DNA of 64,000 bases, taken from positions 298,811-362,810 of the forward strand of contig NW_003314381.1 of assembly GCF_000143415.4 (NCBI RefSeq), written 5' to 3'. The notes beneath the pieces were generated by a model. That model had not been told where the DNA came from. It worked only from the letters and a program-made list of their open reading frames with translations, and ran no database searches. Position numbers and translations under genes: made by a program. How positions within the stretch are numbered: the stretch's first letter is position 1; every line of letters starts with the position of its first letter. Positions 1-64,000 of the stretch are shown piece by piece. This stretch comes from Selaginella moellendorffii. Lineage: Eukaryota > Plantae > Lycopodiophyta.

Positions 1-2341
1 ATAATTTGCCGTCCTTTAGGATGGTGAATTCTTTATTCAATGATGATTATGCATATCTCTTTTTGATAGGATGATTGAAGATCTTTCATGATAGTTAGTT
101 GTTCTTTTTGATAGCTTTTGGCTTTTCGCAATACCACATATTCTTTTTGATTTGCTCTGGATTGGTCTATTGGGTTTGAGACATTAGTAGAATGTTGCTA
201 ACACTTGTTTAAACAACTATAATTCCTTGGTATTATTGACCGGGATCTATTCAAATTGGCTAGTGTGATAGTTAATATGAATGAATGTTTGTTGGTCTTT
301 CCACATTCATTCTGTTCTGTTGATTATTGTTCAAGTTAGTTTTGATAGATTGGAATGTTATTTCCTTTGGGTGATACATTCATGAGCATTTTGCTTGCTA
401 GTTAATGATACTTTATGATCTTTGAGTTATCCTTTATAAGTTGTTTGGCATACTATCTGCAATATTTGATAGTTATGTTTTGTCATTAAGTATCCTTGAT
501 AATACACTAGCTATTGAATTTTGTTGGATGATGAATCCTATATTTGCAAAAATGATGATTTTGGTGGTTCCTATACTCTAATACTGGTTTATCGGATGAT
601 AACTTACTTGGAATACTTTTGTGTTCTAATATAAGATTTATTCACTGATAATTAAGTCTCTAAGATATCATTGTCTTTGACTTTGATATTATCCATCTAT
701 TAATCTTTGGGTTTGGGCTAGTATAAGCAGACTAGCTTTAACACTTCGTGTGCATGGTGAAATCTTTAATCATGGGGTAGCTACTATAGACTGGTCATAT
801 TACCTGCCTCTCTATCGATGTTCCTTATTCCGTTAAAAGGGTGTGACCATGTAAACAACTCTAACTACCTATTTACAGTAGTTTATTTAAACTTTACTGA
901 CATGTTTGGTTTCTTTTGGAGCTTCTGGCTTCTCTCTCTATGTCCCTACAAGCAAAAGCGTACCACACTTTTGTAAGCTGGGTGACACCTAGAGCAGCAA
1001 AGGTGGCTAACTTCGTTAGTCATTCCTTTGTCGGTGACAGTCGGAAGGTGTCTAAGTTGGTAGCACATCCACATTAGACAAAGAGGTTACCCTAACTCAT
1101 TTAAGTTGGTGCATTTCTCATATAATGTGATCACTATGAAAGTTGTTTCCTTGCCGGTGGTCTAAACTCGAGTATGCATTGACAAGAATGTCAATCTTCC
1201 CTAAGGGGGGAGAGTGTCGTGAATGTGATTTCGGGTATCGAAAGTTACCTGTCAGCTAGTCCTTGCGGACACTCTTTCTTTACTACCATAATGGCAGAAG
1301 GTCGATATTGCTAGAACCTTTATCAGTCCCTCTTGTGCTAGTGGAGTTAACTAGGCATTTCAAGTGTATTTAGACCAAACGAGCATAAAGATAGAATTCC
1401 TATGTGTTATTAGTTAAGCATATTTAGCCCGGTAAGGAGTTCCCATCTCGTTATATCTTACATTAGCTAATGACAAGAACTCTCGTATATTGAAATTAGT
1501 CCCTCAATATTGTCGGATGATAGCTTACCGTGTCTGCTAAATACCCTTGCTATCATGCCCTTTGTGTTAATTTCATTTTAGTCCCAAATGCTATTTATAA
1601 AAAGTGTTTAGATTTGTTCATTTGGCATAACTACAAAATGTAGAGATTGTTCTAAACACAATGGTGTTCGTCCCGTGTCCAAATTTGCAATCTAGAGATA
1701 TTATATATTTAGTAAGTTTCAAACTTGTCCCAGAGACTAACTCTTGGTACTAAGGGAGGCTTGGGGTGAAAGCCCAAAGCATATGTTCCTTAGGGGGGGG
1801 GGGATATAGGGGGGTTCCAAATGTATAGTAGGGATAGTGGGTAAGTCAGGCATGGTTGACTAACCTAAGGCATAGTTTAGCTCTTGCTTGCATGCCTATC
1901 TTTGTTCTACGTTCGGCTTGGGTCTAAACTCAAGTTCCATTCCATGCTAGTTAGTGGAGTACTCATATCCTCACATTAGGCCATTGGTATGCTGAAATAA
2001 CACTAAATTCCATTTGGCTCTGTTTTTGCTGGTCCTAGCATTGGGATACTGGACACTCTAGGATTGTTCCAAGTTGCTCTATGCTCCTGTCCCTTTGCTC
2101 CTCAAGCTATATGCTTGGGAATTGTTCCATGCTCTAGTGCTATTGCTCTTTATCTCCATGCTTGGGAGTTCGGCTCTGTTCTTTTGTTCAGTGGCCTAAG
2201 GCTCTGAAACTCAAGTTGTCCTATAGACACGTGGCATGTAGCGTGGCATGTGACATGGCACATGGAGGGTTTAAATTCCGCTTCATGGTTATCCTATGGT
2301 AAAACACCATAGGATAAAGGGTTAAAACCATGTGCACTACA
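1..2341 (+). mobile_element. 3' remnant of a decayed LTR retrotransposon (internal region, PPT, putative 3' LTR 1215-2341)
   Basis: Hairpin ATTGACA-AGAA-TGTCAAT (1178-1195), PPT AAGGGGGGAGAG (1203-1214), then TGTCGTG...CACTACA (1215-2341, imperfect terminal inverted repeat). Shares GGGTGAAAGCCCAAAGC...GTATAGTAGGG with the LTRs of E1-E4. No partner LTR in the window. Confidence 0.55.
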
Positions 2342-4148
2342 CCTTTGCACCTAACTTCATTGATAAGGAAGCCTTGAACCTAGTCAACCCAAGCCAATAA
2401 GAGATAATTAATTTCACAAAAATGGAGCAATGGCTTACTTAATTTTACATGATTTGCTAAACTTGAAATGGACCAATTCACTTGCCACACCACTATGAAA
2501 GATAATTTTACCCCATTATCTACCACAAACAACACAAACCCTATACCCAAATTATCCAAAGTTTGCAATGGTCTCTTTTAAATCCAAACTTGCATCTATA
2601 GACATATTGCAATTGCAAGCTTGCAAAGTCTATTTACTTGCTTTAGATACCATGATCAAGGCTTGGACTCTCCATAAATTTTATAACTTAAGCAATTGCC
2701 CTATATAATCAAAACTCTATAAGCAAAGGAATCAATCTCTTGCAATCCATCTTTCATGGTCCATATCCATTTACATAAAAAGTACTAAAGCAAACCAAAT
2801 GTTGCCAGCAAAATTCTATAAATTTCAGACTATATATTCTAAATTATAATCAAAATAATCTCATATGTAATACTAGACATTGCCCAGCATGGTTGGCAAA
2901 GTTTATTTGATTCACATATTATCAATAATCTCTTACTGGATCTCTAGGGCAACATCCAAATCCACATAGCTTTTCTAGCACTAATTGTGACATTTAGGAT
3001 CTGCATAAAGCAAATATAAAGCTTGGAGGAAATGCCTTTTGAAACTATAAAACATGTCATGATATCCTCACAACCTAGATTCTCACCATTTACAGCACCT
3101 CACTATTGTCTATACCAAGCAACTTGCATATAAGGGGCAAACTTTGCCCTAATATCCTTCCAGTTCAAAGCTATAAGATGACTAATGACTTTTATAATTA
3201 ATTATATGTTCACATCTTGATAAATTACAAATTGGACACTGAGTTTGAACTAGAGCAAGTAAACTAAAGATTATGAAGAGTTGAAAGCACATATATGCTC
3301 AGGAATCCTTCTCTTGCCATGGAGTGCTGATATTAAGCTTAAGAACCTGTGTCATAGCAGCTTGACTTGAGGCAATAAGTAGAAAACATAATGTGGTTAT
3401 TCACAGAGGCAATTGGCAAAAGCAAGTGCAATAGCAACATGCCCAGCTCACTTAAGACTGGACAATATTTTAGCTAGAGCTAACAATCTTGTTTACTGTC
3501 CCACTACCATGAAATTCCTAATTCAAACATTGACCTTAAGTTCATATGAAGATTGACATGTGCATTTGGAATACGATCACCAACTTTGTTTAGCACTCTT
3601 CACAAGCCAACACCTTAATGCATATTTGTATGGTTGAAATTAAACTTTTAATTCACAACTTTCCTTGCAAATCCATGAAGCACTATCAATCTTGCATGAA
3701 TCCCAACCTTCACTCCAAGCCATTGAGAATTGAAGGAGTGGCCCTACTTAGTGGAAGTGGAATTGAGATTGAGGAAGCAAAAAGTGGCATTTTGATTCTT
3801 AGCATATCACATGTGTTAAATTTCTCAGAACACAACAATCATTGGCCAAAACAAAACAACCTCAAAATATTTCAATAAGACATAGTTAAAGAAATAGCTT
3901 TTTGACAAATACCCCCCCATCCAACAGCTGCCATTTGGATCTAATGGCCTAAAAAGTTGGGCAACTCATCTCTCTTTAGTGCCAGAAGTATTTATTAGTT
4001 AAACTAACTACATCATATTAATTTGGTTTGCTTAAGCAAATCAGTGAGTGAGTGGATATACATAAAATATGTTTATAATTTAGAAATTTTCCTAAACACT
4101 TCTTAGTATATTCTAGATTATTCTACCATCAAATGGGATTAATCTTGT

Positions 4149-4201
4149 GTTTATAAATTATAAACATGTTTATAATTATAAACATGTTTATAATTATAAA
4201 C
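4149..4201. repeat. AT-rich tandem array of 16-bp palindromes GTTTATAATTATAAAC
   Basis: Three units joined by AT (first unit has one extra A). Related motifs occur at ~12680-13076. Confidence 0.8.
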
Positions 4202-4226
4202 TTCCATTAAGATCAATAAATTATTA

Positions 4227-5050
4227 TTAAAATCTATATTTCATATTGTACAAGAAAAGAAATAGGGATTGTATGATAAAACGTCTAGAATCCTTATCAA
4301 ACAATGCATCTGAACGGTCAGCACAGAGAAACTTTTTGGAATGGAATTTCTTCACCTTAGTGATAAATGTAGGCTTTTTACCTTCTTTGATGCAATCAGC
4401 CAAAGTTTTTCTCATGCTGATGAGATAAAACCAGTGGTACAGGTCCCAGGTCATAGAGCTCATGTAGCCTTTCATTTGTATTGCAGCTATGGATTCTGCC
4501 ACGAGTTGAGCTTGAGGATTATGACTTCTGAGTTGAAGATGATCAGAGGTTTTGTCTTCAGTAGCTACCGTGATCACTTCATCTTCCACACACGAATCTG
4601 AACTTACTTCCTTTTGGCCGTCTAACATCTGCAGTGGAATGGTGACTCTAGTCCTTATAGAGGAACCATTCCTGTCATAATCTAAGAACTCCAACAACCT
4701 CCCACCTCGATGGCACAAGACTCATGTCTCTGGTGAGCTCTAGTGGCAGAGATGATGTCCTTCACAAGTAATTCTACAACACGAGACCTAAATGAGATCT
4801 CTGCAGTAGATAAGCTCAGATAAACGTCTAAAAGATCCAGATCTAAAAACTCTTGAACTTCCTCTGCAACGACGGTGCATGGTGGTTCACCAAAGAATTC
4901 CTCGAAGGACCTAACTTCTGTGATCTCGAATTTAAAGAAACCCACTTCCCTGTCGACCCAAGAAGATCCCACTCCCTTGCCCTTGCCTGACTCTTTCCTT
5001 TTCCTCATAGGGTTCCTTTTAGGGTTTGAGCAAATTTCTTTTATAGGCAC
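4227..5050 (-). pseudogene. Disrupted paralog of the PD-(D/E)XK-like ORF at 49250-50290
   Basis: ORFs 4682-5050 and 4227-4718 match the 346-aa protein. Frameshift near 4700, loss of the GIVFVGTLP segment, fewer N-terminal repeats. Confidence 0.9.
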
Positions 5051-5489
5051 AATCCACTCCAGTAATCTGAACTCCTTTTGCCGAGGTACGGTGTTTCGCC
5101 CAGTTCCTCGAGTCTGTCAGTGGTCTGTCACTAGCGAAGATGGAGTTCTTTTTGCTAGGAACTCATTGTGCTGGTGAACTTGTCTGATCGAGGGGAACTG
5201 AACTCCCTTCATTGCTGCAGCGGGACATCGTTTCCTTGGTTTACGTCCCAGCGAGGGATTCTCAATCGAATGCCGTGTGGGATATTCTCACCTGGACACT
5301 TGCCCACTCAGGGTGTAGCGCGCCAGATGCTTGTTTGGCGGAAACAACCAACTCAGAAATCTCTGAGCACTCTTTGGCCGGCAAGGTTTCTTCCGCGATG
5401 GATATCTTTCAAAAATTGTTGGAGTTTCTTGATTACCTCTATAGGGAATTTGGCGTTAATGCCCGTGGCTCAGAACATCTGATTTGACA

Positions 5490-6250
5490 ATGATAAAAGT
5501 TTTTAGAATACTCTTCACAGATGACTCCTTTGCTATGATCATGCAAAAGTATCCGGCTTGGACCATCTTCTATAAATCTTTTCTTTTGAGTGTTTTCCAG
5601 GTACATAAACTCAGGTTTATGTGAGAGTGCGACAATGTGATCCAAACTTCTTGATCAAGAAAAGCAGTGGAAGGCTGTGATCGATCATCCGTAGGGATTG
5701 CTGTGCGTAGCAATGGAGTTGTGACGAAAAGCACGCTGGAAAGTAAACCAAGCTTCGGAAGGGACACAAGTTATCCGGAAAGCACTATTTTGCTCATCTT
5801 TCCAGAGGGGACTTGCAAGAACAAGGAGGACATTGTGATGTTCAAGCAGGTTCATGATTTCTCCAGGCAGTTCTTATTTCCTTGCGCTCGATTTTGCAGA
5901 TTGTATTCGAACTGGATTTCACTGTCTGCCCCGTTGCTATCAAAGTAAAACAAAATAATTGTCCACGCTAAGTTTATACTTTTCATCTCGATTGACTTTC
6001 AGTTTTTTTTTTTCGTTTAGCTGAAGCTGATGTCGTCCTGGGTAGTCGTTTGCGATGTCTGGTATGTGGAGCCACAAATAAACGATGCACCAATAGGATT
6101 CTCGGAGAAGTATGTAAAGAGCATTCTTCTTCGACATATATTTAAATTTATATCCTTTCAGAGTTTGCGATAGCGAAACGAGCTGAAGTTACGAAAGTCG
6201 CTTGAAATACTACGTCCAAGCTCGAAACTTACAGAAGAAGAAGAACAGCT
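5490..6250 (+). pseudogene. GPAT9: 3' fragment of a GPAT9-type glycerol-3-phosphate acyltransferase gene (intron-containing, disrupted)
   Basis: Translated pieces QMTPFAMIMQKYPAW, LLIFPEGTCKNKEDIVMFKQ, VFELDFTVCPVAIK, LKLMSSWVVVCDVWYVEPQ and RPSSKLTEEEEQ follow plant GPAT9 (FPEGT acyltransferase motif) in order, separated by GT-AG-type gaps. No N-terminal half. Confidence 0.8.
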
Positions 6251-7119
6251 CATCGTGGTGCCATTGGAAAATGTAAGATTCTTGCTTTGTTTTCTCTAAA
6301 TTTTGCGTGAAAGCCTGTAGCCTACGCGTTTTTCCTCCACGGGCCAGAAACTCCCCTAGATAATGCTAAGAAGATTAAGAACAAAGACAAATTCATGGAA
6401 TGATCGACGTGGTTTTTTTTTCTTGCTTTTGTTTTTGTTTCGAAGAAAGCCAATGCCGAATAAAAAATCTCCGCTCCTCTCATGTGCAATAATGGGCCGG
6501 CTTGGACCAGATGAGAAATGAAGGCGACGAAGAACCGAATCCTTTCTTTTGACCAAAAATCCGCACGCGCTTGCGACGTTTGTGTGTTTATTCTTCGTAG
6601 CGAGACATGAGTCAAGGACCGTTTGATACTGGGAATCGAAATGGTGACGGCCTTGGCCACTGTGTCCCAAACTCTTCGTACAACGCGCAAGAATGCCACC
6701 GTACCGCCTTGCTATGGCGCTTGTATTGTTTTTGTTCCTGACGTGACATGGTTTGGTGAGTAGATGCCAGACGTACTTGCCACGTGGCCCTATGTCCAGT
6801 CATACGGCCCGCCCGGCATTATGGCTTCCCAGGCAATCTGATCCTGTCACCAAAAAGTTGAGTCTGGGACATTAGGTGGCAAGCGGCGTCAATTCTGCCG
6901 TGTGCTAACGGAGGAGCTCGTCGTCGCCACTACGGCTAGAGGCGACTAAAGGTAGGGCGATGATCGATCGATCGATCTTTCTGTGACCGAAATATTGAGA
7001 CGAAAATTTCAAGAAGGAGACTATCCTTCGTTACTATACCTTTATTCTAAAAAGAATAAAGAGAACAGGTTATTTCTAGGCCGCAAAGAAATTCTAGCAT
7101 AAGGACAGGAACCACATCA

Positions 7120-9531
7120 ATGGATGGATCCAGAGGAGGTGGAGAAGGAAGTGGAGCCGATGGATCATCTGGCGGTGGTGATCCTCCTCCGTCCCCTGAC
7201 GGATCATCTGGCGGTGGAGATCCTCCTCCTTCCCCTGACGGATCATCTGGCGGTGGAGATCCTCCTCCTTCCCCTGACGGATCATCTGGCGGTGGAGATC
7301 CTCCTCCTTCCCCTGACGGATCATCTGGCGGTGGAGATCCTCCTCCTTCCCCTGACGGATCATCTGGCGGTGGAGATCCTCCTCCTTCCCCTGACGGATC
7401 ATCTGGCGGTGGAGATCCTCCTCCTTCCCCTGACGCTGGCGCGGAAATTCTTCCATCTCCTCCTCCTCTGGCCTCAACTTCGGAAACACCAAGTACTAAC
7501 AATGGTGGTGGAAACCCAACGACTAGTGACAGCAGCGGCAGCGGCGGCATTCCCATTGGCGCGATTGTGGGGATTGCCGCGGCCGGGATTTTGATCTTGA
7601 TCGTGCTCGCGCTGGTGGTTTGCTGCCTCCGAAGGAAGTCCAAGAGGAAGTATAGACGAGATGACCACGAGTATGGATCAGACCAATGCAAAGCTGGTAA
7701 AGTTTCTTCCTCTCTCTTTTGCTTGCGTGCTTTTCTTCATCTTTGGTTTTCAAGCTATCTCAAGCTATCTCTTTTTGCTTGAGTGCTTTGCTTCTTGATA
7801 ATGTTCGCCAGCTTTAGGGAATGCAGGCGACATGAATTCTAAAAGTTTTCTTGCGTGTTCCAGAGATGGATGAAGCCGGCAGGACACCAAGACCAGATCA
7901 TTATGACCACAAGCCTCCTCCGCCGCCACCGTCGCCGCCACCACCGCACTACAGTAGTTCGGGAAGACAGGATTCCTGGGGGCAACCACCACCGCCCGGT
8001 ATGAGCCCGAGCATGGGTAGCTCCAGGTCGTTGTTCACTTACGAGGAACTTGAGGCAGCGACTGCTGGATTCTCCAGGGCCAATCTTCTCGGCGAGGGTG
8101 GGTTTGGATGTGTATACAAGGGGTTTCTCCATGGTGGTCAGGTTGTAGCTGTGAAGCAGCTTAGAGTTGGAAGCAGGCAAGGAGAGCGTGAGTTTCGAGC
8201 TGAGGTTGAGATTATCAGCAGAGTTCATCACAGGCATCTGGTTTCGCTGGTTGGATACTGCATTGCGGATGCTCAGAGGCTGCTGGTTTACGATTTCGTG
8301 CCGAATGGAACGCTGGAGCATCACCTGCACGGTACAAGTTCTTGTCCGTGTTTTTCCTTGTTCTCAGTCTCGTTTTCTCTCTTGTTTTTTCAGGTGAAGG
8401 TAGAACCGTGATGGATTGGCCAACGAGATTGAAAATAGCTGCTGGTTTTGCTCGTGGACTTGCATATCTTCATGAAGACTGTAAGATCTCTATCTCTCCG
8501 TTGGAACTTAATCTAAAAGTTATTCGTTCTTGCAGGCCATCCTCGAATCACATAAAGTCGTCTAACATTCTTTTGGATAACAATTTTGACGCTCAGGTTT
8601 GTTGTTACATATTTGCTCACTTGCTTTCAATTGTAACGCTTGTCCATTACAGGTTTCTGACTTTGGGCTTGCGAAGCTCGCTTCTGACACTTACACACAT
8701 GTCACTACTCGAGTTATGGGAACCGTCGGGTAAGGACATGAGTCATGACCAACCAATATATCATTTTTCCATCTGAATTTTTCAAACTTCCAGGTACCTT
8801 GCACCTGAGTACGCCTCCACAGGAAAACTGACGGAGAAGTCAGACGTGTACTCCTTCGGAGTCGTCCTATTGGAACTTATAACAGGAAAGAGGCCTGTAG
8901 ATACCACGCAACCTGTGGGAAAAGACAGTTTGGTCGAATGGGTGAGTGTTTGCAAAACCTCATCCCTGGACATACTAAAACTTATTGCCTCTTTCAGGCT
9001 CGGCCATACCTCATGCAGGCTATCGAGAAAGGCCACCTCGACGGCATAGTCGACGAAAGACTAGCAAACTACAACGAGGACGAGATGCTACGAATGGTCG
9101 AGGCAGCTGCAGCCTGCGTTCGACACTCAGCCAGCGAACGCCCAAGGATGGCAGAGGTTTGTTTGCCTCTTTTGTTTTCTCGAGCAACTACTAAACTCCT
9201 TGCATTTTTCTTTCAGGTTGTCCCCGCTCTAAAAAGCGATATCTCCGACCTCAACCAAGGAGTAAAGCCAGGCCACGGCTCGAACTTCACGAGTGCGGAC
9301 TACAATAGCAACCAATACGCCTCGGACATGAAAAGGTTCCGAAAGGTGGTGTTTGGAAGCCAAGAACACGGTGGCCCGCCGACGAGCGATCCCTCGGTGT
9401 CGAGCAGCGAAGGGATGAGCAGCATGGAGATGGAGAGGCGGCGGGCTGGGTTGCTTGGGAGCTCGGACACGACGAGTTCCAGTGAAATCAATGCCAACAC
9501 CAACAGCAGTAATCGTCTCAATGGCGGGTAA
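7120..9531 (+). pseudogene. PERK: PERK-family receptor kinase paralog with a repeat-built ectodomain and a 10-bp deletion removing HRD
   Basis: TM helix [23 protein letters not shown] and kinase exons ([33 protein letters not shown]). Against the 52-kb copy, TTCATCGGGA is missing between 8550 and 8551, losing HRD and shifting frame. Confidence 0.85.
7159..7431 (+). repeat. 39-bp coding minisatellite x7 (DGSSGGGDPPPSP)
   Basis: Unit GACGGATCATCTGGCGGTGGAGATCCTCCTCCTTCCCCT; units 2-7 appear identical. Confidence 0.95.
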
Positions 9532-9619
9532 AATTTCGAGAAGAAAGATCACAGGGAAGAAGAGAAGATTTTTTTTAATTACTACGTTGTCTCGTTTGCA
9601 TAATATATTTTATCGATGC

Positions 9620-10236
9620 TTGGCCGCGATGGCCGGCCTTGTGTGCCTCGGTTCTTTGCAAGGCTGGGGAGAAGAAAGCCGCGCGGTTCGTCCAGAAGCA
9701 GCAGATGATCTCCAGCCGCGAGGCAGCGGCCGAGGCGGATTATGGCAAACAGCCATCCCTCGGCTCTCGATCGGTGAGTTTCTTGGAGCTGGGAAGGGAT
9801 TTCGGCTGAGGTTTTCGTTCTAGATCATGTGACTGTGAGCTTTGCGAGGAGTGGAGGTGCTGGCGGCCAAAATGTGAACAAAGGTGTGATTCTTTTGGTG
9901 TTTTGGGGGCTTTCGTGATCGAATTCTTTTCTGTTTGACAGTGAACACGAAAGTGGACATGCGATTCAATGTGATGAACGCGCATTGGCTCCCTCTCCAA
10001 GTGAGGAACAAGCTGCTTCAAACAATTTGTCACGATCTTTGAAATGTGAGACGTCTAGTAGTTTGGAATGAGTTTTTCTATACTAATTCCACGGTTTCGT
10101 GAACAGGAGAAGAACCGGATCAACAGCAACAGGTGAATTGGTCATTTCGAGGAAACGTCGATGATCCTCTAGCTAAATTGCAGGCAGGTTTTCATCGTGC
10201 TTTGTTTCTTCAGTAACTATCGTTTGTTTCTTCTCC
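9620..10236 (+). pseudogene. ICT1: Truncated paralog of the ICT1/ArfB peptidyl-tRNA hydrolase gene
   Basis: Exons FARSGGAGGQNVNK, VNTKVDMRFNV and EKNRINS match 55099-56037. Deletion near 10149; last exons missing. Confidence 0.85.
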
Positions 10237-11033
10237 CAAGGTTTCTTCCGCGATGGATATCTTTCAAAAATTGTTGGAGTTTCTTGATTACCTCTATAAG
10301 GAATTTGGCATTAATGCCCGTGGCTCAGAACATCTGATTTGGTTCCACAATGATAAAAGTTTTTAGAACACTTCTTCACAGATGACTCCTTTGCTATGAT
10401 CATGCAAAAGTATCCTGCTTGGGATGGTGAGCTAACCATCTTCTATAAATCTTTTCTTTTGAGTGTTTTCCAGGTACATAAACTCAGGTTTATGTGAGAA
10501 TGATCCAAACTTCTTGATCGAGAAAAGCAGTAGAAGGCTGTGATCGATTATCCGCAGGGGATTGCTGTGCGTAGCAATGGAGTTGAGACGAAAAGCAAGC
10601 TGGAAAGTAAAACCAAGCTTCAGAAGGGATGCAAGCGATCCGGAAGACACTATTTTGCTCATTTTTGCAGAACAAGGAGGACAATGCGATGTTCAAGCAG
10701 GTTCTTGGTTTCGTAGTTTCTCCAGGCAGTTTTTATTTCCTTGCGCCCGATTCGGCAGATTGCATTCGAACTGGATGTCACTGTCTGCCCCACAAGATAA
10801 TTGTCCACGCGAAGTCTATACTTTTCATCTCGATTGACTTTAAGTTTTTTCTTTCCGTTTAGCTGAGGCTGATGACATCCTGGGTATTTGTTTGCAATGT
10901 CTGGTATGCAGAGCCACAAACAAACGATGCACCAATAGGATTCTTGGAGAAGCATGCAAAGAGCACATAACTTTATATTTATATTCCTTTTAGAGTCTAC
11001 AATAGCAAAACGAGCTAAAGTTACAAAAGTTAA
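10237..11033 (+). pseudogene. GPAT9: Second copy of the GPAT9 fragment and its upstream segment (homologous to 5382-6199)
   Basis: Close similarity to 5382-6199 with further deletions (PEGT motif disrupted). Confidence 0.8.
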
Positions 11034-13082
11034 AGTGATCATTCATTGCTCTCTTCATACTTGTTCCTACTTCATTAGGATTTCCACTTTTGCTCTTGAC
11101 TTTATGGCACACTTTTGGCTCTACTTTTGGTCTTAGAGATTTATGTTTGACATGTTGTTTCTGCATCTAAATTCACAATCTAACATCATTTCATAGTTAA
11201 TAAATTTTATGATTGTCCCATATAATAGGGATAGTGTGTAAGTCAAGTATGGCCAATTAATCTAAAGTATAGTTTAGCTCTCACTTGTTGTCTTTGTTTT
11301 ACATCTGTCTTGGGTTTAAGTTTAATATCCATACTATGCTATTTTGTGGAGTATATATATCTTTGCATTAGTCCACTAATATACTGAAATAACACTAGAC
11401 TTCATTTGATTATGTTTTATGTGTTAGTTCTGGCATTAGAATGTTAGAAACCTTAGGACTATATCAAGTCACTTCTCATAAGTTGCTTTTTACTCCAATT
11501 CCTTTACTCTTTCGCTATATGCTTAAGTGTTTAGCTCTGTCCTTTATTCAGTGGCTCAAGGCTTTGAAGCTCAAGTTCCATTTTGAGGGTAGCATCCAAA
11601 TCCATGCAACTTTTCTAGCACTAATTGTGATGTTCAGGATCTGCATATAGCAAGTATTAAGTTTAGAGGAAATGCCTTTAAAACTATAAAACACATCATG
11701 ATATCCTCACAACTTAGATTGTCACCATTTGCAACACCTCACTATTGTCCATACCAAGCAGCTTGCTTTGCCCCAATATCCTTCCAAATCAAAGCTGTAA
11801 GATGACTATGAATGATCTAATGACTTTTACAATCAATTATATGTTCACATTCTGATAAACTACAAATTGGATACTAAGTTCGAGCTGGAGCAAGTAAATT
11901 ATAGACTATGAGTTTAGCCAAGAGTTGAAAGCATATATATGCTTGGGACTCTTTCTCTTGCCATGAAGTGCTGATATGAAGCTTAAGAACCTGTGTCATA
12001 GCAGCTCAACTTGAGGCAGCAAGTAGAAAACATGGTGTGGTTATTCATGGAGGCAAATGGCAAAAGCAAGTGTAATAGCAACATGCCCAGCTCACTTAAG
12101 ACTGGAAAATATTTTAGCTAGAGCTAACAATCTTGTTTACTGTCCCACTACCAAGAAATTCCTAATTCAAACATTGACCTTAAGTTCATGTGGAGATTGA
12201 CATGTACCTTTGGAATCTGATCACTAACTTTGTTTAGCACTCTTCACAAGCCAGTTCCTTAATGCATTTTTGTATGGTCAAATTTAAATTTTAATTCACA
12301 ACTTTGTGTGCAAATCCATGGAGCACCATAGCCATCAAGAATTAAGGGAGTGGCCCTGTTTAGTGGGAGTGGAATTAAGATTGAGGAAGCAAAAAGTGCC
12401 ATTTTGATTCTTTCCAAATCTGCATGTCACATATGTTAAATTTCTCATAATACAACAATCATTGGCCAAAACAAAACCTTATCAAAATATTTCAATAAGA
12501 CATAGTTTAAGAAATCAGAGTACCCCTCCATTTGGATTTAATGGCCTAAAAAGTTGGGCAACTCAGTGCCAGGTATAAAAAGTATTTATTAGTTAAACTA
12601 ACTATAGTTTCCACATACTAATTATTGCCAACATTTTTGGTTTGCTTAAGCAAATCTGTAAGGGGAGTGAGTGGATATACATAAAATATGTTTATAATTT
12701 ATAAATTTTCCCAAAGATGTCTTAGTATATTCTAGTTTATTCTACCATCAAATGAAATTTATCTTTTTTTTGTTTGCTTAAGCAAGGTAATTGATATACC
12801 TAAAAATATTCTACCATCTAACAATTGTTATTCATTTAGATTAATTTTGTATTTATAATTTATAAATATGTTTATAAATTATAAACTTGCTTAAACACTT
12901 TCTAGTATATTCTTTTTTATTCTACCATCTTGCAATAAGATTAATCTTGTGTTTATAAATTATAAAATTTTATTTGATCAATTAGATTAATAAGTAAGTA
13001 TAACATTACTATTAAGCAAACCAAGCATTGCTACATGCAACACATAAAAATTATAAACATATTTATAATAATAAACTTCCAT

Positions 13083-13257
13083 TGTGAGTGCATGGAATAT
13101 GGAAAAGGAATACAAAAATGTGCATATTAATTAGCCCAAAAACCCTAGCTTATATATAGGAGAGAGTGGTCCGGATTGAAACCAATCCGATGGCTACCAA
13201 AATCCCAGTACACTAATATTAGTATACGGCATCGTAGCCATACACTTGGCCCTCACA
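13083..13257 (-). repeat. 3' LTR of outer gypsy element
   Basis: Roughly 90% identical by eye (about 17 substitutions, mostly transitions, plus a 3-bp indel) to 49018-49189. Confidence 0.95.
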
Positions 13258-13289
13258 TCATCCCCTCCTCTCGGAATAATGGAAGACCA

Positions 13290-15103
13290 TTAGGGTTCTC
13301 TTGTAAATGGGCCGAGATCTGGAGGAACATCAGGAGGAGGCATTGGTAGATTTGTAGATGGTATTAACCGCTCCTGATCCCTTTGTATAAAGCATTTCAA
13401 CTGTTGCACATGCACAATCTCTAGAGGATCGGCCTACTGGACGTCATGCCGAACCTCATAAACTTGTGGTCCAACTTGTTGCAACACCCGATACGGTCCT
13501 TTCCACTGTGCAAGGAGCCCCTTAGATAAACCACATACTGTAAGATGGGGAAAATGGACTAACACCAAATCATCCACTTTGTACTCTGCAAATGGACGAT
13601 GATGGGAGTTGTAACGCCATTGTTGTCCCACTTGTACGCGGCCTAAGTGTCCGGCAAACTTCGCTCGGACAAGTGGAAGAATGCTTGTCAAATATTGATC
13701 CCATGACCTAGCATCCGCAGCTCGTGGCAATCGCGAAGGTAAACCCAGCTCCGTTGGTAATATTGGATCATGACCATATAGAAGTTTATATGGTGAAGCA
13801 CCAATAGAACTTTGCACCCCAGTGACATATGCATACCAAAGAGACGGCAAATAACCATCCCAATTCGAATGCTGAAAGTTCACATACTTCGCAATTATCC
13901 CCTTGAACGTCCGAATGAGCCGTTCCACCTGATAGTCTGATTGTGGATGATAAGCACTCATGAAAGTGTGGTGAATCCCCAATCAAGACATCAAAACATG
14001 AAATGCCTCAACTATAAATGCGGGACCATTATCCGAAAGAATCCACTCTGGACAAGAATGTTGAAACATCACTCGATTGAGGAGGAAGTATCCAATAGCA
14101 GTTGCAGAGGTGCTAACAAGAGCACCAACTTCCACCCAACGAGTCAAATAGTCAGAAGTAATAATAATATACTCTTTGCCAACAGTCAACCGTGGAAAAG
14201 GTCCCATAAGATCAAATGCCACCAACTCAAACGGACGGGAAACTGCAATTGACTCCAATCGTCCTTCCGCAGCTCGAGGGGGAGTATTACGAGCTTTGCA
14301 CCAAACGCAGCTACGCACATACCAGATAATATCACGTCGCATCTTTGGCTAATAGAAAGACTTGCATAGCTTCTCAATTACACAATGATGTCCCATATGC
14401 CCACATAGAACAGGAGAATCATGGTAGGCATGGAGAAATCGCAGAATAAAGATAGAAGGCACCACCAGCCGTAAATGATCATCAGGATCTGTCCCCACAA
14501 AATAAAGAAGGCCATCTTCAAGACGATATTGAGAATGTAAATGCCAGAAAGGCAAGTCATCAGCAAGTGATGCAGGATTCTTAATCCCATCTCGAAGCCT
14601 TCGAATCCATGGCTCAATCTTTTGAGCCTCACAAACCTCATCAAGCGAAGGTAGATCTTGCTCTGCACCTTGTGGACATTGAATGTCAAGTATAGCAACT
14701 GCCGATGGCACAGAATCCTCGTCTAGAAAATCCACAGATGCTGGAATAACAGGCTCGTCAGAAACATGGAAGAGAGTGAAGAAGGAAGAGGAGCTTGAGA
14801 AAGAGCATCAGTATCAGTCATAGAACTCCCTAGGCAATGAACAACATCAAAATCATATATCTGAAGCTTCAAAACCCACCGAGCAGTACGACCAACCAGG
14901 TTCTTCCGCTTTAATAACGAAGTAACAGTAGTATGGTCACCTTCAAGTAATGTCCGAGAACCATATAGATATGCATGAAGTTTCTCGAAACCCCAGACTG
15001 CTGCTAAACACTCCTTCTCTGTCGTGGAGTAGTTCATCTCCGCTAGTTGTAATGTACGGCTTATATATGCAATGGGATGGCACTGACCAGGCACACTCGA
15101 GCT
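13290..15103 (-). pseudogene. Outer gypsy pol: RNase H C-terminus and integrase (H2C2, DDE core, GPY/F), disrupted
   Basis: PIAYISRTL..NYSTTEKECLA; HDSP..GHMG..CVWC; DLMGP, SDNG, HPQSD..VER; WKGPYRV. No chromodomain seen. Confidence 0.92.
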
Positions 15104-15335
15104 TGTGAGACACAAAATCCCTAGGCCCCAAAGTGGAGCCAGAAGGGCGCCACATGGTAGTGGCCGAAGCGAGAGCCAAACGAGCGTAACACGTTTGGAC
15201 CAAAAGCTCCGACTTGAAAAGTCAAGAGCGGGAGTGGAACTCCCAACGAAGTGCTCGAGGAACGAGCACGAAGCGAGCAAAAGGCGAGGCTCCAAAAAGG
15301 GACCCAAAAGGACCAACACATGACACGTGGGAGTG

Positions 15336-15908
15336 TCCGAGATGGACTCGAGTTGGAGTCCGAAGTGGAGTCCGAGATGGACTCGAGATGGAGTCCGAGA
15401 TGGACTCGAGTTGGAGTCCGAAGTGGAGTCCGAGATGGACTCGAGATGGAGTCCGAGATGGACCCGAGATGGAGTCCGAGATGGAGTCCGAGGTGGACCC
15501 GAGATGGACCCGAAATGGAGTCCGAGATGGACCCGAGATGGAGTCCGAGATGGAGTCCGAGATGGAGTCCGAGATGGACCCGAGATGGAGTCCGAGATGG
15601 AGTCCGAGATGGACCCGAGATGGAGTCCGAGATGGAGTCCGAGATGGAGTCCGAGATGGACCCGAGATGGAGTCCGAGATGGACCCGAGATGGACCCGAG
15701 ATGGAGTCCGAGATGGAGTCCGAGATGGAGTCCGAGATGGAGTCCGAAGTCGAGACCGAGACCGGGACCGAGACCGGGACCGAGACCAAGACCGAGACCG
15801 AGATCGGGACCGAGACCGAGACCGAGGCCGAGGCCGAGACCGAGCCCGAGCCCGAGTCCGAGTCCGAATCCGAGTCCGAGTCCGAGTCCGAGTCCGAGTC
15901 CGAGTCCG
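15336..15908 (+). repeat. LTR VNTR: 12-mer CCGAGATGGAGT / 11-mer CCGAGATGGAC grading into 6-mer CCGAG(A/T); present in all eight E-family LTRs
   Basis: Directly visible. Other arrays at ~21238-21822, 23751-24352, 28353-28901, 33038-33856, 39193-39841, 42234-42752 and 45278-45906. Confidence 0.95.
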
Positions 15909-15999
15909 GAGCCTGAGAGGGTGAAAGCCCAAAGCGTTCGTCTCCCAGACCCTGGGGGGTTTGGTGAGCCCCAAAAGTATAGTAAGGGGGAGGACTGCA

Positions 16000-18900
16000 G
16001 TGGAGCCAGTTTGGCCAGGAAAGGCCAGTTTGGCCCAGGAAGGCCAGACCCAGTGTTGGGTGATGAGCTGCCCACTGGGAAGTCCAAGACTAGAGTGAAC
16101 ACAGACTGACAAGCGGGGTAGCTTGGTGAAGTGTTCAAGAGCCGGCTCTAGTTCCCCCGGGAGATCGACTGGCCGATGCTCCCAGTCCAAGTGTGGGTGG
16201 CACTACCTACTTGGATACCAGGCGTGGCTCAACGGAACCCGCTCTAAGCCCATGGCTAGAGCACCTAAAGGCGATAGGTGGGGAGAGTACCCAGGTGGCT
16301 CGCGTAAGGCCACGGTGTTCCGAAATGTTGTCCCAAAGGCCCAGACTGTGGAAAGGAAGAGGAGCAGTCCTCTGGGGTAGTGACCAAGGACACAGTCATG
16401 TGGTGAGGAAGTCCCAGAGGACCGTGGGACTTAGTGGTCGGGCCTGTGGGCCTCGATCCAGTGGCAGTGTTGGCAAACACGGCCAGGGGCAGAAAGGGAC
16501 TTGGTAGGAACTGACAAAGGGACTTTGGGGAAGGCAATTCCCCAGGTCTGTGGGCATCCTAAGGATGCTAAGGAGTGGATCTAGGATGACCACTCGTGGA
16601 CCCATGGCCCAGTCTTGGAGAGACGAGGTGGTGATGCAAGTGGTGTTGAACCACTAGTGCAGCAAAGGTGAATGGGCATGGCCTTAGCGTAACGGGCCGA
16701 GATGTCAGTGGTACCTTTGGGTGTCGGTCTCAGGACCGGACACGTGGAGCACTTGGACCAGGTGCAAGTGTGGAGTGGCATGGATGCCATTCTTGGGGCT
16801 AGCAAGTCCCAAGTCCTGAATTGGACTGATGGAGGTTGTGAATGAGACTCCTCCAAGTGGTCGGAGGTGTGGTTAAGTGACTAAAGTAGAATGGAAAATT
16901 TAGTCGGTTACAATTTGGTATCGGAGCTGTTCCTTAGTCCGACTTTTATTGGTGCTCAAGTATATCACCACTAGTGTTGGCATCGGAAGGTCCGAGGAGT
17001 GGGCCTATCCTTGAGGAGTAGCAAGTCGGGAAGACATGGCTCTCCATTACAGTTCATGTGTGAACTTGTAGACGAGGTGGTGGATAGAAAAGGGCCAATA
17101 ATGGAACGACTTTGGGATCTTGGGAACAGGGCAAGGTTTTCCTCATTGAGTTGAGGATGTGATCCGGATAAGCATTTGTCTCAGCAAATTGGCTAAGGTT
17201 GTTGTGGTAAACAACTAAAGTTGGGATCACGGGAAAGATAGAGACTCCAAAATAATAAAGGAGTCACAAGATTATCCTCATATAGTTGAGGTTGGTGCTC
17301 ATGAATGTGAGACCAAAGGTAATGACCGTGGAAGGTCAAATACGGAAGAGGACTCAAGTCCTTGAAATGGTAGCCGGGGCTACCTCTAATAAATGCTGGA
17401 ACAACCCAAGGAGTTGGGGGTGTATTAAGTGGATGAGTTGGTATTCTCATCACATGGACAAGTAGTCCTAAGGGGCAAAGGTTGCCCCCAGAGCACAAAA
17501 TCAAGTGTCGGAGTAACACTTGTGAAAATAGTCCTTTTGAGTAGGACCGGAATGCAAGATGTGTATTCCAGTGAGCTAGTGCCTCACAAGTAGGACCTTA
17601 CGGGTCGGTGGATTAACCAAGTCCAAAACTGCTAGACGACTCAAGTAGAGTCAAGGGATGGTCCTAAAAGGATTGATAGAAGCATTTGGACTGAGGTGCA
17701 TTGTACCCCACAAAGGATGGGGGGGGATCATAGGATCCAAGGATGAGAACAGAGAGTATCTCATCGATGGCAATGTGCCATGCTAAAGTTATGGGAAAGG
17801 TGTTCCCAGAAGAAAACAACTTTGACATAAAGTTGTGTGTGACCTCTATGGGGCAGTGCTAACAGATGGTTGGCATGAGAAAGAGCGGTGTTGGTCTTGG
17901 CGAAGACTTAGACACGAAGGGAAATGTCATAGAGGTAGGCTCGTGGAGCCGATGGTGTGGAGACACCAAATGTGCCAAGGTGTGATACCTTGAGGCTATG
18001 TTGGTGGGTTCATGAGAACCCCTTGCCAAAGGAATCCCAATGGAAATGGGAATGGCATAGCCTAAGCTGCAGAGCATGCAGTTGGAGTGTGGTGACCCAG
18101 ATAGTGATGGAGGTGTGAAAGCACCAAGCAATGAGTTGTAGGACTTGACAACTATGAGGCAACTAAGCAAGAGGTGCAAAATAACTGATTAAACGGGTAG
18201 AAGGTAGCTACCCAAGACTTCTAGTATAGGGAAGTCGGATATACCCTTACGGGGGATAAGTTTCTTATGTTGCGATATAGTAAGTCAATGTCATAAAAGG
18301 AAATACTCATTGTCAAGAAAGCCATCATTGGGACACCCGAACACTCTAGAACACCAGAAGGTGGTGTTTGATATCGCGAGGGCAATGGATAAAGCCCAAG
18401 GGACTAAGTCCCTAGCGAATGATGGATAGAAGGTGCTATCCAAATGTCCAAGGTTGCGGAGACAGGAGAGGACTGTCTACCCAAGTTGGACAAAGCCAAA
18501 AATGGAATTTTGGCAAGGCTAGTGATGGGCATGTAAAGGCCCATAAGCAACAAATGTAATCCCAGTGTGTGGGATTATAAGGTGAGCATACCCGGATTGA
18601 GGAACCACTCCCTGGGCTATTGGGTAGGTTCATCCCTAAGAATACTTGCTAAGGCATGACAGAAAGTGCAAAGCTATCCTCCTGGTCTGGAGGAGAATGA
18701 CCGAAGGAAAGGTGTGAAGCCAAAGGCAAGTAGTATTGGGATGGAACTAAACCATAGAAATCAAAGGACATATCCAACAGTGGTTATGAAAGTTGGGAGT
18801 GGAGAAGCAAGAGGGTGCTCGAGGATGTTGTTGCTAGCAACCGTGATGCCATGGAGAGTCTAAAATATGGAATTGTCCATGTTAGACTATATGGCAACTA

Positions 18901-21005
18901 TAAAGCTTGCGAAAGGGGAGGCCTTAGCAAGTTGAGGGACAGAGTTCCTTCAAGGTTCCCAAAGACGATTCTAGGTAGCGTAGTACCTAGAAAGGCCAAG
19001 TGTAAATGGTTCATGGAACGCGCGAAATCAGAGTGGCGCAGCAGAAGCGTGGTCTTGAAGCTTGCCATGAGGCAAGGTTATCAAGGTTAGGGAAGTAGTT
19101 CCCGAGTGTTCAAAGAGAGGGCTTTGAACGAAAGTCGATGGTCAAGGACTTTCACGCTTATGCAGGAACCATGTTACAATGGTCGGAGGACTTGCCAAGT
19201 GAGATTGGCACGTCGGGGGAACGAAGACCCTAGTTGAAGGTGATAACTTCAAAAAGGGTGGGCCATGGGGCCGAGCATGGAGGAGTCCATGCATGATCAC
19301 AGACATGTCAAGTGAGAGGACTTGGCAGTGTGGAGGAACTAGGTTCCTAAGCTGTGATCTGTAGCGCGCTTTAAAAATAAGTTGGTGCACCGGCGTGGGG
19401 AGTCACGCCAGGCATCTAGGGTGATGCCGTCCGTAGATGCATATACGGAGGTTGGGTTCGAGTCCCGACCCTCTAGTGCTTGGGTTCGAGTCCCAAATCA
19501 CTAGGGCGTGGTGATGGTTTGGAATATGAGGACACTCATATTTCGGTGGTCATGGACTCTCAGTGGGGAGACTGGTTTGGGCACACCGCCAAGCGAGGGA
19601 TGCCTCGGAGTCGTGATGCACGGTTAGATTGCTTAGTGTGAAAGCTCAGCATATCTAACTTGAACACTTTGGTGCAAGTGGCACCAAGGTCGTGGTGAGT
19701 GAGATGGGGACACCTAATCTCAGTTGCTATGAACCCTTGGCCATAAGGGCTAGCTTGGGTGCACCGCCAAGTGTGGGGGATGCCCCCGGGGTTATAGTCA
19801 ACAACTTGGAGGTCTAGAAAACCAAGTACCTCTTGGCAACTCTGTTAAGGTGCCAAGGTGAGATCACTAGGTGATCTTATGGCCAGAAAAGGACAAGGTC
19901 CTTGGTTGGCTAAGGAATGAAGTTCCTGGTTCAAAATGTTGAAATTGAACTGTTTAAGGTGGTGTGGCTTGGTCGTGATAACCAAGTGGGAAGAGCACCT
20001 AAGGGAAATAAACTATGTCCGTGCGATGGCATAGTGAGTCCGAGGAAAGTAGTCTCTATAAAAGACCCATGGGAGGGTCACGAAGTTGGGCCGTGGATAG
20101 AGCCCATAGCAGAAGATGCTAAAGAGACGTACTAGGGGTGAACGTCCTCCGGACTTGGCAAAGAAGAGTCTTTGCTATGGAACCGAAACAATACCTCAAG
20201 GAGGGAGGTAGAGATTCGATGTTGCTTGGTGCAACAATCAACGGATAGGAGCAAAAGATGAGTGGCCAAGATAGGGCCGTGGAATCCCTTGGAAGGAATC
20301 CAAGTGACAAAGTTAGGCGAGGAACACTAATGTGTTGGACGCTAACAAGTTGCGGGAAAGGAAGTGTGTTTCCAAGGAGGGATTCCGAAATGCTCCGATT
20401 TGGTGAAAGTGGAAGCTCCAAGGGAGGGAGCAGTAAGGTAGCCAAATGATAGGGCCATGAACAGCCCTAGCACAAAGTATGATAACTGGAACTTTGGCAC
20501 GAAATAAAAGAGAGGATGATGGTGCCCTCGAGTAGAGAACTTCCTAGGATGGGAAGTGGAGTTGCACAAAAGGTGCAAGGCAAGGTGTCGGAGACACCTA
20601 GGAAATTGACTCCAAGAAGTCAAAATTCAAAGTTCCCAAAGTGCAAAGGTTATATCGATGGAAATCGAGACTACTCGAGAAGGAGTAGTGGGACTGACTT
20701 AGAGAAGGGTCTCTAAGGGGTTTAGCGAGAACTGAACCAATAAAAAGGAGCAAACCACCCCAGGTGGTCAAGTGAGTCTCTAAGCTGGAGAGACTATCCT
20801 CCTTAGAGGATGGGCAAGGCATGGTGAGCCTTTGGTGTCGAACCATTGATGAATATGGAGAAGGCATGGTGAGCCTTCAATGTCAAACCATTGACAAATA
20901 TTGGCTAGGGGCCAAGGATGGAAATGGTAACACATGTGAGTGTTACTTTATAAAATGGTTTACCGTTCGATGAGGACATCGAACTTCGTCTATGGGTGGT
21001 GGAGT
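16000..21005 (+). ncRNA. Putative long structured RNA of E1 (R-U5 plus interior), tiled with short hairpins
   Basis: About 50 interior stem-loops found by eye, plus about 20 in the LTR downstream of the TATA-like motif. Loop-biased variation among E1-E4. Transcription not shown. Confidence 0.6.
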
Positions 21006-22825
21006 TGTGAGACACAAAATCCCTAGGCCCCAAAGTGGAGCCAGAAGGGCGCCACATGGTAGTGGCCGAAGCGAGAGCCAAACGAGCGTAACACGTTTGG
21101 ACCAAGAGCTCCGACTTGAAAAGTCAAGAGCGGGAGTGGAACTCCCAACGAAGTGCTCGAGGAACGAGCACGAAGCGAGCAAAAGGCGAGGCTCCAAAAA
21201 GGGACCCAAAAGGACCAACACATGACACGTGGGAGTGTCCGAGATGGACTCGAGTTGGAGTCCGAAGTGGAGTCCGAGATGGACTCGAGATGGAGTCCGA
21301 GATGGACTCGAGTTGGAGTCCGAAGTGGAGTCCGAGATGGACTCGAGATGGAGTCCGAGATGGACCCGAGATGGAGTCCGAGATGGAGTCCGAGGTGGAC
21401 CCGAGATGGACCCGAAATGGAGTCCGAGATGGAGTCCGAGATGGACCCGAGATGGAGTCCGAGATGGAGTCCGAGATGGAGTCCGAGATGGACCCGAGAT
21501 GGAGTCCGAGATGGAGTCCGAGATGGACCCGAGATGGAGTCCGAGATGGAGTCCGAGATGGAGTCCGAGATGGACCCGAGATGGAGTCCGAGATGGACCC
21601 GAGATGGACCCGAGATGGAGTCCGAGATGGAGTCCGAGATGGAGTCCGAGATGGAGTCCGAAGTCGAGACCGAGACCGGGACCGAGACCGGGACCGAGAC
21701 CAAGACCGAGACCGAGATCGGGACCGAGACCGAGACCGAGGCCGAGGCCGAGACCGAGCCCGAGCCCGAGTCCGAGTCCGAATCCGAGTCCGAGTCCGAG
21801 TCCGAGTCCGAGTCTGAGTCCGGAGCCTGAGAGGGTGAAAGCCCAAAGCGTTCGTCTCCCAGACCCTGGGGGGTTTGGTGAGCCCCAAAAGTATAGTAGG
21901 GGGAGGACTGCAGTGGAGCCAGTTTGGCCAGGAAAGGCCAGTTTGGCCCAGGAAGGCCAGACCCAGTGTTGGGTGATGAGCTGCCCACTGGGAAGTCCAA
22001 GACTAGAGTGAACACAGACCGACAAGCGGGGTAGCTTGGTGAAGTGTTCAAGAGCCGGCTCTAGTTCCCCCGGGAGATCGACTGGCCGATGCTCCCAGTC
22101 CAAGTGTGGGTGGCACTACCTACTTGGATACCAGGCGTGGCTCAACGGAACCCGCTCTAAGCCCATGGCTAGAGCACCTAAAGGCGATAGGTGGGGAGAG
22201 TACCCAGGTGGCTCGCGTAAGGCCACGGTGTTCCGAAATGTTGTCCCAAAGGCCCAGACTGTGGAAAGGAAGAGGAGCAGTCCTCTGGGGTAGTGACCAA
22301 GGACACAGTCATGTGGTGAGGAAGTCCCAGAGGACCGTGGGACTTAGTGGTCGGGCCTGTGGGCCTCGATCCAGTGGCAGTGTTGGCAAACACGGCCAGG
22401 GGCAGAAAGGGACTTGGTAGGAACTGACAAAGGGACTTTGGGGAAGGCAATTCCCCAGGTCTGTGGGCATCCTAAGGATGCTAAGGAGTGGATCTAGGAT
22501 GACCACTCGTGGACCCATGGCCCAGTCTTGGAGAGACGAGGTGGTGATGCAAGTGGTGTTGAACCACTAGTGCAGCAAAGGTGAATGGGCATGGCCTTAG
22601 CGTAACGGGCCGAGATGTCAGTGGTACCTTTGGGTGTCGGTCTCAGGACCGGACACGTGGAGCACTTGGACCAGGTGCAAGTGTGGAGTGGCATGGATGC
22701 CATTCTTGGGGCTAGCAAGTCCCAAGTCCTGAATTGGACTGATGGAGGTTGTGAATGAGACTCCTCCAAGTGGTCGGAGGTGTGGTTAAGTGACTAAAGT
22801 AGAATGGAAAATTTAGTCGGTTACA

Positions 22826-23515
22826 GAGCTCTTTTGCATTAACACACCTCCAAGACCAATGTCAAAAGCATCCACGTGCAAAATAAAAGGTCGAGTGTAG
22901 TCAGGATATGCCAAAACTAGAGGAGTTGTCAATAACTCTTTGAGATCCCCGAACGCTCGCTCACAATCCGGAGACCAGATGAAAGATGACGTTGATGACT
23001 TCAGCAACGCTCGCAATAGTGCAATGTGATCAGAAAGATGATCCACAAAATGCTCGAGATACTGCACCTTGCCCAAGAAGCGCTGCACATCATTCACACA
23101 CTTTAGAGTAGGGAACTTTAGAACAGCCACAAGTTTGTTAGGATCAACTTCCAAACCCTCACGAGAAATACAGTACCCAAGATAAGTTGTGTCCTTGGAT
23201 CCAAACACACACTTCGACCACTTCAACTTTAAACCAACGTCGCGTAGCCGATCCAACACTTTACAAACATCACGAACGTGCTCCTCCCACGTCCCCTCCG
23301 AGTGGATCAAGACATAATCAATGTAGTCAGCAGTCACCTCTGGCATATCGTAAAGAACCTCGCCCATCATCCGTTGAAAAGTTGCTGGAGCATTGTTCAA
23401 ACCAAATGGCATGACCAAGAACTCGTACAAACCAAATGGTGTACGAAAAATAGTCTTAGGAATATCTTCTTCGGCCATCGGTACTTGCCAGTACCCAGAA
23501 GCAAGATCTAGCTTG
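22826..23515 (-). pseudogene. Outer gypsy pol: RT core and RNase H start
   Basis: DLASGYWQVP..TPFGLYEFLVMPFGLNNAPATFQR; YIDY (YxDD mutated); FILHVDA..GLGGVLMQ. Confidence 0.95.
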
Positions 23516-26500
23516 TGTGAGACACAAAATCCCTAGGCCCCAAAGTGGAGCCAGAAAGGGTGCCACGTGGTAGTGGCCGAAGCAAAAGCCAAATGAGCGT
23601 AACACGTTTGGACTAAAAGCTCTAACTTGGAAGGTCGAGAGCGGGAGTGAAACTCCCAACAAAGTGCTTGAGGAGCGAGCACGAGGAAACCAATAAGCAA
23701 GGCTCCAAAAAGGGACCCAAAAAGGACCAACACATAACACGTGGAAGTGTCTGAGATGGATCCGAGATGGACCCGAGACGGAGTCCGAAATGGAGTCCAA
23801 GACAGAGTCCGAGATGGAGTCCAAGATGGAGTCTAAGACGGAGTCCGAGATGGAGTCTGAGATGGAGTCCAAGATGGATCCGAGATGGACCCAAGACAGA
23901 GTCCAAAATGGAGTCCGAGACAGAGTTCGAGATGGAGTCCGAGACGGAGTCCAAGATGGAGTCCGAGACGGAGTCCAAGATGGAGTCCGAGACGGAGTCC
24001 AAGATGGACCCGAGATGAAGTCCGAGATGGAGTCCGAGATGGACCCGAGATGGAGTCCGAGATGGACCTGAGATGGAGTCCGAGATGGATCCGAGATGGA
24101 CCCGAGATGGAGTCCGAGATGGATCCGAGATGGACCCGAGATGGAGTCCAAGATGGACCGAGACGGAGTCCGAGATGGACCCGAGATGGAGTCCAAGATG
24201 GACCGAGACGGAGTCCGAGATGGAGTCCCAGAAGGATCTGAGATGGAGTCCGAGGTCGAGATTGAGACCGGGACCGAGACCGAGACCGAGGCCAAGGCCG
24301 AGACCGAGCCCGAGTCCGAGTCCAAGTCCGAGTCCGAGTCCGAGTTCGAGTCTGAGAGGGTGAAAGCCCAAAGCGTTCGTCTCCCAGACCCTGGGGGGTT
24401 TGGTGAGCTCCAAAAGTATAGTAAGGGGGAGGACTACAGTGGAGCCAGTTTGGCCAAGAAAGGCTAGTTTGGCCCAAGAAGGCCAGACCTAGTGTTGGGT
24501 GATGAACTGACCACTGGGAAGTCCAAGACTAGAGTAAATATGGACCAACAAGCGGGGTAGCTTGGTGAAGTGTTCAAGAGCCGACTCTAGTTCCCTCGGG
24601 AGATCGACTAACCGATGCTCCCAGTCCAAGTGTGGGTGGCACTACCTACTTGGATACCAGGCATGGCTCAATGGAACCTCACTCTAAGCCCATGGCTAGA
24701 GCACCTAAAGGCAGAAGGTGGGGAGAGTACCCACGGGGCTCGTGTAGGCCCACGGTGTTCCGAAATGTTGTCCCGGAGTCTCAAATGGGGGAAAGGAGGA
24801 GGAGCAGTCCTCTAGTGTAGTGACTAAGGATACAGTCACATGGTGAGGAAGTCCCAGAGGACCATGGGACTTAGTGGTCGGGCCTGTGGTCCTTGATCTA
24901 GTGGCAGTGTTGGCGAACATGGCCATGGACAAAAAAGGGACTTGGTAGGAACTGACATAGGGATATTTGGGAAGGTTATTCCCCATATCTGTGGGCATCC
25001 TAAGGATGCTAAGGAGTGGATCTGGGATGACCACTCATGGACAGATGGCCCAGTCTTGGAGAGACAGGATTGTGATGCAAGTGGTATTGGACCACTAGTG
25101 CGGCAAAGGTGATTGGGCATGGCCTTAGCGTAACAGGCTGCTATGTCAGTGGCACCTTTGAGTGTTGGTCATGGGATCGGACACGTGGAGCACTTGGACC
25201 AGGTGCAAGGGTTGAGTGGCATGGATGCCATTCTTGGGGCTAGCAAGTCCCAAGTCCTGAATTGGACTTATGGAGGTTGTGAATGAGACTCCTCCAAGTG
25301 GTCAGAGGTGTGGTTAAGTGACTAAAGTAGAATGGAAAATTTAGTCGATTACAACTTGGTATTGGAGCTGTTCCTTGGTGCTCAAGTATATCACCATTGA
25401 TGCTGGCATCGGAAAGTCCTAGGAGTGGGCCTATCCTTGAAGAGTAGCATGTCGAGAGGACATGGCTCTCCACTCAAGTTCATGCGTGAACTTGGGCGCG
25501 ATGTGGTGGATAGAAAAGGGTTAGTAAGGGAACGACTTTGGGATCTTGGGAACAGTATAAGGGTTTCCTCAGAGAGTTGAGGATGTGATCCAGATGAGCG
25601 TTTGACTTAGCAAACTGGCTGATGTAGTTGTGGTAAACAACTACAGTTGGGATCACGGGAAAGATGCGGACTCCAAAACAATAAAGGAGTCACAAGATTA
25701 CCCTTATATAGTTGAGGTTGGTACTCATAAATTTGAGACCAGAATTGGTGACTATGGGAGGTCATATAGAAGAGGACACCAGTCTTTGAAATGGTAGCTG
25801 GGGCTACCTTTAATAAATGCTGGAACAACCCAAGGAGTTGGGGGTGTACTTAAAGATGAGTTGGTATTCTCATCACATGGATAAGTAGTCCTAAGGGGCA
25901 AAGGTTAGCCCTAGAGGGAATAATCAAGTGTCGGAATAACACTTGCAAAGATGGTCCTTTTGAGTAGGATATGAATATAAGAAGTTGTATTCCAGTGAGT
26001 TGGCACCTCAAAGACTAAGACTTTGCAGGTTGTTGGATTAGCAAAGTCCAAAATGCTAGATGACTCAAGTGGAGACACGGAATGGTCCTAAAGGATTGGT
26101 TGAAGCATTTGGACTGAGGTGTATAGTGCCCCATGAGGTATGGGGAGGATCATAAGATCCAAGTATGAGAACAATAGGTATCTCATTGATGGCAGAATGT
26201 GCCATACTAAAATTGTGGGAAAGATGTTCTCAGAAGAAAGCAACTTTGGCCCAGAGTTGGGTGCAAACACTATGATGCGGTACTAACGGATAGTTAGCAT
26301 GAGGAACAACTATATTGGTCTTGGCAAAGACCTAGACACTAATAAGTAGTGTCATAAGGATAGGCTCGTGGGGCCAATGGTGTGGAGACACCAAATGTGC
26401 CAAGGTGTGATACCTTGAGGTTATGTTGGTGGGTTCATAAGAACCCCTTGCCAAGGGAATCCCAACGGAAATGGGAATGGTATAGCCTAAGCTGGAAGAC

Positions 26501-27349
26501 ATGTGGTAGAGTGTGGTGACCAAAACAATGATGGAGGTGTGAAAGCACCAGCAATGAGTTGTAAGACTTGACAACTATGAGGCAACTAAGCAAAAGGTGC
26601 AAGATAATTGGTTAAACTAGTAGAAGGTAGCTACCTAAGACTTCTTAATGGCATAAGGAAGTTAAATATACCTTTATGAGGGATAAATTGCTTATGTTGC
26701 AATATAGTAAGTCAATGTTGTAAAAGGGAATGCTCATTGTCAAAGAGGCCATTATTTGGGACATCCAAACACTCTAGAACACTAGGAGGTGGTGTTTGAT
26801 GTCGCAAGGGCAATAGATAAGGCCCAAGGGACTAAGTCCCTAGCGAAGGATGGATAGAAGGTGCTACTCAAATGTCCAAGGTTGCGAAGACGGGAGAAGA
26901 TTGTTTACCCGAATTGGACAAAGCCAAAAATGGAATTTTGGCAAGGTTAGTGATGGGCATGTAAGGGCCTATAAGCAACAACGTTAATTCCGGTGTGTGG
27001 GATTATAAGGTGAGCATACCTAGATTGAGGAACCACTCCCTAGGCTATTGGGTTGGTTCATCCCTAAGAATACTTGCTAAGGCATGATAGAAAGTGCAAA
27101 GCTATCCTCTTAGTCTGGAGGAGAATGACTAAAGGAAAAGTGTAAGGCCAAAAGCAAGTAGTAAGGGGATAGAATCAAACCATAGGAATCAAAGGGCATA
27201 ACCCAGGGTGGTTATGCTAAGTGGGAGTGGAGAATCAAATGGGGGCTCGAGGGTGTTGTTGTTAGCAACTGTGATGCCATAGAGAGTCTAAAATATGGAG
27301 TTGTCCATGTTAAACTATATAGCAACTAAAAAGCTTGTGTAAAGGGAGG

Positions 27350-30300
27350 TGTAAGCGACTAAATTTTCCATTCTACTTTAGTCACTTAACCACACCTTCG
27401 ACCACTTGGAGGAGTCTCACTCACAACCTCCTTAGCCCAATTCAGGACTTGGGACTTGCTAGCCCCGAGAATGGCATCCTTGCCACTCAACACTTGCACA
27501 TGGTCCAAGTGCTCCACGTGTCTGGTCCCAAGACCGACACCCAAAGGTACCACTGACATCTCGGCCCGTTACGCTAAGGCCATGCCCACTCACTTTTGCT
27601 GCATTAGTGGTCCAATACCACTGGCATCACCATCCCGTCTCGCCAAGACTGGGCCATGTGTCCACGAGTGGTCATCCTAGATCCACTCCTTAGCATCCTT
27701 AGGATGCCCACAGACCTGGGGAATCGCCTTCCCCAAAGTCCCTTTGTCAGTTCCTACCAAGTCCCTTTCTGCCCCTGGCTGTGTTTGCCAACACTGCCAC
27801 TGGATCGAGGCCCACAGGCCTGACCACTAAGTCCCATGGTCCTTTGGGACTTCCTCACCACACGACTGTGTCCTTGGTCACTACCCCAGAGGACTGCTCC
27901 TCTTCCTTTCCACAGTCTAGGCCTTTGGGACAACATTTCGGAACACCGTGGCCTTACGCGAGCCACCTGGGTACTCTCCCCGCCTTTCGCCTTTAGGTGC
28001 TCTAGCCATGGGCTTAGAGCGAGGTTCCGTTGAGCCACACCTGGTATCCAAGTAGGTAGTGCCACCCACACTTGGACTGGGAGCATCGGCCAGTCGATCT
28101 CCCGGGGGAACTAGAGCCGGCTCTTGAACACTTCACCAAGCTACCCCGCTTGTCGGTCCGTGTTCACTCTAGTCTTGGACTTCCCAGTGGGCAGCTCATC
28201 ACCCAACACTGGGTCCGGCCTTCCTGGGCCAAACTGGCCCTTCCTGGCCAAACTGGCTCCACTACAGTCCTCCCCCTGCTATACTTTTGGGGCTCACCAA
28301 ACCCCCCAGGGTCTGGGAGACGAACGCTTTGGGCTTTCACCCTCTCAGGCTCCGGACTTGGACTCGGACTCGGACTCGGACTCGGACTCGGATTCGGAAT
28401 CGGACTCGGGCTCGGGCTCGGTCTCGGCCTCGGCCTCGGTCTCGGTCTCAGTCCCGATCTCGGTCTCGGTCTCGGTCTCGGTCCCGGTCTCGGTCCCGGT
28501 CTCGGTCTCGACTTCGGACTCCATCTCGGACTCCATCTCGGGTCCATCTCGGACTCCATCTCGGACTCCATCTCGGGTCCATCTCGGACTCCATCTCGGA
28601 CTCCATGTCGGGTCCATCTCGGGTCCACCTCGGACTCCATCTCGGACTCCATCTCGGACTCCATCTCGGGTCCATCTCGGACTCCACTTCGGACTCCAAC
28701 TCGGGTCCATCTCGGGTCCACCTCGGACTCCATCTCGGACTCCATCTCGGACTCCACTTCGGACTCCAACTCGGGTCCATCTTGGGTCCACCTCGGACTC
28801 CACTTCGGACTCCAACTCGGGTCCATCTCGGACTCCACTTCGGACTCCAACTCGAGTCCATCTCGGACTCCACTTCGGACTCCAACTCGAGTCCATCTCG
28901 GACACTCCCACGTGTCATGTGTTGGTCCTTTTGGGTCCCTTTTTGGAGCCTCGCCTTTTGCTCGCTTCGTGCTCGTTCCTCGAGCACTTCGTTGGGAGTT
29001 CCACTCCCGCTCTTGACTTTTCAAGTCGGAGCTTTTGGTCCAAACGTGTTACGCTCGTTTGGCTCTCGCTTCGGCCACTACCATGTGGCGCCCTTCCGGC
29101 TCCACTTTGGGGCCTAGGGATTTTGTGTCTCACAACTCCACCACCCATAGACGAAGTTCGATGTCCTCATCGAACAGTAAACCCTTTCATAAAGTAACAC
29201 CCACACGTGTTACCATTTCCATCCTTGGCACCTAGCCAATCTTTGTCTATGGTTTGACATCAAAAGCTCACCATGCCTTGTCCTTCCTTTAAGGAGCATA
29301 GTCTCTCCAACTTAGAGACTGATTGGACCACATGTAATGGTTCTCTCCTTTTATTGGTTTAGTTCTCGCTAAACCTCTTAGAGACCCTTCTCTAAGTCAA
29401 TCCCACTACTCCTTCTCGAGTAGTCTCAATTTCCATCGATATAACCTTTGCACTTTGGAACTTTGAATTTTGACTTCTTGGAGTCAATTTCCTAGGTGTC
29501 TCCAACACCTTGCCTTGCACCTTTTGTGCAACTCCACTTCCCATCCTAGGAAGTTCTTTACTCGAGGGCACCATCATCCTCTCTTCTATTTCGTGCCAAA
29601 GTTCCAGTTATCATACTTTGTGCTAGGGCTGTTCATGGCCCTATCATTTGGCTACCTTACCACTCCCTCCCTTGGAGCTTCCACTTTCGCCAAATTGGAG
29701 CATTTCGGAATCCCTCCTTGGAAACACACTTCCTTTCCCGCAACTTGTTAGCGTCCAACACATTAGTGTTCCTCGACTAACTTTGTCACTTGGATTCCTT
29801 CCAAGGGATTCCACGGCCCTATCTTGGCCACTCATCTTTTGCTCCTATCCGTTGATTGTTGCACCAAACAACATCGAATCTCTACCTCCCTCCTTGAGGT
29901 ATTGTTTCAGTTCCATAGCAAAGACTCTTCTTTGCCAAGTCCGGAGGATGTTCACCCCTAGTACGTCTCTTTAGCATCTTCTGCTATGGGCTCTATCCAC
30001 GGCCCAACTTCGTGACCCTCCCATGGGTCTTTTATAGAGACTACTTTCCTCGGACTCACTATGCCATCGCACGGACATAGTTTATTTCCCTTAGGTGCTC
30101 TTCCCACTTGGTTATCACGACCAAGCCACACCACCTTAAACAGTTCAATTTCAACATTTTGAACCAGGAACTTCATTCCTTAGCCAACCAAGGACCTTGT
30201 CCTTATCTGGCCATAAGATCACCTAGTGATCTCACCTTGGCACCTTAACAGATTTGCCAAGAGGTACTTGGTTTTCTAGACCTCCAAGTTGTTGACTATA

Positions 30301-33300
30301 ACCCCGGGGGCATCCCCCACATTTGGCGGTGCACCCAAGCTAGCCCTTACGGCTAAGGGTTCATAGCAACTGAGATTAGGTGTCCCCATCTCACTCACCA
30401 CGACCTTGGTGCCACTTGCACCAAAGTGTTCAAGTTAGATATGCTGAGCTTTCACACTAAGCAATCTAACCGTGCATCACGACTCCGAGGCATCCCTCGC
30501 TTGGCGGTGTGCCCAAACCAGTCTCCCCACTGAGAGTCCATGACCACCGAAATATGAGTGTCCTCATATTCCAAACCATCACCACGCCCTAGTGATTTGG
30601 GACTCGAACCCAAGCACTAGAGGGTCGGGACTCGAACCCAACCTCCGTATATGCATCTACGGACGGCATTACACAGGATGCCTGGCGTGACTCCCCACGC
30701 CGGTGCACCAACTTATTTTTAAAGCGTGCTACAGATCACAACTTAGGAACTTAGTTCCTCCACACTGCCAAGTCTTCTCACTTGACATGTCTGTGATCAT
30801 GCATGGACTCCTCCATGCTCGGCCCTATGGCCCACCCTTTTTGAAGTTATCACCTTCAACTAGGGTCTTTGTTCCCCCGACGTGCCAATCTCACTTGGCA
30901 AGTCCTCCGACCATTGTAACATGGTTCCTGCATAAGCGTGAAAGTCCTTGACCATCGACTTTCATTCAAAGCCCTCTCTTTGAACACTCGGGAACTACTT
31001 CCCTAACCTTGATAACCTTGCCTCATGGCAAGCTTCAAGACCACGCTTCTGCTGCGCCACTCTGATTTCGCGCGTTCCATGAACCATTTACACTTGGCCT
31101 TTCTAGGTACTACGCTACCTAGAATCGTCTTTGGGAACCTTGAAGGAACTCTGTCCCTCAGCTTGCTAAGGCCTCCCCTTTCGCAAGCTTTATAGTTGCC
31201 ATATAGTCTAACATGGACAATTCCATATTTTAGACTCTCCATGGCATCACGGTTGCTAGCAACAACATCCTCGAGCACCCTCTTGATTCTCCACTCCCAA
31301 CTTTCATAACCACTGTTGGATATGCCCTTTGATTTCTATGGTTCGATTCCATCCCAATACTACTTGCCTTTGGCTTCACACCTTTCCTTCGGTCATTCTC
31401 CTCCAGACTAGGAGGATAGCTTTGCACTTTCTATCATGCCTTAGCAAGTATTCTTAGGGATGAACCTACCCAATAGCATAGGGAGTGGTTCCTCAATCCG
31501 GGTATGCTCACCTTATAATCCCACACATTGGGATTACATTATTGCTTATGGGCCTTTACATGCCCATCACTAGCCTTGCCAAAATTCCATTTTTGGCTTT
31601 GTCCAACTCGGGTAGACAGTCCTCTCTTGTCTCCGCAACCTTGGACATTTGGATAGCACCTTCTATCCATCATTCGCTAGGGACTTAGTCCCTTGGGCTT
31701 TATCCATTGCCCTCGCGACATCAAACACCACCTTTTGGTGTTCTAGAGTGTCCGGGTGTCCCAATGATGGCTTTCTCGACAATGAGTATTTCCTTTTATG
31801 ACATTGACTTACTATATCGCAACACAAGCAACTTATCCCCCGTAAGGGTATATCCAACTTCCTTATGCTATTAAGAAGTCTTGGGTAGCTACCTTCTACC
31901 CGTTTAACCAGTTATTTTGCACCTCTTGCTTAGTTGCCTCATAGTTGTCAAGTCCTACAACTCATTGCTTGGTGCTTTCACACCTCCATCATTATCTGGG
32001 TCACCACACTCCAACTGCATGCTTTGCAGCTTAGTGTAAGCGACTAAATTTTCCATTCTACTTTAGTCACTTAACCACACCTTCGACCACTTGGAGGAGT
32101 CTCACTCACAACCTCCTTAGCCCAATTCAGGACTTGGGACTTGCTAGCCCCAAGAATGGCATCCTTGCCACTCAACACTTGCACATGGTCCAAGTGCTCC
32201 ACGTGTCCGGTCCCAAGACCGACACCCAAAGGTACCACTGACATCTCGGCCCGTTACGCTAAGGCCAGGCCCATTCACCTTTGCTGCACTAGTGGTCCAA
32301 TACCACTTGCATCACCACCTCGTCTCTCCAAGACTGGGCCATGTGTCCACGAGTGGTCATCCTAGATCCACTCCTTAGCATCCTTAGGATGCCCACAGAC
32401 CTGGGGAATCGCCTTCCCCAAAGTCCCTTTGTCAGTTCCTACCAAGTCCCTTTCTGCCCCTGGCCGTGTTTGCCAACACTGCCACTGGATCGAGGCCCAC
32501 AGGCCCGACCACTAAGTCCCACGGTCCTCTGGGACTTCCTCACCACATGACTGTGTCCTTGGTCACTACCCCAGAGGACTGCTCCTCTTCCTTTCCACAG
32601 TTTGGGCCTTTGGGACAACATTTCGGAACACCGTGGCCTTACGCGAGCCACCTGGGTACTCTCCCCACCTATCGCCTTTAGGTGCTCTAGCCATGGGCTT
32701 AGAGCGAGGTTCCGTTGAGCCACGCCTGGTATCCAAGTAGGTAGTGCCACCCACACTTGGACTGGGAGCATCGGCCAGTCGATCTCCCGGGGGAACTAGA
32801 GCCGGCTCTTGAACACTTCACCAAGCTACCCCGCTTGTCGGTCCGTATTCACTCTAGTCTTGGACTTCCCAATGGTCAGTTCATCACCCAACACTGGGTC
32901 TGGCCTTCCTGGGCCAAACTGGCCTTTCTTGGCCAAACTGGCTCCACTGCAGTCCTCCCCCTACTATACTTTTGGAGCTCACCAAACCCCCCAGGGTCTG
33001 GGAGACGAATGCTTTGGGCTTTCACCCTCTCAGGCTCCGGACTCGGACTTGGACTCGGACTCGGACTCGGACTCGGACTCGGACTCGGATTCGGACTCGG
33101 ATTCGGACTCGGACTCGGGCTCGGGCTCGGTCTCGGCCTCGGCCTCGGTCTCGGTCTCGGTCCCGATCTCGGTCTCGGTCTCGGTCTCGGTCCCGGTCTC
33201 GGTCCCGGTCTCGGACTCCATCTCGGACTCCATCTCGGACTCCATCTCGGACTCCATCTCGGACTCCATCTCGGGTCCATCTCGGACTCCATCTCGGACT

Positions 33301-36300
33301 CTATTTCGGGTCCATCTCGGGTCCACCTCGGACTCCATCTCGGACTCCATCTCGGACTCCATCTCGGGTCCATCTCGGACTCCACTTCGGACTCCAACTC
33401 GGGTCCATCTTGGGTCCACCTCGGACTCCATCTCGGACTCCATCTCGGACTCCACTTTGGACTCCAACTCGGGTCCATCTCGGGTCCACCTCGGACTCCA
33501 CTTCGGACTCCATCTCGGCGTCCATCTCGGGTCCATCTCGGACTCCAACTTGGGTCCATCTCGGGTCCACCTCGGACTCCATCTCGGACTCCATCTCGGA
33601 CTCCACTTTGGACTCCAACTCGGGTCCATCTCGGGTCCACCTCGGACTCCACTTCGGACTCCATCTCGGACTCCATCTCGGGTCCATCTCGGACTCCATT
33701 TCGGACTCCAACTTGGGTCCATCTCGGGTCCACCTCGGACTCCACTTCGGACTCCATCTCGGACTCCATCTCGGGTCCATCTCGGACTCCATTTCGGACT
33801 CCAACTTGGGTCCATCTCGGACTCCACTTCGGACTCCAACTCGAGTCCATCTCGGACACTCCCACGTGTCATGTGTTGGTCCTTTTGGGTCCCTTTTTGG
33901 AGCCTCGCCTTTTGCTCGCTTCGTGCTCATTCCTCGAGCACTTCGTTGGGAGTTCCACTCCCGCTCTTGACTTTTCAAGTCGGAGCTTTTGGTCCAAACG
34001 TGTTACGCTTGTTTGGCTCTCGCTTTGGCCACTACCACGTGGCACCCTTCCAGCTCCACTTTGGGGCCTAGGGATTTTGTGTCTCACAACTCCACCACCC
34101 ATAGACGAAGTTCGATGTCCTCATCGAACGGTGAACCATTTTATAAAGTAACACCCGCATGTGTTACCATTTCCATCCTTGGCGCGTAGCCAATATTTGT
34201 CAATGGTGCGACATTGAAGGCTCACCATGCCTTCTCCATATTCGTCAATGGTTGGACATTGAAGGCTCACCATGCCTTTTGCATATCCTCTAAGGAGGGT
34301 AGTCTCTCCAACTTAGAGACTGATTGGACCACATATAGTGGTTCTCTCCTTTTATTGGTTTAGTTCTCGCTAAACCTCTTAGAGACCCTTCTCTAAGTCA
34401 ATCCCACTACTCCTTCTCGAGTAGTCTCAATTTCCATCGATATAACCTTTGCACTTTGGAACTTTGAATTTTGACTTCTTGGAGTCAATTTCCTAGGTGT
34501 CTCCGACACCTTGCCTTGCACCTTTTGTGCAACTCCACTTCCCATCCTAGGAAGTTCTTTACTCGAGGGCACCATCATCCTCTCTTCTATTTCGTGCCAA
34601 AGTTCCAGTTATCATACTTTGTGCTAGGGCTGTTCATGGCCCTATCATTTAGCTACCTTACCGCTCCCTCCCTTGGAGCTTCCATTTTCGCCAAACTGGA
34701 GCATTTCGGAATCCCTCCTTGGAAACACACTTCCTTTCCCGCAACTTGTTAGTGTCCAACACATTAGTGTTCCTCGCCTAACTTTGTCACTTGGATTCCC
34801 CCCAAGGGATTCCACGGCCCTATCTTGGCCACTCATCTTTTGCTCCTATCCGTTGATTGTTGCACCAAGCAACATCGAATCTTTACCTCCCTCCTTGAGG
34901 TATTGTTTCGGTTCCATAGCAAAGACTCTTCTTTGCCAAGTCCGGAGGATGTTCACCCCTAGTACGTCTCTTTAGCATCTTCTGCTATGGGCTCTATCCA
35001 CAGCCCAACTTCGTGACCCTCCCATGGGTCTTTTATAGAGACTACTTTCCTCGGACTCACTATGCCATCTCACGGATATAGTTTATTTCCCTTAGGTGCT
35101 CTTCCCACTTGGTCATCACGACCAAGCCACACCACCTTAAACAGTTCAATTTCAACATTTTGAACCAGGAACTTCATTCCTTAGCCAACCAAGGACCTTG
35201 TCCTTATCTGGCCATAAGATCACCTAGTGATCTCACCTTGGCACCTTAACAAAGTTGCCAAGAGATACTTGGTCTTCTAGACCTCCAAGTTGTTGACTAT
35301 AACCCCGGGGGCATCCCCCACACTTGGCGGTGCACCCAAGCCAGCCCTTACGGCCAAGGGTTCATAGCAACTGAGATTAGGTGTCCCCATCTCACTCACC
35401 ACGACCTTGGTGCCACTTGCACCAAAGCGTTCAAGTTAGATATGCTGAGCTTTCACACTAAGCAATCTAACCGTGCATCACGACTCCGAGGCATCCCTCG
35501 CTTGGCGGTGTGCCCAAACCAGTCTCCCCACTGAGAGTCCATGACCACCGAAATATGAGTGTCCTCATATTCCAAACCATCACCACGCCCTAGTGATTTG
35601 GGACTCGAACCCAAGCACTAGAGGGTCGGGACTCGAACCCAACCTCCGTATATGCATCTACGGATGGCATCACACAAGATGCCTGGCGTGACTCCCCACG
35701 CCGGTGCACCAACTTATTTTTAAAGCGCGCTACAAATCACAGCTTAGGAACCTAGTTCCTCCACACTGCCAAGTCCTCTCACTTGACATGTCTGTGATCT
35801 TGCATGGACTCCTCTATGCTCGGCCCCATGGCCCACCCTTTTTGAAGTTATCACCTTCAACTAGGGTATTTGTTCCCCCGACGTGCCAATCTCGCTTGGC
35901 AAGTCCTCCGACCACTGTAACATGGTTCCTGCATAAGCATGAAAGTCCTTGACCATCAACTTTCGTTCAAAGCCCTCTCTTTGAACACTCGGGAACTACT
36001 TCCCTAACCTTGATAGCCTTGCCTCATGGCAAGCTTCAAGACCACGCTTCTGCTGCGCCACTCTGATTTCGCGCGTTCCATGAACCATTTACACTTGGCC
36101 TTTCTAGGTACTAAGCTGCCTAGAATCGTCTTTGGGAACCTTGAAGGAACTCTGTCCCTCAGCTTGCTAAGGCCTCCCTTTTTGCAAGCCTTCTAAATGC
36201 CACATAGTCGAACATGGACAATTCCATATTTTAGACTCTCCATGGCATCACGGTTGCTAGCGGCAACACCCTTGAGCCCCCACTTGATTCTCCACTCCCA

Positions 36301-39300
36301 GCTGGCATAACCAACCTTGGTTATGCCCTTTGATTCCTATGGTTCGATTCTATCCCCTTACTTCTTGCTTTTTGGCTTCACACCTTTCCTTTGGTCATTC
36401 TCCTCCAGACTAGGAGGATAGCTTTGCACTTTCTATCTTGCTTTAGCAAGTATTCTTAGGGATGAACCTACCCAATAGCCTAGGGAGTGGTTCCTCAATC
36501 CGGGTATGCTCACCTTATAATCCCACACACTGGGATTACATTGTTGCTTATGGGCCTTTACATGCCCATCACTAGCCTTGCCAAAATTCCATTTTTGGCT
36601 TTGTCCAACTCGGGTAGACAGTCCTCTCTTGTCTCCGCAACCTTGGACATTTGGATAGCACCTTCTATCCATCATTCGCTAGGGACTTAGTCCCTTGGGC
36701 TTTATCCATTGCCCTCGCAACATCAAACACCACCTTCTGGTGTTCTAGAGTGTCCGGGTGTCCCAATGATGGCTTTCTCGACAATGAGTATTTCCTTTTA
36801 TGACATTGACTTACTATATCGCAACACAAGCAACTTATCCCCCGTAAGGGTATATCCAACTTCCCTATGCTATTAAGAAGTCTTGGGTAGCTACCTTCTA
36901 CCCGTTTAACCAGTTATTTTGCACCTCTTGCTTAGTTGCCTCATAGTTGTCAAGTCCTACAACTCATTGCTGGGTGCTTTCACACCTCCATCATTATCTG
37001 GGTCACCACACTCCAACTGCATGCTCTGCAACTTAGGCTATGCTATTCCCATTTCCATTGGGATTCCTTTGGCAAGGGGTTCTCATGAACCCACCAACAT
37101 AGCCTCAAGGTATCACACCTTGGCACATTTGGTGTCTCCACACCATCGGCTCCACGAGCCTACCTCTATGACATTTCCCCTTCGTGTTTAAGTCTTTGCC
37201 AAGACCAACACCGCTCTTTCTTATGCCAACCATCCGTTAGCACTGCACCATAGAGGTCACACACAACTTTATGTCAAAGTTGTTTTCTTCTGGGAACACC
37301 TTTCCCATAACTTTAGCATGGCACATTCTACCATTGATGAGATACCCTCTGTTCTCATCCTTGGATCCTATGATCCCCCCCCATCCTTTGTGAGGTACAA
37401 CACACCTCAGTCCAAATGCTTCCATCAGTCCTTTTAGGACCATCCATTGACTCTACTTGAGTCATCCAGCAGTTTTGGACTTGGTTAATCCACAGACCCG
37501 TAAGGTCCTACTTGTGAGGCACTGGCTCACTGGAATACTCTTCTTGCATTCCTGTCCTACTCAAAAGGACTATTTTCACAAGTGTTACTCCGACACTTGA
37601 TTTTGTTCTCTGGGGGCAACCTTTGCCCCTTAGGACTACTTGTCCATGTGATGAGAACACCAACTCATCCACTTAATACACCCCCAACTCCTTGGGTTGT
37701 TCCAGCATTTATTAGAGGTAGCCCCGGCTACCTTTTCAAGGGCTTGAGTCCTCTTCCGTATTTGACCTCCCACGGTCATTACTTCTGGTCTCACATTCAT
37801 GAGCACCAACCTCAACTATATGAGGAAAATCTTGTGACTCCTTTATTGCTTTGGAGTCTTTATCTTTCCCGTGATCCCAACTGTAGTTGTTCACCACAAC
37901 TACATTAGCCAGTTTGCTAAGTCAAACGCTCATCTGGATCACATCCTCAACTCTTTGAGGAAAACCATATACTGTTCCCAAGATCCCAAAGTCGTTCCAT
38001 TATTGGGCCTTTTCTATCCACCACCTCGTCTACAAGTTCACACATGAACTGTAATGGAGAGCCATGTCTTCCCGACTTGCTACTCCTCAAGGATAGGCCC
38101 ACTCCTCAGACCTTCCGATGCCAACACTAGTGGTGATATACTTGAGCACCAATAAAAGTCGGACTAAGGAACAGCTCCGATACCAAGTTGTAAGCGACTA
38201 AATTTTCCATTCTACTTTAGTCACTTAACCACACCTTCGACCACTTGGAGGAGTCTTATTCACAACCTCCATCAGTCCAATTCAGGACTTGGGACTTGCT
38301 AGCCCCAAGAATGGCATCCCTGCCACTCAACACTTGCACCTGGTCCAAGTGCTCCACATGTCCGGTCCCAAGACCGACACCCAAAGGTACCACTGACATC
38401 TCGGCCCGTTACGCTAAGGCCAGGCCCATTCACCTTTGCTGCACTAGTGGTCCAATACCACTTGCATCACCACCTCGTCTCTCCAAGACTGGGCCATGTG
38501 TCCACGAGTGGTCATCCTAGATCCACTCCTTAGCATCCTTAGGATGCCCACAGACCTGGGGAATCGCCTTCCCCAAAGTCCCTTTGTCAGTTCCTACCAA
38601 GTCCCTTTCTGCCCCTGGCCGTGTTTGCCAACACTGCCACTGGATCGAGGCCCACAGGCCCGACCACTAAGTCCCACGGTCCTCTGGGACTTCCTCACCA
38701 CATGACTGTGTCCTTGGTCACTACCCCAGAGGACTGCTCCTCTTCCTTTCCACAGTTTGGGCCTTTGGGACAACATTTCGGAACACCGTGGCCTTACGCG
38801 AGCCACCTGGGTACTCTCCCCACCTATCGCCTTTAGGTGCTCTAGCCATGGGCTTAGAGCGAGGTTCCGTTGAGCCACGCCTGGTATCCAAGTAGGTAGT
38901 GCCACCCACACTTGGACTGGGAGCATCGGCCAGTCGATCTCCCGGGGGAACTAGAGCCGGCTCTTGAACACTTCACCAAGCTACCCCGCTTGTCGGTCCG
39001 TATTCACTCTAGTCTTGGACTTCCCAATGGTCAGTTCATCACCCAACACTGGGTCTGGCCTTCCTGGGCCAAACTGGCCTTTCCTGGCCAAACTGGCTCC
39101 ACTGCAGTCCTCCCCCTACTATACTTTTGGAGCTCACCAAACCCCCCAGGGTCTGGGAGACGAACGCTTTGGGCTTTCACCCTCTCAGGCTCCGGACTCG
39201 GACTCGGACTCGGACTCGGACTCGGACTCGGACTCGGACTCGGACTCGGATTCGGACTCGGACTCGGGCTCGGGCTCGGTCTCGGCCTCGGCCTCGGTCT

Positions 39301-42300
39301 CGGTCTCGGTCCCGATCTCGGTCTCGGTCTCGGTCTCGGTCCCGGTCTCGGTCCCGGTCTCGGACTCCATCTCGGACTCCATCTCGGACTCCATCTCGGA
39401 CTCCATCTCGGGTCCATCTCGGACTCCATCTCGGACTCTATTTCGGGTCCATCTCGGGTCCACCTCGGACTCCATCTCGGACTCCATCTCGGACTCCATC
39501 TCGGGTCCATCTCGGACTCCACTTCGGACTCCAACTCGGGTCCATCTCGGGTCCACCTCGGACTCCATCTCGGACTCCATCTCGGACTCCACTTTGGACT
39601 CCAACTCGGGTCCATCTCGGGTCCACCTCGGACTCCACTTCGGACTCCATCTCGGACTCCATCTCGGGTCCATCTCGGACTCCATTTCGGACTCCAACTT
39701 GGGTCCATCTCGGGTCCACCTCGGACTCCACTTCGGACTCCATCTCGGACTCCATCTCGGGTCCATCTCGGACTCCATTTCGGACTCCAACTTGGGTCCA
39801 TCTCGGACTCCACTTCGGACACCAACTCGAGTCCATCTCGGACACTCCCACGTGTCATGTGTTGGTCCTTTTGGGTCCCTTTTTGGAGCCTCGCCTTTTG
39901 CTCGCTTCGTGCTCATTCCTCGAGCACTTCGTTGGGAGTTCCACTCCCGCTCTTGACTTTTCAAGTCGGAGCTTTTGGTCCAAACGTGTTACGCTCGTTT
40001 GGCTCTCGCTTTGGCCACTACCACGTGGCACCCTTCCAGCTCCACTTTGGGGCCTAGGGATTTTGTGTCTCACACTTAGGCTATGCCATTCCCATTTCCA
40101 TTGGGATTCCTTTGGCAAGGGGTTCTCATGAACCCACCAACATAGCCTCAAGGTATCACACCTTGGCACATTTGGTGTCTCCACACCATCGGCTCCACGA
40201 GCCTACCTCTATGACATTTCCCCTTTGTGTCTATGTCTTTGCCAAGACCAACACCGCTCTTTCTCATGCCAACCATCCATTAGCACTGCCCTATAGAGGT
40301 CACACACAACTTTATGTCAAAGTTGTTTTCTTCTGGGAACACCTTTCCCATAACTTTAGCATGGCATATTTTGCCATCGATGAGATACCTTCTGTTCTCA
40401 TCCTTGGATCCTATGATCCCCCCTCATCCTTTGTGGGGTACAACAGACCTCAGTCCAAATGCTTCCATCAGTCCTTTTAGGACCATCCCTTGATTCTACT
40501 TGAGTCCTCCAGCAGTTTTGGACTTGGTTAATCCACGGACCCGTAAGGTCCTACTTGTGAGGCACTAGCTCACTGGAATACACTTCTTGCATTCCTGTCC
40601 TACTCAAAAGGACTATTTTCACAAGCGTTACTCCGACACTTGATTTTGTTCTCTAGGGGCAACTTTTGCCCCTTAGGACTACTTGTCCATGCGATGAGAA
40701 TACCACTCATCTCTAAGTACACCCCCCAACTCCTTGGGTTGTTCCAGCATTTATTAAAGGTAGCCCCGGCTACCATTTCAAGGACTTGAGTCCTCTTCCG
40801 TATTTGACCTTCCACGGTCATTACCTTTGGTCTCGCATTCATGAGCACCAACCTCAACTATATGAGGATAATCTTGTGACTCCTTTATTGTTTTGGAGTC
40901 TCTATCTTTCCCGTGATCCCAACTTTAGTTGTTTACCACAACAACCTTAGCCAAATTGTTGAGACAAATGCTCATCCGGATCACATCCTCAACTCAATGA
41001 GGAAAACCTTGCACTGTTCCCAAGATCCCAAAGTCGTTCCATTATTGGCCCTTTTCTATCCACCACCTCGTCTACAAGTTCACACATGAACTGTAATGGA
41101 GAGCCATGTCTTCCCGACTTGCTACTCCTCAAGGATAGGCCCACTCCTCGGACCTTCCGATGCCAACACTAGTGGTGATATACTTGAGCACCAATAAAAG
41201 TCGGACTAAGGAACAGCTCCGATACCAAATTGTAAGCGACTAAATTTTCCATTCTACTTTAGTCACTTAACCACACCTTCGACCACTTGGAGGAGTCTCA
41301 CTCACAACCTCCTTAGCCCAATTCAGGACTTGGGACTTGCTAGCCCCGAGAATGGCATCCTTGCCACTCAACACTTGCACATGGTCCAAGTGCTCCACGT
41401 GTCTGGTCCCAAGACCGACACCCAAAGGTACCACTGACATCTCGGCCCGTTACGCTAAGGCCAGGCCCATTCACCTTTGCTGCACTAGTGGTCCAATACC
41501 ACTTGCATCACCACCTCGTCTCTCCAAGACTGGGCCATGTGTCCACGAGTGGTCATCCTAGATCCACTCCTTAGCATCCTTAGGATGCCCACAGACCTGG
41601 GGAATCGCCTTCCCCAAAGTCCCTTTGTCAGTTCCTACCAAGTCCCTTTCTGCCCCTGGCTGTGTTTGCCAACACTGCCACTGGATCGAGGCCCACAGGC
41701 CTGACCACTAAGTCCCATGGTCCTTTGGGACTTCCTCACCACACGACTGTGTCCTTGGTCACTACCCCAGAGGACTGCTCCTCTTCCTTTCCACAGTCTA
41801 GGCCTTTGGGACAACATTTCGGAACACCGTGGCCTTACGCGAGCCACCTGGGTACTCTCCCCGCCTTTCGCCTTTAGGTGCTCTAGCCATGGGCTTAGAG
41901 CGAGGTTCCGTTGAGCCACACCTGGTATCCAAGTAGGTAGTGCCACCCACACTTGGACTGGGAGCATCGGCCAGTCGATCTCCCGGGGGAACTAGAGCCG
42001 GCTCTTGAACACTTCACCAAGCTACCCCGCTTGTCGGTCCGTGTTCACTCTAGTCTTGGACTTCCCAGTGGGCAGCTCATCACCCAACACTGGGTCCGGC
42101 CTTCCTGGGCCAAACTGGCCTTTCCTGGCCAAACTGGCTCCACTACAGTCCTCCCCCTGCTATACTTTTGGGGCTCACCAAACCCCCCAGGGTCTGGGAG
42201 ACGAACGCTTTGGGCTTTCACCCTCTCAGGCTCCGGACTCGGACTCGGACTCGGACTCGGACTCGGACTCGGATTCGGAATCGGACTCGGGCTCGGGCTC

Positions 42301-42985
42301 GGTCTCGGTCTCAGTCCCGATCTCGGTCTCGGTCTCGGTCTCGGTCCCGGTCTCGGTCCCGGTCTCGGTCTCGACTTCGGACTCCATCTCGGACTCCATC
42401 TCGGGTCCATCTCGGACTCCATCTCGGACTCCATCTCGGGTCCATCTCGGACTCCATCTCGGACTCCATGTCGGGTCCATCTCGGGTCCACCTCGGACTC
42501 CATCTCGGACTCCATCTCGGGTCCATCTCGGACTCCACTTCGGACTCCAACTCGGGTCCATCTCGGGTCCACCTCGGACTCCATCTCGGACTCCATCTCG
42601 GACTCCACTTCGGACTCCAACTCGGGTCCATCTTGGGTCCACCTCGGACTCCACTTCGGACTCCAACTCGGGTCCATCTCGGACTCCACTTCGGACTCCA
42701 ACTCGAGTCCATCTCGGACTCCACTTCGGACTCCAACTCGAGTCCATCTCGGACACTCCCACGTGTCATGTGTTGGTCCTTTTGGGTCCCTTTTTGGAGC
42801 CTCGCCTTTTGCTCGCTTCGTGCTCGTTCCTCGAGCACTTCGTTGGGAGTTCCACTCCCGCTCTTGACTTTTCAAGTCGGAGCTTTTGGTCCAAACGTGT
42901 TACGCTCGTTTGGCTCTCGCTTCGGCCACTACCATGTGGCGCCCTTCCGGCTCCACTTTGGGGCCTAGGGATTTTGTGTCTCACT
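27350..42985 (-). mobile_element. E3: same family, inverted, inserted in the E2 interior; contains E4
   Basis: 3' LTR 27350-29134, 5' LTR 41231-42985. TSD GGAGG (27345-27349, 42986-42990). PBS 41216-41227. The equivalent empty site is visible in E1 near 18915. Confidence 0.95.
32035..40074 (-). mobile_element. E4: same family, inserted in the E3 interior
   Basis: 3' LTR 32035-34088, 5' LTR 38189-40074. TSD CTTAG (32030-32034, 40075-40079). PBS 38174-38185. Confidence 0.95.
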
Positions 42986-45900
42986 GGAGGCCTTAGCAAG
43001 CTAAAGGACAGAGTTCCTTCAAAGTTCCCAAAGACGATTCTAGGTAGCTTAGTACCTAGAAAGGCCAAGTGTAAATGGTTCATGGAACGTGCGAAATTAG
43101 AGTGGCACAACAGAAGTGTGGTCTTGAAGCTTGCCATGAGGCAAGGCTATCAAGGTTAGGGAAGTAGTTCCCGAGTGTTCAAAGAAAGGGCTTTGAACAA
43201 AAGTTGATGGTCAAGGACTTTCACGCTTATGCAGGAACCATGTTACAGTGGTCGGAGGACTTGCCAAGCGAGAGTGGCAAGTCGGGGGAACAAATACCCT
43301 AGTTGAAGGTGCTAACTTCAAAAAGGGTGGGCCATGGGGCCAAGCATGGAGGAGTCCATGCCTGATCACAAACTTGTCAAGTGAGAGGACTTGGCAGTGT
43401 GGAGGAATTAAGTTCCTAAGTTGTGATCTGTAGCGTGCTTTGAGTATAAGTTGGTGCACCGGCGTGGAGGGTCACGCCAGGCATCCTAAGTGATGCTGTT
43501 CGTAGATGCATATACGGAAGTTGGGTTCGAGTCCCGACCCTCTAGTGCTTGGGTTCGAGTCCCAAATCACTAGGGCGTGGTGATGGTTTGGAATATGAGG
43601 ACAATCATATTTCGGTGGTCATGGACTCTCAATGAGGAGATTGGCGTGGGCACACCGCCAAGCAGGGGATGCCCCGGAGTCATGATGCACAGTTAGATTG
43701 CTTAGAGAGAAAGCTCAGCATATCTAACTTGAACACTTTGGTGCAAAGGGCACCAAGGACGTGGTGAATGAGATGGGGACACCCAGTCTCAGTCGCTATG
43801 GATCCTTGGCCGGAAGGGCTGGCTTGGGCATACTGCCAAGTGTGGGGGATGCCCCTGGGGTCATAGTCAACAACATAGAAGGGTCTAGAAGACCTAGTTC
43901 CTATTAGTAGATATATTAAGGGGTCAAGGTGAGATCACTAGATGATTTTGTGGCTAAACAAGGACAAGGTCTTTATTTGGGTTAAAGAATATGATTCCTA
44001 GTTCAAAGTGTTGATTTGAACTATTGATAATGGTGTGGCTTGGTCAAGGTGACTAAGTGAGAAGAACACCTAAGGGAAATGAGCTATGTCAATGTTGTGG
44101 CATAATAAGTCCGAGGAAAGTAGTCTCTATAAGAAATCCAAGGGAGGGTCTCAAAAGTTGGGCTGTGGATAAAGCCCACAACCGAAAATGTTAAAGAGAC
44201 GTACTAAGGGTGAACACCCTCTGGAGTTGGCAAAACAAAGTGTTTGCTATGGAACTGAAAGGAAACCTCAAAAATGGAGGTAGCAATCCTATGTTGCTGG
44301 GTGCAACAATCAAGGATAGGAGCAAAAGACTAGTGGCTAAGAAAAGAGCCATGGGAATCATAGGAAAGAATCCAAATGGCAAAGTTAAGCCGAGAACACT
44401 AATGTGTTGGGTGCTAACGGATTGTGGGAAAGGCAAATGTTTCCCCAAGGGGGGATTCTCAACTGCTCCAATTTGGCAAAAGTGGATGCTCTAAAGGGGG
44501 GAGTGGTAAGGTAGCCAAATAATAGGGCTATGGGCAGCCCTATCACCAATTATGATAACTGGAACTTAGTGCCAAAGGTGGCACGATATCGGAGAGAGGA
44601 TGATGGTACCCTCAAGTAAAGAACTTCCTAGGATAGGGAAGTGGAGTTGCACCATATGCAACATAAGGTGTCAGAGACACCTAGGAAATTGACTCTGAGA
44701 AGTCAAAATTAAAAGTTCCAAAGTGCAAAGGTTATGTCAATGGAATCTGAGACTACTCGAGAATGACTAGTGGAATTGAGTTAGAGAGGGAGTCTCTAAC
44801 GAGTTTAGCGAGAACTGAACCAATAAAAGGGAGCAAACCATCCCAGGTGGTCGAATGAGTCTCTATGTTGGAGAGACTATGCTCCTTAGAGGATGGACAA
44901 GGCATGGTGAGCCTTTAATGTCAAACCATAGACAAATATTGGCTGGGTGCCAAGGATGGAACTGGTAATACATGCGGGTGTTACTTTATAAAAGGGTTTA
45001 CCGTTCAATGAGGACATCGAACTTCTCTATGGGTGGTGGAGTTGTGAGACACAAAATCCCTAGGCCCCAAAGTGGAGCCGGAAAGGGTGCCACGTGGTAC
45101 TGGCCGAAGCAAAAGCCAAACGAGCGTAACACGTTTGGCCTAAAAGCTTCGACTTGGAAGGTCGAGAGCAGGAGTGGAACTCCCAACAAAGTGCTTGAGG
45201 AGCGAGCACGAGGCAACCAATAAGCAAGGCTCCAAAAAGGGACCCAAAAAGGACCAACATATGACACGTGGAAGTGTCTGAGATGGATCCGAGATGGACC
45301 CGAGACGGAGTCCGAAATGGAGTCTGAGACGGAGTCCGAGATGGAGTCCAAGACGGAGTCCGAGATGGAGTCCAAGACGGAGTCCAAGATGGATCCGAGA
45401 TGGACCCGAGACGGAGTCCGAAATGGAGTCCGAGACGAAGTCTGAGATGGATTCCGAGACGGAGTCCAAGATGGACCCGAGATGAAGTCCAAGATGGACC
45501 CGAGATGAAGTCCGAGATGGAGTCCGAGATGGAGTTCGAGATGGACCCGAGATGGAGTCCGAGATGGACCGAGACGGAGTCCGAGATAGACCCGAGATGG
45601 AGTCCGAGATGGACTCGAGATGGAGTCCGAGATGGACCGAGACAGAGTCTGAGATGGAGTTCGAAAAGGACCCGAGATGGAGTCCGAGGTCGAGACTGAG
45701 ACTGGGACCGAGATCGAGACCGAGACCAAGACCGGGACCGAGACCGAGACCAAGGCCAAGGCCGAGACTGAGCCCGAGCCCGAGTCCGAGTCTGAGTCCG
45801 AGTCCGAGTTAGAGTCTGAGTCCGAGTCCGAGTCCGAGTCCGAGTTAGAGTTAGAGTTAGAGTTAGAGTCCGAGTCCAAGTCCGAGTTCGAGTCCGAGTT

Positions 45901-46907
45901 CGAGTCTGAGAGAGTGAAAGCCCAAAGCATTCGTCTCCCAGACCCTGAGGGGTTTGGTGAGCTCCAAAAGTATAGTAAGGGGGAGGACTACAGTGGAGCT
46001 AGTTTGGCCAAGAAAGGCTAGTTTGGCCCAGGAAGGCCAGACCCAGTGTTGGGTGATGAACTGACCACTGGGAAGTCCAAGACTAGAGTGAATACAGACC
46101 GACAAGTGAGGTAGCTTGGTGAAGTGTTCAAGAGCCGGCTCTAGTTCCCCCGAGAGATCGACTGGCCGATGCTCCCAGTCCAAGTGTGGGTGGCACTACC
46201 TACTTGGATACCAGGCGTGGCTCAATGGAACCTCGCTCTAAGCCCATGGCTAGAGCACCTAAAGGCGGAAGGTGGGGAGAGTACCCACAGGGCTCGCGTA
46301 GGCCCACGGTGTTCCGAAATGTTGTCCCGGAGTCTCAAATGGGGGAAAGGAGGAGGAGCAGTCCTCTAGTGTAGTGACTAAGGATACAGTCACATGGTGA
46401 GGAAGTCCCAAAGGACCATGGGACTTAGTGGTTGGGCCTGTGGGCCTTGATCTAGTGGCAGTGTTGGCGAACATGGCCATGGACAAAAAAGGGACTTGGT
46501 AGGAACTGACAAAGGGATATTTGGGAAGGCTATTCCCCATGTTTGTGGGCATCCTAAGGATGCTAAGGAGTGGATCTGGGATGACCACTCGTGGACGGAT
46601 GGCCCAGTCTTGGAGAGACAAGATTGTGATGCAAGTGGTATTGGACCACTAGTGCGGCAAAGGTGATTGGGCATGGCCTTAGCGTAACAGGCTGCTATGT
46701 CAGTGGCACCTTTGAGTGTTGGTCATGGGATCGGACACGTGGAGCACTTGGACCAGGTGCAAGGGTTGAGTGGCATGGATGCCATTCTTGGGGCTAGCAA
46801 GTCCCAAGTCCTGAATTGGACTTATGGAGGTTGTGAATGAGACTCCTCCAAGTGGTCAGAGGTGTGGTTAAGTGACTAAAGTAGAATGGAAAATTTAGTC
46901 GCTTACA

Positions 46908-47760
46908 GCTTGGTGAACCAATGACTTCGCCCCAGACGATCCAAAAGATCAGCAGTGTGAGGAAGAGGGTACACATCCGGGATCATTACGTCGTTTAACG
47001 GATGATAGTTGATATAAAAACGAATACACCCATCATGCTTCGTCACAAGATGAGGTTCACATGCCCAAGGACTCCGTGACTTCCGAATAACACCCTTCTC
47101 CAACATCTCCTTGACATTTGCATGTAAAATCTTGATCTCCTTTAGTGACCGATGACGAACAGGAACCTTGATTGGATGAGCATCCCCAATTGGAATCGGA
47201 TGACGTATGGCAATCTTGGCTCCAAACGATAGGTCAAAGTCAAAGAGATCAGAATACTCCTTCATGAGCCGGTCAGCTGCTGCAACACAAAGATCATTGG
47301 AGGGATCGGAAAAGGGAAGAGTAGAACAAGATGGAAACATAAGAGGAAAAAGTGGGGGAACAAAAGTAATGGAAGCAGAGGTAAAAGTAGAGGGACAAAG
47401 AGGTACGGAAGTGAGAGGAATGGATGAAACATAAAGAAGTATGAGACAAGGGGGAGAAGCCTCAAAGTCATACTTGGCATGATTGCGTTGCAACCAATCC
47501 ATACCAAGAATAAGGTCAAAAACTTGACTTGGCACCACCCGCAACGACTGCAACTCAAGCTCGAGATCGCCCACACGCACAACCAGGGTCTGCCTCATCC
47601 CGTGCACATGCATGTGTATGGCCGTTGCCATAAAGAATGAAAACTAGTTCCGCCGCACGACGCAAGTATAGATGACAACGTGTGGCAACAAGTCGAGCAA
47701 TAGAAGATAAACTCGAACCTATATCAACCAATCTTGTTATAAAGATGAGCTTGGAAAGTA
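46908..47760 (-). pseudogene. Outer gypsy pol: aspartic protease and RT N-terminus
   Basis: LVDIGSS (degenerate DTG), FDLILGMDWL, KEMLEKGVIRKSRSPWA, DVYPLP..DLLDRL. Confidence 0.9.
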
Positions 47761-47854
47761 AACACTGGATGAACTGGTGCCGAGTGAACCCCTTGATGAT
47801 ACTCCTGAAAGAAAGATGGAGGGGTCACTGATTTATTCGCGCAAGGTCTCTCCG

Positions 47855-48787
47855 TTACTCATGCGACTCCTCGTTTCCCGGATGCATCTTGGTGTCCAAA
47901 CCTTCCATTGCAGCAGCACCAACGGGATGTTGCTGATGCCAAGGTCTCCACCCAGAAAATGGAGGTCGCCAATCCGGAAAATGCCGAAAACGCCGATAAG
48001 TATGACCAACTTCATCACATGCCCAGCAGCGAACATCATGGCCACGACCACATCCTCGCCTTTGGCCTTGGACTCGAGCAGCAGCAGCATCAACCTCCAT
48101 TGGAACAAGACCATCACCCACAGAAAGTGGAGCTGAAGGACGTGCAGCGAGAAGTGGAAGAGGCGATGTCTCATAACGTTGTGCCAAGCAAAGAGCATCG
48201 TCAAGGGTGGCAGGAGCAAGTGCATGCACAAGTCCGACAAGATCTTGACGAAGTGCTGGCCACAACATTCCTAGCTTGATCCGTTCTGACATATTTGGCT
48301 CCACACGAAGCAAAAGACTTCGGAAATAAACACTAAATTGCATCACCGACTCAAATGGCCCTTGGCAAAAACAATGCAATTGTTAGAAGGCATCATCACA
48401 GTCGTCGGTGTGTCCGAAGGCACGTTTGAAGACGTCTGGGAGAACACTCCAATCCCCACGAGTGGCTGCGCTCAAACTATTGTACCACTGCAATGCCGTC
48501 CCTTGAAAACACGTGGGAAACTCACGCAAACGTCGATCATCATCCCAAGAATGATATGTGGCAATCACCGTGAAGTGATCGAACCAATGGTACACATCAT
48601 CCCCAAGATTCCCACGAAAGAACTTTAGCCGAACGCGAGGATTAGCACCAAGAGTAGGAGGAGTTGTACCATGTGCCGTGAACGCCACCATCAACTGAGT
48701 TTGGTTGTTCAGTTGCAAGCGCATAGCATCAAGCAATTGTACCAACTGCTGCTCCAGAGTCAAAGGAGGAGATTGCTGATCTGCCAT
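47855..48787 (-). pseudogene. Outer gypsy gag (in-frame stop at 48383-48385)
   Basis: Retrotransposon gag-like FRG..W..F..QGTALQWY, PMEVD and degenerate zinc knuckle CWACDEVGH. Confidence 0.88.
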
Positions 48788-49017
48788 GAAGACGAACAAA
48801 GAAAGAGCAAAAGAAGATAAATGACAAAAAGTTGAAAGGAAATAGTAGATTTAGACAATGCAAAAAGCTAGATCTAAACCAAAATCCTGAAAGGAAAGAA
48901 CAAAATAAAAGAAATGGAAAAAACTAGATCTAGACGATGCAAAAACTAGATCCAAACCAAAATCCCAAATCCAAGCACTCCCCAGGGACAATCAAAAGTG
49001 CCCTTCACCTCCACCAA

Positions 49018-49189
49018 TGTGAGTGCATGGAACATGGAAAGGGAATATAGAAATGTGCATATCAATTAGCCCAAAAACCCTAGCTATACAGGAGCGAGTG
49101 GTCCGGATTGAAACCAATCCGACGGCTACTAAAATCCCACAATGCTAATATTAATATATGGCATTGTAGCCATACATTTGGCCCTCACA
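49018..49189 (-). repeat. 5' LTR of outer gypsy element
   Basis: TGTGAG...CTCACA, adjacent to the PBS, flanked by TSD CCAT. Confidence 0.95.
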
Positions 49190-49249
49190 CCATCTGATTA
49201 ATTAAATTAATAAATAATAAATATTAAAATAAAAAATATTATTAAAAAT

Positions 49250-50290
49250 TTATATTTTATATTGTCCAAGAAACTTTTTAAAAGAAATAAGGGATTGTAT
49301 GATGAAACGTCTAGAATCCTTAAGAAACAATACATCTGAAGGGTCAGCACAGAGAAACTTTTTGGAACGGAATTTCTTCACCTTAGTGATAAATGTAGGC
49401 CTTTTACCTTCTTTGACGCAATCAGCCAAAGTTTTTCTCATGCTGATGAGATAAAACCAAGGAAGAGTTCCCACAAAAACGATTCCAGGAAATACAATAT
49501 CTTCCAGTGGTACACGTAGGTCATAGAGCTCATGTAGCCTTTCATTATCTTGCATTGCAGCTATGGATTCTGCCATGAGTTGAGCTTCAGGATTATGAAG
49601 ATGATCAGAGGTTATGTCTTCATCAGAGGTTTTGTCTTCAGTAGCTACCATGATCTTTACCATGGTCACTTCATCTTCCACACACAAATCTGAACTTACT
49701 TCCTTTTGGCCGTCTAACATCTGCAGTGGAATGGTGACCCTAGTCCTTATAGAGGAACCATTCCTGTCATAATCTAAGAACTCCAACAACCTCTTACCCA
49801 CATCGATGGCACAAGACTCACGTCTCCGGTGAGCTCTATTGGCAGAGATGATGTCCTTCACAAGTAATTCTACAACACGAGACCTAAATGAGATCTCTGC
49901 ACTAGATGAGCTCAAGTAAACGTCTATAAGATCCAGATCTAAAAACTCTTGAACTTCCTCTGCAAAGACAGTGCATGGTGGTTCACCAAAGAATTCCTCA
50001 AAGGACCTAACTTGCGTGATCTCGAATTTAAAGAAACCCAATTCCCTGTCGACCCAAGAAGATCCCATTTCCCTGTTAGCCCGAGAAGATCCCACTTCCC
50101 TGTGAGCCCGAGAAGATCCCACTTTCCTGTGAGCCCGAGAAGTTCCCACTTCCTTGCCCTCGTCTGACTCTTTCCTTTTCGTCCTTGCCATAGGGTTCCT
50201 TTCAGACTCTTTCCTCTTCCTCTTTGCCATAGGGTTCTTTGCCATAGGGTTCCTTTCAGGGTTGATACGTTTTATACGTGGCAAGGGCAA
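49250..50290 (-). CDS. Intronless 346-aa protein, probable PD-(D/E)XK restriction-endonuclease-like fold with a basic repetitive N-terminus
   Basis: Open ORF with a decayed paralog. Motifs SSDLCV, VATEDK, PEAQLMAESIAA and PGIVFVGTLPWFY resemble, from memory, a family of fungal hypothetical proteins (KTDVC..QEDK..PQLIAEAIAA..PGI..GT.P.FY). NLS-like KRKRKE. Confidence 0.65.
   Translation of the reverse strand: MPLPRIKRINPERNPMAKNPMAKRKRKESERNPMARTKRKESDEGKEVGTSRAHRKVGSSRAHREVGSSRANREMGSSWVDRELGFFKFEITQVRSFEEFFGEPPCTVFAEEVQEFLDLDLIDVYLSSSSAEISFRSRVVELLVKDIISANRAHRRRESCAIDVGKRLLEFLDYDRNGSSIRTRVTIPLQMLDGQKEVSSDLCVEDEVTMVKIMVATEDKTSDEDITSDHLHNPEAQLMAESIAAMQDNERLHELYDLRVPLEDIVFPGIVFVGTLPWFYLISMRKTLADCVKEGKRPTFITKVKKFRSKKFLCADPSDVLFLKDSRRFIIQSLISFKKFLGQYKI
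50037..50153 (-). repeat. 27-bp coding repeat (EVGSSRAHR-like, about 4 units)
   Basis: KEVGTSRAHR-KVGSSRAHR-EVGSSRANR-EMGSSWVDR; a single unit in copy A. Confidence 0.85.
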
Positions 50291-50588
50291 GGCACAATCC
50301 GTAATCTGAGCTCGAGTCTGTCAGTGGTCTGTCACTCGCGAAGATGGCTTTTTGCTAGGAACTCATTGTGCTGGTGAACTTGTCTAATTGAGACTGAACT
50401 CCCTTCAATGCTGCAGCTTTACGTCCCAGCGAGGGATTCTCAATCGAATGCCGTGTGAGATATTCTCACCTGGCACTTGCCCACTCAGGGCAACTGTCGC
50501 GCTTGTTTGGCGGAAAACCAACTCAGAAATCTCTGAGCACTCTCAGGCTGGCAAAGTTTCGTTAATGCAGAACATTTGATTTGGTTCC

Positions 50589-51335
50589 ACAATGATAAAA
50601 GTTTTTAAAACACTCTTCACGGATGACTCCCTTTTCTATGATCATGCAAAAGTATCCGGCTTGGGATGGTGAGCTAATCATCTTCTATAAATCGTTTCTT
50701 TTGAGTGTTTTCCAAGTACATAAACTCAGGTTTATGAACCAAGCTTCTTGATCGAGAAAAAGCAGTGGAAGGCTGTGATCGATCATCCGCAGGCGTAGCA
50801 ATGGATTTGAAACGAAAAGCACAAAACCAAGCTTCGGAAGGGATGCAAGCGATCCGGAAAGCACTATTTTGCTCATCTTGCCAGGGGACTTGCGTAAACA
50901 AGGACGACATTGTGATGTTCAAGCAGGTTCTTGATTTCGTAGTTTCTCCAGGCAGTTCTTATTTCCTTGCGCTCGATTCTGCAGATTGCATTCGAACTGG
51001 ATTTCACTGTCTGCCCGTTGCTATCAAAGTAAAACAAGATAATTGTCCACGCTAAGTCTATACTTTTCATCTCGATTGACTTTAAGTTTTTTCTTTCGTT
51101 TAGCTGAGGCTGATGACATCCTGGGTAGTCGTTTGCGATGTCTGGTATGTGGAGCCACAAACAAACGATGCACCAATAGGATTCTCAAAGAAGCATGCAA
51201 AGAGCACTCTTTTTCGTCATAAATTTATATTCTATATTCCTTTCAGAGTCTGCGATAGCGAAACGAGCTAAAGTTACAAAAGTCGCTTTGAAATACTAAC
51301 GTCCAAGCTCGAAACTCACAGAAGAAGAATAACAA
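50589..51335 (+). pseudogene. GPAT9: Third GPAT9 3' fragment (frameshifted)
   Basis: GTCVNKDDIVMFKQ, AFELDFTVCPVAIK, LRLMTSWVVVCDVWYVEPQ. Confidence 0.8.
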
Positions 51336-52460
51336 CTCAACGTGGTGCCATTGGAAAATGTAAGATTCTTGCTTTGTTTTGTCTAAGTTTTGCGTGGAAA
51401 GCCTGTAGCTTACGCGTTTTTCCTCCACGGGCCAGAGAAACTCCCCTAGATCATGCTAAGAAGATTAAAAACAAAGACAAATCCATGGAATGATCGACGG
51501 GGTATTTTTCTTGCGTTTTTTATTTTTTGTTTCGATGAAAGAAGAAAAAATCTCCGCTCCTCTCATGTGCAATAATGGGCCGGCTTGGACCATTGAAATG
51601 GGAGATCATGAGCGCGTATTAAGAGAAGATTTTGAAGAAGTAGCTCTCCAACTTATAGTGGTGGTGGTCACTGTTCTTCACGCGAGCTTGCGACGTTTGT
51701 GTGTTTGTTCTCGTAGCAGTGGATCGCGACACATGTGTCAAGGACCGTTTGATAATGGGGAATCGAAATGGTGACGGCCTTGTCGTGTTGTCCCATGGCC
51801 ACTGTGGCCCAACCTCTTCGTACAACGCGCAAGAATGCCACCGTACGGTCTTGCTAAGCCAACTAAATAACAGGCGCTTGTAAGAAAAAAAGAAATTTTG
51901 TTCCTGACATGACATGAACGAATCGTAGCTAGTTATTGTTTTCTTTTGTGGCCTGCAAGGTGAGTGGATGCCAGCCGGTACTTGCCACGTGGCCGCTACG
52001 TCCACGTCATGCGGCCCGCCCGGCATTATGGCTTCCCGGGTTTGCAAGGCAATCTAGTTCGCTGGAATGTGACGCGCTAGTCCTGTCACCAAAAAGTATG
52101 AGTCTGGGATGCATATTCCGTCTGCCAGGTGGCAAGCAGCGTCAATTCTGCCGTGTGCTAACCATGGCGGCTGGCTGCATGAGAGGGAAATCAAGCCGGC
52201 TTTGCTGAGGAGCTCTTCGTCGCCACTAGGGCTAGAGACGACTAGAGATAGGGCGATGATCGATTCCTCCCCTTTCCACGCATAGATGGATCGATCGGGC
52301 GCTCTGGTAGGTATCACACGGATCTGATCTAGGCTAGATCGTACATTTGCGGGGAAGGGACAGGGATTGCGATCGATCGATCGTTCTGTGACCGAAATAT
52401 CGCGGCTAGAACAGGCTATTTCCAGGGTCGCAAAGAAATTCTAGCACAGAGGCAGCAAGA

Positions 52461-54962
52461 ATGTCCGCGCCAGCGCCTAGTCCTCCAGCCGGGGGAGGAG
52501 GAGGAGCTCCACCGCCGGCTGTTCCATCGGCTCCAGCTCCAGTGCCGCCAGTCTCACCTCCTCCTCCAGTAGCTCCCGTTGTTCCTTCCTCTCCGCCTCC
52601 TACTACTGGTCCGCCTGTCGATCCATCTCCTCCTCCTCCTCCTGTTCTTCCTGGCACACCTCCTGCTCCTCCGGCCTCTCCTCCGCCGGCTATAGTCAAT
52701 CCTCCGCAAAATCCAGCTCCAGGCACTCCATCCGCGCCAACACCGCCCATTCCATCAACGCCAACGCCTCCTTCTCGGGGATCTCCTCCGAGAACACCAA
52801 GTACTGGCAATGGTGGTGGAAACCCAGCGACTGGCGATAGCGGCGGCGGCGGCGGCAATAGCCCGATTACCACTGGCGCGATTGTGGGGATTTCCGCGGC
52901 CGGGATTTTGATCTTGATCGTGCTCGCGCTGGTGGTTTGCTGCCTCCGAAGGAAGCCCAAGAGGAAGTATAGACGAGATGACCACGAGTATGGATCCGGG
53001 CAATACAAAGCTGGTAAAGTTTCTTCCTCTCCCTTTTGCTTGCGTGCTTTTCTTCATCTTTGTTTTTCAAGCTATCTCTTTTTGCATGAGTGCTTTTCTT
53101 CTTGATAATGTTCCACTCGGCTTTTGCCAGCTTTAGGGAATGCAGGCGACATGTTCTAAAAGTTTTCTTGCGTGTTCCAGAGATGTATGAAGCTGGCAGG
53201 AGACCAAGACCAGATCATTATGGCCACAAGCCTCCTCCGCCACCACCGCCGCCGCCGCCGCCTCACAAGCATTACGCGTATGGCTCTCCAGTTCCGCCAC
53301 CACCTCCGCCACCTCCGCCGCCACCGCCGCACTATAGCAGCTCGGGAAGCCAGGATTCCTGGAGGCCAGTTCCGCCACCACCACCACCGCCCGGTATGAG
53401 CCCGGGCATGGGTAGCTCCAGGTCGTGGTTCACGTACGAGGAACTTGAGGCAGCGACTGCTGGATTCTCCAGGGCCAATCTTCTCGGCGAGGGTGGTTTT
53501 GGCTGTGTATACAAGGGATTTTTACCTGGTGGACAGGTTGTGGCTGTGAAGCAGCTTAAAGTTGGAAGCGGCCAAGGAGAGCGTGAGTTTCGAGCCGAGG
53601 TTGAGATTATCAGCAGAGTTCATCACAGGCATCTGGTTTCGCTGGTTGGATACTGCATTGCTGATGCTCAGAGGCTGCTGGTTTACGATTTCGTGCCAAA
53701 TGGAACGCTGGAGCATCACCTGCACGGTACAAGTTTTTGTCCGTGTTTTTCCTTGTTCTCAGTCTCGTTTTCTCTCTTGTTTTTTTCAGGTAAAGGTAGA
53801 CCCGTGATGGATTGGCCAACAAGATTGAAAATAGCTTCTGGTTCTGCTCGTGGACTAGCATATCTTCATGAAGACTGTAAGATCTCTATCTCTCCGTTGG
53901 AACTTAATCTAAAAGTCATTCGTTCTTGCAGGCCATCCTCGAATCATTCATCGGGACATAAAGTCGTCTAACATTCTTTTGGATAATAATTTTGACGCTC
54001 AGGTTTGTTGTTACATATTTGCTCACTTGCTTTCAATTGTAACGCTTGTCCATTACAGGTCTCTGACTTTGGGCTTGCGAAGCTCGCTTCTGACACTTAC
54101 ACACATGTCACTACTCGAGTTATGGGAACCTTCGGGTAAGGACATAACCAACCAAATATATCAGTTTCCCATATGAATTTTTCAAACTTCCAGGTACCTT
54201 GCGCCTGAGTACGCCTCCACAGGAAAACTGACGGAGAAGTCAGACGTGTACTCCTTTGGAGTCGTCCTACTGGAACTTATAACGGGAAGGAGGCCTGTAG
54301 ATACCACGCAACGTGTGGGAGACGAAAGCTTGGTCGAATGGGTGAGTCTTTGCAAAAGCTCATTCCTGGACTTTCTAAAACTTATTGCCTCTTTCAGGCA
54401 CGACCATACCTCACGCAGGCTATCGAGAATGGCGACCTCGACGGCATAGTCGACGAAAGACTAGCAAACTACAACGAGAACGAGATGCTACGAATGGTCG
54501 AGGCGGCTGCAGCCTGCGTTCGACACTCAGCCAGCAAACGCCCAAGGATGGCACAGGTTTGTTTGCCTCTTTGTTTCTCGAGCAACTACTAAACTCCTCG
54601 CATTCTTCTTTCAGGTTGTCCGCGCTCTAGAAAGCGATGGAGCAATCTCCGGCCTCAACCAAGGAGTAAAGCCAGGCCACAGCTCGAACTTCACGAGCGC
54701 GGACTACGATAGCAACCAGTACGCCTCGGACATGAAAAGGTTCCGAAAGGCGGTGTTTGGAAGCCAAGAACACGGGAGCTCCGAGCACAGTGGCCCGCCG
54801 ACGAGCGAGTATGGGATGAATCCCTCGGTGTCGAGCAGCGAAGGGATGAGTAGCATGGAGATGGAGAGGCGGCGGGCCGGGCTGCTCAGGAGTTCGGACA
54901 CGACGAGCTCCAGCGAGATCAATGCCAACACCAACACCAGTGATCGTCTCAATGGCCGGTAA
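52461..54962 (+). CDS. PERK: Proline-rich extensin-like receptor kinase (PERK family), multi-exon, apparently intact
   Basis: Pro-rich ectodomain without signal peptide, TM helix, Pro-rich juxtamembrane region. Kinase with [36 protein letters not shown] and [15 protein letters not shown]. Short GT-AG introns. Confidence 0.93.
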
Positions 54963-55098
54963 AGTTTCGAGAGGAAAGATCACAGGGAAGAAGAGAAGAT
55001 TTTTCTAAGTTACTGGCAAGAACTTTTTGATCATACGACGTTGTCTCGTTTGTACAATATATTTTATCGACCTTGGAGAGTTTCTAGGGTTCTTGGGA

Positions 55099-56037
55099 AT
55101 GGCTGCTTGGCTTCCTCTTCCTCCGCGATGGCCGGGCTTGCGCGCCTCGGTTCTTTGCAAGGCCGGGGAGAAGAAAGCGCCCGCGCGGCTCGTCCAGAAG
55201 CAGCAGATGATCTCCAGCCGGGAGGAGGCGGCGGCCGAGGCGGATTATGGCAATCAGCCCATCCCTCGGCTCTCGATCGGTGAGTTTCTTGGAGCTGGGA
55301 AGGGATTTCGGCTGAGGTTTTCGTTCTAGATCATGTGACTGTGAGCTTTGCGAGGAGTGGAGGTGCTGGCGGCCAAAATGTGAACAAAGGTTTAATTTTT
55401 TCGGTGTTTGGGACTTTGGTGATTGGAATTTCTTCTTTGACAGTGAACACGAAAGTGGACATGCGATTCAATGTGGTGAACGCGCACTGGCTTCCTCTCC
55501 AAGTGAGGAACAAGCTGCTTCAAACGGTTTGTCACGATCTTTGAAATGTGAGGCTGTCTAGTAGTTTGGAATGAGTTTTTCTATACTAATTCCATTCCGT
55601 TTCGTGAACAGGAGAAGAACCGGATCAACAGCGACGGTGAATTGGTCATTTCTTCGACAAGAACAAGGACACAAAAGTAAACCGAATGTCACAAGAGAGA
55701 AAATACTCACCTTTTCTTGCCAGGGGAAACATCGATGATGCTCTAGCTAAATTGCAGGCAGGTTTTCATCGCGCTTTGTTTCTTCGGCAGCTAAGTTTGT
55801 TTCTTCTCTTTGTTTACCAGGAATTAGTTGATGCTGCAGCTTATGTGCCACCGCCTCCATCTAAGGAGACCAAGCAACGAATTGCAAGGCTGTGAGTTAT
55901 CTTATTTCTTGCGAGTCTTTCCCAGAACTTAAACTTGGATTTTTAGTGCTGCTGCCGAAGACATGAAGAGACTCCAGTCCAAGAAACTGTCTGCTCTCAA
56001 GAAATCGGCGAGGAGAGACAAAGGAAGCTGGGACTGA
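55099..56037 (+). CDS. ICT1: Organellar peptidyl-tRNA hydrolase ICT1/ArfB (RF-1 domain, GGQ)
   Basis: Transit-peptide-like N-terminus; FARSGGAGGQNVNKVNTKVDMRF; EKNRINSDGELVISSTRTRTQKGNIDDAL; basic tail ending KGSWD*. Seven exons. Confidence 0.92.
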
Positions 56038-56112
56038 TACGAGGTAATTTTACAAGTTGTATTTCGCATGAAGCCTAACCGAAGCTACAGATTGCGAGAG
56101 AAAATCTCCTAG

Positions 56113-57233
56113 TCAACTCGGAACTTCATCTTGCTCGGAGGAGTCATCGACAAAATGACGATTTACAAGCTGAGAGACCTTGGAATGTGAACAGTGGCTC
56201 TTCTTAAACAACTCTCGCAGCTTGTCATCACACATGACATTGTGATTACCTGGTTCCTGGATCGAGAAAACGCAAACGCAACTTTTAGAGCTCTAAAACT
56301 CCCGAGAAGAAACTTGCTTTTACCTGGAGATCCTTGTCAAGGATGTACTCCCACACTCTGTCCACCGCCTCGGCTCGAGACATCGTCGTTCTATCAGTGC
56401 CGAGGAAGGATTGGAGAGCCTCGGAGATTGGATATGGAGTGAGGAAATTGGAACGCCTTGGACGATCATCAGATCGATCGAGTTTCTTCTTCTTGGGCAT
56501 GTCAATGTCCTCGTAGCCTACAAGCAAGCACACGCTAAGATCAAAGAAACAAAACAATCAAGAGAAACTCACCCTCTTCTAGCGGTAGCAGGTGATCTTG
56601 GAGAACTTTGTTAATGGTAAACATGTTGATCGAATCCACCTTGAAAACGTCGAAGAGCTTGTTTCCGGCGCACAGGATCATCTTCCTGTCGCTTGGATCT
56701 TGGAGATTGTTGTCTCGGATGTAGCGCCACAAGCATTGCACAGCCTAATCCTCGAAAAGACGAACAAGGAAAAGAATTTCTAGCTTTCATTCAACTAGAG
56801 CTTACTTCGTGTCTCCTGAGAATGTGATGCCCAGTGACCGCTCGAAGCTCCGGAGAGAGGCGAAAGGCCTTGAGGAAGCTATTGTTTCCAGGCGCCCCAG
56901 CTCTATCCGTCCCAGCAAGAGATCAATCGCAAAGAATGCCAAACGAGGAGGAAGAACTTACTGGCTCTTGCGATTGCTCTGGAGGGTGTCCTGGATCTTC
57001 TCATCTAGCGCCCGCTTGCTCTCGTCCAGCCGGATCTTCTTCTTGAAATAGAGCTTGGCGAGCCGCGCTACTTCCTTGGGCTTGACCTTCCCGGCGCCAA
57101 ATTCCTTCTCCAGAGCCTTGCGGATGGCCTTGGTCGTCACAAAGGCCGGATCGCCGCCGAAAATCGCAGCTTTCACGCGCTTGCGCAGCTGTGAGTTGGT
57201 TGGAACATCCTTGCTCAAGGGAGGACGACCCAT
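56113..57233 (-). CDS. DEK-C plus two SWIB/MDM2 domain protein (UAF30-like)
   Basis: N-terminal PTNSQLRKRV..VTTKAIRKALEKEFG (DEK-C). SWIB motifs LWRYIRDNNLQDPSDRKMILC and ISEALQSFLG..SRAEAVDRVWEYI..LQ..VMCDDKLRELF. Confidence 0.85.
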
Positions 57234-57709
57234 GAAAGCCCTAAACCCAAGAGAATATTCAGAAGCAAGATCAGAATATACTCCACAAAAGAATATTCAA
57301 AATAATAACAGAATATTCTACTAACCCCAAAAAGTTTTCACTTCTTAAAGAAAAACAAAGGTAAAACGTAAAATGTTTTTAGTTTTTTCCAATCCTTTTT
57401 TGATTTTTTTTATAAGAAGTGTTTTTCCTTTTTCTTTTTTAACTTTTCGGTGTGGCTGCTTATAAAATTAAGCGCCACAAACGCTTTTTTTTCGTATCAG
57501 ATTTTTCTTTTTTCGTATCGTATCACCACCACGGGGAAATAATCGCGCGGAGGGCCTATTGCGAGCTAAATAGGAGGTAGTATACACTCTGCTTCTACAT
57601 CTAGCTGCAGAAACAAGGAAAAAAAAAGGATCAAGAAAAAAAACAAAAAAAAAAAAACCACCAAGAATAAGTTAATAGCAAACGAGCAAGCAACTCAACT
57701 GACTCTTTT

Positions 57710-58999
57710 TCAGCAAGCCAGCGTTGCCGTCTCCCATGGCTTTGGCGTCGGGGCCTGCGATCGTTGCCATGGAGAGGGAGAAGCTTTGAGCTGCTGCTGC
57801 TCGTCTCGCTTCGCAGTCGCGGCGGTGGCGGTGGCGATGGTGGAGGATCCGTGACTGCTCGGCTTCGCCTTTTTCACAGAAGAAGGCGTCGGCGGCCTGC
57901 GCTTGAGCGAATCCACTCTCTCGAGCTTTCGCTTTGCCGGCTGCTGGTGCTGCTGCGGCTGCTGGTGCTGCTTCTTTCTGTCCAGCTTCGATCTCATCTC
58001 GGTGCACGCCTCGTGCGAGATCGGCAGCTCCGCCGGCGCGCAAGCCAGCGGCTCCGTCCACAGGTAGTCCGACAGCAGCGCCTGCTCGGCCGTGATCCGC
58101 TTCTCGGGGTTGAGCGTCAGCATCTGCTCGAGCAGATCCAGCGCTCTCGGGTCCACGTTGTTGAACGCCTTGCGCAGCCGCCGCGGCTTCTTCCCGTTCT
58201 CGGCCACGAACTTCGCGTAAACCGGCGACTTGGACACCCCCGGCCAGCTGGTCTCGTCCGGAGTGCCGCACATCTTGAAGATCCAGGACAGCTGCTGCTT
58301 CTCGTCCTTGCCCGGGAGGATCGACTGGCAGACGAGCAGCTCCGCGAAGACGCAGCCCAGCGACCACATATCCACGGCAGGGCCGTAGGACGAGAACCCA
58401 AGGAGGAGCTCCGGCGGCCGGTTCCAAAGCGTCACTACTCCACAGTGGAGCGGCCGGGGCGTCTCGGGGATGGGCGTGGACATGCCAAAGTCGGCGAGCT
58501 TGAGCACCCCTTTGCCGCTCACCAGGAGATTGGCCGACTTGATGTCCCTGTGCATCACTCCATTGAGATGGCAGTAGTGGAGGCCCTCGAGGATCTGCTT
58601 GAGGTAGCACTTGATCTCCGGGGCCGAGAACTTATGCCGGTGGATGAGCCCACAAAGGTCGTGCTTCATATACTCGAAGACTAGGAAGATGTCGGTGGCC
58701 GCGTAGATCACATCCAGGAGCTTGACAACGTGATCGTTGTTGAGCAGCCGGAGGACCTTGATCTCGATGGCAATCGACGCCGGCACATCGCGCAGCTCGC
58801 CGCCGGCCTCTCTGACCTTGAGCGTCGCCTCTTTGGGGTCGACCCTTAGCCGCTTGATCGCCACGCGCTCGCTGGTCTGCTTGTCCGTGGCCAGGAACAC
58901 CTTGCCATACTTGCCGCGGCCGATCGATTCCACTGCCACATACCTCTCAAGCGCTGGGAACTCCTGTGACAAGATTTCGCCCCCTTCGCTCACTCCCAT
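57710..58999 (-). CDS. Intronless, divergent CDKC/CDK9-like cyclin-dependent kinase (429 aa)
   Basis: GRGKYG, VAIK, LVFEYMKHDL, IKCYLKQILEGL, HRDIKSANLL, LADFG, TLWNRPPELLLG and CGTPDE..WP; C-terminal ACAPAELP..HE resembles CDKC. Confidence 0.88.
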   Translation of the reverse strand: MGVSEGGEILSQEFPALERYVAVESIGRGKYGKVFLATDKQTSERVAIKRLRVDPKEATLKVREAGGELRDVPASIAIEIKVLRLLNNDHVVKLLDVIYAATDIFLVFEYMKHDLCGLIHRHKFSAPEIKCYLKQILEGLHYCHLNGVMHRDIKSANLLVSGKGVLKLADFGMSTPIPETPRPLHCGVVTLWNRPPELLLGFSSYGPAVDMWSLGCVFAELLVCQSILPGKDEKQQLSWIFKMCGTPDETSWPGVSKSPVYAKFVAENGKKPRRLRKAFNNVDPRALDLLEQMLTLNPEKRITAEQALLSDYLWTEPLACAPAELPISHEACTEMRSKLDRKKQHQQPQQHQQPAKRKLERVDSLKRRPPTPSSVKKAKPSSHGSSTIATATAATAKRDEQQQLKASPSPWQRSQAPTPKPWETATLAC

Positions 59000-59139
59000 A
59001 GCCTATCCACAAACCCTAAAGGAATGAGCCTTATAAACCCTAATAGCCAGCCGTTGATCTCTTTTCGTCCCAGCCGTTGGATCCTAGATCTTTGTAGGAG
59101 AGCGGTTTTCGCCTTTTAGGGCTCGAAACTTTACCCGTG
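59000..59139. promoter_or_regulatory. Compact divergent intergenic region with two telo-boxes
   Basis: AAACCCTAA at 59011-59019 and 59035-59043, between ATG 58999 (-) and ATG 59140 (+). Confidence 0.5.
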
Positions 59140-62100
59140 ATGGAGGAAGATGATGAGAGCTCCGATTCCAGCTTCTCGACCCTGTCGTCTTCGGCGCCGC
59201 TGACAAGGAATGCGAGCGGCATTGGCTGCTCCTCGATCTTTACCAGGATTCGAGGAGGTCGAGGTAGGCAGCATCGCCAGCATCATCGCGTCAGGGGCGG
59301 CGCCGATCGAGCTGGTGCTGTCAGGATCGGATCGAGCCCTTACAAATCGCAGGAGAGGATTCTTTCCAGGCAGAAGGGAGATGCGAGGAATCGATCGGGG
59401 CTGGGCCAATTGCTCTCGCCGGATCGTCTCAACGTGTCTGTTGCTCGCAATATTTTTCCTGGCGACAATGTGGTGGATGAACAGGCCAGCTCCTTTCGGC
59501 GAGATAGAATGTCGCAGAAACTTTGCGAAGCGTCGGGAACCAAGATCGAGCAGCCCCACAAATCTGGAACTCTATCATCAGCCATCGCGGAAATCTTTCG
59601 CTGTTTCATCTGCTTGGGAAAGGTAGTAGTCTTTCTCGTTCCATATAGAGTCTCACTGACCGTTCTTTGTTTTGTTTCTTCATTCCAGCTTATGGATGCT
59701 CAACTTTGTCCATGCTGCTCTAAGCTGGTGTGCATGCTATGTATCAAAGTACGCCTTGCAGCCTGAATCATTTCCAAGGTCATTTGATAAACTCAAGCTT
59801 TTCTCACTTCTTTTTCTCATCTGTGTTGTCGGCCTGGTTGCAGCGCTGGTTAACCGATCAGAAGCCCGAGTGCCCTCACTGCCGTGCCTCGCTCTCGGTC
59901 TCGCAACTTGTAGGCTGCAAATTCATTTCCGAGATTACGACGGTACGTGAGTTTGCTAGTTCCGACTGTCTTCTCATCCATTTTGCTTTTGCAGGAAGTG
60001 GAGAAAATACACGGGAATTTTGACGAGGATGCTCCACCAGAGAAGGTAGAAGGCTACATTTTCGTGTGCTCGCACCGACCTTTTCTATTGCAGATTTGCC
60101 CAGCTCATGGCAGTCCACTTTCGTATTTCTGCACCACATGCTCGACCGCAGTGTGCTCCGACTGCGCCATCCTGGCCGAGGTCATACTCGCTCTTTTTTT
60201 TTTTTCACTTATCTTACTCTGGTTTCTATAGAGCCACCAAAACCACTCGTTTGAACGCCTAAATGTGACCTATGGAAGGCATTCCAAAAAATTGCATGTC
60301 GAGGCATCAGCTCTACGTTCACGTCTTAAAGTAAGGATTATTACGACTGTTACGTGTAATGCTAAGTCTTCTCTTTTGCTCAGGATTTGTATGATATGCT
60401 GGCGTCGGTTGACAATGACATTGAAGCTGTCTTGAAGGTATATCATATGTTTGCGAGTGTGACTTATGTCCTTAAGAACAGGCCAAAGATGATCAAGCGA
60501 CTGAGATTGAAGCGGCTTTCAAAAGAATGCGGGTGAGAACTGCTTTCTTTTTGCAAGAACAGGAATTGCTATCGTTTTGCTGATATGACATGCAGGCGAA
60601 GCTCGAAGAACAGCTCAAATGCAAGCTGCTGACACTATTGGCACAGAAGGGTACTGTTTCTCAAGAGGTATGAGATTTTATTTATGTTACGGCTCAGCCT
60701 GATTTGCAGGCCTCTGCAGGTGGAGTTGTTAGAGACCATTTTGCGTCAACTTGATTTTCAATTAACTACATCGTCTAAGAGCGATCTCATCGCTCATGAA
60801 CCGACAATTACATGTATTATACAGGTGATACTGGTTCTTGTTGTGTAGCGCACGATCTCATTCGATAAGTTTCCAGGACTTGCACAAGAAAATCAATCTT
60901 GAATTAAGGCGGGACCCTGTCTCTTCAGATTTTGTTTCCGAGGTATCCCACGCAGAGCTAACTTTATGCATTATACAATTTTTGTGGTAGGTTATTCCTC
61001 CGTTTGAGCACGGGGAGCTTGTTCTTGAGAACTTCAGAAAGTATTTGCATGCGAAACCAAGCGAGAGCAACGATTCTTCTAGTACAACTGACTCCACAAG
61101 CGACATCGTTTACAGTGCGGTGGGTACCTTAGATGCAGTGGACATAACAAGGAGGTGAAATAATGGCATCTTGTTTGAAACTTGTCACTGCTAACTAAAA
61201 CTGCTTCCTTGCTGTAGCCGATTTCTGCCGCCGGGATTACCTGGCGCCTAAAGGTACTTGAAGTGCTCATGCGGTTGCAGTCACGATCCTGACTTGATCG
61301 TGCAGGTGTATCCAAATGGTAGTGGTTCATCGAAGGGAAGCCACATTTCTGCATTTCTTGAGGTCGGCCCTTTCATTCAATGCACCTGAGAAAAACTAAC
61401 GCTAGTCACGTCTAGATGGTCAAAGGTGGCTCTGAGCCTACAACATATGAATATGGCATAGAGATGTTACATCGTTCGCAGCCGCACATGAAAGTTGTGA
61501 GGCGATTCTCTTCGGATTTTGAGGCAATCGATATCTCCAGATCATTTGATTGTAACTTACAAGGGTCACATTACAGGAAGGTGCATGCTGGGGGTACTAT
61601 CAATTTTTCAAGATTGATGACCTTGAAAACGAAGGGTACCTTCTTCCGGGGGAAGATACACTTACGTTGAGCTTTTACGTCCGAGCTCAAACGTCAGTAA
61701 TCCAATCCATTGATTGACGACTGTGACACTTGATGAATTTGACGCCGTGCTTTCGATTCAGGTTCTTGCAACAATGCCTGGATCTGAGAAGAGCACTGTC
61801 ATCGTGTCAAGCAGAACGGCAGGAGGCGGTGACACAGGTAAAGCACGAGCGCCGTCCTTCTCTTAGTTCAAGTTCTTACACTCAACTTCAGGTGGCGGTC
61901 CTGCGGCGAGCTTTCGCATCGTCAATCTGGCAGCAGCGCCGGAGGAAGAACCGCAGCGTCTCCGAGCTGGAAGACGACCAAGGATCGATAAAGCAGGTCC
62001 TGGCGGGTGCAGTGTCAAGCCTCTTGCCAACTTTTGAACAGCCCAACCCAAAGGCTGCCAGGGACGCATTCAGCCGCTTGGACAAGATACTCCTCAGTGG

Positions 62101-62413
62101 TGTTCCAACTTCAGACGCTCCCCAGAAGTCTGAGCCGCAGGTGGTGGTGGACGACCGCAGCGACGCCCCATCAATGGCGCTGTCCCAGGCATCGGTGCAG
62201 CCAGAGAGCAGGGAGAAGTGTGAGCTGTGGCTCAAGAGCCGAGACAACTTGTTCCAGATGCCAGCTAGTAGGAGCAAGTTTTATGGTCGCAGGGGCCCCA
62301 GGTACAGGAAGAGCAACAGGGCCTTCGATGTCGTTTCGCTTGCCAAGCGCACCAGAATGGCGACGCTGCCTTGCGCCATACCGGAAGGAAACGACGAGAG
62401 CGTCAATACGTGA
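59140..62413 (+). CDS. TRIM37: TRIM37-like E3 ubiquitin ligase (RING, B-box, coiled coil, MATH), many short introns; start may instead be ATG 59509
   Basis: IAEIFRCFICLGK..AQLCPCCSKL.C..CIKRWLTDQKPECPHCRA (TRIM37 RING); CPAH..LSYFCTTC..VCSDCA (B-box); WRLKVYPNG..SAFLE..YEY..RRFSSDFEEGACWGY..FFKID.LENEGYL (MATH). Confidence 0.9.
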
Positions 62414-64000
62414 TTGTCGAGGTAATTTTTTGCTTGGTGGAAATACAAAGTTTGGATTAAGTTTAAATGGACTCTTAAAAGTTCCCGGCTTACTTGAATA
62501 AATACTTCTCAGATTACAAACTGAAATCATCAGAAAGTTATTAATGTTTAAGGAATTGGATTAAGTTTAAATGTCTCGGATTACAAATGCTAGTGTATGA
62601 GCAAGTTGTAAATTTTTAACCAATTAAGGGAACTAACTAGTTGCCTTAGTCAAGATTGATTGGTATCACAAATTCAATTAAACTTGATTTCTCTTTCATT
62701 GGTGAAAGATGAATGAAGCTGCATCTCAGATTGTAATCCTTGAGTGACATCAACCTGGGGTCAGAATTTGCTTGAATTAGGAGGAAGACCAGGTTGAACC
62801 TTCTCAGAGTCAATGCCAATTTTGTGGTGGGACATTGTTGTTTTCAGCTTTTAAATACTTGCCAGCTGCATTATCATTGAAAGTCCCTCCCACTGAATTC
62901 TTATGCCCACAGAAAGTGGAGGGCAAAGATTGAAATCTCCAAGGCCGTTGACATCTCCATCACCCCCAACAGTGCAGTGTGTCAGCAATGCAGCAAGCAA
63001 CACCAACATTATGGTGATGTTGCCCCACAAATCCCTGTGATCCAAACGTCACAAGAGAAAAGAAGAGAAGTGTGGAAGCTCACCTTATCTGATCACACTC
63101 TCTCTCAAGTATCAAATCGAATGAATGGATGCTTCTCTCCACATACCTAGCCCCACTCTTGCAATTTGCCTCCATACTTGGGATTTATCTATTGAGTGTT
63201 TGGATTCCTTTGGGATTCTCCATTCCATTCCCACGTTCTAATTCATGCAAGACAACGATTTGGGAGATTCCGAGCTTCCCAAATGGAGCGATTCACAGCG
63301 CTCCAGCAAAAAGAAAGGCCGAGATCGAGAAAACTGGACGAAATTCTGAAGGGACAAGTTGTCTCTTAAAAGGAGTGAGTGAGTGAGAACTCGCTTTCGC
63401 AACTAGCAGCATATCTCTGTCGCGAATGACAAAAACAAAAGCTTTAGGGCTCCATCTGACGTGGGTCCGACTCGGCGAAGATACCGCCGCGTGGCGAGAC
63501 AGCGGGGACGCCACGTCGCGCGGTTTGGGCGCGCAATTATTGGTCACGGTGCCCCGTACGGGCACTTTGGGCCTCCGTACAGGTGACAATTTGGAGCGAA
63601 CACGAATGGTTTGGGGAGGGATTTTTTTTTTGAAGGAGAGTAGCGAAGGGGTCAGCGGCGGCGGCGGTGGCGGCGGGGCTTTTCTTTTCTCTTGTTTCTC
63701 CGGCGCGGCGGCGGGATTCTTTCGATAGCAGCGAGGATTTTGGATTGCATTGGATTGGATCGTGCTCCAGGATTGTTGGGGATTTCGCATCTCCCGCGCG
63801 GCGCTGGCGTGTCTAGGGCCGCGCGGCAGCTCCCAGGAGCTGCGCAGCGTTCTTGCTGAGGCGGTGCGGCAAAGAAATCGGGGATTTCTCCCCGGGATTT
63901 TGGAGCTGTCCATGCGCGGCGCCCGAAAATGAGGTGAGCCGGAAGAGCTTTCTTGGTCGAAATTTCTCGCTCTCAGAGTCCATGGATTGGATTGCAGCAG

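Follow-up and report, generated by a model that had tools for sequence, protein, structure and literature searches.

The analyzed 64-kb window, a stretch of 64,000 nucleotides from the genome of the lycophyte Selaginella moellendorffii, contains four copies of a family of recently mobile, non-autonomous, LARD-type LTR retrotransposons, here called E (copies E1, A, B, and D). The structure of E1 goes far beyond chance: apart from a 12-nt repeat array in the LTRs, perfect Watson–Crick stem-loops follow one another throughout the element at about one per 28 nt. Evidence for constraint on this structure is moderate. The best explanation, to which we assign a probability of about one half, is that the hairpin architecture of these elements has been selected and results in a compact, stable, and silencing-resistant RNA.

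Anatomy and genomic setting of the E elements

E1 (15104–22825, + strand) is a complete LTR retrotransposon of 7.7 kb with 1.8-kb LTRs, a TSD, a PBS, and a PPT (Table 1). The PBS lies 3 nt past the LTR end and has one mismatch to the consensus of plant initiator-Met tRNA. All four copies are flanked by 5-bp TSDs, and identity between the two LTRs of a copy declines from 99.8% (E1) through 99.1% (A and B) to 96.3% (D). The copies are carried by a gypsy element, with which they have only the LTR termini TGTGAG...ACA in common. A second scaffold lacks the entire nest, including the host gypsy, and has a clean empty site in its place; the insertion site is polymorphic.

Table 1. Features of the E elements and their host element, in window coordinates
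Feature	Position	Strand	Remarks
Host gypsy, LTRs of ~175 bp	13083..49189	-	Fragments of integrase, RT/RNase H, and protease; all four E copies lie within it
TSD GAGCT, left copy of E1	15099..15103	.	Identical 5 nt at 22826-22830
E1 5' LTR, TGTGAG...GGTTACA, 1.8 kb	15104..16912	+	Matches 3' LTR; hairpin excess in non-tandem parts
12-nt tandem array in LTR, GTCCGAGATGGA and variants	15335..15908	+	TRF
PBS TGGTATCGGAGC, initiator-Met tRNA type	16916..16927	+	3 nt past LTR end
E1 non-coding interior, 4.09 kb (4093 nt), ~145 local hairpins	16913..21005	+	Folding and counts; no ORF or domain
84-nt block with two T-arm/B-box-like hairpins (GGGTTCGAGTCCC)	19451..19534	+	Identical in all four copies; z = -5.1
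45-nt two-hairpin unit	20816..20901	+	Present twice in E1 and B, once in A and D
PPT GGGTGGTGGAG, directly 5' of 3' LTR	20994..21004	+	Within 53-nt block invariant in all copies
E1 3' LTR	21006..22825	+	99.6-99.9% identity to 5' LTR outside tandem array
Copy D, 5' part (LTR and interior)	23516..27349	+	~12% diverged from E1; TSD GCTTG
Copy A, 3' part	27350..32034	-	Sequence comparison
Copy B, complete, inside A	32035..40074	-	5-bp duplication; E1 equivalent 18062-18066
Copy A, 5' part, inside D	40075..42985	-	Sequence comparison; 5-nt duplication
Copy D, 3' part (interior and LTR)	42986..46907	+	D pieces overlap by 5 nt, the TSD of A

No autonomous partner of E was found in the window, and a sensitive blastn search with E1, covering the remaining window sequence and two scaffolds, returned no distant relatives. 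Relatives of the host gypsy RT are at most 47% identical, so no Selaginella loci were recovered by way of this protein. Of two metagenome scans, one with an exact 41-mer had no match, and one with a twin T-arm pattern gave 38 loci, none of which was similar to E.

The longest ORF in the E1 interior encodes 108 amino acids, and a search of 5.8 billion proteins found no homologue of it; an LTR ORF also has none in the protein collection. None of the 47 ORF pieces (at least 35 aa, both strands) carries a retroelement Pfam domain, on which basis a gag-pol remnant was rejected. Together with the LTRs, TSD, PBS, and PPT, this bears out a preliminary description of this DNA as a non-coding LTR retroelement. 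An Rfam search of E (E <= 1) gave just sub-threshold matches to MIR2933 and SCARNA18 and nothing at or above a gathering score, with no 5S rRNA, tRNA, or hammerhead ribozyme; ARAGORN found no tRNA either. Membership in a known RNA family was rejected on these grounds.

Hairpin excess and folding energy

Hairpins were counted between positions 16913 and 21001 as perfect stems closing loops of 3–15 nt, with dinucleotide shuffles as control. At minimum stem lengths of 5, 6, and 7 bp, the E1 interior contains 126, 69, and 24 hairpins, whereas shuffles contain 37.8 ± 5.8, 9.5 ± 3.0, and 2.5, respectively. The count of 69 corresponds to z ~20 and a seven-fold excess. For stems of at least 6 bp, shuffling within blocks of 15–60 nt gave about 8 hairpins and Markov models of order 1–5 gave 9–13, while mirror repeats are at chance (14 versus 15). 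We therefore rejected a composition or k-mer artefact.

With counts far above every shuffle control, the earlier portrayal of the interior as a near-continuous string of local hairpins holds. All hairpins that it named are present at or near their coordinates, although a few of the stems given as 9–10 bp comprise 7–8 pairs plus a wobble or mismatch. Hairpins that it had placed in the LTR after a TATA-like motif also exist, but they are not confined to that part: the non-tandem parts of the LTR are hairpin-rich as well, including its start and the stretch 5' of the putative TATA. The tandem array is the sole part of E1 without hairpin tiling (7 stems of at least 5 bp versus 9 by chance).

Folding energies give a similar picture. 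With pairs limited to a span of 40 nt, the E1 interior folds at −1125 kcal/mol versus −806 ± 25 and forms 145 hairpin elements with a median length of 20 nt and a median linker of 4 nt. Mean MFE z-scores in 120-nt windows are −2.2 on the plus strand and −2.5 on the minus strand (about 0 in the flanks), and the MFED of 350-nt fragments, a measure of how far their folding energy exceeds that of shuffles, is 26.8% for the sense and 35.9% for the antisense strand (1–2% in the flank). The fraction of pairs spanning more than 50 nt is 0.25, compared with 0.40 in shuffles, and the predicted accessibility of 21-mers lies below that of shuffles 3-fold on the sense and 6.5-fold on the antisense strand.

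A per-kb map of the window revealed that the hairpin excess coincides with E-family DNA and is present in all four copies. The density is 16–17 hairpins per kb in the young copies E1, A, and B and 12 per kb in D, which is old and decayed. The host gypsy, the outer element that had been suggested for comparison, has no such excess. Other hairpin peaks, at 4–5 kb, 12–13 kb, and 49–50 kb, consist of AT-rich TTATAA-type palindromes that were counted repeatedly and are a different phenomenon.

Stem and linker architecture

Stems in E have 5–9 bp and loops 3–8 nt. No perfect stem in the hairpin count is longer than 9 bp, and stacked helices in the span-limited fold reach 12 bp at most. A hairpin small-RNA or miRNA precursor locus, for which a stem of at least about 20 bp is needed, was rejected on this basis. 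Loops and linkers are 69–77% purine and 6–12% C, and the short, purine-rich, C-poor linkers cannot pair with one another. Perfect stem-loops and non-pairing linkers therefore predict a beads-on-a-string RNA, in which long-range pairs are few and every duplex is too short to look like a Dicer substrate. G-U pairs make up 11% of the pairs in native stems versus 17% in shuffles; since the stems are poor in G-U and the two strands have an equal energy excess, there is nothing to connect the structure with the sense RNA specifically.

Variation between copies

For an unbiased test of constraint, stems were defined in D and variation was scored among E1, A, and B. The D-defined stems vary at 3.4%, compared with 6.0% for non-stem positions, which is 44% less (odds ratio 0.56, p = 3e-4). 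Stratified by base, the Mantel–Haenszel odds ratio is 0.57, and stems are less variable for all four bases. These values come from four copies, three of them 96–97% alike, with the pieces of split copies aligned separately and no consensus built.

According to the preliminary description, many substitutions fall in loops or keep pairing through G-U. Stems do vary less, but pairing is kept through G-U no more often than expected: stem changes that yield G-U are depleted almost as much as those that yield A-C, and the asymmetry is weak. Nor did the proposed covariation check reveal any excess, with 6 compensatory double substitutions observed versus 9 expected, a covariation term of −1.8 out of −207 kcal/mol in RNAalifold, and compensatory support in 5 of 197 pairs. 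The suggested selection for local structure thus retains structure beyond chance and moderate constraint on its side, but not covariation. A McDonald–Kreitman-like test on the LTR pairs, meant to separate selection from mutation bias, was underpowered. In it, post-insertion differences between the LTRs of a copy, which are presumably neutral, likewise tend to avoid stems, though not significantly (ratio 0.74, n = 64), so stems may have a lower mutation rate.

Alternative explanations

The hairpins could instead be a multiplied packaging signal, an array that would bind the zinc knuckles in the nucleocapsid of the partner's Gag and let a parasite with many stem-loops and exposed purines out-compete the partner RNA for encapsidation. 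In retroviruses, packaging signals consist of clustered stem-loops that expose G, E depends on proteins supplied in trans because it lacks ORFs, and its purine-rich loops contain about 31% G, with GGAG as the commonest tetraloop (4 of 41). We nevertheless consider this unlikely. The leader after the PBS, whose 288 nt hold 6 hairpins with a minimum stem of 5 bp, has the same density as the rest, the first part of the LTR is filled with hairpins too, no recurrent motif was found among the highly diverse loops and stems, and the antisense strand, which is not packaged, is equally structured. That the structure was selected in single-stranded DNA, such as minus-strand cDNA, or in both transcripts, where it might hinder sense–antisense annealing to dsRNA, is a further possibility. 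In its favor, z-scores are equal and MFED is larger on the antisense strand, accessibility falls most on that strand, and G-U, which corresponds to an A-C mismatch on the opposite strand, is avoided. Strict Watson–Crick pairing is, however, equally expected from selection for stability alone, and we regard this reading as improbable.

A quite unlikely source of the hairpins is mutation itself, if reverse transcription or replication, by switching templates or copying folded-back strands, produced short inverted repeats without function that accumulate in an unconstrained interior. Perfectly Watson–Crick, strand-symmetric stems would follow from such a process, as would the absence of covariation and the lean of post-insertion differences away from stems, and an 11-nt indel in D adds the exact complementary arm of the adjacent hexamer. 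This signature is nevertheless present in only one of the seven indels of at least 4 nt between copies, and stems are less variable for all four bases in independent lineages. Stem length is tightly bounded at 5–9 bp, and interrupted longer stems occur at chance, a test that is uninformative about decaying longer stems because the stems of E are too short. Furthermore, the unpaired segments have a distinct, purine-rich and C-poor composition, and the host gypsy, with similar replication machinery, lacks the excess. Decayed gag-pol, or an artefact of composition or low complexity, has a negligible probability, given domain-free ORF pieces, a longest ORF without homologue, mirror repeats at chance, and an excess that survives both shuffling in local blocks and order-5 Markov models.

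In the explanation that we favor, selection on the architecture of a LARD-type element, purifying selection would keep the hairpins in those lineages that go on transposing. The likeliest benefit would be a compact, stable, poorly accessible, and untranslated genomic RNA. Such an RNA would be attacked poorly by siRNA-guided slicing, RNA-dependent RNA polymerases, and nucleases, while its exposed purine-rich loops could stay open to Gag or nucleocapsid supplied in trans by an autonomous partner. Shielding, stability, or Gag capture would be candidate roles of the structure, as would compaction or avoidance of long dsRNA, which the preliminary description proposed.

Comparison with known systems

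LARDs are defined by an internal sequence of more than 4 kb (PMC9033089), and the E1 interior, with 4093 nt, is just above this limit. Like LARDs such as Sukkula of barley, E combines long LTRs, a PBS, and a PPT with a non-coding interior that exceeds 4 kb and is conserved between copies, and it is presumably mobilized in trans. Unlike that of the cereal LARDs, the host of E is a lycophyte, and E is placed with LARDs by its structure. Within our comparison, which leaves aside the structures of Kalendar et al. (2004), we found neither a description of a regular chain of ~20-nt perfect hairpins with purine linkers in LARDs nor a report of a folding-energy excess at the level of E.

The closest parallels in folding are RNA viruses with GORS (genome-scale ordered RNA structure), in which paired sites are less variable and pairings poorly conserved, and for which MFED values of 7–23% are quoted, with 23.4% as the top value for a vertebrate virus (PMC7642675). 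Both systems have hundreds of successive short-range stem-loops along the whole RNA, a high MFED, reduced predicted accessibility, less variable paired sites, and pairings without classical covariation (PMC7642675). The MFED of E, 27–36%, is above the quoted viral range. E is a non-coding retrotransposon with strict Watson–Crick, strand-symmetric stems, whereas GORS is known from coding RNA viruses, and the relevant defense would be plant RNA silencing for E and vertebrate innate sensors for these viruses. As a chromosomal retrotransposon whose compaction is predicted, E is an analogue of GORS genomes, not a member of the class.

TRIMs such as Cassandra and Helenus, the latter of which exists in S. 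moellendorffii (PMC10886601), and retrozymes are also non-autonomous LTR elements with structured RNAs. They are a few hundred bp long, however, and carry a small-RNA or ribozyme sequence in the LTR, whereas E is 7.7 kb long and has its T-arm-like motif in the interior rather than the LTR. The packaging element Psi consists of stem-loop clusters with exposed purines that are recognized by nucleocapsid, and is a localized leader element of a few specific hairpins. E has stem-loops and exposed purines in common with it, but contains ~145 non-homologous hairpins over the whole element.

Implications

Non-autonomous LTR elements make up a large share of plant genomes, and selection on their non-coding interiors is largely unknown. 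The E family displays an extreme and easily measured trait, with a seven-fold hairpin excess, a 27–36% energy excess, and a beads-on-a-string design, in a small sequenced genome with very young copies and a polymorphic insertion site. This combination opens several questions to direct testing: whether a retroelement transcript is shielded from silencing or decay by pervasive RNA structure, whether such structure aids Gag capture, or whether the hairpins are created by reverse transcription itself. The family also connects the biology of retrotransposons with that of persistent RNA viruses, whose pervasive structure is unexplained. We tentatively suggest that a gene-less retrotransposon may have evolved, and may keep by selection, a virus-like, genome-scale ordered structure that exceeds that of the quoted RNA viruses. 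Its 6–7-kb RNA would consist of ~200 independent short hairpins and non-pairing purine spacers, possibly a general route to stability and to hiding from RNA silencing while being copied by the proteins of another element. With hairpins far above chance, E may show how a gene-less parasitic RNA persists.

An LTR retrotransposon family nested in a gypsy element

Self-comparison and reading of the junctions identified a complete LTR retrotransposon, E1, and three further copies of the same family (A, B, and D), all of which lie within a gypsy element carrying integrase, RT/RNase H, and protease fragments. Identity among E1, A, and B is 96-97%, and D is ~12% diverged from all three. The LTR pairs are 99.8% identical in E1, which marks it as a very recent insertion, 99.1% in A and B, and 96.3% in D. 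Both nesting splits (A in D, B in A) are flanked by a 5-nt duplication.

Coordinates and characteristics of the E family, its host gypsy, and other repeats in the window
Feature	Position	Characteristics
E1	15104-22825	complete LTR retrotransposon
E1 5' LTR	15104-16912	TGTGAG...GGTTACA
E1 3' LTR	21006-22825	TGTGAG...GGTTACA
E1 target duplication		5 bp, GAGCT
E1 primer-binding site	starts three bases past 5' LTR	TGGTATCGGAGC
E1 interior	16913-21005	
E1 polypurine tract	ahead of 3' LTR	GGGTGGTGGAG
12-nt tandem array	15335-15908, 21237-21822, and remaining LTRs	units GTCCGAGATGGA and CCGAGA-type variants
84-nt identical block	19451-19534	also in A, B, and D at the equivalent positions
45-nt unit	20816-20901	two hairpins
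Copy D	23516-27349 plus 42986-46907	target duplication GCTTG; split by A
11-nt segment unique to D	~44570	E1 equivalent 20495
Copy A	27350-32034 plus 40075-42985	minus strand; split by B
Copy B	32035-40074	nested in A
Host gypsy	13083-49189	minus strand
Host gypsy LTRs	49018-49189 and 13083-13257	very short (~175 bp), only ~88% alike
Direct segmental duplication	4206-10235 and 49223-55808	~6 kb, 85-92% identity, kinase-like ORFs
Second repeat pair	2946-4173 and 11586-12973	adjoins the ~6-kb duplication
39-nt tandem repeat	7162-7435	near-perfect, 7 copies, 99% matches; within overlapping ORFs of both strands
Single-exon kinase ORF	57710-58999	minus strand
GC-rich stretch	63000-64000	10 perfect hairpins vs 3 expected; unrelated to the E family

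The preliminary description of E1 as a non-coding LTR retroelement was borne out. Besides the LTRs, target duplication, primer-binding site, and polypurine tract, its interior contains ORFs of at most 108 aa, and no retroelement domain was found on either strand, in the ten longest of these or in 37 more pieces of 35 aa or longer. A homologue search of the protein collection with the 108-aa ORF returned nothing, no Rfam family exceeded threshold in the element, and ARAGORN called no tRNA. By the usual criteria, the E family is thus a LARD-type (large retrotransposon derivative), non-autonomous LTR retrotransposon (PMC9033089, PMC7215508). The 12-nt array of the LTRs varies in copy number between LTRs, even inside one element; it also yields long spurious ORFs and a sub-threshold Rfam match to MIR2933.

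The termini of the host gypsy LTRs (TGTGAG...CACTCACA) are similar to those of the E family (TGTGAG...TTACA), and its primer-binding site and polypurine tract are unlike those of E. Identity to the window is 100% for scaffold GL377685.1 and ~97% for GL377604.1. The latter lacks the entire 36-kb nest of host gypsy and four E copies and has a clean empty site at 19640-19900 of the compared stretch; therefore, a single polymorphic gypsy copy and its surroundings received all four E insertions, a pattern suggestive of targeted or regional integration. The kinase ORF is encoded at 100% identity by two scaffolds only, both from NCBI assembly GCA_000143415.2, which is that of Selaginella moellendorffii (PMC11276031).

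Hairpin excess and architecture of the predicted fold

Perfect stems with 3-15-nt loops are far more frequent in the E1 interior than in dinucleotide shuffles, with 126, 69, 24, and 7 hairpins of at least 5, 6, 7, and 8 bp against 37.8, 9.5, 2.5, and 0.5, respectively. This excess persists when shuffling is confined to blocks of 15-60 nt (~8 hairpins) and under Markov models up to order 5 (~13), and mirror repeats, counted as a control, are at chance level. Folding energies agree: the mean MFE z in 120-nt windows is -2.2 and -2.5 compared with ~0 in the flanks, and the span-limited MFE of the interior is -1125 against -806 +/- 25 kcal/mol. In 350-nt fragments, the excess folding energy over shuffled controls (MFED) of B reaches 24.6% sense and 36.2% antisense, similarly to E1 (see below), compared with 1-2% in the flank. 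The claim of a hairpin-tiled interior therefore holds against shuffled controls, and also against the outer gypsy, in which no hairpin enrichment was found whereas all four E copies are enriched. A per-kb map of the window assigns the excess to E-family DNA, with 16-17 hairpins in each kb of E1, A, and B and 12 in the older D; other local peaks are AT-rich palindromes, hence not the E-type pattern. Within the LTR, hairpins had been noted after a TATA-like motif. The stretch around the supposed promoter is indeed enriched, but so are all other non-tandem parts, including the first 230 nt.

The span-limited fold comprises 145 hairpin elements with a median length of 20 nt and a median linker of 4 nt. 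Helix lengths peak at 5-6 bp and seldom exceed 8 bp, loops are mostly of 3-8 nt, and extension of stems across mismatches is at chance level. Stems have a balanced composition, and the unpaired parts (hairpin loops, internal loops, and linkers) consist of 69-77% purine and just 6-12% C. Unpaired segments are therefore unable to pair with each other, in keeping with which a smaller fraction of pairs spans more than 50 nt (0.25 vs 0.40 in shuffles). G-U pairs account for 11% of pairs (17% in shuffles), and on both strands 8-mers and 21-mers are predicted to be less accessible than in shuffles. Sequences vary widely among stems and among loops; the most frequent tetraloop, GGAG, represents 4 of 41.

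At 84 nt, the longest block identical across all four copies contains a pair of hairpins, 28 nt from each other, that carry the tRNA T-arm/B-box sequence GGGTTCGAGTCCC; the window has 9 occurrences of the motif GGTTCGANTCC, where 0.15 would be expected. The fold of 19380-19560 has z = -5.1. No tRNA was called in the block, and Rfam gave only insignificant mascRNA- and tRNA-Sec-like alignments. The block may be a functional element, such as a primer/RT contact, a TFIIIC site, or a tRNA mimic.

Variation and turnover of stems

Stems were defined in D and variation was scored among E1, A, and B, which avoids ascertainment bias in a set of four copies, three of them close relatives. Protein searches and metagenome scans brought in no further copies. 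Variable sites make up 3.4% of stems, 6.3% of loops, and 5.8% of other positions (odds ratio 0.56, p = 3e-4), and the reduction is seen for each of the four bases on its own (Mantel-Haenszel odds ratio 0.57) and for MFE-defined pairs (4.1% vs 6.6%). Differences between the LTRs of D, A, and B that arose after insertion gave a stem rate 0.74 of the non-stem rate, which is not significant (n = 64) and compatible with 1 or 0.56. Substitutions had been proposed to fall in loops or to retain pairing through G-U. The former part stands; one-sided stem transitions giving G-U are themselves depleted (~0.66 of expectation), less strongly than those giving A-C (~0.5), a bias significant in just one of four non-independent comparisons. 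Covariation did not emerge: compensatory double changes were not enriched (6 vs 9 expected in a permutation preserving the substitution spectrum), and RNAalifold, run on a 600-nt block, gave a covariation term of -1.8 kcal/mol and double changes in 5 of 197 pairs.

Individual hairpins turn over, since many are broken in one or the other lineage. The aligned region, comprising part of the LTR and the interior, holds 85 E1 hairpins whose stems reach 6 bp or more; D keeps 36 of these intact, shows only G-U differences in 18, and has one disrupted pair in 22 and at least two in 9. In the reverse comparison, 22 of 58 hairpins of D are disrupted in E1. E1 and B have two copies of the 45-nt unit and A and D have one, so tandem duplication can add or remove hairpin units. 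The 11-nt segment unique to D is the exact complementary arm of a neighboring TGGCAC and creates a new hairpin; it arose by a template-switch-type insertion in D or was deleted in the E1 clade. At 17197-17225 and 18768-18800 (E1 coordinates), B has the D state with the hairpin intact, and E1 and A carry several clustered stem-breaking changes. Copy B thus resembles a recombinant of different lineages, such as template switching of co-packaged RNAs would produce.

Interpretation

The degree and regularity of its local structure are what distinguish the E element. The best parallel is GORS (ordered RNA structure at the scale of the genome) in persistent RNA viruses, which form hundreds of consecutive short-range stem-loops with MFEDs of 7-15% (PMC7642675). 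The viral maximum of 23.4% (PMC7642675) is below the 26.8% sense and 35.9% antisense of E1. In these viruses, paired sites vary less than unpaired ones and pairings are poorly conserved (PMC7642675), and E has both properties. The literature searched contained no MFED or GORS analysis of retrotransposons, and no such element described in Selaginella.

Because of this likeness, selection for structure is the favored explanation, the main point it leaves unexplained being the strict Watson-Crick, strand-symmetric stems. Selection acting on the two strands alike or on the cDNA appears improbable, and a purely mutational origin of the hairpins, in a family in which paired sites vary less, is only slightly less doubtful. 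As to function, which we infer, the main rival is that the hairpins serve Gag capture, an unlikely reading that nevertheless ranks ahead of the other two. Selection for structure as such would act in transposing lineages, and its outcome would be a compact, stable, poorly accessible, and untranslated RNA.
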